The notes beneath the pieces were generated by a model. It saw only the letters and a program-made list of their open reading frames with translations. It did no database searches and was not told the origin of the DNA. A program made the translations under genes and the position numbers. Positions 1 through 64,000 of a stretch of 64,000 nt of DNA are shown here, piece by piece. Origin of the DNA: Longimicrobiales bacterium (GTDB lineage: Bacteria > Gemmatimonadota > Gemmatimonadetes > Longimicrobiales > Gaopeijiaceae). Position 1 is the first letter of the stretch. Every line of letters starts with the position of its first letter. The DNA lies in the NCBI GenBank assembly GCA_965204735.1, contig OZ242008.1, positions 2,368,001 to 2,432,000 of the forward strand, written 5' to 3'.

Positions 1-409
1 GACACCACACCACCTCGTCGGCCAGCGCCTTGGGTGCCGAAGGCTGGGCAATCAGCCGTGCGCGAACATGCTCCACCATGGCCGGCGGTATTGTGTGAAG
101 CGGAGACCGGCCGGCCGACATGGCATTCACACCCGCCAGCACGTCATGAGCTGACGCGGGTGACAAGGATGCCTTCTGACCCAGGTCGAGAAGTGAGCGT
201 CCATGGCTGTGACGAATGTGTCGTTGAGATGGACCGCTGACAAGGCGATGCAGCGCGTAGATCAGCATGGCCATGTAGGACTTGCCGGTATTGCTGGGTC
301 CCACAAACACGGTTAAGGGCCGCAAGTCGATGTGTGCGCTCGCAATCGGCCCAAAGTCCTCGGCCTCGACGGCAACCAAGGCGTCAGTGGTCCGGCTATC
401 GGTCGTCAC
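1..409 (-). CDS. ABC/AAA-family ATPase (AAA_15/AAA_21-like), N-terminal part; runs off window start
   Basis: Absent from ORF track. Manual translation from GTG at 409: MTTDSRTTDALVAVEAEDFGPIASAHIDLRPLTVFVGPSNTGKSYMAMLIYALH..., open to the window edge; FGPI motif and Walker A GPSNTGKS. Confidence 0.85.
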   Translation of the reverse strand, partial: MTTDSRTTDALVAVEAEDFGPIASAHIDLRPLTVFVGPSNTGKSYMAMLIYALHRLVSGPSQRHIRHSHGRSLLDLGQKASLSPASAHDVLAGVNAMSAGRSPLHTIPPAMVEHVRARLIAQPSAPKALADEVVWC

Positions 410-703
410 TCTACGGAGCCCCTTGCTCGGGCGGCCTGGCGAACATCGCTCCACGGTAACCGCTCCTGGCCCGAAGCGCAACTGCGCGACCGGACGCTCC
501 GCACGAACCAAGGACAGCGGTGCGCGCAGCGGACTCGCTGGCACCGTCGCCGGACTCCGAGCTTCGGGGTTGCGGGAGGGCGGCGCCTAGTGTAAGATCG
601 GGTTCGGCCAAACCGAATCTTGCAAGAGGGGCGTGCGCGTGCCATACCGGGTTCCAGCGACGCACGAAGCTCATGAGCCAGCCGTGGCGAGGAGCGCCGG
701 CCG

Positions 704-2446
704 GTGCTGACGAAGCTGACGGTCCGCAACTTCAAGCGGTTCGACGACGTGGAAGTCGAGCTCGGGAGCCCCGTCGTCCTCGTGGGACCCAACAACTCGG
801 GCAAGACGACCGCTCTTCAGGCGATGGCTCTGTGGGGAACCGGAGTCCAGCGCTGGGCCGACAAGCGGCTGGGACGCGAGACCCCCGAGAAGCGACCCGG
901 GGTGACCGTCAACCGCCGAGACTTGGTGGCGGTCCCAGTTCCCGAAGCGAAGTTGCTCTGGCGCGCGCTGCACGTCCGCGACGTGCGGAAGATCAAGGGC
1001 AAGCAGACCACGGCCAACATCCGCGTCGAGATCGTGGTGGAAGGAGTCGCCGACGGCCAGCGGTGGGAGTGCGGATTCGAGTTCGACTACGCAAACCCCG
1101 AGTCGCTCTACTGCAGACCGCTCCGCCTGAACGGGGGCCGGACGCCCGAGCGGATGCCCGTGCCCAAGGCCGCGACCCAGGTCCGCATCGCCTACCTGCC
1201 TCCCATGTCCGGCTTGGCAGCCACCGAGGTGCGGCTGGACGCTGGAGCCATCGACGTGCGAGTCGGCGAGGGACGTACTGCGGAAGTTCTACGCAACCTG
1301 TGCCACAATGTGCATCAGTCGGCCCCTCAGCACTGGGAAGAAATCGTCACGCGGATGGCGAGCCTCTTCCGCGCCCACATCGATCCGCCACAGTACTTGC
1401 CTCGACGGGGCGAAGTCGCCATGACCTACCAGGAGCGCGGCACGAGCCTGGACTTGTCGGCGTCTGGACGAGGCTTTCAGCAGACCCTCCTCCTCCTGGC
1501 GTACATGCACGCCAACCCAGGAGCGGTTCTCCTCCTCGACGAGCCCGACGCCCACCTGGAGATCCTTCGGCAACGCCATATCTACGGCGTCCTCGCCGAG
1601 ACTGCCGAGAGGACAGGAAGCCAGATCGTGGCGGCGACCCACTCGGAAGTGGTGCTCAACGAGGCCGCGGGGCGCGACGTGGTGGTGGCCTTCGTCGGTC
1701 GGCCGCACCGCATCGACAACCGGGGCAGCCAGGTCGCAAAGGCACTGAAGGAGATCGGCTTCCAGGACTACTACCAAGCCGAACAAACCGGCTGGGTGCT
1801 CTACGTCGAGGGCTCGACGGACTTGGCGGTGTTGCGGACGTTCGCGCGCCGGCTAGGTCATGAAGACGCGCAACGAGCGCTGGAACGGCCCTTTGTCCAC
1901 TACGTCGGCAACCGGCCCGGTGAAGTCGCGAGGCACTTCCACGGCCTCAAGGAAGCGGTCCCCACGCTGCGAGCGGTGGCGATCTTCGATCGGCTCAAGT
2001 CCTTGCCGGAGGTGCCGCCAGTGCGTTGCCTCATGTGGGAGCGCCGCGAGATCGAGAACTACCTTTGCCAGCGCACCACGCTGGAGGCGTATGCAACGGC
2101 CTCGGCAGCGGCTTCCGCCGCGAAGGACGCTCTCGTCCCACTGTCTGTCGGTGGCGAGGTCGACAAGAGGGCCCGCGCGATGCAGGAAGCGATCACGGAA
2201 ACCAAGGCAGCCCTGGAGACGCTCGGCAAAGGTTCGCCATGGGGACCCGACCTGAAGGTCAGCGACGACTTCCTCACGCCGGTCTTCCGCACCTACTTCC
2301 GCAAGCTCGGCCTGCCCAATCTGGTCGCCAAGACGAACTTCCATGTGCTGGGAGTGCATGTCCCCGAGCCCGAGATCGCGCCGGAAGTCAGGGACAAGCT
2401 GGACGCCATCGCCAGCGTCGCGGAAGCGGACAACGAGCGTCGATGA
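704..2446 (+). CDS. ABC-type ATPase with C-terminal TOPRIM-like region (OLD/YbjD-like ATP-dependent nuclease)
   Basis: NFKRF, Walker A GPNNSGKT, signature-like SASGRGFQQ, Walker B LLLDEPDAHL, ATHS; C-terminal VLYVEGSTD and RREIENYL. Confidence 0.8.
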   Translation: MLTKLTVRNFKRFDDVEVELGSPVVLVGPNNSGKTTALQAMALWGTGVQRWADKRLGRETPEKRPGVTVNRRDLVAVPVPEAKLLWRALHVRDVRKIKGKQTTANIRVEIVVEGVADGQRWECGFEFDYANPESLYCRPLRLNGGRTPERMPVPKAATQVRIAYLPPMSGLAATEVRLDAGAIDVRVGEGRTAEVLRNLCHNVHQSAPQHWEEIVTRMASLFRAHIDPPQYLPRRGEVAMTYQERGTSLDLSASGRGFQQTLLLLAYMHANPGAVLLLDEPDAHLEILRQRHIYGVLAETAERTGSQIVAATHSEVVLNEAAGRDVVVAFVGRPHRIDNRGSQVAKALKEIGFQDYYQAEQTGWVLYVEGSTDLAVLRTFARRLGHEDAQRALERPFVHYVGNRPGEVARHFHGLKEAVPTLRAVAIFDRLKSLPEVPPVRCLMWERREIENYLCQRTTLEAYATASAAASAAKDALVPLSVGGEVDKRARAMQEAITETKAALETLGKGSPWGPDLKVSDDFLTPVFRTYFRKLGLPNLVAKTNFHVLGVHVPEPEIAPEVRDKLDAIASVAEADNERR

Positions 2447-2489
2447 GCATCACGGCGGAGGTGCGCCGATGACCGCCGACGCCTCTGGG

Positions 2490-3563
2490 CTACCCTGCCC
2501 GGCCCTCCCGCGTCCGGCTTGACGGCTTCGCCCGCCACAGCGCCGCAACGCTGCCCGGGGCCGCGATCAGCTCGAACGCGGTGATCCACGCACGCTGGGC
2601 GACGGCCAGAACGACGCTCGCCTCAAGACCCAGCGTGGGCTCCGCCATGGCGATCATCGCAGCCTCCCGAACGCCGACCCCTGCCGGGGCGAAGACGGCG
2701 ACGTAGCCCGCCAAGTACGCGCCGGCAAAGACGGTCGTGCAGAACAGAAAGGAGCCGTCGGCGCCGATGCTTCTGGCAAGCAAGAAGAACGCGAGCCCGT
2801 AGACGAACCACTTGCCGGCGAACGCGGCGATCCACGGCAGCGGCGCGAGCCCAGCCACCGACCGCGGGTCGAACTCGACCTCGGACCGCCGGCGTCGATG
2901 GAGCTTCCTCACCGCCCACTCCAGCGTCGCTCGCACGGGTCCGGAGCGCGTCAGGCCGACCAAGATCAGCAGGACGACGGCCCCCATCGCCGCAACTGAT
3001 CCCCAGGTGACGCCCGACAGCTGGAGCACCGCCCATCCACCGACGAACACGCCCGCTGCCAGGTGCATCAGCTGACTGTAGAGCGACGCCGCGGTTGCGA
3101 CGGGCGCAGGACAAAGCGCCCTCTTGGCCAGGACCGCCACTCCGACGACGTTCAGGACCTTCCCCGGAACGTACCGTCCGAAGTTGGCCAGGATGAGGAT
3201 CGCAGCGGCCGTGTGCAGGGGGACAAGAGGTCCCCCAAGTCGCTTCACCAACCTTCGCCACACCCAGCCGCCCAGCACGAGTTCCCCGAACAGCGCTGCG
3301 AAGGACGCGAGCAGGAGCAGCACGTCCAGTTGCACCAACGTCCAGTCGATCGCGCGTATCTCCGACAGCTGGGCGTCGACGCTCCGCAGCACGAACCAAG
3401 TGACCAGCACCGTCAGCGCCAGCTTGGCAGCCAGCACGCCGTACTTTGCATAGACGGCGGTGCTGTTGTCGCTAGCCCCCGACGCTGTGTCGTTCGCTCC
3501 CGACGACTGCTCGTTGGCCTCTGCGGGCGGGCCTGATTGCCCAGAGCGGGGGATGGTCGTCAA
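2490..3563 (-). CDS. Lysylphosphatidylglycerol-synthase TM-like / flippase-like membrane protein
   Basis: Multiple TM segments; GRYVPGKV and APAGVGVREAA motifs; start uncertain. Confidence 0.8.
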   Translation of the reverse strand: MTTIPRSGQSGPPAEANEQSSGANDTASGASDNSTAVYAKYGVLAAKLALTVLVTWFVLRSVDAQLSEIRAIDWTLVQLDVLLLLASFAALFGELVLGGWVWRRLVKRLGGPLVPLHTAAAILILANFGRYVPGKVLNVVGVAVLAKRALCPAPVATAASLYSQLMHLAAGVFVGGWAVLQLSGVTWGSVAAMGAVVLLILVGLTRSGPVRATLEWAVRKLHRRRRSEVEFDPRSVAGLAPLPWIAAFAGKWFVYGLAFFLLARSIGADGSFLFCTTVFAGAYLAGYVAVFAPAGVGVREAAMIAMAEPTLGLEASVVLAVAQRAWITAFELIAAPGSVAALWRAKPSSRTREGRAG

Positions 3564-3609
3564 GTCGGCCGGGAGCGAGGAGACGACAGGTGGCTTGACG
3601 CGACGTCGC

Positions 3610-6267
3610 TCACTTCGAGTCCCCGGTCTGGGGCACCTTCAGGGTCTTCGGGCGACGGCCCAAGAACCGGGCCAGCAGCGGAGTCGCCAGCATGAGTCCC
3701 ACCGCAAGGGCCGAGGCCACGCTGACCCGAAGCGCGCGCGCCACCGTGGGCGCCGTGTAGCGCAGCTCGACCACGTGTTCGCCCGCCGTGGGCAGGGCAA
3801 TGGCTTGAAGGGTCACGTTGACCCGGTGGACTTCGGCCGGCGCGCCGTCGACTTCCGCCACCCAGCCCGGGAACCAGTTCTCGGAGACGATCAGCAGTCC
3901 TGGGCTGTGGTTGGTCACGCGGATCCGCCGGTAGTCGGCCTCGGCCGTCTCCCAGACGACGGCACCGGCCGCCTCCGCAACCTCCTCGCCGGAAGGAGCG
4001 GCCAGCGCACCGAAGAACTCGGGCGCGGGCCGGGACGCGACCGCCTCCCTGGCCGGGTCGAAGTCGCGCGACAGAACCCTGGCCAGGGCGGCCTCGTCGT
4101 CGTCCACGACGGTGGCAGACCCCACGACCCACGCCTTCTCCAGTCCCGGGTAAGCGTAGACGGCCTCGCCGCCTCCGGCCGTCGTGCTGAGTGCTTGGGC
4201 GCCCTCCCAGGGGGGTCGTCCCGCCCGCCCCAACGGCCAGACGACGTACTTGACGTTGAGCATCCGCAGGACGTTGGGGTGGTTGGTGTTGGCCCCGGAC
4301 ACCTCGCTGCCTGCAAGTCCCAGCAGCTGGCGGTAGCGCGCCAAGTCGTTCGGGTGGTGTCCGCCCACGAGATCCTGCCCGTGCATGGCGTACTCCACGT
4401 TCTGGATGCTCCCCCGCAGGTCCGCGACTCGGAAGGGCGGCGCGCGCTCCTTCTGATCGGCCAGGAAGCGGGTGTTGGCGTCCGGGGCCGCCCATGCGTG
4501 GAAGTCGAAGTTGCGGATGAATGCCCGGTCGATCCGCCCCAGGTCCAGGGCAATCAAGCCCGCCGCGACGACGACGGCCACGGTTGCCGACACCTTCCCT
4601 TCCATGACCGCCCAGAGGATCGTCGCGACCAACCCCGCCAGCACGAGCGCGATCCCGAAGCCTCGGGTGGCGAAGGGCTCCAGCCTGGCCAGCGCCGCCG
4701 AGGCTTGCGCGTCTGCGCCGGCCCCCGGATGCACCACGGTCGTCCAGAAGCGCTCCAGCGCGCCGGTGGACTGCAGAATCAGCCCGAGCAGCAGAAGCGC
4801 GACCGCCCCGAGCAGCACTCGCCCCCTGACGCTTGTCAGAAACGCCCCCGGCGACGGCTTGGCCCGCACCAGGTCGTCCACGCCGACGGCAAGGAGGGTC
4901 GTCGCGCCGAAGCTGACCAGAAACGCCGCCAGCGAAGGCGCCCGGAAGAGGGATATCCCCGGCACGAATTCGTAGAACAGCCTCCACACCGGCGTGTGCG
5001 CGCCAAGGGCGAAGAAGAGCCAGACCAGGGCCATCCCGGCCATGAACCAGCGGAGGCCCGCCGACGCGCCCGACGATGACCCGCCCATTCCATGCCGCCC
5101 GCCCCGTTCGGCTCCCGCGCCCGCCCCGGACGCCCCTTGCCTGTTTCGCGATCCTCTTGGTCGTCCCTTGCGGGACCCCTTCCCGGTCCGCGCCCACGCT
5201 CCCGCCAGCCCGAAGAGCGCCAGCGTCAGGACCGTGACGCCCACGTACTCGTGGTTGAGCTTGACCGCGTTGCGCCCCCAGTAGGTGCTTTCGGCCCACG
5301 CGGCGTCGGCGGCGCTGTTGCCGACGAACTCGGGAACGACCAGCGCGACGGCCTCTTCCGGGTGGAGCGACCAGGAGCTGGAGTAGGCACGTGCTGCTTC
5401 GGGGGACGCGTCCACCGTCGTTGCGGTCCTCCGGGACGCGTCTCCCACGTAGCTGGCCGCCGGAAGCAGTTGGAACGCCGCCAGTCCGCCGCCGAGGAGC
5501 GCGCTCCCAAGAAAGATCGTTGCGGGGTAGAAGCGTCGAGCGCCCGTCGCCCCCTTCCGCCACTTCTGGACGGTGCGGAAGACCGCATACGCCCCCACCG
5601 AGCCGAAGAGGAAGTAGGACGTCTGGAACTGCGTCGTGAGGCACGTCAGGGCCACGGCACCCGCCAGCCCCGCCCCGCTCCGGGCCGACGGCCTTCGCAT
5701 GACCGACTCCGCGCCCCAGAACACCAGAGGCGCGAGCGATGCGACCATCAGCTTCCCGTCGTTGCCCGGCAGCACCAGCGTGACGATTGCCGGGGCCAGC
5801 AGCCACGCGAGCCCTGCCACGGTGGCCGCCCGCCGGTCGAGCCCCAAGCTGCGCACCCAGCCGTGCATGAAGAAGCCGCCCGCCAGCACGTGCAGCACCA
5901 GCTTCCACCCCACCGCGCGGTACGGCTCGGAGACGAGGTACAGCAGGCTGGTCGGGTAGATCGCGTCCCCCCCCGAAAGCGACTCGAAGAACGGTATGCC
6001 GCCGTACTGTCGCGTCCCCCACAGCGGAAAGTCCCCGGCCGCCAGGCGCTCGGCCAAGTACGCCCGGGCCATGTATCCCCCCGCCTGGATCGTGTCCCCG
6101 CCGTACAGCATCGCATCCGAGAAGATGAACTCGGCAAAGAGCACGACGGTCGCGCCCACGTACAGCACCGCCGGGAGCCACCACGGGAGCTGGCCGGCCT
6201 GGAAGCCGCCGGTGAGGGCCGGGTTGGCAGGTCCCGCCTTAGATCGGGCGCGTCGCGAGTTACTCAT
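3610..6267 (-). CDS. YfhO-family polytopic membrane protein (putative GT-C glycosyltransferase)
   Basis: GDFPLW..YGGIPF, FRAP, C-terminal LIVSENWFPGWVAEVDG...GEHVVELRY plus terminal TM. Confidence 0.85.
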   Translation of the reverse strand: MSNSRRARSKAGPANPALTGGFQAGQLPWWLPAVLYVGATVVLFAEFIFSDAMLYGGDTIQAGGYMARAYLAERLAAGDFPLWGTRQYGGIPFFESLSGGDAIYPTSLLYLVSEPYRAVGWKLVLHVLAGGFFMHGWVRSLGLDRRAATVAGLAWLLAPAIVTLVLPGNDGKLMVASLAPLVFWGAESVMRRPSARSGAGLAGAVALTCLTTQFQTSYFLFGSVGAYAVFRTVQKWRKGATGARRFYPATIFLGSALLGGGLAAFQLLPAASYVGDASRRTATTVDASPEAARAYSSSWSLHPEEAVALVVPEFVGNSAADAAWAESTYWGRNAVKLNHEYVGVTVLTLALFGLAGAWARTGKGSRKGRPRGSRNRQGASGAGAGAERGGRHGMGGSSSGASAGLRWFMAGMALVWLFFALGAHTPVWRLFYEFVPGISLFRAPSLAAFLVSFGATTLLAVGVDDLVRAKPSPGAFLTSVRGRVLLGAVALLLLGLILQSTGALERFWTTVVHPGAGADAQASAALARLEPFATRGFGIALVLAGLVATILWAVMEGKVSATVAVVVAAGLIALDLGRIDRAFIRNFDFHAWAAPDANTRFLADQKERAPPFRVADLRGSIQNVEYAMHGQDLVGGHHPNDLARYRQLLGLAGSEVSGANTNHPNVLRMLNVKYVVWPLGRAGRPPWEGAQALSTTAGGGEAVYAYPGLEKAWVVGSATVVDDDEAALARVLSRDFDPAREAVASRPAPEFFGALAAPSGEEVAEAAGAVVWETAEADYRRIRVTNHSPGLLIVSENWFPGWVAEVDGAPAEVHRVNVTLQAIALPTAGEHVVELRYTAPTVARALRVSVASALAVGLMLATPLLARFLGRRPKTLKVPQTGDSK

Positions 6268-7370
6268 ACGGCAGTCAGGGCCGACGGCCGGCGAAGAATC
6301 TCAAGCAGGTCGTCGTGGATCTTCTGCCAGGACTGGTCAAGGTTGATCGTGCAGGCCTGGATGCGGAAGCATTCGAGGCGGACTTCGGCCGCCACCGGCT
6401 CGTCCACTTGCGGGTACAGCAGGATGCCCTCGTGCCTCGGCCCGTCGGGCTTGGTGGCCTGCCGGTTCCGCATGTACGTCAGCAGCTGGTACAGGTTGGT
6501 GGACTTGAGCTTGGCGGAGCCGTAGCGTCCAGCCAGCGCCTCTCCGTAGTACTTCGTGTCCATGATGATCCGCCGGTCCTTCGATTCGAGGATAATGTCC
6601 GCCTCCATCCGAGGGATCAGGGCACGGTCCTCGTCGGTGGCGCCCTCCCTTCCGCACCACGAAATGCCTTTTCCCCCAGCATTAACGCGAAACTTCTCCT
6701 GCTCCCGCCGGTAGAAGCCGGTGACGAAATTCTCGAACAGCCGCCACATCTTGCGTCTGTCAGTCCGCAAGTCCACAAAGATCGTCCGATCCTGCCTGCT
6801 CCCATCCACCAGCTGACTATCGTACACCAACCGGCACACCGAAAGCAGGAAGCGGTACAGACGACGGTTTCGGTCCAGTTGAACCAGCCCAAAGGTCCGT
6901 CGCCGCAGGGGGACGACCGACACGCCCCCCAATCTGTGGTACGCAGACACGACTTCCTGTCGCACTCCACCGTCAAGCCCCGTCACTTTGCCCCGCGTCC
7001 CCCGCCTCCGTCTCCCCAACCTCCTGAGCGAATCGAGAGACGACCGTAGAATGCGGTTCGGCAGAATGTCCACGGACAGCTCCTCGAAGTCGCACGCCGC
7101 TCGACCTCGAGCCCGGAGCGCCCGCTTGGCCGTCTCGCTTACCGCCAGCTTGCCGCGGATCCCCGCCAAGTCCTCCCTGCGCTCGACGTAGCCCCGGTCG
7201 ATGCCCCGTCGACGAAGCCGATTGGTGCCGGTCGCCAACACCTTGCCCAGGAGGTCCTGTACGGCCGAGAGCTCGCCAGCGTCGTCCAGCACCCTCGTGT
7301 CCCGTTCCTCTGCGAAGTCCCATGCGTAGCACAGCAGATAGTACAGGTTACGTATGGGTATGTCCTTCAC
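6264..7370 (-). CDS. mcrC: McrC-like modification-dependent restriction endonuclease subunit
   Basis: IPIRNLYYLLCYAW N-terminus, LFENFV, PD-(D/E)xK-type DIIL...IMDTKYY, NLYQLLTY, GILLYP; overlaps mcrB by 4 nt. Confidence 0.92.
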   Translation of the reverse strand: MKDIPIRNLYYLLCYAWDFAEERDTRVLDDAGELSAVQDLLGKVLATGTNRLRRRGIDRGYVERREDLAGIRGKLAVSETAKRALRARGRAACDFEELSVDILPNRILRSSLDSLRRLGRRRRGTRGKVTGLDGGVRQEVVSAYHRLGGVSVVPLRRRTFGLVQLDRNRRLYRFLLSVCRLVYDSQLVDGSRQDRTIFVDLRTDRRKMWRLFENFVTGFYRREQEKFRVNAGGKGISWCGREGATDEDRALIPRMEADIILESKDRRIIMDTKYYGEALAGRYGSAKLKSTNLYQLLTYMRNRQATKPDGPRHEGILLYPQVDEPVAAEVRLECFRIQACTINLDQSWQKIHDDLLEILRRPSALTAV

Positions 7371-8833
7371 TCAAGCAGCTCCTTGATTGCCTGCTTCGCC
7401 TTGCCCGGGTTATCGAACCAGTACTCGCGAAGCAGCGGTGCGATCTGGGTCTCGACGATCTTGACATACCAGTCATGCGCTTTACCATCAACCTCCTCCT
7501 CAGGGCCTCCAGGAACAAAATAGCTGTGTCCGATCTCGAAACCCCGTCCAAGTTCGGCGTCTTTCCGAATCTCTTTGTTGAGGTCGGCCATTCGGTCTTG
7601 GATCAATCCGATCGTGTCTTCATCTACTCCATTGTCCCCAAGGTATTTCCTGAACTTAATCTGTCCGACGGGGCTGCCAAACGCAGGCGCCAGATCCTCA
7701 AAGGCGAAGCGGCGACGCAACGCATAGTCCACAACCGCCAAGGAGCGGTCCGCCGTGTTCATCATGCCCAGGATGTACACGTTCGGCGGGACGAAGAACC
7801 GTTCACTCGGAGACCCGTATGTGAGTGAGGCCGCGTACTGCTTCTCCCGTTTGTCGGCCTCTATCAACATGAGCAATTCGCCGAAGATGCGGGATATGTT
7901 GCCTCTGTTGATTTCGTCGATGATGAAGACGTACTGCGTGTCCTTGTCTCCCCTGGCTCTCTCGCAGAATCTATAGAACACTCCGTGTCGCAGGGTGAAC
8001 CCTCCGGTTTCCGTCGGCCGGTAGCCCTGAACGAAGTCCTCGTACGCATAGGACTGGTGGAACTGCACCATCTCGATGGAACGGGAGTCCTTCGACCCGA
8101 TCAGGCACCAAGCAAGCCTTCGCGCCATGAACGTCTTTCCGGTTCCCGGCGGCCCTTGCAGGATCAGGTTCTTGCGCAACTTCAGCATGTCGAGAATGCG
8201 ATTGAAATGCTCGTCGCGCACAAACAAGTCAGTCAGAGCGTGTTGCACGGTGTATGGCTCGTCAACTGGAGTCACGGGATCGATGAGCCGAAACATAATG
8301 TAGAGCCAATCTTTGTAGGGGGTGAAGTCGGTCAACGTCTTTTTCGCGATTCCTCGATTTCCGACCGGAATGCTCACTGGTGATTCGAGTGCATCCCACT
8401 TCACTGCCCGTGTGTGCCGATGGCCCTGGCTACTGCCATCATAGACGTAACCGCCTATTATCTTTCCCACGCCGAGAATGGCCTTGGTCCCATGCCTAAC
8501 AACAATCGTGTCGCCAATCTTCATCTTCCACCGAAAGTCGCTAAGCCCTCTCGCGATGTTCGTAGGTCTTTTCTTGTATTGGCCTGTTGCGATCAAAGCG
8601 TTCAGTATTTCTTCCCAGGACTTGTGGCTGCGCAGGTCACCGATATCCTCCCAGCCCACGGATGCAGTGCCGGAGTCCTTGAAGTTCTCCCAGAGTGTGC
8701 CATCGGGACCTGCAGCCAGGAGCCAGACACGCGAGTCCCCGAAACGCTCGCGATACCACTCCTCGTAGTTCACCGGTGCTGAAGCATCGTCGGCGATCTC
8801 CTCGCGGTCCGTGGCGCTCCCGTCCTGCATCAC
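7367..8833 (-). CDS. mcrB: McrB-like AAA+ GTPase with N-terminal DNA-recognition domain
   Basis: GPPGTGKT, VQFHQSYAYEDFVQG, IIDEINRGN, MNTADRS, ALRRRF, IGHSYF, PLLREYW. Confidence 0.93.
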   Translation of the reverse strand: MMQDGSATDREEIADDASAPVNYEEWYRERFGDSRVWLLAAGPDGTLWENFKDSGTASVGWEDIGDLRSHKSWEEILNALIATGQYKKRPTNIARGLSDFRWKMKIGDTIVVRHGTKAILGVGKIIGGYVYDGSSQGHRHTRAVKWDALESPVSIPVGNRGIAKKTLTDFTPYKDWLYIMFRLIDPVTPVDEPYTVQHALTDLFVRDEHFNRILDMLKLRKNLILQGPPGTGKTFMARRLAWCLIGSKDSRSIEMVQFHQSYAYEDFVQGYRPTETGGFTLRHGVFYRFCERARGDKDTQYVFIIDEINRGNISRIFGELLMLIEADKREKQYAASLTYGSPSERFFVPPNVYILGMMNTADRSLAVVDYALRRRFAFEDLAPAFGSPVGQIKFRKYLGDNGVDEDTIGLIQDRMADLNKEIRKDAELGRGFEIGHSYFVPGGPEEEVDGKAHDWYVKIVETQIAPLLREYWFDNPGKAKQAIKELLE

Positions 8834-8846
8834 GTTCTCCCCTCCC

Positions 8847-9335
8847 CTACCGGCGCAGCCATGACCTGTGCACCGGGCTCTCGATCGTCAGATACACCGT
8901 CTCCCCTGGGCCGACGGCAATGCGGTTGGTGGTGAAGCGGTCGCCCGCCAGGAGGTCGATGCGGACGCGGAGGTCGTTGATCGCGGGCCACGGCATGTTG
9001 AACGACGCGCGGCCATTGCCGGGAACGATGCCGAGCCGGCGCTCGCCGTGGTAGAGCGCCCGGACCGTGGCTTCGTTGAAGTTGTTGTTGACGGCGTTGA
9101 CGCGAATGCTGCCGGAGCCACCGCCACCACCCTCGAAGGGGCTCGGCACCTCACGAGAGCCGGAGGCGCATCCGGTCGCGACCAAGGCTGCAGCAACCAC
9201 TGCGCAAGCCTCGATCACGGCCGACCCAAACGCGGCTCCGCCCGTCCGCCGGCGCGCGGACAGGCCCGCTCGCCGCCACCGTGCCAGCCGGCTCCACCCC
9301 CGCCGGCCCAGCACCCGCTCCCGCCGTCTGCCCAT
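8847..9335 (-). CDS. Hypothetical lipoprotein
   Basis: 3' part of track ORF 8847..12602; ATG at 9335 overlaps upstream stop; hydrophobic stretch ending VATGC then beta-rich domain; true start may be downstream. Confidence 0.65.
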   Translation of the reverse strand: MGRRRERVLGRRGWSRLARWRRAGLSARRRTGGAAFGSAVIEACAVVAAALVATGCASGSREVPSPFEGGGGGSGSIRVNAVNNNFNEATVRALYHGERRLGIVPGNGRASFNMPWPAINDLRVRIDLLAGDRFTTNRIAVGPGETVYLTIESPVHRSWLRR

Positions 9336-12300
9336 CAGCTCACCAGCCGCCGGTCCTCGATAGGCTCCAGACCCTCGCGGATCAGCAGGTCGTTGAGGGC
9401 GCCCAGGTCGCGGCGGATCACGATCTCCATCTGGGAGATCTGCTCGTCCAGCAGCGCCGACAGGTGCTCGAAGACTTGGTAGGACTGGTCGGTGGGCCGG
9501 CTCTCGGAGCTCTCCACGACGCCCAGGAGCGCGGCCAGCTTGTTGTTCAGCTTGATCGGGTAGTTGAGGGGGTCCTGGTTGCTCTGGTTCCGGACCTGGT
9601 AGATCTCGGCCTCGACCACGTTCAGGTTCTCCTCGACGACCTCGGCCTGCTCCTCGATCTCGTCTTCGTCGGTCTCCTCCAGCCGCTCGGCGATCTGGCC
9701 CTCGATGTCGCGGACCTTGATCACCGCCTCGTTGGCCGCCGACACCCGGTCCCGAATCTCGATCGCCAGCTCGAAGCGCTCGCGGAGGTCCGCCACCGTC
9801 ACGCCCTCCAGGTTGGGGTTGACCAGGACCTCGAAGTCGCGGGCCTGGGGCGTGCCGTCGTCCACGGTCATGCGCACGGTGTAGCTGCCGGGAACCGCCG
9901 TCGGTCCCATGGGACGCGCCGCCCACATGATCCGCCCGTTGAAGTCGGTCCACGCCGGGTAGCGCAAGTCCCAGCGGAACGAATGAGCCCCCGCCTTCAC
10001 CGACGGCGTGGCGGCGCCGCCGCCCCCGAAGAAGCGCGCAAAGGGGCTCTCGTCCTCCTCTTCCTCCTCCTCGTCGCTGGCCACGCCCTCGAAGGCGCGG
10101 ACCACCTCGCCGGCGGCGTCCAGCACCTCGATCTCGACCCGCTCCGCGTCCTCCGCCAAGTAGTACTGGAAGCTCGCGCCCCGGTCGATCCCCCGCACCG
10201 GGTCCGTCGGCTCGAAGAGCCACGACTCCGCCGCCGCCACTTCGTCGTTCATCTGCCGCAGCGGCCCGACGTTCTCCAGGACCCAGAACGACCGCCCGTG
10301 AGTGGCGACCACCACGTCGTTCTCCTCCACGACCAGGTCGGACACCTGCACGACCGGCAGGTTCAGCGAGAGGGGCTGCCACCGGCCGCCGTCGTCGAAC
10401 GACACGTACACCGTGCGCTCCGACGCCGCGTAGAGGAGCCCGGGCCGCTTCGGGTCCTCGCGGGTGGCGCGGATGAAGTCGTCCCCCGGCAGCCCGTTCA
10501 CGATCTTCGTCCAGGTGGCGCCGTAGTCCTCCGTCCTCCACACGTAGGGCGACCGGTCGTCGTCCACCAGGTAGCGGATGCCGGAGACGTAAGCCTTGCC
10601 CCGGGCGTTGGGCGACGCTTCGATGGTGTTGATGCGCACGTGATCCGGCGCGTCGGGCGGGGTCACATTGGTCCAGTTCGTCCCGCCGTCGCGGGTCACG
10701 TGGACGAGCCCGTCGTCGGAGCCCGCCCAGATCACTTCCGGGTCGTGGTAGGACGGCGCGACGGCAAAGACGGTCGCGTACGTCTCCACGCCGGTCTGGT
10801 CCTTGGTGATCGGGCCGCCCGAAGGGCCCATCGTCGCCGGGTCCGCGCGGGTCAGGTCGGGGCTGATCTGCTCCCACGACTGCCCCTCCGTCGTCGTCTT
10901 CCAGACCTTCTGCGTGCCCGTGTAGAGCACCTCCGGGTCGTGATGAGAGAAGACGATGGGGAACGTCCACTGGACCCGCTCGATCAGGTCCTCCGACGAC
11001 TGCCCCATGGGGTTCTCGGGCCACACGTTGACGGCCCGGGTCGCGCCCGTGGCCATGTCGAAGCGGGAGAGCGCCCCGCCGTAGCATCCGGCGTAGAAGA
11101 CGTCCAGGTCGATCGGGTTCGGCGCCACGTAGCCGCTCTCGCAGCCGCCGACGGCGTAGTACCACGACCGGTTCCCCGGCCCCCGCGCCGCCATCTGGTT
11201 CCATCCCCGGACCGGGATGCACGCGGTGGAGTTGTCCTGCTGCCCGCCGCAGATGTGGTACGGCGTGTGCTCGGTGGTGATCACGCGGTAGAACTGGGCC
11301 GTCGAGTAGTCCTGGTCCGTCCACGTGCGCCCGCCGTTGAAGGAGACGTTGGCGCCGCCGTCGTTCGCGTTGACCATCCGGTCCGAGTCGTCGGGCGCGA
11401 TCCAGAGGTCGTGGTTGTCGCCGTGGGGGACTTGGATGCCCCGGGGGAAGGTCTCGCCGCCGTCCCGTGAGCGGTACAGTCCCGTGTTCAGCGCGTACAT
11501 CACGTTCTCGTCGTTGGGGTCGGCGTAGACGCGGGTGTAGTAGAAGGCCCGCTGTCGCAGCTTGCGCTCGTCGTTCACCTTCTCCCAAGTGGCCCCGGCG
11601 TCGTCGGAGCGCCAGACGCCTCCGTCGGGCTCGTGCTCGATCAGCGCCCACACCCGGTCGGGGTTCGCAGGCGAGACCGCGACGCCGATCTTGCCCACGG
11701 GGCCGTCCGACAGTCCTACGTTGTCCGTGATCTCGGTCCAGCTCTCGCCGCCGTCGGTGGACTTGAAGAGCCCGCTCCCGTCGCCGCCCGACGACATGCC
11801 CCACGAGCGCCGCCACGCCTCCCACACCGAGGCGTAGAGCACGTCGGGGTTGGTCGCGTCCACGCTGACGTCCACGGCGCCCGCCTTCTCGCTCCGGTAG
11901 AGGACCTTGCGCCAGCTCTCGCCGCCGTCGGTGGTCTTGAAGACGCCCCGCTCGGGGTTGTCGGCCGAGTGCTTGCCGAAGGCGGCGGCCCACGCCACGT
12001 CGCAATCCTCCGGATGAATCCGGATGCGCGCGATGTTCTGGGTCTCGCGCAGGCCGACGTGCTCCCACGTCTCGCCGCCGTCGGTGGACTTGTAGGCCCC
12101 GTCCCCCTGCTGGATGTTCCCCCGCAGCTGGGTCTCGCCGGTGCCCATGTACACGACGTCCGGATCGGCCTCGCACACCTGCACCGCGCCGATCGACGCG
12201 CTGCCGATCTGTCCGTCGGTGACCGGCTCCCAGTTCTGCCCGCCGTCGGTCGTCTTCCAAAGTCCGCCGCCGGTGGTGCCCATGTAGTACTCGAAGGGCC

Positions 12301-12556
12301 GCGCGCCAGAGCCCGCCGCGGCGATGGAGCGGCCGCCCCGGGGCGGTCCCACGTTCCGCCACTCCAGCCCGCCCCAGAGGTCTTCGGAGTAGGCGTGCGC
12401 GGCGTCCTGGGCTTGGGCGAAGGCGGCCTCGTGCCCGGCGGCCCGGAAGGCGCCGGCCGAAGTCGCGACGAACGCCAGGGCGGCCGCGACGGCGAAGGAG
12501 CCTGCGAGGGCACCGCGGACGGAAGCGGCAGTACGGAAGTTCGGAGCGCGTCTCAT
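9335..12556 (-). CDS. Secreted BNR/Asp-box (sortilin/VPS10-like) beta-propeller protein, putative glycosyl hydrolase
   Basis: WRNVGPPRGGRS, many S/TxDGGxT/SW Asp-boxes, ATHGRSFW, WDLRYP; signal peptide after ATG 12556 (start uncertain). Confidence 0.88.
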   Translation of the reverse strand: MRRAPNFRTAASVRGALAGSFAVAAALAFVATSAGAFRAAGHEAAFAQAQDAAHAYSEDLWGGLEWRNVGPPRGGRSIAAAGSGARPFEYYMGTTGGGLWKTTDGGQNWEPVTDGQIGSASIGAVQVCEADPDVVYMGTGETQLRGNIQQGDGAYKSTDGGETWEHVGLRETQNIARIRIHPEDCDVAWAAAFGKHSADNPERGVFKTTDGGESWRKVLYRSEKAGAVDVSVDATNPDVLYASVWEAWRRSWGMSSGGDGSGLFKSTDGGESWTEITDNVGLSDGPVGKIGVAVSPANPDRVWALIEHEPDGGVWRSDDAGATWEKVNDERKLRQRAFYYTRVYADPNDENVMYALNTGLYRSRDGGETFPRGIQVPHGDNHDLWIAPDDSDRMVNANDGGANVSFNGGRTWTDQDYSTAQFYRVITTEHTPYHICGGQQDNSTACIPVRGWNQMAARGPGNRSWYYAVGGCESGYVAPNPIDLDVFYAGCYGGALSRFDMATGATRAVNVWPENPMGQSSEDLIERVQWTFPIVFSHHDPEVLYTGTQKVWKTTTEGQSWEQISPDLTRADPATMGPSGGPITKDQTGVETYATVFAVAPSYHDPEVIWAGSDDGLVHVTRDGGTNWTNVTPPDAPDHVRINTIEASPNARGKAYVSGIRYLVDDDRSPYVWRTEDYGATWTKIVNGLPGDDFIRATREDPKRPGLLYAASERTVYVSFDDGGRWQPLSLNLPVVQVSDLVVEENDVVVATHGRSFWVLENVGPLRQMNDEVAAAESWLFEPTDPVRGIDRGASFQYYLAEDAERVEIEVLDAAGEVVRAFEGVASDEEEEEEDESPFARFFGGGGAATPSVKAGAHSFRWDLRYPAWTDFNGRIMWAARPMGPTAVPGSYTVRMTVDDGTPQARDFEVLVNPNLEGVTVADLRERFELAIEIRDRVSAANEAVIKVRDIEGQIAERLEETDEDEIEEQAEVVEENLNVVEAEIYQVRNQSNQDPLNYPIKLNNKLAALLGVVESSESRPTDQSYQVFEHLSALLDEQISQMEIVIRRDLGALNDLLIREGLEPIEDRRLVS

Positions 12557-12659
12557 GGGCACCAGGAGGAAGCGGATGCGAGCGTGTCGGCCGCCGAAGC
12601 AAGGCGCGGAGCCCGACGAGGGAACCTGCATTATACGGGACAAGGGGCGGGAATGCGAC

Positions 12660-13085
12660 CTAGCAGCCGGCTTGGGGCACGGTCTCGAACCCTGCCTGGG
12701 AGAAGCGTTGATCCGTAGTCAGAGCCTTGCGAATGCGCATCTCCTCCATCACGACGAAGCTGGTGCAGTCCGTGAACGAGAAGCGCTCGTCCTTCCAGGT
12801 GAAGAACCAACGGCGCGCCTTTTCGGCACGGGCAGCGCCGATCCGCATCCACTGAAGCCGACGGCTCGCGTCCACCGTGGCCCACCAACGCTCCGCGGCC
12901 GGCAAGCCCAGCCGTCCCCGAACGAGCGTCAGCGTCTCGGCCACCACGTAGTCGGTCGACACCAGGACGCCGCCGCCGATCATCCAGGAATCGCGAGCGC
13001 TGCAACATGCCGCGTGCATCGGATCGGCGCCGTCCGCCATCGCCATCCAGCCGGCCGTGTCGACGAACAGCCTCTCCCTACGCAT
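12660..13085 (-). CDS. vapC: PIN-domain toxin (VapC family)
   Basis: LFVDTAGW, TDYVVAET, FSFTDCTSF, LTTDQRF acidic tetrad; overlaps antitoxin gene. Confidence 0.9.
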   Translation of the reverse strand: MRRERLFVDTAGWMAMADGADPMHAACCSARDSWMIGGGVLVSTDYVVAETLTLVRGRLGLPAAERWWATVDASRRLQWMRIGAARAEKARRWFFTWKDERFSFTDCTSFVVMEEMRIRKALTTDQRFSQAGFETVPQAGC

Positions 13086-13332
13086 CGGAATCGCCGTAGA
13101 GGACCCGGTCGTGATCGGCGGCCGTCAGCCCGTCCCCAGATCGTCCGACCGCGCCGGCATCGTAGAGCGAATCGGCCTCGGGCGTGCCAGCGCCAAAGCT
13201 TCCGTCCACTGGCACGATCCTGAACGCGGGCCGGCTGCGGTAGAGCACCGTGAACTCCTCGCCCCTGCGCACGCGCTCCACCACCTCTCGCATTCCGTGC
13301 CTGAGCGTCTTGACGTTGATCGTCTGGGACAT
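13078..13332 (-). CDS. Phd/YefM-family antitoxin
   Basis: 84 aa, INVKTLRHGMREVVERVRRGEEFTVLYRSRPAFRIVP; directly upstream of PIN gene. Confidence 0.88.
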   Translation of the reverse strand: MSQTINVKTLRHGMREVVERVRRGEEFTVLYRSRPAFRIVPVDGSFGAGTPEADSLYDAGAVGRSGDGLTAADHDRVLYGDSDA

Positions 13333-13371
13333 TGGTTACTCCGGTGCGTCGACATGGATGCTCTTTCCGCA

Positions 13372-13393
13372 AAGGTAAACTTAAGTTAACCTT
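13372..13393. promoter_or_regulatory. AT-rich near-palindrome, probable TA autoregulatory operator
   Basis: AAGGTAAACTTAAGTTAACCTT, one mismatched pair, ~40 bp upstream of antitoxin start. Confidence 0.65.
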
Positions 13394-13564
13394 GCTTGCC
13401 AGCCCGTGGCAACGCCCGATGGTCCAAGTTGCCCAGGCGCTCTCCCGCGGGCGCCGGCGTCGGCGATCCAAGCCTGGGCAGCCGAGCCGCCCGATCCGGT
13501 CCGCCGACCGCCCACACCGCCGCCTTGGCTGGCGGCGTCTCCGCTCCGCCCCGATACTACGCCC

Positions 13565-14923
13565 ATGACGCTCAAGAGCGCGGTTCAGTCTTTGGTGCGG
13601 CCGATCTACATCCGCGCCCGCTTGGCCGAAGAGCGGTTCCGCTACGGGGTCGCATGGTGGCCGCTGGCGCCCGACTACCTGGCCGATCCCTACCCGGCGT
13701 GCCGCAGGCTCCGGGAGAAGGACCCGTACCACTTCAGCCCGCTGACGGGCCAGCTGGTGATCTCCCGCTACGAGGACGTGGACCGGATCCTCCGCGACCA
13801 CAAGCGGTTCAGCAACGACCTCGCCAAGGGCGGGACGCCGAAGCAGCTGAAGACCCGGAGCAAGCTCCGGAAGAGCATGTTGTCGCTTGACCCGCCGGAC
13901 CACACTCGCCTGCGGGGGCTGGTCAGCCGGGCGTTCACCCCTCGTTCCGTGGCCAAGGCGGAGGCGTTCGTGCGCGCCACGGCGCACTCGCTGCTGGACG
14001 CAGTGGGGGACCAAAGCCGGTTCGACTTGATGTCGGCGTTCGCCGGGCCGCTGCCGACTCTGGTCATCGCGCAGATGATCGGCGTGCCGGCGGACGACCT
14101 GGAGCGCTTCAAGCTCTGGTCGGACCGGTTCGCCCGAGTGCTGGAGCCGATCATCTCGGAGCGAGAGAAGGAGCACGTCCTCCAGACCGAGAAGGAGTTC
14201 GCGGAGTACTTCTCGGGGATCATCGAGGAGCGTCGGAAGGAGCCGCGAGACGACTTGGTGACGCGCTTGGTGCAGGCCGAGGACGAGGGAGACCGCCTGA
14301 CGTCCGACGAGACCAAGGTCATGTTGCGCCTCCTGCTGGTCGCCGGCAACGAGACCACCACCAACCTGATCGGCAACGGGACGCTGGCGCTGCTCCGCCA
14401 CCCGGAACAGATGGCGCTGCTGCGGGAGCGACCGGAGCTGATCCCTGCGGCGGTAGAGGAGCTGCTGCGCTACGACTCCCCCGTGCAGGTCGACGGGCGC
14501 TTCGTCGTCGACGACACGGAGATCGGCGGCAAGCAGGTGCGGGCGTCCAGTCGGCTCGCCCTGCTCATCGGCGGCGCCAACCACGATCCAGAACGGTTCG
14601 ACCGCCCCGACGAGCTGGACGTGACCCGTTCCGACGCCGGCAACATTTCCTTCGGACGCGGCATCCACCACTGCCTGGGCGCCCCCCTGGCCCGGCTGGA
14701 AGCCCGCGTCGCCTTCGAGACGCTCCTGGAGCGGTTCGGCGACCTGCGCTTGGACGGCCGACCTCCCGAGTTCCGGCCCACGATCGTCCTCCGCGGGCTG
14801 AAGCACCTGGAAGTGGGGGCTGCCGTTCGGTCGGGGGCCTCTATGCCTCGGAAGCGGGCACGGGGTTCCGCGAGGCCGTCCGGCGAGGCGGGTTCTCGAT
14901 CCGGGCCAGCACGAAGTCCTTGA
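13565..14923 (+). CDS. Cytochrome P450
   Basis: LDPPDHTRLR, I-helix AGNETT, EELLRY (ExxR), FDRP, heme motif FGRGIHHCLG; ATG 13565 chosen. Confidence 0.95.
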   Translation: MTLKSAVQSLVRPIYIRARLAEERFRYGVAWWPLAPDYLADPYPACRRLREKDPYHFSPLTGQLVISRYEDVDRILRDHKRFSNDLAKGGTPKQLKTRSKLRKSMLSLDPPDHTRLRGLVSRAFTPRSVAKAEAFVRATAHSLLDAVGDQSRFDLMSAFAGPLPTLVIAQMIGVPADDLERFKLWSDRFARVLEPIISEREKEHVLQTEKEFAEYFSGIIEERRKEPRDDLVTRLVQAEDEGDRLTSDETKVMLRLLLVAGNETTTNLIGNGTLALLRHPEQMALLRERPELIPAAVEELLRYDSPVQVDGRFVVDDTEIGGKQVRASSRLALLIGGANHDPERFDRPDELDVTRSDAGNISFGRGIHHCLGAPLARLEARVAFETLLERFGDLRLDGRPPEFRPTIVLRGLKHLEVGAAVRSGASMPRKRARGSARPSGEAGSRSGPARSP

Positions 14924-15341
14924 AGTCGTCGAGCCGCTTGTTCATGTCGTCCAGCCGCCTGTTCATGTCGTCCAGCCGCTTGTTGACGAACGCGAGGATC
15001 CGCTGCTCCGATTCTCTGATGCTCCGATGCATCTCGGCCCGCAGAGCATCGATCTCGGCGCGGAGCTCGGCCTTGATGGACTCGATCTTCTTGTCCGTGG
15101 ACTTGAACTGCTGGGCGATTGTCTCGAACTGCTTGTCGATCGCCGCGAACCGCTTGTCGAGTGCTGCGAACTGCTTGTCGACCGACGCGAACTGCTTGTC
15201 GACCGACGCGAACTGCTTGTCGACCGACGCGAACCGATGCTCGAGGAACTTAAGAGTCCGCCGGTGCTGGTTGCTGAGCCACGCCAGAACCGCGACGAAG
15301 CCAGCAAGCCCGCCCCAGGTGTCGATCCACTCGATTCCCAT
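14841..15341 (-). CDS. Small N-terminally membrane-anchored coiled-coil protein, copy 1 (166 aa)
   Basis: MGIEWIDTWGGLAGFVAVLAWL then heptads VDKQFAS x3, LDKRFAA, IDKQFET and RLDDMN repeats; paralog nearby. Confidence 0.75.
   Translation of the reverse strand: MGIEWIDTWGGLAGFVAVLAWLSNQHRRTLKFLEHRFASVDKQFASVDKQFASVDKQFAALDKRFAAIDKQFETIAQQFKSTDKKIESIKAELRAEIDALRAEMHRSIRESEQRILAFVNKRLDDMNRRLDDMNKRLDDFKDFVLARIENPPRRTASRNPVPASEA
15125..15234. repeat. 21-bp coding tandem repeat (heptads)
   Basis: GCGAACTGCTTGTCGACCGAC exact at 15166, 15187, 15208 plus degenerate flanking units. Confidence 0.9.
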
Positions 15342-15724
15342 CTCCTGCCCCTTTCCGGCGACGCTTGCGTCACCATGCGCGTGAAGGTACTGCGACTCCA
15401 CCGTGCTTGGGAAGCCTAGCAGGAGTATGGGCTCCAGATATGGGCGTTCCCATGTCTGGATGGGACTAAATTTTCCGTCGAAGCTTGATCCGCTCCTGGT
15501 CTGTCGAGCGACAACCAAGGTGAGACGGTAGCGACAACCGAGGGCGGCGGCGAAGGCGGGGTTCAGCAGGGCGACGGGGTACAGGCTGGAGACGGACCCT
15601 CGCCTGCCGTCGGAGAAGTAAAAGCTGCGCGGGAGCAGGCGGTCGGACCCGCTGGGTGGGCGGTTCGAGCGCGTGGCGGCACCGCTGCTCGAGCGGAACC
15701 GGAGCTGCGGGCGGTGGCGGTCTT

Positions 15725-15880
15725 CGACTCCCCCGTGCAGGTCGACGGGCGCTTCGTCGTCGTCGACACGGAGATCGGCGACCTGCGCTTGGACGGCCGA
15801 CCTCCCGAGTTCCGGCCCACGATCGTCCTCCGCGGGCTGAAGCGCCTGGAAGTGGGGGCTGCCGTTCGGCCCCGGGGCCT
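15725..15880 (+). pseudogene. Duplicated 3' fragment of the P450 lacking the heme-Cys motif
   Basis: DSPVQVDGRFVVVDTEIG fused to DLRLDGRPPEFRPTIVLRGLK. Confidence 0.88.
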
Positions 15881-16339
15881 CTATGCCTCGGAAGCGGGCA
15901 CGGGGTTCCGCGAGGCCGTCCGGCGAGGCGGGCTCTCGATCCGGGCCAGCACGAAGTCCTTGAAGTCGTCGAGCCGCTTGTTCATGTCGTCCAGCCGCCT
16001 GTTCATGTCGTCCAGCCGCTTGTTGACGAACGCGAGGTTCCGCTGCTCCGATTCTCTGATGCTCCGATGCATCTCGGCCCGCAGAGCATCGATCTCGGCG
16101 CGGAACTCGGCCTTGATGGACTCGATCTTTTCGTCCGTGGACTTGAACTGCTGGGCGATCGCTGTGAACTGCTTGTCGACCACCACGAACCGCTTGTCAA
16201 CTGCCGCGAATGGCTTGTCGACTGCCGCGAACGGATGCTCGAGGAACTTGAGAATCCGCCGGTTCTGGTTGCCGAGCCACGCCAGAGCCGCGACGAAGCC
16301 GGCAAGCCCGGGCCAGGTGTCGATCCACTCGAGTCCCAT
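15881..16339 (-). CDS. Small membrane-anchored coiled-coil protein, copy 2 (152 aa)
   Basis: Intact paralog of 14841..15341, two heptads shorter, with Pro substitutions. Confidence 0.7.
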   Translation of the reverse strand: MGLEWIDTWPGLAGFVAALAWLGNQNRRILKFLEHPFAAVDKPFAAVDKRFVVVDKQFTAIAQQFKSTDEKIESIKAEFRAEIDALRAEMHRSIRESEQRNLAFVNKRLDDMNRRLDDMNKRLDDFKDFVLARIESPPRRTASRNPVPASEA

Positions 16340-16380
16340 CTCCTGCCCCTTTCCGGCGACGCTTGCGTCACCAGGGCCCG

Positions 16381-16869
16381 TCAGCGACCCAGCCAGCGCA
16401 GGACGAACTTGGCCGCGGCCGAGAGGGGCACGGTGAATCCCGAAGTACCGTCGCCGTCTCCGTCCCCTGCGCCGTCGCCGCCTCCCTGAATGCCAAGCGC
16501 GGCGACGGCCATGAGCGCCGCGCCGCCAGCTACCGCCACGCCGAGCCCCACGCTTCGCCCCATCGAGAACTCCTTGCGCTCCACGCTCGCCAGCTCGGCG
16601 CTGGCGACGCGAAAGGTGTCGAAGCGGACGTACTGCTGGAACGGACTGATGTCGCGGCTGAGGCGGGCCGCCAGCACCAAGGTGTCCCCCGACGCCAAGA
16701 CCGATCCTTCGACCGAAACGGTTTCGGGGGGTGCGTTGGGATCGGCGACGGCGGACTGCACGGGGACCCTAACCCTGGCCACCGTCCCCGGGGCGGGCGT
16801 TTCGACCGGGATGTACCGGTAGCAGCCCGCCAGCAGGAACGCGCCCAAGCCGAAGGCGACAACGCGCAT
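16381..16869 (-). CDS. Hypothetical lipoprotein
   Basis: MRVVAFGLGAFLLAGC lipobox, YRYIPV, C-terminal hydrophobic segment. Confidence 0.75.
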   Translation of the reverse strand: MRVVAFGLGAFLLAGCYRYIPVETPAPGTVARVRVPVQSAVADPNAPPETVSVEGSVLASGDTLVLAARLSRDISPFQQYVRFDTFRVASAELASVERKEFSMGRSVGLGVAVAGGAALMAVAALGIQGGGDGAGDGDGDGTSGFTVPLSAAAKFVLRWLGR

Positions 16870-16907
16870 CGTTCGACGCGCGCCCGCCAGCGCTTCGGGC
16901 GCAGCCG

Positions 16908-17351
16908 TCACAGCTCCACGTCCAGGGCGCGAGTGTACTGATGGTTGAAGGCGTAGACGAAGTGCCACGGCTCGCCTGGGAATATGCCGCCTGATTCGGA
17001 GAGCAAGTTGCGGCGGTCCACGTCGATTCGGACGCTCACCGCCAGCGTGTCTCCCTGCACGGACTCGGCCTGGACGAACCACCTGCGCTCGACGGAGATG
17101 TCGATCAGCGTGTCCACGGGCAACGTGTACAACACCGTGTCTGCCGCGACCACTTGCACTCGGGTGACCCCGGTCTCGGTGGCTCCCGCCACAAACTGCT
17201 TGGAGTAGATCACCCGCACCTGCTTGCCCGCGTCGCCCCGCATCTCGAACGAGATGTTCGACGGCGTGGGGTCGGTGAAGGCTTCGCACCCCAGAAGCCC
17301 GGCGAAGAGGACCAGGGCGGCAAGGGCGAGGCGACGCTTCGTCCGCTTCAT
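16908..17351 (-). CDS. Hypothetical lipoprotein
   Basis: MKRTKRRLALAALVLFAGLLGC lipobox; beta-rich mature region. Confidence 0.75.
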   Translation of the reverse strand: MKRTKRRLALAALVLFAGLLGCEAFTDPTPSNISFEMRGDAGKQVRVIYSKQFVAGATETGVTRVQVVAADTVLYTLPVDTLIDISVERRWFVQAESVQGDTLAVSVRIDVDRRNLLSESGGIFPGEPWHFVYAFNHQYTRALDVEL

Positions 17352-17458
17352 CGCACGAAAGGGAACGGGCACGCCCGCGACAGCGCTCGTCACGGACGCG
17401 CCCGATCCCATTTCAGCTGGCCGGCAGGGCTGAGCCTAGCCTTGCGTCTGCAAGGCGG

Positions 17459-18799
17459 TCAGCCGCCGCAGCCCTGGCCGTTGAGGTGGCAGTTCGCCCG
17501 AATCTCGATGATCGAGATCGGGAGCATCGTGCCCGGCCTTGTCGTTGCCGCAGCAGCGCCTTGCCACTGCGGATCGGACATTCCCCACCGGTACATGTCG
17601 GCGAGGCGGAGGCCCTGAAGCAGCACATTGACCCGGCGAGTGTGCTGGAGCATCTCCATGTTGTCGACCTGGCCGCTGAAGGGCGTCAGATCGTCCAGCG
17701 CGCGGATGTGGTTGACGTGCTCCGTAAACGTCGCGTCGTCCCCGCCAGCCAGCGCGTTTTCGGCCAGGATGAGGTGCATCATCCTCGACGACACCAAGGT
17801 CAGGTCGGGGTAGACCCCCCCCTTGTCCATGTAGTTGCCGCCCTTCCACTGGTTCAGCCACTTGATGACCGCAGGATCGTCGACCGTGTCGATCGGGTCC
17901 TGGAGGGCGATGCCGTTGATGTCGTTTTGGGCGTTGCGAGTCGCGACGGAGACGTCGATCTGGTTCTCCTTGCGGTCGTTGACCCAGCTCGCCATCGAGT
18001 TGGTGCGACTGGCGCTGGAGAAACTCAGGTTGAACGTCCAGTCGGCCTCGTTTCCGCCAACGGCGGCGATCACCGCCGCGGCGTCCGCCCCGGCTTCGGA
18101 GGAGCTGGCCAGTCCGTCGCCCGACGGCGACGGGTTGATCTCGTCCCAGATCGCACGCGACTGACGGGCCCGAGCCCGCAACGCCCTGGCAGCTACCTCC
18201 ATCTCGCTGTTGCCCAACGCGGCGAAGCCCGTCATCGCGTCGCTGAAGCGCGTGATGGCGCCGTCGAGCACCTGATACATGTTGGCGTCGCCGACCGGGG
18301 CGCCGCTCTCGGTCTTGTCCGAGAAGGCGAAGTCCTCTTGGATCTCGCCGATGACCATGTACATGATGCCAGCGTACATGTTGGCCCGGGCCAGATCCGT
18401 CCTGAGCGACTCGGAATCCGAGTTGTTCCCCACGTGCTCCGTCAGGATCTCGATCGCCTCGTCGGCCATCCACCGTCCCTGTCCCATCGCCGGGAAGGGA
18501 CCGTCGATGAACTCGTTGTTCGGATCGTCGACGAAGCCCTGGTCGAGGGAGAGCCAAGCGTCTCGCGAGCCGATCCAGCTCATCTCGTCGGAAGCGACGA
18601 GGTAGGGCTGCCAGGACTGGGAGACCGACGACGAGACCAGCGTCAGCGTCCCGTTCACGACGGCGTTGGCAGCAGCCTCCTGCCTCACGTCGGCTTCCAC
18701 GAGGTCGTTGGGGTTGCTGACGTCCAGGAGGTCGCAGCCTCCGAGCGCGAGCGCCGCCACCCAAGCAGCGGGCGCTCCGATAGTCCGGAATCTCTTCAT
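17459..18799 (-). CDS. SusD/RagB-like outer-membrane nutrient-binding lipoprotein
   Basis: Lipobox LGGC-DLLDVSNPN, LILAENAL, QGLRLADMYRW, LPISIIE; directly downstream of SusC-like gene. Confidence 0.85.
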   Translation of the reverse strand: MKRFRTIGAPAAWVAALALGGCDLLDVSNPNDLVEADVRQEAAANAVVNGTLTLVSSSVSQSWQPYLVASDEMSWIGSRDAWLSLDQGFVDDPNNEFIDGPFPAMGQGRWMADEAIEILTEHVGNNSDSESLRTDLARANMYAGIMYMVIGEIQEDFAFSDKTESGAPVGDANMYQVLDGAITRFSDAMTGFAALGNSEMEVAARALRARARQSRAIWDEINPSPSGDGLASSSEAGADAAAVIAAVGGNEADWTFNLSFSSASRTNSMASWVNDRKENQIDVSVATRNAQNDINGIALQDPIDTVDDPAVIKWLNQWKGGNYMDKGGVYPDLTLVSSRMMHLILAENALAGGDDATFTEHVNHIRALDDLTPFSGQVDNMEMLQHTRRVNVLLQGLRLADMYRWGMSDPQWQGAAAATTRPGTMLPISIIEIRANCHLNGQGCGG

Positions 18800-18812
18800 C
18801 TGTCCGTCCCTC

Positions 18813-21800
18813 CTAGAACGTGACGCGGGTGGTGAACATGAACCGACGCGGAATCGGGATCCCCCAGCCTTCCGTCGAGTCCAGGAAGTTGCAGTTCAAA
18901 CCCGAGTTGCACCGTCCCAGCACGTTCCCTTCGGGGTCCATGCCGGTATAGTCGCCCAACATGAAGAGCCGCAGGTTGCGGGCGCCCAGGTTGACCGTGG
19001 CCGTGGACAGGCCCCACCCCTCGACGATATCCGAAGGCAGTCGGTAGGTCAGGGAGAGTTCCCGCCACTGAATCCAGCTGGCGTCGTAGACCCCGTTCAT
19101 GCCGCTCATGGGCGAGAGTCCTTCGATCTCGTGCGCCCAAGCGATCGCGGCGTCGAGGCGCTGTTCGGCGGACGAAGCCGGGTTGAGCATGATCGCGTAC
19201 AGCTCGGCCGAGCGCGGCGTGTTGCGCCCGATGAAGTTGTTGGCCCGGCGGAACATGCCCGACAGGTCCTGCACTTGGTGGCCGATCTTGTACTCCATCA
19301 TCGAGCTCAGCTCGAAGTTGTCCAGGAAGGACATGTTGAAGCCGAAGGACCCCGCGTAGTCGGGAGTGGGCTTGCCCAGGTAGCTTTCCAGCAGGCCGGC
19401 GCCGCAGTTGTTGGACGCGTAGCCGCCGTTCGGCGTGCCGAAGTCCGAGTTGCCGATGGCGATGGGCTTGAAGCTGTTCGGGTTCCGCGGCTGGCTGAAG
19501 TACTCCAGGGCCTCCGCGCGAGTGGGCACCCTGCACTCTCCTCCTTGGGGAGCGAGGATGTTCAGCGGGATCTCCACGTCGGCGATCTTGGCGCCGAAGA
19601 ACGCGCCCGGCGTGTAGCCGCTCGTGAGGAAGTTGCGGTAGCGCGGGTACGAGCCCCCCGTCTTCAGGGGCGGAGCGCCGCCCAGGTCCGTGATCTCTTC
19701 GGTCAGCGTCGCCGTGTTGGCAAAGACGTTGAGGGACAGGGAGCGGTTCTGGACCACCGACCCGCGAACCGCGAGTTCGAGCCCAGAGCCGACCAACTCG
19801 CCGATGTTGTCGAGCTGGGTGCGCGTGAAGCCTCCGGTCACCGGGAACTGACGGGCCACCATCGCGTCGGACACCGTTCGGTTCCAATAGGTCGCGTCCA
19901 GCGACCAGCGGTCGTCGAGGAAGCCCATCTCGGCGCCGACCTCCCACTCGGTCGACACTTCGGGCCGCAAGGCGCTGTTGCCCAGGTTGCTGGGCTGCAC
20001 CCCTGCGCCCGCCTCGGAGCCGAGCGAGGAGAAGGTCGTGAACTTGTCGAAGGCGCCCGGCTGCAGGCCGGACCGTCCCCATGCACTCCTGATCCGCAGG
20101 GTCGACAGAACGTCGCCGCCGAAGGCGTCGAAGTACTGGCTGGGGACCACCGACAGGGACGCCTTGGGGTAGAACGCCGTCTCGAACTCCTCGCCGAAGG
20201 CGGAGTTCGCGTCCCAGCGACCGCCGAAGGTCAGGAATACCCAGTCGTCCAAGCCGACCTGGTCCTGCACGTATCCGCCGATCTGAGTCACCCGCAGCCA
20301 AGTTTCGTAGGAGCCCTCGGAACCCAGAGCCGACAAGGTCTCGAGGCCGGGGCCCGGGAAGTCGCGACCGCTTCCGCCCGCCGACTGCCTCTGACGGAGG
20401 AAGCCCTGCGTCCCAAAGAGCAGGGTGTTCTCGATTCGGTCCGTGTTGAAGACGTACGAGCCCTTCAGGTCGGCCGTGATCTCTCGGCTGCGGTCCTCGT
20501 TGACGCTGCGGGAGCCGTCGGGCGTCGAGCCCGAGTAGTTGTCCACGTTCCACCGATAAGGGCGGAAGCTGACCGCGTCGTCGGAGGTGAAGTCGACGCC
20601 GAAGGTGCCGTCGAGGCGGAAGGCCTCCATCGGCGTGTAGGAGATCGTGGTCGTTCCGGCGAAGTGCTGCGAGTTCACGAAGTTGAGCTGGTACATGTTC
20701 TCGCGAAGGGTCGCAAAGGCCGGCTGTCCGTACTTGTTGACCCGGTTGTTCGCGTCCGGCACTTCGTGGGCAAGGCGCAGCTGGGACATCAGCGCGGAGG
20801 AGAACACGCCGTAGATGTTGTTGGAGTTGTCCGGCGTGTGGTGCTCCATGTCCGAATAGAGCATCGTCACGCCTATCCGCACGTTGCTGTTGGGAACGAT
20901 CGTGAAGTTCGTGTTGATCGACGCGCGCCGGTTGGTGTCGGTCTCGGGCTCGACCCCTTCGACCACTTCAAAGTTCTGTGCCGCGTCGTAGGGACCGTCC
21001 TCCATCGCCAGCCGAGCCGACACGAAGTAGGTGAAGCCCTCGGAGCCGCCGTTGACGGAGCCCGAGTACGTCTGGCCGAAGCCTGTCGTCAGGAGCTCCG
21101 GGATGATGTCGCGCTCGATGGGCTCGAAAGCGCTGACCGAGCCTCCCCAGCGCGTCTGCATGCGCGCGATCGCATCCGAAAGCCGCCCAGCGTCGCCGTC
21201 GCCGGTGCAGCCCGGAGTCCGGCAAACGCGACCTGCGAAGTCGGCAACCGGCAAGATGCGGTTGGTAGGCACCGAGATACCGGTCCAGTCGCCCTGAAGG
21301 GTGAACTTGGGCGCGCCGGCCGTCCCCCGCTTGGTGAAGATCTGGATGACGCCGTTGGACGCCTCGGTGCCGTACAGCGTCGCCGCCGCGGCGCCCTTGA
21401 GGATCTCGATGCTTTCGATCGATTCGGGCGGGATGTCGTCGAGGCGGGAAGGGTTGCCCTGGCCGTTGAAGTTCTGGACGGCCGAGCGGTCCACGCGGAT
21501 GCCGTCGACGTAGATGATCGGCTCGTTGACCTGGGAGAGCGAGGCGCTGCCCCGGATGCGGATGCGGGCGCCTTCGCCTGTGTAGCCCGACGACGGCAGG
21601 GCGACCACGCCGGCCTCGCGACCCGCGATCAGCTGGCTGAAGTCGGAGACCGGCGCGTTCTCCACGGTGGCTACGTCGATCGTGGCGATCGTGTTGCCCA
21701 GCTTCCGCTTCTCCGTGGCCACGCCGGCCCCGGTCACGACGATCTGGTCTAGGGCGATGGCGGTGACCGCGAGCTCGAAGTTCGCGGTCACGGTCGCGCC

Positions 21801-22109
21801 GGCTCCGACGGTGATCGTCTGGGAACCTTCGCGGTACCCGACCAGCTGAACCGTCAGGGCGTGCTCGCCCACAGGCGCGTTCACCAGGACGAAGCGTCCG
21901 CTGCTGTTGGTCAGGGTGCCGGCGCCGGTCCCCTCGATGAAGACCTGGGCCGACTCGAGCGGCCGCGAGGACCCGGATTCCGTCACCGTCCCGATGACGG
22001 TTCCGGTCTGGGCCTGGGCGGCTGGTGCGAGGGCGAGGGCGGCAACGAGCGCCGCTCCGAACCCTCGGCCCCATGTTCTGGGGGCTGCTTCCGACAAGCT
22101 ACGTGTCAT
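18813..22109 (-). CDS. SusC/RagA-family TonB-dependent transporter
   Basis: Signal peptide, carboxypeptidase-regulatory-like N domain, IRIRGSAS, plug IESIEILKGAAAATLYGTEASNGVIQIFTKRG, terminal Phe. Confidence 0.93.
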   Translation of the reverse strand: MTRSLSEAAPRTWGRGFGAALVAALALAPAAQAQTGTVIGTVTESGSSRPLESAQVFIEGTGAGTLTNSSGRFVLVNAPVGEHALTVQLVGYREGSQTITVGAGATVTANFELAVTAIALDQIVVTGAGVATEKRKLGNTIATIDVATVENAPVSDFSQLIAGREAGVVALPSSGYTGEGARIRIRGSASLSQVNEPIIYVDGIRVDRSAVQNFNGQGNPSRLDDIPPESIESIEILKGAAAATLYGTEASNGVIQIFTKRGTAGAPKFTLQGDWTGISVPTNRILPVADFAGRVCRTPGCTGDGDAGRLSDAIARMQTRWGGSVSAFEPIERDIIPELLTTGFGQTYSGSVNGGSEGFTYFVSARLAMEDGPYDAAQNFEVVEGVEPETDTNRRASINTNFTIVPNSNVRIGVTMLYSDMEHHTPDNSNNIYGVFSSALMSQLRLAHEVPDANNRVNKYGQPAFATLRENMYQLNFVNSQHFAGTTTISYTPMEAFRLDGTFGVDFTSDDAVSFRPYRWNVDNYSGSTPDGSRSVNEDRSREITADLKGSYVFNTDRIENTLLFGTQGFLRQRQSAGGSGRDFPGPGLETLSALGSEGSYETWLRVTQIGGYVQDQVGLDDWVFLTFGGRWDANSAFGEEFETAFYPKASLSVVPSQYFDAFGGDVLSTLRIRSAWGRSGLQPGAFDKFTTFSSLGSEAGAGVQPSNLGNSALRPEVSTEWEVGAEMGFLDDRWSLDATYWNRTVSDAMVARQFPVTGGFTRTQLDNIGELVGSGLELAVRGSVVQNRSLSLNVFANTATLTEEITDLGGAPPLKTGGSYPRYRNFLTSGYTPGAFFGAKIADVEIPLNILAPQGGECRVPTRAEALEYFSQPRNPNSFKPIAIGNSDFGTPNGGYASNNCGAGLLESYLGKPTPDYAGSFGFNMSFLDNFELSSMMEYKIGHQVQDLSGMFRRANNFIGRNTPRSAELYAIMLNPASSAEQRLDAAIAWAHEIEGLSPMSGMNGVYDASWIQWRELSLTYRLPSDIVEGWGLSTATVNLGARNLRLFMLGDYTGMDPEGNVLGRCNSGLNCNFLDSTEGWGIPIPRRFMFTTRVTF

Positions 22110-22227
22110 TGAGTGGTCCTTTCGGGTGAAGTGGTGACACGGCTGAGCGACATTGTATAGATAGATAGGGTTGCGCCCCGGTGGGCTCGTGTCAAGCACT
22201 GTGCGCCGGGCGGGCGCGAAGCGCCGG

Positions 22228-22614
22228 TCAAGCCACCCGCGCCACGACCTCGATCTCCACGTCCACGTTCTTGGGAAGCCCCGCCACGGCCACGGTGGCC
22301 CGGGCCGGCCGGTGGTCGCCGAACCGGCTGGCGTACACGGCGTTCATCTCGGCGAAGAGGGCCATGTCGGAGAGGAAGACGGTGGTCTTGACGACGGTGT
22401 CCATGCTGCCGCCGGCGGCCGTCAGCACGGCGGACAGGTTCTGGAGCACTTGGTCGGTCTGGACGCCCACGTCTCCCTGGACGACTTCGCCGGTCTCGGG
22501 GTCCAGGGGAATCTGCCCGGACGCGAATATCCATCCGTCGGTCACGACGGCCTGGGAGTAGGGACCGATGGCGCCGGGGGCGTCGTCGGTGCTCGCGGTG
22601 TCGATCTGCGGCAT
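22228..22614 (-). CDS. RidA/YjgF family enamine/imine deaminase
   Basis: APGAIGPYSQA, SGQIPLDP, VVKTTVFL, RPARATVAVAGLP, VEIE. Confidence 0.93.
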   Translation of the reverse strand: MPQIDTASTDDAPGAIGPYSQAVVTDGWIFASGQIPLDPETGEVVQGDVGVQTDQVLQNLSAVLTAAGGSMDTVVKTTVFLSDMALFAEMNAVYASRFGDHRPARATVAVAGLPKNVDVEIEVVARVA

Positions 22615-22709
22615 GGGCCATGCCTCCATGGTTCTGGTCTGAGTGTGCAGGTAGGCGGGGACCCCGCCGCGGAGGAATCTCCGGATTCGTTCGATCCGGC
22701 CCGCGCGGC

Positions 22710-24395
22710 CTAGCCGCCACCTTCGGGGGTCTGGGCGTCCTCGCCTTCCGAGGGCTGGTCGTCTTCGTCGTACCCTTCCGACCCATAGGATCCCTCCGGC
22801 TCCTTCACAACCGCAGGAGCGGAGGCGGCCGGGACAGCCCGAAACCCGTGGATCGCCGTTAGTATGTCGGACTTCGTGGTCCGCATTTCCTCCCGGAACT
22901 CCACGCGGAACGCATCGACCTGCGCCTGAACCGCTCGGTTGTCGTCCCGTGCCTCGGTTCTGACTGCTTCGATCTTGTCCAGAAGCGCCCGGTGGCTCTC
23001 TTCGCCTGCCAGCCGCACGGACTCGATCTTGTCGACAAGCGTCCGGTGGCTCTCCTCGCCCGCCGTCCGCACGGAGTCGATCTTCTCCAGGAGGGTCCGG
23101 TGGCTCTCCTCGCCCGCCGCCCGCACGGACTCGATATGCGCCATCAGCGCTCGATGGCCCTCTTGCGCCTCCGCTCGGGCCGCCTGCACTTCGGCTCGGA
23201 CCCTCTCGCTCGCCGCCTGCGCCTCCGCTCGGGCCGCTTGCACCTCGGCACGGGCCTCCTCCCTCGCCGCCTGCACTTCGGCGCGGACTCGCTCGCTCGC
23301 CGCCTGCGCCTCCTCCCTGGTCGCTTGCGCGTCTGCGCGGGCCTCCTCCCTGGCCGTCTGCGCCTCGGCTCGGGCCTTCTCGGCCGCCGCCTGCGCCTCC
23401 GCTCGGGCCTTCTCGGTCGCCGCCTGCACTTCGGCTCGGACTCGCTCGCTCGCCGCCTGCGCCTCCTCCCTGGTCGCCTGCGCGTCTGCGCGGGCTTCCT
23501 CCCTGGCCGTCTGCGCCTCGGCTCGGGCCTTCTCGGTCGCCGCCTGCAACTCGGCTCGGACCCTCTCGGCCGCCGCCTGCACTTCGGCGCGGACCCTCTC
23601 GGTCGCCGCCTGCGCCTCCTCCCTGGTCGCCTGCGCGTCTGCGCGGGCTTCCTCCCTGGCCGTCTGCGCCTCGGCTCGGGCCTCCTCCCTGGCCGCCTGC
23701 GCCTCGGCTCGGGCCTTCTCGGTCGCCGCCTGCAACTCGGCTCGGACTCGCTCGCTCGTCGCCTGCAACTCGGCTCGGATCCTCTCGCTCGCCGCCTGCG
23801 TCTCCGCTCGGGCCGCCTCCGCGTCCGCCCGGGCCTCCTCCCTCGCCGCCTGCGTCTCCGCTCGGGCCGCCTCCGCGTCCGCCCGGGCCTCCTCCCTGGC
23901 CGCCTGCGTCTCCGCTCGGGCCGCCTCCGCGCCCGCCCGGGCCTCCTCCCTGGCCGCCTGCGCGTCTGCGCGGGCTTCCTCCCTCGCCGCCTGCACCTCG
24001 GCTCGGGCCTTTTCGGTCGCCGCTTGCGCCTCCGCATGGGCCGCCCGCGCCTCGGCATAGGCCCTTTCGGTTGCCGCCTGCGCTTCCGCTCTCGCCGCTT
24101 GCGCGTCCGCCCGGGCTTCCTCCCGCGTCGCCTGCGAGTCCGCGTGAGCCTCTTGTCGCGCGGCCTGCACCTCGGCCCGGGCTTCGGCTCTCGCCTCCTG
24201 GATCTCGTCGGTCAGCCTCGACCCCAGGTGGTCTATCCGCTCCCTGACGGCATCGACAGCCGACCTGACGTGGTCGATCTGGCTCTCGCGGAGCCTTACG
24301 AGCTCCCTCCTCCCGCCGACGACGGCCACCATCACGCCGGCCCCGCTGGCCAACGCGCCCATGCAGGTCGCGATGGCGATCACCATGTTCCACAT
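22710..24395 (-). CDS. Membrane-anchored Ala/Glu/Arg-rich coiled-coil protein with 11-mer and 18-mer repeats
   Basis: GGAGG before ATG; N-terminal hydrophobic helix; about 31 units like AREEARADAQA/ATEKARAEAQA/ASERVRAEVQA; acidic tail. Confidence 0.8.
   Translation of the reverse strand: MWNMVIAIATCMGALASGAGVMVAVVGGRRELVRLRESQIDHVRSAVDAVRERIDHLGSRLTDEIQEARAEARAEVQAARQEAHADSQATREEARADAQAARAEAQAATERAYAEARAAHAEAQAATEKARAEVQAAREEARADAQAAREEARAGAEAARAETQAAREEARADAEAARAETQAAREEARADAEAARAETQAASERIRAELQATSERVRAELQAATEKARAEAQAAREEARAEAQTAREEARADAQATREEAQAATERVRAEVQAAAERVRAELQAATEKARAEAQTAREEARADAQATREEAQAASERVRAEVQAATEKARAEAQAAAEKARAEAQTAREEARADAQATREEAQAASERVRAEVQAAREEARAEVQAARAEAQAASERVRAEVQAARAEAQEGHRALMAHIESVRAAGEESHRTLLEKIDSVRTAGEESHRTLVDKIESVRLAGEESHRALLDKIEAVRTEARDDNRAVQAQVDAFRVEFREEMRTTKSDILTAIHGFRAVPAASAPAVVKEPEGSYGSEGYDEDDQPSEGEDAQTPEGGG
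22950..24200. repeat. 33-bp tandem repeat array (~23160..24200) plus 54-bp repeats (~22950..23165)
   Basis: Recurrent GCCTCCTCCCTGGCCGCCTGCGC-type units; ESHRTLLEKIDSVRTAGE-type 18-mers x4. Confidence 0.88.
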
Positions 24396-24509
24396 GGCTT
24401 CCTCCCGTGAGCGTTGGGTACAATGTCGTGAGGAAGGGACCGGTCTGCCAGTCCCCGGGGACGAAGTTTGAGGCCAAGGCCCGACGCCTGGAAGCCGGGT
24501 GGGCGTCTG

Positions 24510-25505
24510 TCAGCCGGAAGTTCTCCCCCGAGCCTCCCGAAGCGACATCCGGATCTCCTCCGGCGCGACCGTGGCCACCCCTGTCCGGGCCAGTCCCACG
24601 GCGGCGGCGTGACCGGCCCAGCGGATCGATTCGGCCATTGCGGCGCCCGCAGCCAAGGAGACGGCCACGACGGCGGACACGGTGTCGCCGGCGCCCGAGA
24701 CGTCGTACACGGAGCGAGCCTGGACCCGCACTCGGTCCAGCACTCCGCCTGGAGAGGCGAGGGCCATCCCGCCGGACCCCAGCGTCAGAAGCAGGTGGTC
24801 GCAGCCGATGCGGCGGCGGGCGGCGTCCATCCATTCGGCGTCGCCGGGGCGGGCCGCTTCGCCCAGGGCCGTCTCCAGCTCGCTCCGGTTGGGCTTGAAG
24901 ACGGCGACGCCCCGGTAGGCGAAGAAGTTGCGCCGCTTCGGGTCGACCACGACGGAGACGCCCACCTCCGAGGCCGCTTCCACCGCCGTGCCCGCGACCG
25001 GGTCGGCGAGCGTCCCCTTGTCGTAGTCCGCCAGGACGAGGACCTGGGCGCCCGCGAGCCGCTCTCGAAGGCGCTCCAGCAGCTCTTGGCCCACCGCCGG
25101 CGCGTGCGACTCGTCCTCCTCCCGGTCCACGCGCACCACCTGCTGGCCCTGGGCCAGGACCCGGGTCTTGACCGTGGTGGAGCGGCCCGGCGCGTGCACG
25201 AAGTCGCAGCGGGCGCCCGCGGCTTCCAGGGCGCGTCGGATCGACAGGCCCGCCTGATCGTCGCCCACGACGCCGACCAGGTCGCACTCGGCGCCCAGCG
25301 CGCGGACGTTGGCGGCCACGTTCCCTGCGCCGCCCACCGCGTCCCACTCGCCTTCCACCTTGACCACGGGGACGGGAGCTTCGGGCGACACCCGGTGGGC
25401 CCGGCCCTCCACGTAGCGGTCCAGCATGACGTCGCCCAGCACGACGGCGCGGCAGTCGGGGAAGCGGGCGGCGACTTCCGCGAAGCGCGAGGGGGGGTCG
25501 GTCAA
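24510..25505 (-). CDS. rfaE1: D-glycero-D-manno-heptose-7-phosphate kinase (stand-alone RfaE/HldE domain I, PfkB family)
   Basis: VLGDVMLDRY..RVSPEAPVPVV, GGAGNVAAN, KTRV, DYDKG, KPNRSE, DVSGAGDTV; TTG start overlapping upstream stop. Confidence 0.9.
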   Translation of the reverse strand: MTDPPSRFAEVAARFPDCRAVVLGDVMLDRYVEGRAHRVSPEAPVPVVKVEGEWDAVGGAGNVAANVRALGAECDLVGVVGDDQAGLSIRRALEAAGARCDFVHAPGRSTTVKTRVLAQGQQVVRVDREEDESHAPAVGQELLERLRERLAGAQVLVLADYDKGTLADPVAGTAVEAASEVGVSVVVDPKRRNFFAYRGVAVFKPNRSELETALGEAARPGDAEWMDAARRRIGCDHLLLTLGSGGMALASPGGVLDRVRVQARSVYDVSGAGDTVSAVVAVSLAAGAAMAESIRWAGHAAAVGLARTGVATVAPEEIRMSLREARGRTSG

Positions 25506-26740
25506 GAGGGCGCCCCCGCCTCCCACTCCGTCAGCTCCAAGATCGAGGTGCGCACGCGCCCGTCTTCCTCCAAGCTGGTCCAGGCGAGCATGAGGCGGTC
25601 CGGACCCAGGCGGGCGATGCGCGGAAAGCCCGACGCCCGCGCCGCGTCGGAGGCGGCCAAGCGCCGAAGGGGACCCTTGGCGCCGTCGGGAGCGACGCGG
25701 CGGCTTGCGATCGACACGCCGTCGGCGCCCCGCTCCAGCCAAGTCGCCAGGGCGGCGCCGTCGTCCAGCAGGACCACGTCCACTCGGCCCAGGGGACGGC
25801 CGCCGTCCAGCCGCGCCGGAGGGTCGAAGGTGGCACCGGCGTCGCCGGAGAAGGCCACGTTGACCTGGCCGTCGTCGTCGGGCGCCGTGAACCACGCCAC
25901 CGCTACCCAGCGTCCCCGGGCCGCCAGCGCAGGGCCGTTCACCGGGCAGCCCCCGATCGCCCAGCCGTCGTCGTGGACGGGAGTTCCTTCCGTCCAGCCC
26001 CCCTCCAGGAGCCGGGTCACGTGGATGTTGCGCACCTCCCCTTCGCCTCGGTCGCGGTAGGCCACGACCGGCACGCCGTCCGCCAGCACGGCGTCGGTCT
26101 GGCAGCACTCGCAGATGCGGGCGTCCAGCACGGCTTCCGGGCCGGGCCGACCGCCCCAGGGAAGCCGCCTGGCCCGCAACGACATTGGGCCGCCCTCTTC
26201 GACCATGGCGCGGCCGTCGAGCCACACCGCCCAGGGACCGTCCTCCGTCGCAAAGAACGAGACGAAGCCGTGCTCGGTGGGGGTTCCGTCGTCGTGGGGA
26301 GTCCAGGGCTCGGACCATGTCGCCCCGCCGTCCCCCGACCACGCGATGCGCACGCCGTAGTCGTAGGTCCCCCCACCGCCGCCGCGCTGAAGCCAGTGGG
26401 CCACCAGACGCCCGCCGACGGGCTGGATCGACGGGAAGTCGGCCCAGTTGACGAAGAAGTCGTCGCCCTCGGCCACGGTCTTCGCCGGACCCCAACCGTC
26501 TTCGTAGTAGGCGGCGGCGACCCGATGGCCGCCCGGAGCAGATTCGATCCAGCTCATCCACACGCCGTCGCCGGCGGACGCCAGGAAGGGCTGGCCGCTG
26601 CCCGGTCCGGCGGGGGAAGGAACGCCTCCGGGCAAGGACGTGGCTTCGTCCTGGGCGCAGGCTGCTGATCCAAGGGCCAGCAGGGCCGTCAGCCCGGCGA
26701 CCCGCAGGAGGGCTGCCGGCGGCATCGTCGGCGCAGTCAT
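25502..26740 (-). CDS. BNR/sialidase-like beta-propeller lipoprotein
   Basis: Lipobox SAAC, FFVNWADFPS, SGDGGATW, TEHGFVS, ICECCQT, GCPVNGP; GGAG RBS. Confidence 0.85.
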   Translation of the reverse strand: MTAPTMPPAALLRVAGLTALLALGSAACAQDEATSLPGGVPSPAGPGSGQPFLASAGDGVWMSWIESAPGGHRVAAAYYEDGWGPAKTVAEGDDFFVNWADFPSIQPVGGRLVAHWLQRGGGGGTYDYGVRIAWSGDGGATWSEPWTPHDDGTPTEHGFVSFFATEDGPWAVWLDGRAMVEEGGPMSLRARRLPWGGRPGPEAVLDARICECCQTDAVLADGVPVVAYRDRGEGEVRNIHVTRLLEGGWTEGTPVHDDGWAIGGCPVNGPALAARGRWVAVAWFTAPDDDGQVNVAFSGDAGATFDPPARLDGGRPLGRVDVVLLDDGAALATWLERGADGVSIASRRVAPDGAKGPLRRLAASDAARASGFPRIARLGPDRLMLAWTSLEEDGRVRTSILELTEWEAGAPS

Positions 26741-26959
26741 GGCGTACTCCATAAGCAGTGCGTGGCGGAGCTCCCCGCTCCCCGGCGGGGCGGCGAAAAA
26801 GGTGCGGCGAGACGGTGCGGAACACGACGCGCGCCTGGCCCGAAGGGGCGGCGTCACTTGGCGCAGGGAACGCGGCCCGGTATGGTAAGTGGAACCTTGC
26901 GCCCCACGTAGGGTAATGGAGTGGTGCACATCGCGACCACCAAGGGTAAGGAAGGCCTC

Positions 26960-29900
26960 ATGACTCGCTCCAAGATCGCCGCCCGGGCCGCCGTCGCCGG
27001 AGTCCTCGCGCTCCTCGCGTCGCTCCCGGCCTCGGCCTCGGCCCAGTACTTCGGGCGCAACAAGGTCCAGTACGAGGAGTTCGACTTCAAGGTCCTGACC
27101 ACGGCCAACTGGGAGATCCACTACTACCCCGACGCCGAGGACGCCATCGAGGACATCGCCCGCCTCGCCGAGCGCTGGTACGAGCGCTTCGCCCGGGCGT
27201 TCCAGCACGAGTTCGACGACCGGAAGCCCCTGGTCATCTACGCGGACCACCCCGACTTCCAGCAGACCAACACGCTGTCCGGCTCGATCAGCCAGGGCAC
27301 GGGCGGCGTCACCGAATCCCTCAAGAACCGGGTCATCATGCCCCTGACCGCCTCCTACCGGGAGACGGACAGGATCCTGGGCCACGAGCTGGTCCACGCC
27401 TTCCAGTACAACATCTCCCAGAGCCAGTCCGGCGGCGGGATCATGAACTTGGCCCAGATGCCCCTGTGGGTGGTGGAGGGGATGGCCGAGTACATGTCGA
27501 TGGGCCGGAACCACCCGCACACGGCCATGTGGCTTCGGGACCACCTTCTGCGGGACGACAAGCCCACCCTGAAGGAGATCACCCGAAACCGGAAGTACTT
27601 CGCGTACAGGTTCGGCCAGGGACTGATCTCGTACCTGGGGGGCACCTACGGGGACGACGCCGTGCAGGACCTCTTCCGCACGGCGCTGCGCACCGGATGG
27701 GAAGCGGCGATCGAACAGGTGTTCGGGATGCCCGAGGACACCTTGGCGATGCAGTGGTGGGAAGCGGTGGAGGCCGAGTACCGGCCCCTGATGGCAGGCA
27801 AGACCGATCCCCACGAGACCGGCGACGTTCTGCTGTGCGAGGAGTGCGGCGCCGGGCGGACCAACATCTCGCCCTCGATCAGTCCCGACGGGCGCTGGAT
27901 CGTCTTCCAGTCGGAGCGGGACCTCTTCTCGATGGACCTCTTCCTGGCCGAGGTGGAGACGGGGCGCATCCTCCGGCCCCTGCAGAGGAACCAGACCCCC
28001 TACATCGACGGCATCCGCTACGTGGACACCAGCGGCTCCTGGTCCCCGGACAGCCGGAAGCTGGCGTTCGTGATCCTGGCGGGCGGCAACAACCAGCTGG
28101 CGATCCTGGACGTGGCCACCGGCGCCTTGGAAGAGCGGATCGAGATCGAGGAGCTCGGGGCGATCCAGAACCCGGCTTGGTCGCCCGACGGCAGGCGGAT
28201 CGCCTTCTCGGGGCTGAAGGGCGGGATCACGGACCTGTACGTGTACGACCTGGAGACGGGGGGCGTGCAGCAGCTCACCAACGACAAGCACGCGGACATG
28301 CACCCGGCTTGGTCGCCCGACGGCCGCACCTTGGCCTTCACGTCGGACCGGGGCCCGGGGACGGACTTCGCGCAGCTGAGCTTCGGCAACTACGTCCTGT
28401 CGTTCCTGGACGTGGAGACGCTGGAGGTGGAGGCCCTGACCGTCTTCGCCGGCGCCAAGCACGTGAACCCCGTCTACGACCGGACGGGCGGCGGAATCTT
28501 CTTCGTGTCGGACCCCGACGGCTTCCCGGACGTCTTCCACCTGGACTTGGCGAGCGGCGAGATGCTGCGGATCACGCGGGCAGTCACGGGCGTGAGCGGG
28601 ATCACCATGCTCTCGCCGGCGATCTCCTACTCTCCGCAGCAGGACCTGCTGGCGTTCTCCGTGTTCCACGAACGGGGCTACATCGTCAACACGGCCAGGC
28701 CCGACGAGACCTCGACCTACGTGGACGTGGCGGCCGACGCGAGCGGGCCCCGCCCCGGGCGGCTCCTTCCCCCGGGAGCGCCCGCGATCCGCAGCCGGGT
28801 GGGCGGCTATCTGGACGACGCCCTTACCGGACTCGTCTCCGACAGCGTGTACACCGGCGCTCAGGCGGAGGAGTACAGTCCCTCCTTGAAGCTGGACTAC
28901 GTGGGCCAGCCGACGATCGGGGTCGGCGCCGACGCGTTCGGTTCGTACATCGGCGGCGGCGCGTACGCCTTCTTCAGCGACATGCTCGGCGACCGCTCCC
29001 TGGGGGTGTCCCTGAACGCCAACGGAACGATCAAGGACATCGGCGGCCAAGTCTTCTACCTCAACCAGAGGAAGCGCTGGAACTGGGGCGTGGGGGTGCA
29101 GCACACGCCCTACGTCCGCCAGTACTTCAGCTTTGGGCAGAACTCCTTCAACATCGTCCGCGAACGGATCTTCATCGACGCGGCACGGGGGCTGGTGGCG
29201 TTTCCCCTGTCGTCCACGCGCCGGCTCGAAGCCGGCTTGGGGTTCACCCGCTACAGCTTTGACGTGGAGCGGGACACGTACTACACCGATCCCTTCGGAC
29301 GGGTCGTGAACTTCGAGCGGACGGATCTGAACGCCCTGGAACGGGATCCGCTGAACTTGGCGTCCGTCTCCCTGGCGTTCGTGGGGGACAACTCGTTCCT
29401 CGCGTTCACGAGTCCCGTTCGCGGGTCGCGCTTCAGGGTCGCCGCCGAAGCGTACCACGGCACCGTCGGCTTTCAGTCGATCACGGCGGACTACCGTCGC
29501 TACTTCAACAACGGCGGCCCCGCGACGCTGGCGTTCCGCGGACTCCACTTCGGCAGATACGGCGACATCCAGAAGCTCGAAGAGAAGCAGCTCTCGCCGT
29601 ACTTCCTGGGCTACGAGACGCTGATTCGGGGCTACGCCTTCGATTCCTTCGACCGAAACCAGGACTGCACGGTCAGCCGCGCGGGCTCCACCTGCCCCGA
29701 GCTGGACCGGCTGTTCGGACAGCGCCTGGGCGTGGTCAACTTGGAACTCCGCCTGCCTCTGACGGGGATCGAGGAGTTCGGGATGATCAACTTCCCGTAC
29801 GTGCCGATCGAGCTGACGGCCTTCACCGACGTAGGGTACGCGTGGGACAGCGAGCGGCCCGGAGAGCTGCGCTGGTCGCGGAACTCGGCGGAACGGATTC

Positions 29901-30034
29901 CCCTGGCGTCGAGCGGGTTCTCGGCCCGCTTCAACGTCCTGGGGTTCGTGATCCTGGAAGGGTACTACGTCTACCCGTGGCAACGCCCCGAGAAGGGCTG
30001 GCACTGGGGCTTCCACATCGCCCCCGGCTGGTAG
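26960..30034 (+). CDS. Omp85/BamA-superfamily protein with N-terminal zinc peptidase and PD40/TolB propeller
   Basis: Signal peptide AQYFGRNKVQY; HELVH...EGMAEY; repeated P.WSPDGR; IRGY, NLELRLP, aromatic C-terminus. Confidence 0.88.
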   Translation: MTRSKIAARAAVAGVLALLASLPASASAQYFGRNKVQYEEFDFKVLTTANWEIHYYPDAEDAIEDIARLAERWYERFARAFQHEFDDRKPLVIYADHPDFQQTNTLSGSISQGTGGVTESLKNRVIMPLTASYRETDRILGHELVHAFQYNISQSQSGGGIMNLAQMPLWVVEGMAEYMSMGRNHPHTAMWLRDHLLRDDKPTLKEITRNRKYFAYRFGQGLISYLGGTYGDDAVQDLFRTALRTGWEAAIEQVFGMPEDTLAMQWWEAVEAEYRPLMAGKTDPHETGDVLLCEECGAGRTNISPSISPDGRWIVFQSERDLFSMDLFLAEVETGRILRPLQRNQTPYIDGIRYVDTSGSWSPDSRKLAFVILAGGNNQLAILDVATGALEERIEIEELGAIQNPAWSPDGRRIAFSGLKGGITDLYVYDLETGGVQQLTNDKHADMHPAWSPDGRTLAFTSDRGPGTDFAQLSFGNYVLSFLDVETLEVEALTVFAGAKHVNPVYDRTGGGIFFVSDPDGFPDVFHLDLASGEMLRITRAVTGVSGITMLSPAISYSPQQDLLAFSVFHERGYIVNTARPDETSTYVDVAADASGPRPGRLLPPGAPAIRSRVGGYLDDALTGLVSDSVYTGAQAEEYSPSLKLDYVGQPTIGVGADAFGSYIGGGAYAFFSDMLGDRSLGVSLNANGTIKDIGGQVFYLNQRKRWNWGVGVQHTPYVRQYFSFGQNSFNIVRERIFIDAARGLVAFPLSSTRRLEAGLGFTRYSFDVERDTYYTDPFGRVVNFERTDLNALERDPLNLASVSLAFVGDNSFLAFTSPVRGSRFRVAAEAYHGTVGFQSITADYRRYFNNGGPATLAFRGLHFGRYGDIQKLEEKQLSPYFLGYETLIRGYAFDSFDRNQDCTVSRAGSTCPELDRLFGQRLGVVNLELRLPLTGIEEFGMINFPYVPIELTAFTDVGYAWDSERPGELRWSRNSAERIPLASSGFSARFNVLGFVILEGYYVYPWQRPEKGWHWGFHIAPGW

Positions 30035-30106
30035 CGTCGGCGAGCGGTCGCGAACTCCGTCTCGGCTCCGGCATGGACGTTCGCCCCGTTCCGCCTGCCG
30101 CCCACG

Positions 30107-31072
30107 TCAGAAGACGCTGATCGACAAGTAGCGGCTCGGGTTCGCCTTCAGGTCGTCCAACAGGTCCTTGAGGCTCCGGGCGGCGGCGTCCAGGGAGTGG
30201 TAGAGCGAGTCGTTCGCCGAAAGCTGGCCCAGGGTTCCTTCGCCCCGCTCGATCCGCGCCAGGACGGCGTTGAGCGACGACACCGACTCCTCCAGCGCGC
30301 GCGAAGTCCGGCTCATGCCGGTCAGCGCCGAGTCGGCGGAGGCCAAGGTCCGCCCCCACGCTTCGGCTCCGGTGATGCCTTCCACGTTCTCGGCCGACCG
30401 GTTCAGGGCGGCCAAGAGGGAGCGGACCTCGTCGGCTTGGCTCGCGGTGACCGCCGCCAGCTCGTCCAAGAGGTCGCGCAACGACGACACGGCGGCGCCC
30501 GCCCCCGCCACGGCCGAATCCGAGAGCAGGGCCTGGATGCGCCCCAGCACGTCGCCGGCGTCGTCGGCCAGGTCGCCCGCCGAGTCGAACACTCCCGGCA
30601 CCGCGGCGCCGGGCAGCTCGGTCATGGGCGCGAGGGCGCCGGGTCCCGGCCCGGGGACCACCGACACCACGGTGCCGCCCAGGATCCCCCCCGAAAGGAG
30701 CTCGGAGCGCGAGCCGGACGGAACCTGCCACTCGCCTTCGACCTCGAGGGTGATCAGCACGCTGTCGCCCTCCAGCGCGAAGCGGTGCACGCGCCCGATG
30801 TTGATCCCGCGCATCTGGACCGGATCGCCCTTGCGGATGCCCTGGGCGTCGTGCACGCGGGTGACCAGCATGTAGCGCCCCCGGAAGGTGGCCGGGCTGG
30901 TCATGAGGAAGAGGATCGTGAAGAAGCCCGCGATCCCCAGGATCACGAACAAGCCGACCCGGAAGTGGCGGGCGCCGGCCGTGGGCGGCACCGCCCGAAG
31001 AACCTCCTGGTCGGAAAGGCGCCGGGCTCCCGGCGCGCTCTGGTCGTTCATCTTCGCCCTCGCGTCGCTCAT
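30107..31072 (-). CDS. mlaD: MCE/MlaD-family protein with long helical C-terminus
   Basis: VGLFVILG TM, GIRKGDPVQMRGINIGRV, GEGTLGQL, DLKANPSRY. Confidence 0.9.
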   Translation of the reverse strand: MSDARAKMNDQSAPGARRLSDQEVLRAVPPTAGARHFRVGLFVILGIAGFFTILFLMTSPATFRGRYMLVTRVHDAQGIRKGDPVQMRGINIGRVHRFALEGDSVLITLEVEGEWQVPSGSRSELLSGGILGGTVVSVVPGPGPGALAPMTELPGAAVPGVFDSAGDLADDAGDVLGRIQALLSDSAVAGAGAAVSSLRDLLDELAAVTASQADEVRSLLAALNRSAENVEGITGAEAWGRTLASADSALTGMSRTSRALEESVSSLNAVLARIERGEGTLGQLSANDSLYHSLDAAARSLKDLLDDLKANPSRYLSISVF

Positions 31073-31911
31073 GTCGTCTCCACCACGTCGAGAGCGGCCT
31101 CGGCGGCCGCCCGGTCGACAAACGCCCTCACCACCGGGTCGGCGTCGGTCCGGAACGCTTCCGGCGTTCCGCAGAACCGGATGCGGCCGCCTTCCAGCAT
31201 GGCCACGCGATCGCACATCCAGAGGGCGCCCTCCACGTCGTGGGTCACGATCATGGAGGTGACCTGCAGGTCCTTCGAGAGGTCCGTGATCAAGCGCTCC
31301 ACCGCCGCCGTGTTCACGGGGTCCAGGCCGGTGGTGGGCTCGTCCCAGAGCAGGATGCTGGGCCGTCCCACGATCGCCCGGGCAATGCCGGCGCGCTTCT
31401 TCATTCCCCCGGAGAGCTCCGCCGGCAACAGCGAGAGCACCGAGTCGGGCTCGAGGTTGACCCGCTCCAGGGCCTTCCACACGGCTCGCGCGATCTCGGT
31501 TCGGCTCATGCGCCGCAAGCGGTCCGGCGGCAACCCCATCTGCACGTTCTGGTACACGTCCATGGAATCGAAGAGGGCGGCGTGCTGGAAGACGTAGCCG
31601 ACCTGCCGGCGAACCCGTGCCAGCGAGCCGTTCTCCCCGAAGTACACGGAGCGACCGTCCACTTCCACGTCGCCTCGGTCGGGGACCACCAGGCCGATCG
31701 TGGTCTTGAGGAGCACGCTCTTGCCGGTGCCCGACGGGCCGAAGAGCGCGAACATCTCGCCCGGCGCCACGTCGAGGTCGACGCCCGCCAGCACGGGGTG
31801 ACCGAACGCCTTGTGGGTGTTGCGGAAGCGAATCACGCTCGCGGCGCCCTCGCCGGACGGCCGGGGGCCGGCGCGACGACCTCGCTCGCTTCGGGGGCGA
31901 ACCGAGCTCAT
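31069..31911 (-). CDS. mlaF: MlaF/Mkl-family ABC ATP-binding protein
   Basis: GPSGTGKS, FQHAALFDS, LSGGMKKR, WDEPTTGLDP; start 31911 (ATGA overlap) or GTG 31836. Confidence 0.9.
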   Translation of the reverse strand: MSSVRPRSERGRRAGPRPSGEGAASVIRFRNTHKAFGHPVLAGVDLDVAPGEMFALFGPSGTGKSVLLKTTIGLVVPDRGDVEVDGRSVYFGENGSLARVRRQVGYVFQHAALFDSMDVYQNVQMGLPPDRLRRMSRTEIARAVWKALERVNLEPDSVLSLLPAELSGGMKKRAGIARAIVGRPSILLWDEPTTGLDPVNTAAVERLITDLSKDLQVTSMIVTHDVEGALWMCDRVAMLEGGRIRFCGTPEAFRTDADPVVRAFVDRAAAEAALDVVETT

Positions 31912-32699
31912 TGCAGGAAGAGAGGCGGGAACAAGGCGTCGAGAATCAGCACGGTCAGGGTCTGAAACATGACCGAGGACGTGGTGGTGCGCCCCACGCC
32001 GGCGGCACCGCCGGTGGTGCGGAAGCCCATGTGGATGGCGATGACGGGGATGGCGAAGCCGAAGACCGTCGCCTTCATGAGGGAGTACAGCAGGTCCCAC
32101 GAGTGCCAGAAGAGGCGAGCGCCGTAGAAGAAGGTCTCGTAGCTGAGCCCCAGGGAGAGGTCGGCGGCCACCATTCCGGAGAACATGCCCACTGCGTTGG
32201 CCAAGCCCACAAGCAGGGGCATGACCAGAAGGCCCGCCAGGATTCGGGGGGCGCCCAGGACAACCACCGGATCGCGCCCCAGCGAGTGGTATGCGTCGAT
32301 CTGCTCCGAAACCACCATCGTGCCCAGCTCCGCGGTGATGCGGGCGCCGACCCGGCCCACCAGGACGACCGCGGTCAAGACCGGACCCAGCTCCAAGACG
32401 ATGCTGGTGACGGTGACGCTGCCCAGCACGTAGAGGGGAATCGTGGAGGTGAACTGGTAGCCGCCCTGCTGGGAGGTGACGATCCCGGAGAGCACTGCCG
32501 TGACCATCACGATCGGGATGCTCTGGACGCCCATGACGTACATCTGCCGCACGAACTCGCGGAGCGACACCTGAAGGCGGAGCGACGCGACGAAGGTCGA
32601 CCAGACCAGCTGGGCGATCTGGCCGGCGTGCCCGGCCCATGCTTCCCACCAGCGGCCTACCGCTTGGACGGGCCGGACGGGGAAGGTGCTTCCCGTCAC
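31908..32699 (-). CDS. mlaE: MlaE-family ABC permease
   Basis: ELGPVLTAVVLVGRVGARITAELGTMVVSEQIDA, GGAAGVGRTTT; GTG overlaps upstream stop. Confidence 0.92.
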   Translation of the reverse strand: MTGSTFPVRPVQAVGRWWEAWAGHAGQIAQLVWSTFVASLRLQVSLREFVRQMYVMGVQSIPIVMVTAVLSGIVTSQQGGYQFTSTIPLYVLGSVTVTSIVLELGPVLTAVVLVGRVGARITAELGTMVVSEQIDAYHSLGRDPVVVLGAPRILAGLLVMPLLVGLANAVGMFSGMVAADLSLGLSYETFFYGARLFWHSWDLLYSLMKATVFGFAIPVIAIHMGFRTTGGAAGVGRTTTSSVMFQTLTVLILDALFPPLFLQ

Positions 32700-33265
32700 A
32701 GCCCCGGGCTCGAGATGCGCGATCGGGGCGCACCGGGGGGCCCGGCGGGCGGTCGCCGCCTTTCGCCAGCGCCCACCAGGACGCCCACGGCGATCGTCTG
32801 CCGGTTGACGGCGCCGCCGAGCTGCTGGCGGAACTCTCCGAACGGCGTCACCACGGGCACTTGGGGGAACCGAACGCCTGCGATCAGGCTGAACGCCCAC
32901 TCGTTGCTCGGCTCCAGCATGGGCGTGTCGTCGCCCGGGTCGAAGCTGCGGTAGGAGGCCCCGCCGCCCACGTAGAGGGGTCCCGGGCCGAAGAGGAGCT
33001 GGCCGCCGACCTCGTAGGAGCTGCATTGGTCGCAGTCCAGGAAGAAGTGGTCGTAGGCGCCGGCCAGCGTCGTTCCGGGACGGATGAAGTCCAGGTCCAG
33101 CTCGAGGCGGCCTCCGGCGCCGAAGTCGCCGCCGACGATCTTGGTCTGGTACGCGGCGTGGGCGCCGACCCGAAACTGGGCCCGGGCGGCGGTCGTCGGG
33201 AACGCGGCGACGAGAGCCGCGATCGCCGTTGCGTGGAAGAGCCGTCGCGGACGAGTGCGGGGCAC
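32696..33265 (-). CDS. Putative small outer-membrane beta-barrel protein
   Basis: GGAGG + GTG, signal peptide ending ARA-Q, amphipathic strands (GAGGRLEL, LYVGGGASY, PFGEFR). Confidence 0.65.
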   Translation of the reverse strand: MPRTRPRRLFHATAIAALVAAFPTTAARAQFRVGAHAAYQTKIVGGDFGAGGRLELDLDFIRPGTTLAGAYDHFFLDCDQCSSYEVGGQLLFGPGPLYVGGGASYRSFDPGDDTPMLEPSNEWAFSLIAGVRFPQVPVVTPFGEFRQQLGGAVNRQTIAVGVLVGAGERRRPPAGPPGAPRSRISSPGL

Positions 33266-33353
33266 GGGCGCGCCTCCCTGGATGGTTGCGAACGGACGCT
33301 TGGAATGTAAGCTAAGCCGCGTCGAGCGGAACGGAGCGAGGAGGCCCGACCCC

Positions 33354-33881
33354 GTGAACTTCAAGTGGTGGCTGATCGTGGGGCCAGTGTTGCTGGCCGA
33401 GGGGCCGGTGTTGCGGGACGTGGAGCCGGCGCACCCCTTCCGTCTGTCGGTGGCCGACGTGATCGTCTCGGGGGCGTCGATGGAGGTGCGGATCCGCTTC
33501 TTCTGGGACGACCTGCAGATCGCCGTGATGGAGAGCGAGTCCGACATGGACTTCCGCTTGGCCGAGACGCCGGGCGCGGACTCGGTGGTCGCGCGCTACA
33601 TCGGCGAGATGCTGGTGTTCGAGGCCGGCGGCGCACCGCTGGCGGGCGTCCTGGCCGAGCGCGGCGTCGAGGAAGCGGCCCGGATCGACGAGGTGATGTG
33701 GTGGTACCGCCTGCGCTACGAGCTGCCGCCTGGAACCGAAAGGATCGGCATCCGCAACCGGGTCCTCTTCAACATGTTCGAGGACCAGCGCAACTTGGTC
33801 CACCTGAAGACGCGGAGCGGGAGGGAGCGGACGTACTACTTCACGTGGGACGACGACCGGGTCGCAGCGCCGATTGGCTGA
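33354..33881 (+). CDS. Hypothetical exported protein (DUF6702-like)
   Basis: GGAGG + GTG; AHPFRLSVADV, IRFFWDDL, NRVLFNMFEDQRNLVH. Confidence 0.7.
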   Translation: MNFKWWLIVGPVLLAEGPVLRDVEPAHPFRLSVADVIVSGASMEVRIRFFWDDLQIAVMESESDMDFRLAETPGADSVVARYIGEMLVFEAGGAPLAGVLAERGVEEAARIDEVMWWYRLRYELPPGTERIGIRNRVLFNMFEDQRNLVHLKTRSGRERTYYFTWDDDRVAAPIG

Positions 33882-34972
33882 CCGTCTTCCGGTTGGCCGA
33901 CCATCTTCCAGAACGCGATGCCGCCGGCCTGCTCTCCCACGGCCACGTCGGCGACCCTCTCGAAGGTGGAGAGGTCGAAGACGTCCACCTTGCCGGGCTG
34001 CGAGCCGACCCCTTCGGCAGAGACGAAGGCGTATCGGCCGTCGGGGCTCGTCGCCACGCCGTGGGTCACGGTGGTGGAGGATGCGGTCACGGCCAGGGAG
34101 CGGCCCGCCTCCAGGTCGAAGAACTGGACTGCGCCGCCCTGCTTGAGGGTCGCGATCAAGAGGTTCGAGCCGGGGACCACGTCCAGGTTGTAGGGGCCTT
34201 CTCCGGTCGCCAGGGTGCGGGCAAGGGACCAGGACTCGCGGTCGATCTCGAGGACGCGGGCGAGGCGGTTGCAGGCGACCAGGACGGTGCCCCGCCCGGG
34301 CACGGGCGTCGCCCACGTCGGCGAGCAGCCGGGGTCCACCGAGAACCGTCGCGCCACCTGGAAGGTGCGGGTGTCCACCTCGACGATCTGGTCGTCCATC
34401 ATGCACGCCGAGTAGAGGAAGTCGCCGGAGGCGTCCAGGCGGGCCCCGTGGGGCATGACGCACGTCTCGATCCGCTCGACCTCGACCATGCCGGGGGCGT
34501 ACACCACCGACACGGAAGAGGGGGTGGTCTCGCCGTGGAGGTTGAAGTTGGCCACGAAGGCGTAGAGGCCGCCCGGGGTCACGTCCAGCGTGGCGGGGAA
34601 GTGGCCCAGGGGTATGGGATCGGCGACCAGCGTGTCCGGCCCTGCGTCGTACTTCCACAGCTTGCCGCTGGGGACGCCGTGGCCGGTGGTCATGTAGAGG
34701 AAGCGTCCGTCGGGCGAGAAGCGGAGGCCGTGGGGGCCCTCCGTCTCGGCGGCCGCTTCGCCGACTACGACGGTGCGATCGACGGCCGCCCCTTCCGGGC
34801 CGAAGCGGATCCGGTGCAGAAGATCGGCGGATTCGGCGCCCACGTAGACGTAGTAGGTCGCCTGCGGCGCCTGGGCCTGGGCCGAGTGGGCGGCCGCAGG
34901 GCTCCAGAAGGCCGGGCAGGCGCCCAGAGCGCCGGCGACGAAGATGGAGACGGTTCCCGTTATCCTTGCCAT
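33836..34972 (-). CDS. YncE/YVTN-type beta-propeller protein
   Basis: Signal peptide; repeats GPHGLRFSPDGRFLY, HGVATSPDGRYAFV, VGEQAGGI. Confidence 0.85.
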   Translation of the reverse strand: MARITGTVSIFVAGALGACPAFWSPAAAHSAQAQAPQATYYVYVGAESADLLHRIRFGPEGAAVDRTVVVGEAAAETEGPHGLRFSPDGRFLYMTTGHGVPSGKLWKYDAGPDTLVADPIPLGHFPATLDVTPGGLYAFVANFNLHGETTPSSVSVVYAPGMVEVERIETCVMPHGARLDASGDFLYSACMMDDQIVEVDTRTFQVARRFSVDPGCSPTWATPVPGRGTVLVACNRLARVLEIDRESWSLARTLATGEGPYNLDVVPGSNLLIATLKQGGAVQFFDLEAGRSLAVTASSTTVTHGVATSPDGRYAFVSAEGVGSQPGKVDVFDLSTFERVADVAVGEQAGGIAFWKMVGQPEDGQPIGAATRSSSHVK

Positions 34973-35076
34973 GGAACAACCCTAGAATCACCTTGGCGGT
35001 TGCGGCAAGTCGCCGCCGTCCTGGCCGGCGCGGCGCACCGGTCGAAGCTTCCGTTCCCCGTGATCCGGCGCGGCGA

Positions 35077-36324
35077 TTGATCCTTCTCGCAGTCGTGGTG
35101 GTCGCTTCCCTCTCCATCTCCTTCCTCTGCTCGGTGCTGGAGGCGGTCCTCCTCTCGGTGAACCAGGCCTACGTGGCGCTGCTTCAGGACCGGGGCGACC
35201 GAACGGGCGAGCTGCTGGCCCGGATGAAGCAGCGGATCGACGAGCCGATCGCCGCCGTCCTCACCCTGAACACCGTCGCCCACACCGTCGGCGCGGCTTG
35301 GGCCGGCGCCATCGTCGCCCGGACCTACGGCGACGTGTGGATCGGCGTCTTCTCGGCCTTCCTCACCCTGGCCGTCCTCGTCTTCTCGGAGATCATCCCC
35401 AAGACGATCGGCGCCACCTTCTGGAAGGGGCTCGCCAAGCCTTCGGCCCACCTGTTGCGCGCCATGGTCGTGGCGCTGAAGCCGGTGATCGTGCCCTTGG
35501 GGCTGGTCAGCCGCTGGACGGGGGCGGCGCGCAAGCCGCGAGCGACCGTGAGCCGGGCGGAGATCGAGGTGCTCGCCGAGATCGGGCGCCGGGAAGGCGC
35601 GATCGACGAGGACGAGTTCCAGGTGATGTCCAAGGTCATGCAGCTGGACGAGATCACGGCGGGCGACGTGATGACGCCCCGGATCGACATCGTGGCGGTG
35701 CCGGCGGAGGCGACGGTGAGGGAGGCGATGGACGTGATGCTGGACCGGGGCAAGCTGCGGCTGCCGGTCTACGAGGCGAGCCTGGACCAGATCGTCGGCG
35801 TCCTGCTGGCACGGGACCTGTGGCGGGCCGACCGGGAAGGACGGGAGCGGGTGCGGAAGGTGGCGCGGCCCGCCCAGTTCTCGCCTGCGGTCAAGCCCGT
35901 GGAGGACTTGATCCAGGAGATGCGGGCCACGAAGACCAAGATGGTCGTCGTGCTGGACGAGTTCGGCGGCACGGCCGGGCTGGTGACCTTGGAAGACCTG
36001 ATCGAGGAGATCGTCGGGGAGATCCGCGACGAGCACGAAGCCGACGAGCCCGGGAACTTTCAGGATCTGGCGGATGGGCGAACGGGCGTCCGGGGAGGCG
36101 CGCCGACGAAGGAAGTGGAGGAGCGGCTGGGGATCGTCCTGGGCGAGGAGTACGGCACGGTGGGCGGCTACGTCTTCGGCGCCCTGGACCGGGTGGGAAG
36201 GCCTGGAGACTCGGTGGCCGCCGGCCCCGGACGCCTCAGGATCGCGAAGGTCAGGCGGCGCCGGATCGAGTACTTGGTCTACGAGCCGGGCGAGCCGGAG
36301 GGGGCCGAACCCGAGGCCGGCTGA
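35077..36324 (+). CDS. CNNM/DUF21-CBS-CorC (hemolysin/TlyC-like) protein
   Basis: SFLCSVLEAVLLS, SEIIPKTIG, VMTPRID, VLDEFGGTAGLVTLEDLIEEIVGEI; TTG start chosen. Confidence 0.9.
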   Translation: MILLAVVVVASLSISFLCSVLEAVLLSVNQAYVALLQDRGDRTGELLARMKQRIDEPIAAVLTLNTVAHTVGAAWAGAIVARTYGDVWIGVFSAFLTLAVLVFSEIIPKTIGATFWKGLAKPSAHLLRAMVVALKPVIVPLGLVSRWTGAARKPRATVSRAEIEVLAEIGRREGAIDEDEFQVMSKVMQLDEITAGDVMTPRIDIVAVPAEATVREAMDVMLDRGKLRLPVYEASLDQIVGVLLARDLWRADREGRERVRKVARPAQFSPAVKPVEDLIQEMRATKTKMVVVLDEFGGTAGLVTLEDLIEEIVGEIRDEHEADEPGNFQDLADGRTGVRGGAPTKEVEERLGIVLGEEYGTVGGYVFGALDRVGRPGDSVAAGPGRLRIAKVRRRRIEYLVYEPGEPEGAEPEAG

Positions 36325-36830
36325 CCCTCTGCCCGCTCCGCCCGCTTGTGCCGTCTCTCCTCCAGCCAGAAGGAGACGGCGAGGAGAACCGCACCGCAGG
36401 AGATCGCCATGTCGGCGACGTTGAAGATCGGCCAGTCCCAGGTGGTGAAGGGCAGGTCCACCGGACCGATGAAGTCCACCACCCCCCGGTCCCAGCGAAC
36501 GCGGTCGATCAAGTTGCCCAGGGCGCCGGAGACGACGAGGACCAGGGCGAAGACGCGAACCCTGTCGGTCCCGGGGGTTCGGATCAGCAGGGAGAGCATC
36601 AGCCCCAGGGCGAGGAGGGTGAGTGGAATGAAGAACCAGCGAGGGTCGTTGCCGACGGAGAGACCGAAGGCCGCCCCCCGGTTGTAGGCCAGCGTGAGGG
36701 GCACGTGCCCGCCGAGAAAGTCCGGACGGGGAGCGCCGGGGAGCGCCGCCACGGCCCACCGCTTGGTGAGGATGTCCGCTACGAGGATCGCCGGCAGGCA
36801 GGCGGCGAGGATCGCAAGCTTGCGCTTCAC
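36279..36830 (-). CDS. lspA: Lipoprotein signal peptidase II
   Basis: DILTK, NRGAAFG, GALGNLIDR, VVDFI, WPIFNVAD. Confidence 0.95.
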   Translation of the reverse strand: MKRKLAILAACLPAILVADILTKRWAVAALPGAPRPDFLGGHVPLTLAYNRGAAFGLSVGNDPRWFFIPLTLLALGLMLSLLIRTPGTDRVRVFALVLVVSGALGNLIDRVRWDRGVVDFIGPVDLPFTTWDWPIFNVADMAISCGAVLLAVSFWLEERRHKRAERAEGQPASGSAPSGSPGS

Positions 36831-36841
36831 GTGACGAGACT

Positions 36842-36870
36842 CCGGGCTGGTCGGCACTCCGCCAGCCCGG
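36842..36870 (-). terminator. GC-rich hairpin downstream of tmRNA
   Basis: CCGGGCTGG / CCAGCCCGG inverted repeat; no clear U-tract. Confidence 0.5.
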
Positions 36871-36886
36871 CAGAGTGAAGTGGAAG

Positions 36887-37237
36887 TGGAGGCGGCGGGA
36901 GTCGAACCCGCGTCCGCGAGAGGTTCCCTCGAAGCCTCTACGTGCGTAGATCGCCGTTCGGTTCACGTCCGGAGGGGTCGGCGAACCACCCTTCCGAGGC
37001 TAGCCACCTGGCGTCTCGCCTGCCGGTTCAGTAGCCGAAACCGGCAAGCCAGCCCGAATCGTCGACGCTTCGTCGGCCTGCCTCGGGCAGGCGGACCGTG
37101 AAGCGGGCTGCTTGGATCAAGCAGCCAGGGCCAAGTCGTTGTTGGCGTTTGATTGGTTCTCGGGAGGTTTCGCGAGGTTCCCGAACCTCGGCACGCAGCC
37201 GCAAAGTCGCCAAACACGTCGAAACCGTGTCGCCCCC
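36887..37237 (-). ncRNA. ssrA: tmRNA; tag peptide ANNDLALAA
   Basis: 5' GGGGGCGACACGGTTTCGAC, 3' T-arm GCGGGTTCGACTCCCGC and acceptor CGCCTCCA; tag frame 37146..37117. Confidence 0.96.
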
Positions 37238-37305
37238 TGGTTGTCAATCCGCGACCGAACCGATCTCGCCGCCTGGAGGGCACGCGCGTCGGCCGTCGCA
37301 CTCCG

Positions 37306-37314
37306 AATGTACCA
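37306..37314 (-). promoter_or_regulatory. Possible extended -10 for ssrA
   Basis: TGGTACATT ~70 nt upstream of the mature 5' end. Confidence 0.4.
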
Positions 37315-37502
37315 AGAACGGACCGGATGGGGAAGCCGGCTCGTGGGGCACGCGGGCGGGCCGAGCCCCGGTGGACCGGCCGAGCAACCGGGGCCGCCCG
37401 ACGCGCGGGCGGGCGATTCGCTCCGACGGTGGACCACTCGCCGGCCCAGGCTGGCCGCCCGACGGCGCGCGCGGGGCGATTCGCCCCGATTGCAGGGCTG
37501 GA

Positions 37503-40500
37503 CTACTTGAAGGTGATCGTGCCGGCAAGTCCGACGCGGCGTTCCGGGGGCTGGAAGCCGTCGGTCGCCTGCTCGCCGAAGAAGTCCATCACCAGGCGGA
37601 GGCCGGAGGCCTGCTGCTCGGCGGTCTCGCCGCCCAGCGTCGCCCACTGCGTCCCCACGTTCAGGCGGTAGCCGGCCGCGCCCTGGCGGCTCCAGCGGCC
37701 GAACGGCTTGAGCTGGCTGCCGCCGGGCAGCGCCAACCCGTAGCCGACCTCCATCGCCAAGCCGTCCGGCGCCCAGCCTCGTGTGGCCTGGGGCGCTCCG
37801 AAGCCGTGGGCGGACGGGAAGCCGTGGGTCGGGCCGGCGCCGGGGCTCGCGGGACCACCTTGACCGGTGGCGCCGCCGTGGCCGGCTTGGTCGCCGCCGG
37901 CGGGCACGGCGCCGCGCGGAGCCGTCGGACCCATTGCGCCCACGCGCGGCACGCCCGCGGTCCGCCACACGTCGGCGCCGCCTTGCCACAGCGTCTGCGC
38001 TCCGCCCGAGGCATTGCCCCACGACGGCTCCAGCGAGAACGACAGCCCGCCGTCTTCGCGGCGGGGCTGGATCCGCAGCGCCACGGCCGCGCCCCAATCC
38101 TTGAAGTTCCGGTCCTGGTGGATCAGCAGCATCCGGCCACGGGCGTCGAGGCTCAACCCGCTGCCTTCGTGGGTGAACCCCAGGTCGGCGCCCGCTTCGG
38201 CGCCCATCCCCGTCTCCGCGTCGCCCCGGTCGTAGCGACCGCCCACCTCGATGCGCGTGCGCATGGCGATGCTGCCGCTCGTCCACTGCCCGCCCAGCTC
38301 GGGCGCCAGGCGCACCCGCTGCGCGTCGGCCGTCACGGCCGCCACGTGCACGTCGGACGCGTCGGTCATCATGCGCACGGCGAAGGCGTCGGCCTTGAGC
38401 GCCAAGCCGCCGACCAGCTTCTGGCGCACGCCCAGCGCGCCCATCCGCATCCTCAGGTCGGCGTCGTAGGTGGGACCCTGCTCGCCCACGTTGGCGGCGC
38501 CCATCCCCGCGCCCGCCAAGCCCCATATCCCGAAGCCGCCCTGGGACGACCAGCTGAGGTAGGGGTAGAGGCTGGTCAGGTGGGCCTTCGTCTTGCCCAC
38601 GCCGTTGATCCCGCTCTCGTAGTTGGCGGCCACGTCGCTGCGCGAGCCGGCCAAGCCCATCAGGAAGCCCGAGCCGAAGCGGTAGTCCAGGCCCACGTAC
38701 GCCGAGCGGGTGCGGCCGTCCATGGCGAAGTCGTCTTCGGGACGGCCCTCGAACTCGCCGATGTTGGCCTGGCCCCACAGCGTCCAGCCGGCCTGGGAGG
38801 CCGTCTGCGCCGGGGCGCCGTCGGCGTCGGCGCCGCCCTGCTCGTCGGGCGAGCCGCCGCCGAAGGAGAGCTGGAACGAGCTCCGGGAGCGGAGGTCGCT
38901 GCTCGTCAGCGGGCTGAAGCCGATGCCGCCGCGCTCGCGCTCGGCGGGCAGCGCGCCCTCTTCCCGCTGACCCTGGTACGAGCCGCCTTGTCCGAGCGAG
39001 CCGCTCCCGGCGGCGCCCAAGCCCGCCGCGCCGTCGCCGAAGAGGATCGCCGCCAAGTCCAGCGTCCCGCCGGCGCTGCCGCCGGCGACGCCCGGATGGG
39101 TGATCTGGAACCCGAGCAGGCCGGTTGCGTCCCGCACCAGCGACTCGAGTCCGCAACGGCCCGAACCGGCGTGGGCCGCGGCCGCGCCGCCCTCGCCCGT
39201 GCTGTCCGTTTCGGCGACCGCGACCACGCCAGCGCCAGCGCCGCCGAACGCGAGGCAGCTCAGCGAGCGTCCGCCCAGCTGCACGTGCGAGCGGCCCGGC
39301 GAACCCGACGGCTCCAGACCCAACCGACCGCCGATCGTCTCGACCGTCTCCGTGCCCAGCGACCGACCGAACGCCGCCAGCGTCAGCTTCAGCGCACGCG
39401 CCCGATCCGCACGCGACGCCGACACCGTCACGCTCGCCTGCTGCGTCGCCGCCAAGCCCTCCGCGTCGGTCGCCGTCACCGTCACCACCGACGCGCCGAT
39501 CTCCCGCGGCGACACGGACAGCCGGCCCGCGCCCGACACCGACGCTGCCGCCACGTCCGGCGACGACGACACCACCACGTAGCTCAGCGCGTCGCCGTCC
39601 GGGTCACGGAAGTACTCGCCCAGACCCACCTCCCACGGCGCGCCGCCCACCTCGAGCACCGGCGGCGACAGCGACCCCACCGCCTCCGGCCCCTCGTTCA
39701 CGTCCAGCAGCGTCACCACGACCGCAGCCTCCGCCGTCAGTCCGCCCACGTCCGTCACCCGCACCGTCAGCGCGAACTCCGGCGGACCGTCCTCGTAGTC
39801 CTCGCCGGCGCCTACGTAGCGCACCCGCCCGCTCGCGCCGTCCACTGCGAAGCGGCCCGCGTCGCCCTGCGCCAAGCTGTACGTCAGCGCGTCGTCGCGG
39901 TCCGGGTCCGTCGCCTCGACCCGCCCCAGCTCCCGAGGCCCGCGCACGTTCTCGGCCAGCTCGAAGGCGTACGCGGAGTCCACGAACGCGGGCGCCTCGT
40001 TCACGTCCAGCAACAGCACCTTCACCTTCGCCACCGCCGCCAACCCCGCACGGTCCGTCGCCACCACCTCGAACTCCCAGCCATCAGGACCCGTCTCCGC
40101 GTCCTCGCCAGCGCCCACGTACCGCACCACGCCGCTCGACTCGCCCACGTCGAACAACGCCGCGCCCACGCCGCTCAAGCTGTAGACGAGCGTGTCGCCC
40201 ACGTCCACGTCGGTCGCCTCGACCGCGCCCAGCTCGACCGGGCCCGCCACGTGCTCCGCCAGCTCCCACTCCCAGATCGGCTCGACGAACACCGGGCCCT
40301 CGTTCCGGTCCTCGAGCGTCACCACCACCCGCGTCCGCGCTGTCAGGCCGCCTCGGTCCGTCGCCGTCACCTCCAGCTCCCAGCTGCCCGGACCCGTCTC
40401 CGCATCCTCGCCGGACCCCACGTACCGCACGGCACCGCTCGTCGCGTTCACCTTGAACCGCTCGGCGTCGCCCGCCGTCAGCGCGTACGACAGCCAGTCG

Positions 40501-43500
40501 CCGCCGTCCGGGTCCGTCGCCCGTACCTCGCCCAGCAGCAGCGGGCCACGCTCGTTCTCGGCCAGATCGAAGGCGTACGCAGAGTCGGCGAACGCTGGCC
40601 CCTCGTTCACGTTCGTCAGCGCCACCGCCACGACCGCCTTGGCGCTCGAACCCGCCAGGTCCGTCGCCGTGACTTCCAGCTCCCACGACTTCGGTCCCGC
40701 GCCCTCGTAGTCCTCGCCCGAGCCCACGTACTGCACCGCGCCCGTCACGCTGTCCACGGCGAAGCGATCGGCGTCGCCCGACGCCAGCCGGTACGTCAGC
40801 GTGTCGCCCTCGTCCAGGTCCACCGCCTCCACGGCGCCCAGCGCCAGCGGCCCGGCAGCGTTCTCGGCCATGGCGAAGGCGTAGCGCTCGGCAGTGAACA
40901 CCGGCGCGTCGTTCACGTTCACCAGCCGCACCGTCACCGTCGCGTCGCCCGTCCGCTCACCGTCGTCGGCCGTCGCGCGCACGATCATCACGAACTCCGA
41001 ACGCGACTCCGCGTCCTCGCCCGTCCCCACGTACCGCACCTCGCCGGTGCGAGCGTCCACCTCGAAGAGGCCCTCGTCGCCCGCCGCCAGCGAGTACGCC
41101 ACCTCGCCGCCGAAGGGGTCGGTCGCGCTCACCGTCCCCACCACCACCGGCCCCGCCACGTCCTCCGTCAGCTTGAACTCGTACTCGGCGCGACCGAACA
41201 CCGGGTCCGTGCCGCCAGCCCCGTTCACCTGGTGCTCCTCCAGGTTCTCCACCTCGTGGCCGCTCAAGTCCAGCGCAGCCGCCGTCGTGCCGCCCGCGAT
41301 CCGCAGCGCAGCGCCGCCCGTCGCAGTCAGCGCGTCGGCAGCGATGCTGATCCCGTCCTCGTCCCGGTCCGCAGGCTGCACCACGTACTCGAACACCACC
41401 GCCGGCGTGCCCGAACCCGACGCGTAGCTCGCCTGGCGCACGGCCGTCCCGATCTCGATCGACAGCTGCGGCGCGCCCACCACCTCGACCGGCCTGCTGA
41501 ACGTCACCGCCACCCGGATCACGCTGCGCGGACCGTACAGCCCGCTCGCGCCCGGCGTGCTCGTCACCGCCATCGCCATCACCGCCGGAACCGCTTCGAC
41601 CGTGCCGTCCACCTTGTCGTTCGCCGCCGCCGCGATCGCATGGCTGCCCAACGCCAGCACCGCCGGACGAACCCCGTCCGCCGTGTTCACGATCGTCGCG
41701 CCGTTCAGCGTCAGCGCAGCAGCTGCCACGCCCACGCCGTCGGCGTCGGCGTCCACGCCGCCCGTCCCGCTGCCGCCACTGCCCGCGCCCTGCACGCGGT
41801 ACGCGAACGACAGCGTGGCCGTGCCGCTGCCGCCGACGTAGCTCGCCTGACGCGTCGCCGTGCCCACCGTCAGCGCGAGCTGCGGCGCGCCCGTCACCGT
41901 CACCGCGCGGTCGAACGTCACCTGCACCTCGATCCGCTCGCCCAGGCCGTACGTGTCGCCGCTCTCCGGCGTGCTCGACACCGCAACGCCGCTCACCGAC
42001 GCGCCCGCCAGCGTGCCGTCCACCTTGTGGCCCGCAGCAGCGCTCAACGCGTGGCTGCCCAGTCCCAGCGCCGCCGCAGTCGAGCCGTCGCGGGCGTCGT
42101 TGATCGTCCCGCTGTTCAGCGCCAGCGCGCTCGCGCCGATGCTGATCCCGTCGGTGTCGGCGTCCGCCGCCGCCACCGTGTAGCGGAACGTCAGCGTGTG
42201 CGTGCCCGTCCCGCTCGCGTAGTCCGCCTGCCGCGTCGCAGCGCCCACCGTCAACGCCACCTGCGGCGTGTCCGTCACCGCCACGCGACGGTTGAACGTC
42301 ACCTGCACCTCGATCTGCTCGCCCCGCGCGTACGTCGTCGCCACCGCCGGCGAACTCGTCAGCGACACGCCGCTCACCGACGCCGCCGTGAACGTCCCGC
42401 CCGCAACCTTGTGGCCCGCGCTGTTCGTCACCGCGTGGGCGCCCAGCCCCAGAACGGCGTCCACCGTGCCGTTCGCCACGTCGATCATTCCGCCGTTCAG
42501 CGCCAACGCGCTCGCGCCGATGCTCAGCCCGTCGGCGTCCACGTCCGCCGTCACCACGACGTACCGGAACACCAGCGACGCCGTGCCCGTCCCCGAAGCG
42601 TAGCTCGCCTGCTTCGTCGCAGCGCCGATCGTCAGCGCCAGCTGCGGCGTGCCCGTCACGTCCACTCCCTTGTTGAACGTCACCGTCGCGATGATCGTGT
42701 CGCCACGCTCGAAGGTGTCGCCGATCGGCGGCGACGCAATCGACACGCCGCTCACGCCCGGCGGGCCCTGGCTCCCGTCCACGGCCTGGCCCGAAGCGTT
42801 CGTGATCGCGTGCGACCCCAGCCCCAGGCCCGCCGCCGTCGAACCGTCGCGAGCGTCCGAGATCGTCCCGCCGTTCAGCGCCAACGCGCTCGCACCGATG
42901 CTCAACCCGTTCGCGTCCGAGTCGCTCGACTGCACCGTGTAACGGAACGTCAGCACTCGACCGCCCGCCCCCACGCTCGTCGCCGAATCGTACGCCGCCT
43001 GCCGCGTCTGGCTCCCGATCGTCAGCGCCAGCTGCGGCGCGCCCGTCACGCTCACGTGGCGGTCGAACGTCACCTCGACCTCGATCTCCTCGCTCAACCC
43101 GTACACGCTCCCGTCCGCCGGGCTGCTCGCAATCGACACGCCGCTCACCGCCGACGCCGTGAACGTCCCGCCCGCAACGCGCAACGCGCCGTCGTTGCTG
43201 ATCGCATGATGCGCCAAGCTCAGCAACGCGTCCGTCGTCCCGCCCGCCACGTCGATCGTCCCGCTGTTCAGCGCCAGCGCGCTCGCACCGATGCTCAACC
43301 CGTCGGTGTCCACGTCCGCCTGCACCACCACGTACCGGAACACCAGCGACGTCGTGCCCGTCCCCGAAGCGTAGCCCGCCTGCCGAGTCTGCGTCCCAAT
43401 CGACAACGCCAGCTGCGGCGTGCCCGTCACGTCCACCTGCTTGTTGAACGTCACCGTCGCAACCACCGTGTCGCCACGCTCGAACGTGCCGCCCACCAGC

Positions 43501-46500
43501 GGCGAAGCCACCGACAACCCCGCCACCCCCGGCGGCCCCTGGCTGCCGTCCACCTTGTGCGCCGCAGCGTTCGTCACCGCGTGCGACCCCAAGCTCAACG
43601 CCGCAGCAGCAGCGCCCGGACGCACGTCCGCAATCGACCCGCCGCTCAGCGTCAACGCGCTCGCGCCGATGCTCAACCCGACCGTGTCCGCGTCCGCAGG
43701 TCGGACCGCGTACCCGAACACCAGCGTGTCCGCCTTGCTCGTCGCCGAATCGTAGGCCGCCTGCCGCGTCTGCGTGCCAATCGTCAGCGCCAGTCGCGGC
43801 GTGCCCGTCACCGCCACCGGACGACTGAACGCCACCTTCACCTCGATCGACTCGCCCAGCTTGTACGTGCTGTCCGCCGCCGGAGCGCTCGATATCGCGA
43901 CCGCGCTCACCGCCGGCGTCGTGAACGTCCCGCCCGCAACCTTGTGTCCAGCGCTGTTCGCCACCGCGCTCGCGCCCAGTCCCAGCAGCGCGTCCAGCGT
44001 ACCGCCCGCAACCTTGATCGTCCCGCCGTTCAACGCCAACGCGCTCGCGCCGATGCTCAACCCGTCGGTGTCCGCGTCGCCGCTCGCCACCACGTACTGG
44101 AACGCCAGCGTGTCCGTGCCCGTCCCGCTCGCGTACTCCGCCTGCCTGGTCGCGTTCCCGATCGTCAGCGCCAGCTGCGGCGTGCCCGTCACGTCCACCG
44201 CCCGCGTGAACGCCAACGACACCTCGATCGTCTCGCCGCGCTCGAACGTGTCGCCCACCGTCGGAGAACTGATCGACAGCGCCGTCACACCCGGCGGACC
44301 AACGCTCCCGTTCACCTTGTGCGCCGCCGCGTTCGAGATCGCGGCCGAACCCAGTCCCAGGCTCGCCGCCGTCGTTCCGTCCCGCGCGTCGGCGATCGTA
44401 CCGCCGTTCAGCGTCAGCGCGCTCGCGCCGATGCTGATCCCCGTCGAGTCCTCGTTCGTCGCCACCACCGTGTAGCTGAACGCCAGCGTGTTCGTCCCGC
44501 TCCCGCTCGCGTCGTACGCCGCCTGCACCGTGTCGTTCCCGATCTCCAGCGCCAGCTGCGGCGCACCCGTCACCGTCACCGCCCGCGTGAACTCCACATC
44601 GACCTCGATCTGCTCCGTCCGACCGTACGTGCTGTCGCTCGACGGTACGCTCGTGATCGACACGCCGCTCACCGCCGACGCCGTGAACGTCCCCCCAGCC
44701 ACCTTGTGTCCAGCGCTGTTCGTCACCGCATGGCTGCCCAACCCCAGCAACGCGGCCCTCGTCGTGCCCGCCTGCCGGATCGTGCCGCCGTTCAGCGTCA
44801 ACGCGCTCGCACCGATGCTGATCCCGACCGTGTCCGAGTCCGCAGCCACCACCGTGTACCGGAACACCAGCGTGTCCGTGCCCGTGCCCCTCGCGTAGTC
44901 CGCCTGCCGCGTCAGCGTGTCGACCTCCAGCGCCAGCTGCGGCGTCCCCGTCACTTCCACCGCCGTGTTGAACACCACCGACGCCTCGATCGTCTCGCCC
45001 CGCTCGAACGTGTCGCCCACCAGCGGCGAACCAATCGACAACCCGGCCACGACCGCCCCCTGGCCGCCGTCCACCTTCCGCGTCCCGTCGTTCGCCACGG
45101 CCAGCACACCCAAGCCCCTGAACGGCCCGCGCGCATGTGGCCACGACTGAAGATTCCCGCCGTTGAACGCATTCGCCGCGATGCTGATCCCGTCCGCGTC
45201 CATGTCCGAAGCCTGCACCACGTAACGGAACGTGAAGCTCCCGTGCCGGTTCCCGCCTCCGGCTGTCCACGTCGCCTGACGCGTCGAGTCGCCAATCGAC
45301 AGCGCCAGCTGCGGCCCCGACAGCACCACCAGGTCGCCGGAGAACGTCACCGTCGCCTCGATCGTCTCGCCTATCGCGTACGTGTCGCCCGAACTCGGCG
45401 TGTTCAGCGTCAAGCCGCTCGGACCCCGCAACTCGCCCGGGCTCACCCTCTCGCCCGTAAGCCCGCTCCTCAAGTCCAGGATCGCCGCCCTGCTGCTCCC
45501 AGCCTCGTTGATCGTGCCACCGTTCAGCGTCAATGCATCCCGCGCCACCGTGTACGGGTCCGCACCCGAGTTGTCGTAGCCGTGCACCAGATACCGGAAC
45601 ACCAACGCCGTCGTGCCCGTCCCCGACGCGTACTCGGCATGCCGCGTCGCGCTCCCGATCACCACCGCCACACGGGGCGTACCCGTCACGTCCACCGCCC
45701 TGTCGAACGTCACCGTCACCTGTATCCACGCCCCCGCATGGAAGTGGGAAGCCCACACAGCCTTCGAGCCCGTCAGCGCCGCACTCGCCACAACGGGCGG
45801 CGGCAACACGCTCCCGTCCACCTTGTGCGCCGCCGCGTTCGCCACCGCTTGCGCCCCCAAACCCAAGCTCGCCGCCGTCGAGCCGTCCCGAGCGTCGAAG
45901 ATCGTCCCGCCGTTCAGCCCCAACGCGCTCGCCCCGATGCTCAACCCGTCCGTGTCCGCGTCCGCCTGCACCACCACGTACTGGAACACCAGCGTGTCCG
46001 CCGTGCTCGACCCCGACACGTACCCCGCTTGACGCGTCTGCGTACCGATCGTCAGCACCACCTGCGGCGTGCCCGTCACCGCCACCGACCGGTTGAACAC
46101 CACCTGCACCTCGATCTCCTCGCCCCGCCTGTACGTGCTGTCGCCCGCCACCGAACTGCTCGCGATCGACAACCCGCTCACCGACGCCGCCGTGAACGTC
46201 CCCCCAGCCACCTTCCGGCCCGAATGGTTCGCTATCGTCCGACCCGTCAAGTCCAGCAACGCGTTCACCGTCGTCTGCTGACGCCTGACCGTGCCTCCGT
46301 TCAGCGTCAACGCGCCCGCCTCCACGCTCAACCCGTCCGCGTCCGCATCGCCACTCGCCACCACGTAGTCGAACACCAGGAACCACGAGCCCGACGCCCC
46401 GCTGTTGTAGCTCGCCTGACGCGTCGCGCTCCCGATCCGCAACGCCAACCGCGGCGACCCCGTCACCGCCACAGGACCGCTGAACACCACGAACGCACGA

Positions 46501-49500
46501 ATCGTGTCCCCGCGCTCGAACGTGTCCCCCACCACCGGAGCGTCTACCGTCACCCTGTTCACAACCACCGCGTTGCCCGCCACCTTGTGCGCCCCAGCGT
46601 TCGTCACCGCGTTCGACCCCAACCCCAGGCTCGCCGCCGCCGTCCCGCCCGCCAGCACGATCGTACCGCCGTTCAGCGCCAGCGCCGTCGAGTCCACGCT
46701 GATCCCGTCCGCGTCCACGTCCGACGCCCCCACCGTGTGCCGAAACGCCAGAATGTCCGTGCCCGTCCCGCTCGCGTACGACGCCTGCACCGTGTCGCTC
46801 CCGATCCGCAACGCCAACCGCGGCGTGCCCGTCACCGTCACCGCACGATCGAACACCACCTCCACCTCGATCACGTTCCCCGCCGCATACGTCGAGTCCG
46901 GACCCGCGTCGCTCGTTATCGTCACACCGCTCACGCCCGGCGCCGTCTCCTTGCCACCGTCCACCTGGAACAGCACGGAGTTCGCAAAGTTCCACGGCGA
47001 CAAAGACAGGTTCGCGTCCCCCGTCGTGCCCTGCCGCCGGATCGTCGACCCCGACGGCAACGTCAGCGCGTTCGCCCCGATGCTGATCCCCGTCGTGTCC
47101 ACGTCCGACGCCACCACCGTGTAGCAGAACACCACGATCGTCTCGCCCGACTTGTCGCAGTACGACGCCTGCCGCGTCTGCGAATCGATCCCCAGCGCCA
47201 CACGCGGCGGCTGCGCACCCGCTTCCACGTCCACCGCCACGTTGAACCCGACGCCCACCCGAATCACGTCCCCAAGCCCGAACACGCTGTCCGTGCTCGC
47301 GTACGAAAGCCCAGTGTTGTCAGCGTCCAAGAAGAACACGCTCGCCACTACAGGAACGTACGCGCCCCACACCTGGTGCGCCGCCGCGTCCGCGATCGCG
47401 TGGCTCCCCAGCGCCAAGTACGCGTTCGTCGTGCCGCCCGATGCCCTGATCGTCCCGCTGTTCAGCGCCAATGCGCTCGCCCCGATGCTGATCCCCGTCG
47501 AGTCCCTGTCCGCCGTCACTACCACATATTGGAACACCAGCGAGTTCGTGCCCGTCCCGCTCGCGTACTCCGCCTGCCGCGTCAGCGTGTCGACCTCCAG
47601 AGCCACCTGCGGCACGCCCGTCACCGCCACCGTCGAGTCGAACGTCACCGTCACCTCCACCGTGTCCCCAGCGGCGTAGATGCTGTCAGCGCCCGCGTCG
47701 CTCGAAATCGCCAGCCCCGTCACCATCGGCAACCCCTGCGAGCCGCTCACCTTGTGCGTCGCCGCGTTCGCGATCGCGTGGCTCCGCAACCCCAAGTACG
47801 CGTTCACCGTGCCGGAACCCGCCCGCCGGATCGTCGTCCCCGCCGGCAGCGTCAGCGCGCTCGCTCCGATGCTGATCCCCGTCGTGTCCGCGTCGGCCAA
47901 CTGCACCACGTAACGGAAGGTCAGCGAATCGCCGCCCGTACCGCTCGCGTAGCTCGCCCGTCGCGTCTGCGTCCCGATCGTCAGCTCCAGCCGCGGCGTT
48001 CCCGTCACGTCCACGTTCTCGTTGAACACCACCGCTACTTGTACCGTGTCGCCCGCCGCATACGTGTTGTCGCTCCCCGCGTTGCTCGCAATCGACGCGC
48101 CCGTCACGTGAGGCACCGCCTGAGCCCCGTTCACCTTGTGCGCCGAGAGGTTGAGGAGCGGCGTGAAGTCCAAGAACGCGTTCGCCGCGCCCGCCGGCGC
48201 TCCTTGCGTCCTGACGTAGTCGCTTCCGCCCAACGTCATGCTGTCGACGCTGAGCCCGTCCGCGTCCAAGTCGGCCAGCACCGGATTGTACCGCCAGTGA
48301 ATGGTTCTCGTGCCAGTGTTGACGTTCTGAACGTAGCCCTCGCGGACATTCTCTCCAATCGTCAGCCACAGGCCCGAACCCGCCGTCGTAACCGACGCGT
48401 CTATGCCCCGATCGAACACCACGAAGAAGTCGATGATGTCGCCCATGGCCCACGTCTCGTCGGACCCCGAGCCGCTGGGCAACGTAACGCTCGCTATCTT
48501 GGGCACTTGCCACACACGGTGCGCACGGTCGTCCGTGACGACGTGACTCCACAAGCTCAGGTACACATTCACCCCCGCCCTTCTGATCGTCGCCCCCGAC
48601 GGCAGCGTCAGAGCATTGCGCCCGTAGCTGATCCCGTTCGTGTCGCTGTCTCCCGGCGCCACCACGTAGTTGAACCTCAACGTTGCGGTGCCCGTCCCCG
48701 ACACGTAGCTCGCCTGCACCGTCGACGACATTATCAGCGCCAGCTGCGGCGTACCCGTCACGTCCACCGCTTGGCTGAACACGACCTCTATCGCGATCGT
48801 GTCCCCCTCCACGTAGATGCTGTCGGCGCCCGGATCGCTCGTGAACGACGTGCCCGTCACGATCGTCGCACCCGACGTCAGCACCTTGTGGGCCGCCGCG
48901 TTCGCCACAACGAAGTTCACTGTCGTCAGCGACGCGTCCACCGTCGTGCTGCCCGCCCGCCTGATCGTCCCGCCGTTCAACGTCAGCGCGCTCCCCCCGA
49001 TGCTCAACCCGTCCGAGTCCGCGTCGCCGCTCGCCACCACGTAGCGGAACGTCAGCGAATCCGTCCCCGTGCCGCCCGCGTAGCTCGCCTGCCGCGTCTG
49101 CACGCCGATCCCCAGCGCCAGACGCGGCGCGCCCGTCACGTCCACGCTCTCGTTGAACACCACCGCTACTTGCACCGTGTCGCCCGCCGCATACGTGCTG
49201 TCCGTCCCCGCATCGCTCGTGATCGGCATCCGCACCACCGCCGGCGGCCCCGCCAAACCATCCACCTTGTGGGCCGCAGCTTCGGCGACCCTGTGGACCC
49301 GCAAGCCCAGGTACGCGTTCACCACGGACCCCGCCCGCCGTATCGTCCCGCCGTTCAACGTCAGCGCGCTCGAGCCGATGCTGATCCCCGTCGAGTCGAC
49401 ATCCCCAGGCCCTACCGTGTAGCGGAACACCAGAGAATTGCCTCCGCTCCCCAGAGAGTAGACCGCTTGCCGAGTCTCCGTCCCCATCGCCATCGCCAGC

Positions 49501-50591
49501 CGCGGCGAGCCCGTCACGTCCACGTTCTCGCTGAACCAAAGACCGATCTCGATCACGTCGCCCCGAGCGTACGTGCTGTCGTTCCCCGCTTCGCTCTCAA
49601 TCGTCGTGTTCGTCACGTGAGGCACCGCCTGAGCGCCGTTCACCTTGTGGGTGACCGTATCCGTCAAAGTCACCGCTGCAAGCGAATTGTCCGCCTCAAC
49701 CAAGGTGCCCTCGAGGCGGACGGCGCCCGTGTTCGTCAATGCGCCCGCCGGCAAGCTTATGCCGTCCTCGTCCAAGTCCGCCTCCGTCACCAAGTATCGA
49801 AACCATACCGCCCAGGGGTTCTGCTGGAACGGCATCGCCGTCACCGTGTCCTCCCCGATCTCGATCGCCAGCCTCATCTGCTGCCACGTCGGCTTGTCCA
49901 CACGGGCGTCCCACGTGATGCGCAACGCGAGGTAGTCGCCCGCAGCGTACGTGTCGTCGCCCCCCGGGTCCGTCTCGATCGGAAAGTGTATCGCGGCCAT
50001 CGACGGCCTGCGCGCAACCTGGTGACTCCTGTCGTCGCCGATCGCGTGGGTCCCCAACCCCAGGGTCGCGTTCACCGTGCTCGACCCCGCCCGCCGGATC
50101 GTCGCCCCCGACGGCAACGTCAGCGCCGTCGAGTCCACGCTGATCCCGTCGGAGTCCCTGTCGGTGGACGACCCCGGCAGCACGTAGCGGAACATCAACG
50201 AATCCGTCCCCGTCCCCGAAACGTAGTCCGCCTGCCGCGTCAGCGTGTCGACCGTCAAGGCCAGCTGCGGCGTCCCCGTCACGTCCACCGAATCGCTGAA
50301 CACGACCACGACGCTGATCGTGTCCCCCTGAACGTACGTGCTGTCGCTCCCCGCGTCGCTCGTGATGCTCACGCCGCTCACGCTCGGCGCCGTCTGGGCG
50401 CTCAAGGGCACCGACGGCAAGGCTGCCGCCAGAAGGCCCAGGAGCGCCAGCGCAGTACGCCCTGCCGACAGCATCAGGCCGACCCTCCGATGCGGATCAG
50501 GCACGACAGCCGCTCGCTGCAGGAGGGAGGGGGAGGGGGGGGGGGGGGGGGGGGGGTAGACAAGAGGGGTGCGCGTACGGACGCTCGTCAC
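37503..50591 (-). CDS. Giant repetitive surface protein/adhesin (~4300 aa) with autotransporter-like C-terminal beta-barrel
   Basis: Signal peptide ...ALLGLLAAALPSVPLSA-Q; 24 ~125-aa repeats; 5 cadherins; Ig/cadherin-like FRDPDGDALSY; helix + barrel (WTLWGQ, YVGLDYRF, GGRYDRGDAETGMG, EVGYG). Start GTG 50591 or ATG 50474. Confidence 0.88.
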   Translation of the reverse strand: MTSVRTRTPLVYPPPPPPPSPSLLQRAAVVPDPHRRVGLMLSAGRTALALLGLLAAALPSVPLSAQTAPSVSGVSITSDAGSDSTYVQGDTISVVVVFSDSVDVTGTPQLALTVDTLTRQADYVSGTGTDSLMFRYVLPGSSTDRDSDGISVDSTALTLPSGATIRRAGSSTVNATLGLGTHAIGDDRSHQVARRPSMAAIHFPIETDPGGDDTYAAGDYLALRITWDARVDKPTWQQMRLAIEIGEDTVTAMPFQQNPWAVWFRYLVTEADLDEDGISLPAGALTNTGAVRLEGTLVEADNSLAAVTLTDTVTHKVNGAQAVPHVTNTTIESEAGNDSTYARGDVIEIGLWFSENVDVTGSPRLAMAMGTETRQAVYSLGSGGNSLVFRYTVGPGDVDSTGISIGSSALTLNGGTIRRAGSVVNAYLGLRVHRVAEAAAHKVDGLAGPPAVVRMPITSDAGTDSTYAAGDTVQVAVVFNESVDVTGAPRLALGIGVQTRQASYAGGTGTDSLTFRYVVASGDADSDGLSIGGSALTLNGGTIRRAGSTTVDASLTTVNFVVANAAAHKVLTSGATIVTGTSFTSDPGADSIYVEGDTIAIEVVFSQAVDVTGTPQLALIMSSTVQASYVSGTGTATLRFNYVVAPGDSDTNGISYGRNALTLPSGATIRRAGVNVYLSLWSHVVTDDRAHRVWQVPKIASVTLPSGSGSDETWAMGDIIDFFVVFDRGIDASVTTAGSGLWLTIGENVREGYVQNVNTGTRTIHWRYNPVLADLDADGLSVDSMTLGGSDYVRTQGAPAGAANAFLDFTPLLNLSAHKVNGAQAVPHVTGASIASNAGSDNTYAAGDTVQVAVVFNENVDVTGTPRLELTIGTQTRRASYASGTGGDSLTFRYVVQLADADTTGISIGASALTLPAGTTIRRAGSGTVNAYLGLRSHAIANAATHKVSGSQGLPMVTGLAISSDAGADSIYAAGDTVEVTVTFDSTVAVTGVPQVALEVDTLTRQAEYASGTGTNSLVFQYVVVTADRDSTGISIGASALALNSGTIRASGGTTNAYLALGSHAIADAAAHQVWGAYVPVVASVFFLDADNTGLSYASTDSVFGLGDVIRVGVGFNVAVDVEAGAQPPRVALGIDSQTRQASYCDKSGETIVVFCYTVVASDVDTTGISIGANALTLPSGSTIRRQGTTGDANLSLSPWNFANSVLFQVDGGKETAPGVSGVTITSDAGPDSTYAAGNVIEVEVVFDRAVTVTGTPRLALRIGSDTVQASYASGTGTDILAFRHTVGASDVDADGISVDSTALALNGGTIVLAGGTAAASLGLGSNAVTNAGAHKVAGNAVVVNRVTVDAPVVGDTFERGDTIRAFVVFSGPVAVTGSPRLALRIGSATRQASYNSGASGSWFLVFDYVVASGDADADGLSVEAGALTLNGGTVRRQQTTVNALLDLTGRTIANHSGRKVAGGTFTAASVSGLSIASSSVAGDSTYRRGEEIEVQVVFNRSVAVTGTPQVVLTIGTQTRQAGYVSGSSTADTLVFQYVVVQADADTDGLSIGASALGLNGGTIFDARDGSTAASLGLGAQAVANAAAHKVDGSVLPPPVVASAALTGSKAVWASHFHAGAWIQVTVTFDRAVDVTGTPRVAVVIGSATRHAEYASGTGTTALVFRYLVHGYDNSGADPYTVARDALTLNGGTINEAGSSRAAILDLRSGLTGERVSPGELRGPSGLTLNTPSSGDTYAIGETIEATVTFSGDLVVLSGPQLALSIGDSTRQATWTAGGGNRHGSFTFRYVVQASDMDADGISIAANAFNGGNLQSWPHARGPFRGLGVLAVANDGTRKVDGGQGAVVAGLSIGSPLVGDTFERGETIEASVVFNTAVEVTGTPQLALEVDTLTRQADYARGTGTDTLVFRYTVVAADSDTVGISIGASALTLNGGTIRQAGTTRAALLGLGSHAVTNSAGHKVAGGTFTASAVSGVSITSVPSSDSTYGRTEQIEVDVEFTRAVTVTGAPQLALEIGNDTVQAAYDASGSGTNTLAFSYTVVATNEDSTGISIGASALTLNGGTIADARDGTTAASLGLGSAAISNAAAHKVNGSVGPPGVTALSISSPTVGDTFERGETIEVSLAFTRAVDVTGTPQLALTIGNATRQAEYASGTGTDTLAFQYVVASGDADTDGLSIGASALALNGGTIKVAGGTLDALLGLGASAVANSAGHKVAGGTFTTPAVSAVAISSAPAADSTYKLGESIEVKVAFSRPVAVTGTPRLALTIGTQTRQAAYDSATSKADTLVFGYAVRPADADTVGLSIGASALTLSGGSIADVRPGAAAAALSLGSHAVTNAAAHKVDGSQGPPGVAGLSVASPLVGGTFERGDTVVATVTFNKQVDVTGTPQLALSIGTQTRQAGYASGTGTTSLVFRYVVVQADVDTDGLSIGASALALNSGTIDVAGGTTDALLSLAHHAISNDGALRVAGGTFTASAVSGVSIASSPADGSVYGLSEEIEVEVTFDRHVSVTGAPQLALTIGSQTRQAAYDSATSVGAGGRVLTFRYTVQSSDSDANGLSIGASALALNGGTISDARDGSTAAGLGLGSHAITNASGQAVDGSQGPPGVSGVSIASPPIGDTFERGDTIIATVTFNKGVDVTGTPQLALTIGAATKQASYASGTGTASLVFRYVVVTADVDADGLSIGASALALNGGMIDVANGTVDAVLGLGAHAVTNSAGHKVAGGTFTAASVSGVSLTSSPAVATTYARGEQIEVQVTFNRRVAVTDTPQVALTVGAATRQADYASGTGTHTLTFRYTVAAADADTDGISIGASALALNSGTINDARDGSTAAALGLGSHALSAAAGHKVDGTLAGASVSGVAVSSTPESGDTYGLGERIEVQVTFDRAVTVTGAPQLALTVGTATRQASYVGGSGTATLSFAYRVQGAGSGGSGTGGVDADADGVGVAAAALTLNGATIVNTADGVRPAVLALGSHAIAAAANDKVDGTVEAVPAVMAMAVTSTPGASGLYGPRSVIRVAVTFSRPVEVVGAPQLSIEIGTAVRQASYASGSGTPAVVFEYVVQPADRDEDGISIAADALTATGGAALRIAGGTTAAALDLSGHEVENLEEHQVNGAGGTDPVFGRAEYEFKLTEDVAGPVVVGTVSATDPFGGEVAYSLAAGDEGLFEVDARTGEVRYVGTGEDAESRSEFVMIVRATADDGERTGDATVTVRLVNVNDAPVFTAERYAFAMAENAAGPLALGAVEAVDLDEGDTLTYRLASGDADRFAVDSVTGAVQYVGSGEDYEGAGPKSWELEVTATDLAGSSAKAVVAVALTNVNEGPAFADSAYAFDLAENERGPLLLGEVRATDPDGGDWLSYALTAGDAERFKVNATSGAVRYVGSGEDAETGPGSWELEVTATDRGGLTARTRVVVTLEDRNEGPVFVEPIWEWELAEHVAGPVELGAVEATDVDVGDTLVYSLSGVGAALFDVGESSGVVRYVGAGEDAETGPDGWEFEVVATDRAGLAAVAKVKVLLLDVNEAPAFVDSAYAFELAENVRGPRELGRVEATDPDRDDALTYSLAQGDAGRFAVDGASGRVRYVGAGEDYEDGPPEFALTVRVTDVGGLTAEAAVVVTLLDVNEGPEAVGSLSPPVLEVGGAPWEVGLGEYFRDPDGDALSYVVVSSSPDVAAASVSGAGRLSVSPREIGASVVTVTATDAEGLAATQQASVTVSASRADRARALKLTLAAFGRSLGTETVETIGGRLGLEPSGSPGRSHVQLGGRSLSCLAFGGAGAGVVAVAETDSTGEGGAAAAHAGSGRCGLESLVRDATGLLGFQITHPGVAGGSAGGTLDLAAILFGDGAAGLGAAGSGSLGQGGSYQGQREEGALPAERERGGIGFSPLTSSDLRSRSSFQLSFGGGSPDEQGGADADGAPAQTASQAGWTLWGQANIGEFEGRPEDDFAMDGRTRSAYVGLDYRFGSGFLMGLAGSRSDVAANYESGINGVGKTKAHLTSLYPYLSWSSQGGFGIWGLAGAGMGAANVGEQGPTYDADLRMRMGALGVRQKLVGGLALKADAFAVRMMTDASDVHVAAVTADAQRVRLAPELGGQWTSGSIAMRTRIEVGGRYDRGDAETGMGAEAGADLGFTHEGSGLSLDARGRMLLIHQDRNFKDWGAAVALRIQPRREDGGLSFSLEPSWGNASGGAQTLWQGGADVWRTAGVPRVGAMGPTAPRGAVPAGGDQAGHGGATGQGGPASPGAGPTHGFPSAHGFGAPQATRGWAPDGLAMEVGYGLALPGGSQLKPFGRWSRQGAAGYRLNVGTQWATLGGETAEQQASGLRLVMDFFGEQATDGFQPPERRVGLAGTITFK
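39688..41204 (-). repeat. Five tandem cadherin domains
   Basis: P.F....Y.F.L.EN....LG.V.ATD.D...L.Y.L ...DVNE.P Ca-binding pattern x5. Confidence 0.85.
41205..50395 (-). repeat. 24 tandem ~125-aa beta-rich (Ig-like) repeats
   Basis: Consensus TY..G..I.V.V.F...V.VTG.PQLAL.IG..TRQA.Y.SG.GT..L.F.Y.V...D.D.DG.SI...AL.LNGGTI...HKV; counted by eye. Confidence 0.9.
50535..50556. repeat. G22 homopolymer (C22 on adhesin coding strand)
   Basis: Direct reading; adjacent GGAGGGAGGGGGA extends the purine run. Confidence 0.9.
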
Positions 50592-50681
50592 TGTTGTCGT
50601 CTCCGTCTCGACTTGGTTCAGGGCGATGGCAAGGGCGAATCTCCGAGTCACTCCACGATAGCAATATATGGCATCACGGTA

Positions 50682-50721
50682 CAACCAAGTCAAGCCGGTC
50701 AACCAAGTCAAGCCGGTCAAC
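50682..50721. repeat. 18-bp tandem duplication at the xerD stop codon
   Basis: CAACCAAGTCAAGCCGGT x2 + CAAC. Confidence 0.9.
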
Positions 50722-51655
50722 TCCGGCTTCGCGGGTGGTGCTCCCGGTGGACCTGACGCAGGTGCTCCCGGTTCAGGTGGGTGTAGATCTGGGTGGTCGC
50801 CACGTCGGCGTGGCCCAGCAGCTCCTGGACCGCCATCAAGTCGGCTCCGCCTTCCAGCAGATGGGTGGCGCAGCTGTGGCGGAGGGTGTGGGGCGTGATC
50901 CTGCGCTCGACGCCGGCGCGCTTCGCCGAGCGGGAGACGATCGTCCACACCGCCATGCGGGTCAGCCGTCCGCCCCGGTGGTTCAGGAAGAGGGCGCCTT
51001 CGCCGCGTCCCTTGTCCAGCTTCGGACGAAGTGCCGAGAGGTACCGCCGCACCGCGTTCACGGCCGCCGACCCCAGGGGCGCCAAGCGCTCCTTTCCGCC
51101 CTTGCCCAAGACCAGGCAGCTGCCGTCGGTCAGGTCCACGTCGGCCACGGACATGCCGGTCAGCTCGCTCACCCGCATCCCGGTGGCGTAGAGCACCTCC
51201 AGCACCGCCCGGTCGCGCCAGTGGACGGGCGAGTCGGGGTCCACCGCCTCCATGACGCGCTTGGCCTCGGCCTGGGTCAGGAACTCGGGCAGCTTCTTCC
51301 CCGGCTTGGGAGCGTCCATGCGCTCCGTCGGGTCCTCGGCGACGATCTCTTCCGCCGTCAGGAAGGCAAAGTAGGCCCGCAGCGACGACTGGGCCCGCCG
51401 GATCGTCGACGACGCCCTTCCCTTGGCCCGAAGGTGGGCCAGGTAGTCGTGGAGGACGTGGTGGCCGATCTGCGACGGCCGCGGGCCGGCGACTCCCGCG
51501 TCCGCGTCGGAGAAGAACGCCAGGAAGCGCTTCACGTCGCTCTCGTAGGAAGCAGCGGAGCGCGGACGCAGCCCCCGCTCCAGCACCAGGTAGTCCAGGA
51601 ACGGCTCCACGTAGAACCGCCGCCGGAGCGCGTCGGCGTCGGACTCACGCGCCAC
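50717..51655 (-). CDS. xerD: Tyrosine recombinase XerD-like
   Basis: FLDYLVLERGL, RDRAVLEVLYATGMRVSEL, GKGGKER, PHTLRHSCATHLLEGGADL, LLGH, TQIYT. Confidence 0.9.
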   Translation of the reverse strand: MARESDADALRRRFYVEPFLDYLVLERGLRPRSAASYESDVKRFLAFFSDADAGVAGPRPSQIGHHVLHDYLAHLRAKGRASSTIRRAQSSLRAYFAFLTAEEIVAEDPTERMDAPKPGKKLPEFLTQAEAKRVMEAVDPDSPVHWRDRAVLEVLYATGMRVSELTGMSVADVDLTDGSCLVLGKGGKERLAPLGSAAVNAVRRYLSALRPKLDKGRGEGALFLNHRGGRLTRMAVWTIVSRSAKRAGVERRITPHTLRHSCATHLLEGGADLMAVQELLGHADVATTQIYTHLNREHLRQVHREHHPRSRS

Positions 51656-52343
51656 GCCGCAGCTCCGGGGGCGGCCTGCGCCCCGTCTCTTGGGAGCCGC
51701 CGCCCCGCGAGTCGAGCGGTCCGCGCCCCGTCCCTCGGGGCGGTCGGCGACGCGTCCTTCGCCACGCCACCGCCAGCGGCACGGCCAGCGCCACCGCCAC
51801 CGCCAGCAGACCTGCGTTCATGTTCCTGACCGCCGTGGCCACGGCGTCCAAGTTGTTGCCCGCCACGTAGCCGGCACCCACCAGGCCCCCGTACCAGATC
51901 GCGGAAGCCGCCAGCAGCGGCGCCACCACCCGACCCGGCGGCTGGCCGGTCACCCCCGCGAACACCGGCACGAGCGCCCGGTATCCGGGCAGGAACCTTG
52001 CCGCGAACACCGCCCCGACGCCCCACCGCTCGTAGAAGGACGCCAGGCGGGCCAGCTGGTCCTCGGCGAGGAGCCTTCGTCCCCAGCCCCGGCGGAAGAG
52101 CCCCGGCCCCCAGCGGCGTCCGGCCCCGTAGACGGCCGTGGCCGCGCCCACGTTGAACGCCCACACGACCCCGAAGGCGGCGGCCGGGTCCACCGCGCCC
52201 AGCCCGGCCAGGAAGCCGCCGGCGACGATGAAGGTGTCGGCGGGAACCACCGGCAGCACGTTCTCCACCGCCGCCCCGGCGCCCAGCAGGGCGTACACGA
52301 GAAGGGACGGCAAGCCGGTCAGGTAGGCGAGCGCCTCTTCCAC
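51645..52343 (-). CDS. DedA-family membrane protein
   Basis: ENVLPVVPADT, YGAGRRWG, ARFLPGYRALVPVFAG; GGAG + GTG. Confidence 0.9.
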   Translation of the reverse strand: MEEALAYLTGLPSLLVYALLGAGAAVENVLPVVPADTFIVAGGFLAGLGAVDPAAAFGVVWAFNVGAATAVYGAGRRWGPGLFRRGWGRRLLAEDQLARLASFYERWGVGAVFAARFLPGYRALVPVFAGVTGQPPGRVVAPLLAASAIWYGGLVGAGYVAGNNLDAVATAVRNMNAGLLAVAVALAVPLAVAWRRTRRRPPRGTGRGPLDSRGGGSQETGRRPPPELRRGA

Positions 52344-52354
52344 GGTGGCGTCTC

Positions 52355-52873
52355 CTAGTCGGGACCCGGGGCCGCGGCGGCTCTCCCGGCGCCCAGGACC
52401 GCGACCGCGTGGACCGCAAGGCCCTCTCCCCGCCCGATCCAGCCCATCCCCTCGTTGGTCTTGCCCTTGACCGAAACGTCGTCGGCGCCGACGCCCAGCC
52501 GTCGTGCCAGCGCGGCCCGCATCTCGCCCGCCCGGGGGCCGATCCGGGGCCGCTCGCACACCACCACCGCGTCCACGTTCCCGATCCTCCACCCGGCCCC
52601 GCGCACCAGCGCGACGGCCTTGGCCAGCAGCTCCATGGAGTCGGCGTCGCGCCACGCCTCGGCGCCCGGCGGAAAGTGGCTTCCGACGTCGCCCAAGCAA
52701 GCGGCGCCCAGCACGGCGTCGGCGACTGCGTGGGCCACCGCGTCGCCGTCGGAGTGCCCCGCCAAGCCGGGAGCGTCCGGAAAGAGGACGCCCCCCAGCA
52801 CGAGGGGGCGTTCCGGATCGAAGCGGTGGGAGTCGTAGCCGGCGCCGACCCGAACGGCCGGTCCGCCGCTCAC
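52355..52873 (-). CDS. ispF: 2-C-methyl-D-erythritol 2,4-cyclodiphosphate synthase
   Basis: RVGAGYDSHRF, GHSDGDAVAHA, GDVGSHFP, VSVKGKTNEGMG. Confidence 0.95.
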   Translation of the reverse strand: MSGGPAVRVGAGYDSHRFDPERPLVLGGVLFPDAPGLAGHSDGDAVAHAVADAVLGAACLGDVGSHFPPGAEAWRDADSMELLAKAVALVRGAGWRIGNVDAVVVCERPRIGPRAGEMRAALARRLGVGADDVSVKGKTNEGMGWIGRGEGLAVHAVAVLGAGRAAAAPGPD

Positions 52874-54141
52874 CGGCCCCGCCCTTCCTCGTGCCGCCGG
52901 ACGGCGAGGCAGGCGTTGTGGCCGCCGAAGCCGAAGGAGTTGGTCAGGGCCAGCGCCACGGGACGCTCGATCGGCCCGCCGTGAGCGTACTCCAGGTCGC
53001 ACGCCTCGTCGGGCTCGGAGAAGTTGATCGTGGGGGGAATCTTCCCGGTACGGCACGCCATCACGCAGATCGCCGCTTCCAGCGCGCCGGCCGCTCCCAG
53101 CAGGTGTCCCGTCATGGACTTGGTGGAGCCCATCACGATCGCGTGGGCGCGAGTTCCCAGGACCGCCTTCACGGCTGCCGTCTCCGTGGCGTCGTTGTGG
53201 GGCGTGGAGGTGCCGTGGGCGTTCACGTAGTCCACGTCCTCGGGGCCGGCGCCGGCGTCGTTCAGCGCCGCCCGCATGGCGTGCTGGGCGCCGTGGGCCT
53301 CCGGCGGCGGCGCGGTGATGTGGTGGGCGTCGCCCGACGTGCCGTAGCCCGCGATCTCCGCCAGCACGGGGACGCCCCGGGCGCGGGCGTGCTCCATCTC
53401 CTCCAGCACCAGGCACGCCGCGCCCTCGCCGATGACGAAGCCGTCGCGGCCGGCGTCGAAGGGCCGGCTGGCGCCCTCCGGGTCGTCGTTTCGGGTCGAC
53501 ATGGCCTTCATCGACGCAAAGCCGGCGATCGTCAGGGGCGTCACCGCGGCTTCGGTGCCTCCCGCCAGCATGAGCGTCGCGTCGCCGCGCTCGATGAAGC
53601 GCACCGCGTCGCCGATGGCGTGGGCGCTCGACGCGCACGCGGAGACGGTGGCGTAGTTGGGGCCCTGCAGCCCGTAGCGGATCGAGACCAGCCCGGCGGC
53701 GATGTCCGGGATGAACATCGGCACGAAGAACGGGCTGACCCGTCCAGGTCCCCGGGCCACCAGCGTGCGGCAGTTGGATTCGAAGGTGTCGATGCCCCCG
53801 ACGCCGCTCCCGACGATCACGCCGAACGCGGTCGCCGGCACGCCCGGGGGCGGACCCGAGAGCCCCGCCGACGCCATCGCCTGGTCTGCCGCGGCAAGGG
53901 CGAACTGGGCGAACCGGTCGTAGCGCCGGACCTCGCGCCGGTTCATGTGGGCGGCGGGGTCGAACCCCTTGACTTCGCAGGCGATCCGCGTGGCGAACTC
54001 GGGTCCCGCGTCGAAGTGCGTGATGGGGCCGCCGCCGGGAACGCCCGCCAGCAGTCCGTCCCAGGTGGACTCCAGGTCCAGTCCGAGAGGGCTCAGGCCG
54101 CCCATCCCGGTGACGGCCACCCGCCGCCGCTGCGCTGTCAT
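52870..54141 (-). CDS. fabF: 3-oxoacyl-ACP synthase II
   Basis: SACASS, NAHGTST, KSMTGHLLGAAG, NSFGFGGHN. Confidence 0.96.
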   Translation of the reverse strand: MTAQRRRVAVTGMGGLSPLGLDLESTWDGLLAGVPGGGPITHFDAGPEFATRIACEVKGFDPAAHMNRREVRRYDRFAQFALAAADQAMASAGLSGPPPGVPATAFGVIVGSGVGGIDTFESNCRTLVARGPGRVSPFFVPMFIPDIAAGLVSIRYGLQGPNYATVSACASSAHAIGDAVRFIERGDATLMLAGGTEAAVTPLTIAGFASMKAMSTRNDDPEGASRPFDAGRDGFVIGEGAACLVLEEMEHARARGVPVLAEIAGYGTSGDAHHITAPPPEAHGAQHAMRAALNDAGAGPEDVDYVNAHGTSTPHNDATETAAVKAVLGTRAHAIVMGSTKSMTGHLLGAAGALEAAICVMACRTGKIPPTINFSEPDEACDLEYAHGGPIERPVALALTNSFGFGGHNACLAVRRHEEGRGR

Positions 54142-54156
54142 CGGGCGGGTCGGCGG

Positions 54157-54414
54157 CTACGCCTTCTTCTGGATGTAGGCGACGGCGTCGCCCACGGTCC
54201 GCATCTCCTCGGCGTCCTCGTCGGGGATGTCGATCTCGAACTCCTCCTCGAACGCCATGACGAGCTCGACCGTGTCGAGCGAATCGGCGCCCAGGTCGTC
54301 GATGAACGACGCGTCCGGGCCCACCTTGTCGGCCTCGACCCCGAGTTCGTTGATGATGATCTCTTTGACCTTGGCCTGCGTTTCCTTGCGCTTGGCTTCC
54401 GTGCTGTCGGACAT
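54157..54414 (-). CDS. acpP: Acyl carrier protein
   Basis: [20 protein letters not shown]. Confidence 0.97.
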
Positions 54415-54498
54415 GATGACTCTCTTTGGGATCGGGCTTCGTGGGCGAGGGGCTGGTGGGAATGGGCGGGGAACTTCGCCGCGACGCGAGAGGCGCGC

Positions 54499-55248
54499 CT
54501 ACATCGCCATGCCGCCGTCGACGGCGACGACTTGGCCGGTAATGTAATGCGCTTCCGGCCCCGCCAGGAACCGGACGAGACCGGCCACGTCGGCGGGCTC
54601 TCCCAGCCGCGCCAGGGGGATGCGCCCCTTGAGCTCGGCGACCCGGGAGTCGTCCAGGCCCGCGGTCATGTCGGTTCGGACGAAGCCCGGCGCCACGGCG
54701 TTGCAGCGGACGTTGCGCGAGGCGAGCTCCTTGGCGACGGCCTTGGTCAGCCCGTGGAGCCCGGCCTTGGAGGCGGCGTAGTTGGCCTGTCCGGCGTTGC
54801 CCACGAGGCCGATCACCGAGCTGACGTTCACGATCGACCCGCTTCGGCGCTTCATCATCCCGCGGGCGACGGCGCGGATCATGTTGAAGGCGCCCTTCAG
54901 GTTGGTGTCCAGGACCTGGGACCAGTCGTCGTCCCGGAGGCGTAGCAGGATGCCGTCGCGAGCGATTCCCGCGTTGTTGACCAGGATCGACACGGGTCCG
55001 TGCTCGCTCTGGGCGGACGCCGCAGTCTCGCGGCACGCCGCCGGGTCGGCCACGTCGCAGGCGCGGCCGGAGTGTCCCCTGCCCGGAAGCTCCGCAGCCG
55101 CGGCGGCGGCGCCTTCCCCGTTCCGGGCGGCGACCACCACCTGGGCGCCGCCGCGGGCCAGGGCGTGGGCGACGGCCAGTCCGATCCCCCGGGAGCCGCC
55201 GGTGACGAGGGCGACTTGGCCCGCCAGCTCCCCGCTTGCCGGGTTCAC
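54499..55248 (-). CDS. fabG: 3-oxoacyl-ACP reductase
   Basis: TGGSRGIG, NNAGI, GQANYAASK, VDGGM; GTG overlaps fabD stop. Confidence 0.95.
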   Translation of the reverse strand: MNPASGELAGQVALVTGGSRGIGLAVAHALARGGAQVVVAARNGEGAAAAAAELPGRGHSGRACDVADPAACRETAASAQSEHGPVSILVNNAGIARDGILLRLRDDDWSQVLDTNLKGAFNMIRAVARGMMKRRSGSIVNVSSVIGLVGNAGQANYAASKAGLHGLTKAVAKELASRNVRCNAVAPGFVRTDMTAGLDDSRVAELKGRIPLARLGEPADVAGLVRFLAGPEAHYITGQVVAVDGGMAM

Positions 55249-56177
55249 CGGGCGGCCTTCAGCGCCGCAACGGCCGCCGGGGAGCCGAGGGGCTCGGTGA
55301 GCGCTCCCTTGGCGTTCCGCCGGTTGAGTCCCGTCAGCACCTTGCCCGGCCCCAGCTCCGCGAAGCGGGTCGCGCCCAGCTCCAGCATCCGCGCCACGCA
55401 CTCGGTCCACCGGACGGGCGAAGTGAGTTGGCGCACCAGAAGCTCCCGGATCGGGGCCGGGTCCCCTGGCACGGCCTCGGCGGTCACGTTGGAAACCACG
55501 GGGAACGACGGGGGCTTCATCGGCGTCGCCGCGAGCTGCTGCCGGAACTCGTCCGCGACCGGTCCCATGAGGGGCGAATGGAACGCGGCCGACACGTCCA
55601 GCGCCACGACCTTCCTGGCCCCCCGTTCCTTCGCGGCCTCGGCGAGCCGCTGCACGGCGGCCGCTTGGCCGCTGACCACGACCTGCCCGGCGGCGTTGAG
55701 GTTGGCCGGCACCACCACCATGCCCTCTTCCCGGGCTTGGTCGCACAGTGCGGCAACCGCCTCCAGCTCCATGCCCATCACGGCCGCCATCGTCCCCGGC
55801 GCCGTGTCGTTCGCTCGGGCCATCAGCTCGCCCCGGCGCCGGACCGCCCGCAGCCCGTCGGCGAACGACCAGGTGCCTGCCGCGCAGTGGGCCGAGAGCT
55901 CGCCCAGGGAGTGTCCGGCCGCGGCCGCCACCGGCCCCAGTCGCTCCCGGACCACTCGGAAGACGGCGGTCGAGTGCGCGTAGAGCGCGGGCTGGGCGCT
56001 CTCCGTGCTGGTGAGGGCGTCCGCCGGGCCTTCCCACATGAGGCGGGAGAGGGCGAAGCCCAGGACGTCGTCGGCTTCCTCGAAGGTGCGGGCCGCGACG
56101 GGGTGCGCCTCGGCCAGCTCCCGGCCCATCCCCACGTGCTGGGCGCCCTGTCCAGGGAAGAGAAGTCCGACGCTCAC
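55245..56177 (-). CDS. fabD: Malonyl-CoA:ACP transacylase
   Basis: FPGQGAQ, AQPAL, GHSLGE, VSAAFHS, ELGPGKVL. Confidence 0.96.
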   Translation of the reverse strand: MSVGLLFPGQGAQHVGMGRELAEAHPVAARTFEEADDVLGFALSRLMWEGPADALTSTESAQPALYAHSTAVFRVVRERLGPVAAAAGHSLGELSAHCAAGTWSFADGLRAVRRRGELMARANDTAPGTMAAVMGMELEAVAALCDQAREEGMVVVPANLNAAGQVVVSGQAAAVQRLAEAAKERGARKVVALDVSAAFHSPLMGPVADEFRQQLAATPMKPPSFPVVSNVTAEAVPGDPAPIRELLVRQLTSPVRWTECVARMLELGATRFAELGPGKVLTGLNRRNAKGALTEPLGSPAAVAALKAAR

Positions 56178-56229
56178 GGAGCGGCGAGTCCCGATTCCGC
56201 CACTGGATCTTGGCCGGGCGCCGCGCCTC

Positions 56230-56301
56230 CGCCGGCCACTGGACCTCCGCCTGCCACCGGACTTCCGCCGGCCACTGGACCTGCGCCTGCCACCGGACCT
56301 C
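56230..56301. repeat. Intergenic 18-bp tandem repeat x4 (ABAB)
   Basis: CGCCGGCCACTGGACCTC / CGCCTGCCACCGGACTTC / CGCCGGCCACTGGACCTG / CGCCTGCCACCGGACCTC. Confidence 0.9.
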
Positions 56302-56304
56302 GGC

Positions 56305-57333
56305 CTACCACCGCAGGGCCATGGCGCCCCAGGTCAGCCCCGCGCCGAACGCCGTGGCAAGCACGACAGACCCCGGCCCGATCCGTCCTTCCTCCTCGGC
56401 CTCGTCCAGCGCCACGGGAATCGTTGCCGACGAGATGTTGCCGTAGCGGTGCAGGTTCACGAACACCTTCTCCATCGGTATTCGCGAGTACCGGGCGGTG
56501 GACTCGATGATCCGAATGTTGGCTTGGTGGGGCACCATCAGGTCCACGTCGTCGCTCGTCATGCCCGCGTCGTCGAGGACGCGGGTCCCGGCGGCCGCCA
56601 TCGACTTCACCGCCGACTTGAAGACCTCGCGGCCCGACATCCGCAGCAGGTGCTCCTTCTTGCGCACCGCCTCCTCGTCCAGGGGCTTGGCGCTGCCGCC
56701 GGCCGCCCGCTGCAAGAGGCTCGCCATGTCGCCGTCGGAGCGATGGAAGCTGGAGAGGATGCCTTGGCCGTCGGGCCGGCCCTGCCCGGCGCCCTTTCCC
56801 CGTCCGTTCTCCGCGCGCTGGACCACCGCCGCCCCCGCGCCGTCGCCGAAGAGGATGCACGTCGCCCGGTCGTCCCAGTCCACGATCGACGACATCTTCT
56901 CGGTGGCCACAATCAGCACCGTCTCGGCCCGGCCCGCCGCCAAGCAGCCCTCGGCCACGGAAAGCGCGTAGAGGAACCCGCTGCAGGCGGCGTGGAGGTC
57001 GAACGCCATCGACCGCCGGGAGGCGCCGATCCGCGACTGGATCTCGCAGGAAGTGGAGGGCAGCCAGTGGTTCGGGGTCGCCGTCGTGACGATCAGGGCG
57101 TCCACGTCGGCCGGCGCCACTCCGGCCTTCTCCAGCGCGTTTCGGGCGGCCCGCTCTCCCATGTCCACCGGCGTGGTCTCGTCGGACGCCAAGCGCCGCT
57201 CCAGGATGCCCGTCCGTTCGACGATCCACTCGTTGCTGGTGTCCACCATGCGTTCCAGGTCCGCGTTGGTGAGGACCCTTTCCGGGAGGTGCCGGCCGGT
57301 GGAGACGATCCGGGCCGTGGGCGCGCCGCTCAC
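56305..57333 (-). CDS. fabH: 3-oxoacyl-ACP synthase III
   Basis: WIVERTGI, AACSGF, LFGDGAGA, PHQAN, YGNISSA, FGAGLTWG. Confidence 0.96.
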   Translation of the reverse strand: MSGAPTARIVSTGRHLPERVLTNADLERMVDTSNEWIVERTGILERRLASDETTPVDMGERAARNALEKAGVAPADVDALIVTTATPNHWLPSTSCEIQSRIGASRRSMAFDLHAACSGFLYALSVAEGCLAAGRAETVLIVATEKMSSIVDWDDRATCILFGDGAGAAVVQRAENGRGKGAGQGRPDGQGILSSFHRSDGDMASLLQRAAGGSAKPLDEEAVRKKEHLLRMSGREVFKSAVKSMAAAGTRVLDDAGMTSDDVDLMVPHQANIRIIESTARYSRIPMEKVFVNLHRYGNISSATIPVALDEAEEEGRIGPGSVVLATAFGAGLTWGAMALRW

Positions 57334-58292
57334 GACGCCAAGTCCCGCGCCATGTGGGCCACCATGTCTCGGCGCACGGCCCGGGCCGCGACGCCGATCG
57401 CGGCCCCGATCGCCTTGGGAGGCGACCCGCCGTGGCAGATGATGCTCACGCCGTTCACGCCCAGAAGGGGCTCGCCCCCGCGCTCCGTGTAGTCGAACAT
57501 GCGGAAGACCTCTTCGATGCCGTCGTTCATCCGCTCCGGGTCCATGCGCGAGCGGAGCTTGTGCACCAGGAACCCGGCCACCGACTCGTAGAACTTGAGG
57601 AGCACGTTGCCTACGAAGCCGTCGCAGACCAGCACGTCGCATGGGTGATGGATGATGTCGCGCCCCTCGACGTTGCCGACGAAGCGCAAGTCGCTGCGGG
57701 AGAGGAGGCGGTGGGCCTCGAGGACCATTTCGGAACCCTTCGTCGGCTCGGCGCCCACGTTGAGGAGCCCGATGCGAGGGCGGGCGACGCCCAGCAGGTC
57801 GTGCATGTAGATCGCGCCGAGGCGGGCGAACTGCAGGAGCTGCCCAGGCCGACATTCGATGTTGGCGCCCGAGTCCGCCAGCAGGGTGGGTCCCTTGGAG
57901 GTGGGCAGCAGGGCTCCGACGGTGGGCCGGTCCACTCCGGCCAGCGAGCGAAGCACTTGCAGAGAGGCGGCCATCACGGCGCCTGTGGAGCCGGCGGAGA
58001 CGAATGCGTCGGCGTCGCCCGACTTCTGGAGGCCCAGTCCGACGCCGATTGACGACCGGGGCCGACGCCGAAGGGCGCGAGCGGGGGCGTCGGCGGAGGT
58101 GATCCGGTCCGGCGCGTGGACGAGGCCGATCCGATCCGTGTCCGGGTACTGCTTCAGCGACTCGGCGACGACGGCTTCGTCGCCCACCAGGAGGACCCGC
58201 AGCTCCGGGTCCGCGCTCACGGCGGAAACGGCGCCGGCCACCTCCACGGACGGAGCGTCGTCCGTCCCCATCGCGTCGAGGGCGATCCGCAT
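57330..58292 (-). CDS. plsX: Phosphate acyltransferase
   Basis: IALDAMGTD, SAGSTGA, FVGNVEG, CDGFVGNV, HGGS. Confidence 0.96.
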   Translation of the reverse strand: MRIALDAMGTDDAPSVEVAGAVSAVSADPELRVLLVGDEAVVAESLKQYPDTDRIGLVHAPDRITSADAPARALRRRPRSSIGVGLGLQKSGDADAFVSAGSTGAVMAASLQVLRSLAGVDRPTVGALLPTSKGPTLLADSGANIECRPGQLLQFARLGAIYMHDLLGVARPRIGLLNVGAEPTKGSEMVLEAHRLLSRSDLRFVGNVEGRDIIHHPCDVLVCDGFVGNVLLKFYESVAGFLVHKLRSRMDPERMNDGIEEVFRMFDYTERGGEPLLGVNGVSIICHGGSPPKAIGAAIGVAARAVRRDMVAHMARDLAS

Positions 58293-58329
58293 CGGCGTCG
58301 GTTGCGCGTGCCCTTCCTCCAGGGCGGGG

Positions 58330-58512
58330 CTAGTCCTCCCTGGGCTCGAAGATCAGCTTGCCCCGGTACATGCCCGAAGTCGGGCAGACCCGATGGCGGA
58401 GCGTGGGGTCGCCGGTCTTCGAACACGTGCCCAAGGTCGCTTCCCGCGCCTTGTAGTGGGTCCGGCGCTTCCGCTTTCGCTGCTTGGAGACCCTTCTCTT
58501 TGGAACGGCCAC
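58330..58512 (-). CDS. rpmF: 50S ribosomal protein L32
   Basis: MAVPKRRVSKQRKRKRRTH, HRVC, GMYRG; between yceD and plsX. Confidence 0.96.
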   Translation of the reverse strand: MAVPKRRVSKQRKRKRRTHYKAREATLGTCSKTGDPTLRHRVCPTSGMYRGKLIFEPRED

Positions 58513-58527
58513 GGTGGGTTTTCCTTT

Positions 58528-59061
58528 CTAGTTGGCTTGGTCGGAGCGCAGGGCCTGGAGCGCCGCCCACCTGGGGTCGGTCTCCGTCTCCGCTTCTCTC
58601 GGCCCTGCGCGGAAGCGTTCGACGGGACGTCCGCAATCTAGGCAGCGGCCGTCGTCCCCCTCGGCCGGGAGGACGTAGCGCGGCGCCTCCAGCAGGACCT
58701 CCTCGCGAATCGCGTCCTTCAAGTCCAGCGTGTTCGCCCGGTCGTCCAGAAGCCGCACGTCGGGGTCGTCCCGCTCGACCGACTCCCATCTGTCCCGGGG
58801 CATGTAGAGGAGGCTCATCGGCTTTCCGACGCGAAGACGAAGTTCTTCCAGGCAGCGACCGCACTCTTGGTCGACGACGGACTTCCAGGAACCCCGCACC
58901 AGGACGCCGCCGTCGGCCGCGATCGAGGCGGCGCCCGTCACGTCCACGGGTTCGGCGAAGGCGATCCCGGAGCCCTTCCAAAGCCCGGCCTCCGGTCCTA
59001 TCGCCCCGCGAACCGGGAGCGTCCGCTCCCTCCAGAGGCGAAGCAAGTCGACCGTCAGCAT
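58528..59061 (-). CDS. yceD: YceD/DUF177 protein
   Basis: CGRCL, LDLKDAIREEVLL, DPRWAAL; upstream of rpmF. Confidence 0.9.
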   Translation of the reverse strand: MLTVDLLRLWRERTLPVRGAIGPEAGLWKGSGIAFAEPVDVTGAASIAADGGVLVRGSWKSVVDQECGRCLEELRLRVGKPMSLLYMPRDRWESVERDDPDVRLLDDRANTLDLKDAIREEVLLEAPRYVLPAEGDDGRCLDCGRPVERFRAGPREAETETDPRWAALQALRSDQAN

Positions 59062-59073
59062 CTCACTTGGAGT

Positions 59074-59103
59074 AGAGTAGCCGACCGCACGGGGGCGCGT
59101 CAA
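59074..59103 (-). promoter_or_regulatory. Candidate sigma70 promoter of yceD-rpmF-plsX-fab operon
   Basis: TTGACG-N18-TACTCT. Confidence 0.5.
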
Positions 59104-59120
59104 CGAGGGGCGGGAGCGCG

Positions 59121-59552
59121 TCAACGCGGACGGGACCGTTCCAGCACGTCCGACCCGGAGAAGAAGAAGCCGATCTCCCGACGGGCGTTCTGGTTGGAAT
59201 CGGAGCCGTGGATCGCGTTGCGCTCGACGGACTCGGCGTAGAGCCGGCGGACGGTGCCTTCGGCGGCCTGGGCCGGGTCGGTCGCGCCGATCGCCTGGCG
59301 AAGACGGGCGACCGCGTCTTCGGCCTCCAGGACGATGGGAATGCACGGACCCGAGGTCATGAACGCGACGAGCGACGGGTAGAAGGGACGCTCCCTGTGG
59401 ACTTCGTAGAAGGAGCGGGCCTGGAGCTGGGTGAGGGTGGTCATCCGCAGGGCGCGAACAGCGAAGCCGGACGACTCGAGATGGGCGATGATCCTTCCGG
59501 CGTGCCCGGCGGCGGTGGCGTCGGGCTTGATGATCGCGAGGGTCTGGCTCAT
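59121..59552 (-). CDS. ndk: Nucleoside diphosphate kinase
   Basis: TLAIIKPDA, FMTSGP, GATDP, NAIHGSDS. Confidence 0.96.
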   Translation of the reverse strand: MSQTLAIIKPDATAAGHAGRIIAHLESSGFAVRALRMTTLTQLQARSFYEVHRERPFYPSLVAFMTSGPCIPIVLEAEDAVARLRQAIGATDPAQAAEGTVRRLYAESVERNAIHGSDSNQNARREIGFFFSGSDVLERSRPR

Positions 59553-59634
59553 CGAGGGTGTTCGGCGGGGGGCGTGGGGAACGGGCGCCGCGGCGCTGCG
59601 GAGAGTTGTACGCAATCAACGTTCTCGACCGGCG

Positions 59635-60624
59635 TCAACCGTTCGCTCCCGTCGTCCGCTTCGCTCGCGCCGAGGAGTCGGCCACGGTGTCGGCGAAGGC
59701 GCGCATCACGGCGGCCCGGCCGAGGAAGCCGATCATCTCGCCGTCCCTGACCACCGGAAGCTGGGCCACGCCCTGCTCGACCATTGCCCTGCCCGCCTCG
59801 GCCAGCCCTTCTTCCGGCGCCACGCAGAGCACCGAGCGGTTCATGACGTCCCGGGCGACCAGATGCGCGGCGCCCGCCGGGCTCTCCTCCTGGCGGGGGA
59901 GGACGTGGGGCAGGAGGTCTGCCGCCGTGATCACCCCCATCACCTCCCTCTGCCCGCCCACCACGGGAACCGCCGACAGCGCCCGTCCGAGCATCAGGTG
60001 CTGAACGTCGGCGACGGAAGTGTCGGGGTAGACCCGGTAGGAGAGCGGCGCGACCACGTCCTCCACGGCAACCCGCTCCTTCACGCTCGTCCGGGCGAAC
60101 TCGCTGGAGGACAGCAGGCCGTCCAGGTCGCTCCGCGTCCGTCGCTTGGGAAGGTCCGCCGAGAGGCGGCGCAGGGCCGGCGCAAGGAAGAGGTTGACGG
60201 ACGGAACCGAGAGCCCCCAGACGATCCAAGCCGCCCGTTCGACGGGCGCCGCCGGGTCCGGCGAGTCGTGGGGGGCGAAGAGGTCGAGAGCGGGGAAGAG
60301 GTCGGGGGCGGGGGCCGACCCGGGAGCGTCTGGGGGACCCTCGCCGGGCGACCCAGGAGGGTCCAGGGGACCTGAGACTCCCAGCAGCAGTCCGGGCTCG
60401 CCTTCGGCCGCCTCGGCGCGGAGCCCGCCCACGTCGAGGAGCCGGAAGCCGGCGGCGAGCTTCAGGTCTCGGGGGACCTGGCCGGCGTCGGCGGCGCGAC
60501 GAAGGGCCTGGGCGAAGGGGTGGGACCGGCCGAGCCGGGCGGCCAAGGCGTCCAGGGAAGCCGGGCGGTCCTCTCCGATCCCGGCGGCCGTTCGGGGCTC
60601 CGCCAGCATGTCGCCGAGCTTCAT
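59635..60624 (-). CDS. CBS-pair protein with divergent N-terminal domain
   Basis: LSAVPVV..VMGVITAADLL, ARDVMNRSV, QLPVVRDGEMIGFL. Confidence 0.8.
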   Translation of the reverse strand: MKLGDMLAEPRTAAGIGEDRPASLDALAARLGRSHPFAQALRRAADAGQVPRDLKLAAGFRLLDVGGLRAEAAEGEPGLLLGVSGPLDPPGSPGEGPPDAPGSAPAPDLFPALDLFAPHDSPDPAAPVERAAWIVWGLSVPSVNLFLAPALRRLSADLPKRRTRSDLDGLLSSSEFARTSVKERVAVEDVVAPLSYRVYPDTSVADVQHLMLGRALSAVPVVGGQREVMGVITAADLLPHVLPRQEESPAGAAHLVARDVMNRSVLCVAPEEGLAEAGRAMVEQGVAQLPVVRDGEMIGFLGRAAVMRAFADTVADSSARAKRTTGANG

Positions 60625-60744
60625 GGCGTCGTGGTCGTCGGAGGCGTCGTGGCCATGGGACTCGGGCGTCGGCGGCTCGGGGCGGAAACGCCTCGGGCGC
60701 GGCCGCGCCGCCGTGCGCGAGCGGTCTGCCGCCGGGCCGCTGGA

Positions 60745-61635
60745 TCAGCGACCCAGCAGCTCGCCGACCAGCTTGGATATCTCGGCTGGGCGCCTGGCCA
60801 CCGGGATTCCATTGTCCTCGAACGCCTTGGTCTTCTCTTCGGCCGTGCCCGCGGCGCCGCTGATGATCGCGCCGGCGTGGCCCATGCGCTTTCCCGGAGG
60901 CGCGGTTCTGCCGGCGATGAAGCCGACCGCCGGAATCTTCAGCCGCCGGCCGGCCCACTCCGCGGCTTCCTGCTCGGCCGTGCCGCCGATCTCGCCGATC
61001 AGGGCCACCGCCTTGGTGTCCGGGTCGGCGGCGAAGGCCTTCAGGCAATCCACGAAGGTGGTGCCGATCAGCGGGTCGCCGCCGATGCCGACGCAGGTCG
61101 TCTGTCCCAGCCCGTCGCGGGTAAGGTGGTGGACGGCCTCGTAGGTCAGCGTGCCGGAGCGGGAGACCAGCCCCACCGGACCCGGCGTCACGATGTTGCC
61201 GGGGATGATGCCCAGCTTGGCCTTGCCGGGAGAGATCAGCCCCGGGCAGTTGGGTCCCAGGACGCGGCATCCGCGATCCCTTGCAAGGGCGTGGGCTCGG
61301 GTCATGTCGAGCACCGGGATGCCTTCCGTCACGCACACGACCAAGCCGACGCCGGCGTCGGCCGCCTCCATGATCGCCCCCGCCGCGAACGCCGGCGGCA
61401 CGTAGACCACGGCGGCGTCGGCCCCCCCGGTCTCGGCCGCCGCGTCGGCCACCGTGTCGAAGACGGGCACGGAGCCGCCGTCCGGTCCCTCGAAGCGCCG
61501 CCCGCCCTTCCCCGGCGTCACTCCCGCGACCACGCGCGTGCCGTAGGCGATCATCTGGCGCGTGTGGAAGGAGCCGTCTCGACCGGTGATCCCCTGCACG
61601 ATCACGCGGGTGCTCTCGTCTGCGAATATCGACAT
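60745..61635 (-). CDS. sucD: Succinyl-CoA synthetase alpha subunit
   Basis: [37 protein letters not shown]. Confidence 0.97.
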
Positions 61636-61679
61636 CGATCGTCTAGTAGTTGCTGGGATCGTCCAGTTGCTGGGTTGGG

Positions 61680-62810
61680 TCAGCCCGCCAAGCGGACGGC
61701 GCTCTCCACCACTTCGTCCATGGAGCGGGCGGCCTCGAACCCCGCGTCGGCCAGGATCTCCCGGGCGAGCTCCTCGTTGGTTCCCGTGAGGCGGATGACC
61801 AGGGGAACTCGAATGTCGATCCGTCCGGCGGCCTCGACAATCCCCTTGGCCACGTCGTCGCAACGGGTGATGCCCCCGAAGATGTTGAAGAGGATCACCT
61901 TGACGCCGGGATCGGCGGTGATGATCTCGAGCGCCGCCACGACCTTGTCGGGGTTGGACGATCCGCCGATGTCCAGGAAGTTGGCGGGCTCGCCTCCGTA
62001 GTACTTGACCAAGTCCATCGTGGCCATCGCCAGCCCCGCGCCGTTGACGCAGCAGCCCACGTTGCCGTCCAGCTTGACGAAGCTCAGGCCGGCCTCTCTG
62101 GCCCGCGCGGCGCCCGCGTCCTCCGAGCCCGCGTCTCGAAGCGCTTCTAGGGCGGGGCGGCGAAAGAGTTCGTTGTCGTCGATGCTGACCTTGGCGTCGA
62201 TCGCCTTGACCCGGCCGTCCTCGGTGGAGATCAGCGGGTTGACTTCGGCCATCGACGCGCCGTTCGACGTGAAGGCGGCGTAGAGACCCGACAGGACCTT
62301 GGCGCACTGGCGGACCAAGCCCGGATCGTCGTAGAGGCGGGTCGCCATCCAGTGGGCTTGGTGCGGCAGCAGCCCGTAGCGCGGGTCGATCCGCACCTTG
62401 TGGACGGCGTCCGGGCTGGTGGCCGCCACTTCCTCGATGTCCACGCCGCCCTCGGCCGACACCATGAAGACCGGACATCGGCCGTCTCGATCCACGAGGA
62501 CGCCCACGTAGGCTTCGGTCGCAATCTCTTCGGCGGGCGACACCAGCAGCTTCTCGACGAGAAGGCCGTTGATCTCCATGCCCAGGATCGCCCGGGCGCG
62601 CTCTGCGGCCTCGTCGGGGCCGTCCGCCAGCTTGACGCCGCCTGCCTTCCCCCGCCCGCCCGAGTGCACCTGCGCCTTGACCACGACGACGCCGCCGTAG
62701 CGCTCGGCCAGCGCTCGCACTTCGTCCGGGCTGGTGGCGACTTCGCCCGGGTTCACGGGCATCCCGGCTTGACGGAACAGCTCCTTCGCTTGGTACTCGT
62801 GCAGGTTCAT
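61680..62810 (-). CDS. sucC: Succinyl-CoA synthetase beta subunit
   Basis: [39 protein letters not shown]. Confidence 0.97.
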
Positions 62811-63039
62811 TTATAGGGGACCCGAAGGCGTGAGACGGAAGGGAGAGGGCCCGCCCGATCGGTCGGGCGCGACGCCGGAGGGGTGGGGCCGGAGTGTTGC
62901 AGCGCCAACAGCCGAAGATGAGCCCGCCCAGCTGATTGGGCCAGCCTGCGCAGGGGTGGGGCGTTGGCCGGCGAGGGCTCGATGGCGCAGGGCGCGCTGG
63001 TGGCGTGCCGGGCATGTACGTTGACGGCGCCTCCGTCCA

Positions 63040-64000
63040 CTACTCCACTACCGGCCCCTCCGCGTCGTCGTCGCCGGCCACGGCCAGGAACTCGTCGGCA
63101 GTGTCGCACTCCACGACCGCGTCCCCGACCCGCGCCAGCTGCTCGGCGCTCATGGAGCGCACCCGCGCCTCCAGCCGTCGCGCCGTCTGGGCCCCGAACC
63201 GCCGCGAAGCCTGACGCAGCAACAAGACCGCTCGGCCTTCCGCGCGCCCCTGCTCGAGCCCCTGTGCACGTCCCCGCTCGAGGCCCTGCTCACGTCCCCG
63301 TTCGAGCCCCTGCTCACGTCCCCGTTCGAGCCCCTGCTGAAGCCCCTGCTCCAGGCCCCGCTGCCGGTGGCCCTCCGCCCACTCCGCATAGGTCTGGCCC
63401 ATCTCTTGCTCCTCCTTCGGTTGGATGATCTGCTCCACGATGTCCTCACGTGCCTTCTCCGGCGCGCCCACCATACGCATCCGCTCGTCCGTCCAGTCCG
63501 CGAACGCCTGCCGCTCTGCAAGATAGTCCGGGCCGGCCCACTGCTCCGCCATGCTCTGGTGCACCGCCGGAAAGTTCGTCCACGGGTCCTCCTCCAGAGC
63601 CGCGACCCAGCCCAGCACGCTCTCCCTGGGAAGCAACCCTTGCGCCAGCGCCGACCGCAAGTCAAGCAGCCCGTAGCCGTGAGTGGTCGCCAGGCCGGCC
63701 ACCGCCCGCGCCACGACCGGCGACGGCTCCTCCCGGCTGGCCAGCCCGGCCAGCGTCGTCTCGGCCGTCCACGGCCTCGTGCCGGTGTAGACGACGAACG
63801 ACAACACGAGGGGCATGGTGCCGTCGGGGTTGCACTGCCGCTCGTGCGTGTGTAGCACCGTGTGGGCGGCCTCGCTGTAGCGCAGCGTCCTGAGGACCAT
63901 GCCCGGATCGACGGAGGACTGGAACTCGAAGAGGAAGACGGCGGATCGACCGTCCTTGAACCGGACGCGCCACGCGCAGTCGCAGAGCCGGCGCCGCAGG
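63040..64000 (-). CDS. Rpn/YhgA-family PD-(D/E)xK nuclease (putative transposase), 5'-truncated by window
   Basis: Frame open to window end: LRRRLCDCAWRVRF...FLFEFQSSVDPGMVLR, VVYTGTRPW, GLEQ repeats, DUF4351-like LLRQASRRFG tail. Confidence 0.88.
   Translation of the reverse strand, partial: LRRRLCDCAWRVRFKDGRSAVFLFEFQSSVDPGMVLRTLRYSEAAHTVLHTHERQCNPDGTMPLVLSFVVYTGTRPWTAETTLAGLASREEPSPVVARAVAGLATTHGYGLLDLRSALAQGLLPRESVLGWVAALEEDPWTNFPAVHQSMAEQWAGPDYLAERQAFADWTDERMRMVGAPEKAREDIVEQIIQPKEEQEMGQTYAEWAEGHRQRGLEQGLQQGLERGREQGLERGREQGLERGRAQGLEQGRAEGRAVLLLRQASRRFGAQTARRLEARVRSMSAEQLARVGDAVVECDTADEFLAVAGDDDAEGPVVE
63247..63366. repeat. 12-bp coding repeats (GLEQ/GREQ/GLER)
   Basis: About ten CCCCTGCTCGAG-like units. 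Confidence 0.85.

Follow-up and report, generated by a model that had tools for sequence, protein, structure and literature searches.

A long poly-C tract as a candidate frameshift switch of a giant adhesin-like gene in a Longimicrobiales genome

A run of 22 cytosines lies at the 5′ end of a gene for a giant adhesin-like protein, between two possible translation starts. Does a change in its length switch the gene on and off, grade its output, act on the mRNA, or mean nothing? We examined this locus in a window of 64,000 nucleotides (the whole stretch of DNA analysed) from G000, the genome of an uncultured marine member of the Longimicrobiales that is likely sponge-associated. The GC content of G000 is 69%.

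Anatomy of the locus

All features described here are on the reverse strand. The upstream neighbour of the adhesin gene is xerD (50717..51655; TIGR02225, 340 bits against a cut-off of 329.6), and its stop is abutted by an 18-nt tandem duplication (50681..50716) that contains TTGACT twice. A relaxed consensus scan predicts a candidate sigma-70-type promoter at 50655..50693, formed either by TTGACT (50693) and TATATT (50668) with a 19-nt spacer or by an extended −10 element, TG-n-TATCGT (50660). A strict scan (16–18 nt spacers) gave no match upstream of the GTG. This upstream start (50589..50591) has a Shine-Dalgarno (SD) sequence, GGAG (50601..50604; −7.1 kcal/mol against the 16S end of the same genome), 9 nt 5′ of GTG 50591, and opens a leader of 39 residues that contains the C22 tract (50535..50556). 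The second start, ATG 50474, has GGAGG 9 nt 5′ of it, within a GGAGGG (50483..50488; −10.0 kcal/mol) that is predicted to lie inside a stable structure.

The two starts are 117 nt apart and in the same frame, and at C22 the leader, with 7 prolines, reads VTSVRTRTPLVYPPPPPPPSPSLLQ in frame into the adhesin. With one base less (C21, also C18, C24 and so on) it ends at −2 on a TGA that overlaps the second ATG as TGATG (50472..50476), the arrangement of a coupled leader. With one base more (C23, also C20, C26 and so on) it ends on a TGA (50497..50499) 25 nt 5′ of that ATG, and the cycle repeats every three bases. An initial annotation, made from the letters alone, had described the tract, both starts with their SDs, the two stops and an open reading frame of ~4300 aa, and all of these were reproduced from the sequence.

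The adhesin open reading frame (37503-50474, 4323 aa) begins with a complete Sec-type signal peptide, MLSAGRTALALLGLLAAALPSVPLSA (50397..50474), read by eye with the paralogous signal peptides aligned. A phmmer self-scan finds 24 tandem repeats of ~128 aa each (residues ~30-3097; 41184..50387), followed by cadherin-like repeats in 3 stretches (residues approx. 3100-3620; 39615..41177; PF00028, E 9.5e-32). The C-terminal region (37503..38702) resembles an autotransporter beta-barrel in the ESM Atlas, where the first matches (0.98, 0.95 and 0.95) are named autotransporter and PF03797 occurs in 33–100% of members; Pfam (PF03797) and NCBIfam profiles gave no match to a barrel in this region. The gene product is likely a giant autotransporter-like adhesin, with its barrel predicted from language-model features only.

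Long tracts in the genome and its relatives

G000 contains 168 G/C runs of length 7, 15 of length 8, one of length 9 and 29 of 10–36. Given these 29 long runs against a single run of 9, the C22 run is far beyond chance. A poly-C tract is found at the 5′ end of 12 of the 17 giant adhesin genes, always on the sense strand (12/12); the tracts span C13–C31 and the proteins 3,400–13,300 aa. Other long runs are in restriction-modification and membrane genes, so that the targets are those of SSR contingency loci. The C22 tract also sits, as in such loci, between a start codon (the putatively used GTG) and the bulk of the reading frame, and its unit is not a multiple of three. It is not placed between or abutting −35 and −10 elements as in porA/fetA-type promoter spacing, the best promoter match being ~110 nt 5′ of C22. 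The promoter-spacing arrangement is present at G000:1448582, L028 and L042, and because some family members carry such tracts a single mechanism does not cover all. An EF-P gene is found in the genome, as are mutS and mutL, which rule out absent mismatch repair as a reading.

The poly-C leader design is repeated in three further genomes of the genus, and orthologous genes in different species carry runs at the same place. We collected 31 leader loci from four genomes, with G000:1448582, L028 and L057 excluded as promoter-type. An ATG or GTG lies within 60 nt upstream of the tract in 30 of the 31, which supports the initial proposal that ribosomes start upstream and translate through the tract. 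In 23 of 31 an ATG is no more than 30 nt away, against an intergenic null of 0.24; the upstream sequences form 22 families. The adhesin frame is open from the tract to the signal peptide in every locus (31/31). In most sisters the upstream start is an ATG closer to the tract; at the C22 locus it is a GTG at 35 nt, which weighs against a switch from this start. Of 30 loci (L046 excluded), only 5 have a second ATG whose SD reaches −5 kcal/mol or better, compared with 58% of ATG genes; the second SD of the C22 locus is the strongest among the 30 and exceeds the SD of its own GTG.

No positional ortholog of the C22 adhesin is present in G001–G003, where xerD precedes other, non-adhesin genes. Neither the 18 regions inspected in G006 nor the 2 in G008 contain the adhesin-leader design, and two pattern scans of metagenome contigs gave no match. 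Many of the runs in G007, G022 and G040 are close to contig starts or clustered.

Between samples of the same species, sister tracts vary in length, as estimated in part from contig ends. For the tract at G000:1530078, X2 bridges C16 exactly with no difference, two contigs of X8 end at C14, and 6 (X4) and 7 (X7) extra unaligned letters point to C22+ and C23+. The one at 2606898 is shorter by 4 nt in X8, and duplicates with identical flanks carry G19 and G14. For the locus itself C22 is the assembly length, bridged by no contig in X1, X3, X5 or X6 in a search that masked the repeat; judging from its sisters, this tract is probably variable too. The initial annotation had proposed a contingency locus and had suggested looking for poly-C at other giant surface genes. 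Such tracts exist in 12 of 17 genes of G000 and in three related genomes, and together with the tracts in restriction-modification genes and the sister length differences they support the proposal.

A frameshift switch from the upstream start

We consider it slightly better than an even chance (probability about 0.52) that the C22 run is a slipped-strand contingency locus acting as a frameshift switch from the upstream GTG. Transcription is predicted to begin 5′ of the GTG, and ribosomes would likely initiate there and traverse the tract; in folding predictions the GTG site is accessible, with an opening cost of 12.8 kcal/mol (median 13.3). C19, C22 and C25 would be ON, with the adhesin in frame behind an extended signal peptide, and extension and peptide would be cleaved off together. 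At the remaining lengths the leader would terminate at or shortly 5′ of the second ATG, and output would likely drop to a residue initiated at this ATG, whose site is predicted to be buried at every tract length (22–24 against a 90th percentile of 20.9). The residue may be unequal between the two OFF frames, which we take as a by-product. Twelve independent switches of this kind would leave a population mixed in surface types.

Behind this reading stand direct observations, namely the anatomy of the locus, the targeting, the conserved design and the length differences of sister tracts; from these we infer GTG use, expression levels and the reversibility of switching. Because the second SD is stronger than that of the GTG, OFF may not be off, and mutS and mutL would lower slippage rates, which counts against a switch.

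Graded output and other readings

The frame states of the leader loci are 11 in frame, 15 +1 and 4 +2. The in-frame share (11/30) is close to one in three, and the 15:4 skew between the out-of-frame states (binomial p 0.019) is not predicted by a plain switch. A one-base assembly bias is unsupported as the source of the +1 excess, since other tracts split 10:10. The initial annotation had read the three outcomes as a possible means of tuning. That part of it which concerns the sequence stands. Any frameshift tract gives three outcomes, and only their meaning is in question; selection for tuning is unproven. The proposed dial would have an in-frame fusion, a stop on the second ATG with re-initiation at an intermediate or high level at one base less, and a mostly silent, buried start at one base more, and we regard it as possible but doubtful. 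In its favour, 27 of the 31 loci have their first +1-frame stop at −2 to +13 relative to the nearest in-frame ATG beyond the tract, and 7 of 8 linker families show this (about p 0.035 with a null of 0.5, hand calculation). In the main signal-peptide family a TAG from a rare GTA or CTA codon is kept in 16 of 19 members, and all 3 without it have TGATG. The skew itself, against 22/10/10 in other tracts (42 classed of at most 85 by an automatic, noisy assignment), the complete signal peptide that begins at the second Met, and the predicted opening cost of the second start, which falls only to 16.7 with the footprint unpaired at the −25 stop, also fit a dial. However, a stop in the same position is already found in this genome with frequencies of 0.44–0.52 at ordinary ATG starts and 0.26 at internal ATGs, the loci are paralogs with common ancestry, and four of them stop at −26, −29, −80 and +34. 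A third-position A is kept in 19/19 of the main family even where the TAG is gone, so the TAG may be mere gene-start codon bias. One genome supplies 7 of the 15 +1 loci, G000 alone gives 6/2/2, the adhesins do not differ significantly from other tracts (Fisher p 0.096), and the skew could reflect the cost of a long +2 junk peptide. The −25 stop is not shared by the sisters: 3 of the 31 loci have their first stop of that frame at −25 to +13. Overall there are some borderline signals for unequal OFF states. Extending the dial to the whole family, as a cassette of start, poly-C and stop on the native start before an intact ATG and signal peptide that sets a dozen giant adhesins to fused, re-initiated or silent, is a shade more tentative still.

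It is unlikely that ATG 50474 is the sole start and that the tract, in the 5′ UTR, alters mRNA level or initiation through structure, a small RNA or transcription slippage instead of changing the frame. The strong SD and complete signal peptide of this ATG would suit such a role, as would the A-ending codons that follow it, like those at gene starts, and the linkers of the sisters L001 and L008, which differ by one base; in Helicobacter, tracts 3′ of the promoter act via a small RNA, according to the available text of PMC4235727. The predicted accessibility of both starts, however, is nearly constant over C0–C30, upstream starts are enriched beside tracts, and most second ATGs have no SD. Hiding of the second SD by poly-C in a length-dependent manner is ruled out in these predictions, with a cost of 23.4–24.5 over C0–C30. 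We think it very improbable that the run is an artefact of long-read assembly or neutral low-complexity DNA. The length of a homopolymer is unreliable, and contigs break at such runs (PMC4235727, available text), and runs of 12–15 in G006, in ordinary genes and seemingly random, suggest that such artefacts may exist in the assemblies of this family. An artefact would nevertheless have to account for one-strand targeting to adhesin 5′ ends in four separate assemblies, for X2 contigs that reproduce a sister C16 exactly, and for runs at the same place in orthologous genes of different species.

Significance and comparison with known systems

Repeat-driven phase variation is documented mostly for human and animal pathogens, and our literature searches turned up no paper that describes it for the Gemmatimonadota or for symbionts of sponges. 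Short-read assemblies break at such tracts, which are therefore easily missed. If twelve giant adhesins do switch independently, an uncultured symbiont would be able to change the surface that it presents to host cells or phages. A re-initiation dial, if true, would be an added mechanism for graded phase variation; grading by termination-reinitiation was not found in the literature searched.

In the autotransporters autA/autB of Neisseria and lav of Haemophilus the repeat lies just 3′ of the start codon, in or before the signal sequence, with one third of lengths in frame, and a western blot of lav gave ON at 21 repeats and OFF at 22 and 23 (available text of PMC5118866 and PMC9022572). The C22 locus shares with them a product predicted to be autotransporter-like, a repeat by the start and, as we read it, one length in three ON. 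They have 4-nt repeats, whereas here a homopolymer of C13–C31 would give polyproline; the signal peptide is complete with its own Met, and the design occurs in 12 copies, before proteins of 3,400–13,300 aa, in an uncultured member of the Gemmatimonadota. In Neisseria, nalP/mspA with poly-C and pilC with poly-G combine a homopolymer in the 5′ coding region, a surface protein and frameshift switching, as proposed here. The tracts of pilC are shorter (G9–G15), and the available text on these genes makes no mention of a further start, preceded by a strong SD, 3′ of the tract (PMC4235727, PMC5320596). Campylobacter jejuni, with 12–27 G/C tracts per genome and combinatorial phasotypes, is comparable to the 29 runs here, but it is AT-rich and lacks mismatch repair, unlike G000 with its high GC content, mutS and mutL (PMC4235727, available text). 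Loci of the lic2A type in Haemophilus have more than one initiation codon and reach more than two expression levels per tract, as proposed here; according to the available text (PMC4235727) their extra starts are 5′ of the repeat and in different frames. At the C22 locus the second start is 3′ of the tract, so that grading would need re-initiation.

The poly-C tract and its two candidate starts

The C22 tract (minus strand, 50556-50535) lies between an upstream GTG (minus strand, 50591) and a second start, ATG 50474 (minus strand), which are in frame with one another and each have a purine-rich box 9 nt upstream. All of these elements are present as the initial annotation described, and its three readings were reproduced when tract length was varied in silico: C22 is in frame, C21 gives TGATG, and C23 gives a TGA at -25. 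A promoter scan of this locus placed the best match upstream of the GTG and none between the tract and ATG 50474. The SD of this ATG is the strongest among 30 loci (-10.0) but is predicted by folding to be buried whatever the tract length (22-24 kcal/mol), a set-up under which coupling would matter; among the loci compared, this one is the extreme case. Directly after the xerD stop there is an 18-nt tandem duplication carrying TTGACT (50681-50716). A similar 22-nt promoter-region duplication occurs at a sister locus in sequencing run X4. In run X5, 6 nt are inserted close to the xerD stop, and the sequence diverges just beyond it.

The gene that follows xerD (minus strand, 37503-50474; 4323 aa) is called an adhesin because of its architecture: a signal peptide recognised by eye, a series of 24 repeats (each about 128 aa), cadherin-like domains, and a C-terminus whose language-model features resemble autotransporter barrels; searches with Pfam and NCBIfam gave no barrel match. 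No adhesin lies behind xerD in three other genomes of the genus (G001, L034; G002, L033; G003, L035). The adhesin genes of relatives occupy sites that differ per species, each with its own leader, which suggests frequent movement or gain of these genes. Opposite the adhesin, the plus strand has an open frame of 4552 codons (37098-50756), likely a by-product of high GC. Elsewhere in the source genome (2771495-2811411), an adhesin of 12,934 codons that lacks a tract has barrel and passenger in different frames, owing to either a frameshift or an assembly error.

Distribution of tracts and where they act

The source genome, a single 4.14-Mb contig of 69% GC, has 168 G/C runs of length 7, 15 of 8, one of 9, and 29 of 10-36. 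By rough gene calls made for this analysis, 12 of its 17 giant adhesin-family genes have a run at the 5' end, always sense-strand poly-C (12/12). The three other genomes of the genus show the design as well: G001 (1/6 regions examined), G002 (poly-C at 11 adhesin 5' ends, poly-G at one) and G003 (11/17 regions, two of which may miss the 5' end). The 5' end could be inspected in 47 additional barrel homologs; three of them have a run nearby, and two of these, from one Nitrospirales and one alphaproteobacterial genome, share the design. Related barrels also occur in L107, L108, L110 and L113, from these same groups, with long runs of C or G within the 5' region or close to it.

Other long runs of the source genome fall within or close to membrane genes and restriction-modification genes. 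Runs lie inside apparent restriction-modification/methyltransferase genes, labelled by eye and homology, at 2687460, 3424558 and 4095654 of the source genome (G000) and in regions L016, L019, L040, L066, L080, L162, L163 and L174; some of these tracts are out of frame, and the genes are possible phasevarions in Gemmatimonadota. Two non-adhesin G003 genes (L071:1050 and 3282) also have the two-start design, with a strong SD, ATG, poly-C (17 and 16) and a second ATG, and with ATGA at the second ATG, about 20 nt further on.

At four promoter-type loci the run abuts TTGACA or forms the -35/-10 spacer. In one adhesin subfamily of three species (G000 1448582, L028, L057), poly-C of 33, 19 and 26 lies directly against the TTGACA -35 box; in a G003 adhesin a G14 run (L042:808-821) separates TTGACT from TATAAT, and would be a textbook promoter-spacing switch. 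The other 31 loci are of leader type. An ATG or GTG lies within 60 nt upstream of the tract in 30 of them, and an ATG within 30 nt in 23 (22 upstream sequence families; intergenic expectation 0.24). The adhesin frame is open from tract to signal peptide in 31/31, weak evidence alone as about 83% of ordinary starts pass the same filter. The SD reaches -5 kcal/mol or better at only 5/30 second ATGs, versus 58% of ATG genes. Given the upstream starts, the mostly weak second SDs and the promoter match upstream of the GTG, translation most likely enters upstream and then crosses the tract. EF-P is required for polyproline translation, and the source genome encodes it, as well as both mutS and mutL.

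Variation in tract length

No contig of four runs spans the C22 tract, and the repeat was masked in the comparison. At a sister tract (G000:1530078, C16), a contig of X2, possibly the source sample of the assembly, spans C16 without difference. Both flanking X8 contigs stop at 14 C, which we infer to reflect a mixture of lengths, and X4 and X7 contigs carry 6 and 7 extra unaligned letters, their identity not displayed, which would correspond to at least C22 and C23. At sister tract 2606898, the bridging X8 contig is 4 nt shorter than the C19 leader of the assembly. Duplicated segments with identical flanks have G19 versus G14, and orthologous genes between species C33 versus C19; homopolymer sequencing error may imitate part of these differences.

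Switch or tuner

The best explanation, with a probability of about 0.52, is a frameshift switch in which slipped-strand changes of tract length would alter the frame read from GTG 50591, with a leaky OFF state. An effect at the UTR level, with ATG 50474 as the sole start, is improbable beside the signs of upstream entry. That the tract is an artefact is very improbable. A further genome, G006 (L178-L195), gives a picture of scattered runs: they are mostly 12-16 C/G, spread over ordinary genes, and probably long-read errors, and one of them interrupts a conserved gene.

The three outcomes of the initial annotation exist as readings of the sequence, but the signals that they form a selected three-level tuner working by re-initiation are borderline and no proof, and we regard this as a testable minority case. 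In its favour, a near-stop occurs at 27/31 loci and in 7/8 linker families, a TAG from a rare codon is kept in 16/19 signal peptides (the other three all have TGATG), and as assembled, 11 loci are in frame, 15 lack one base and four have one too many (p 0.019), against 22/10/10 among other tracts (adhesin versus other tracts, Fisher p 0.096). Seven of the 15 one-base-short loci come from a single genome, and the third-position A is retained in 19/19 signal peptides, TAG kept or not. Against a special design, the first stop of that frame falls at -2 to +13 in 0.44-0.52 of ordinary ATG starts of this genome (TGATG alone in 0.04), and the paralogous loci are kin. The -25 stop is not common to the sisters, with a stop between -25 and +13 in 3/31 and the frame mostly running far into the gene, and a frameshift tract of any kind has three readings.

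Host and comparison with known systems

Longimicrobiales is an order of Gemmatimonadota (PMC10469786). Eighteen runs contain all or part of the window, four labelled sponge metagenome, four marine metagenome and ten with coded organism names, which makes a sponge habitat likely. Titles and abstract openings revealed no phase variation of this sort in sponge or marine symbionts, and the literature searched held no match for phase variation combined with coupling or re-initiation; its coverage excluded supplements and the majority of subscription papers, and a published description may therefore exist. The evidence supports a contingency locus whose kind is known but whose host is unexpected. 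Graded output via several upstream starts is described, second-hand, for lic2A (PMC4235727). The known kin of the frameshift switch include the autotransporters autA/autB (PMC5118866) and lav (PMC9022572) and nalP/mspA (PMC4235727), with the repeat right behind the start codon, as well as the Campylobacter poly-G loci (PMC4235727) and pilC (PMC5320596).
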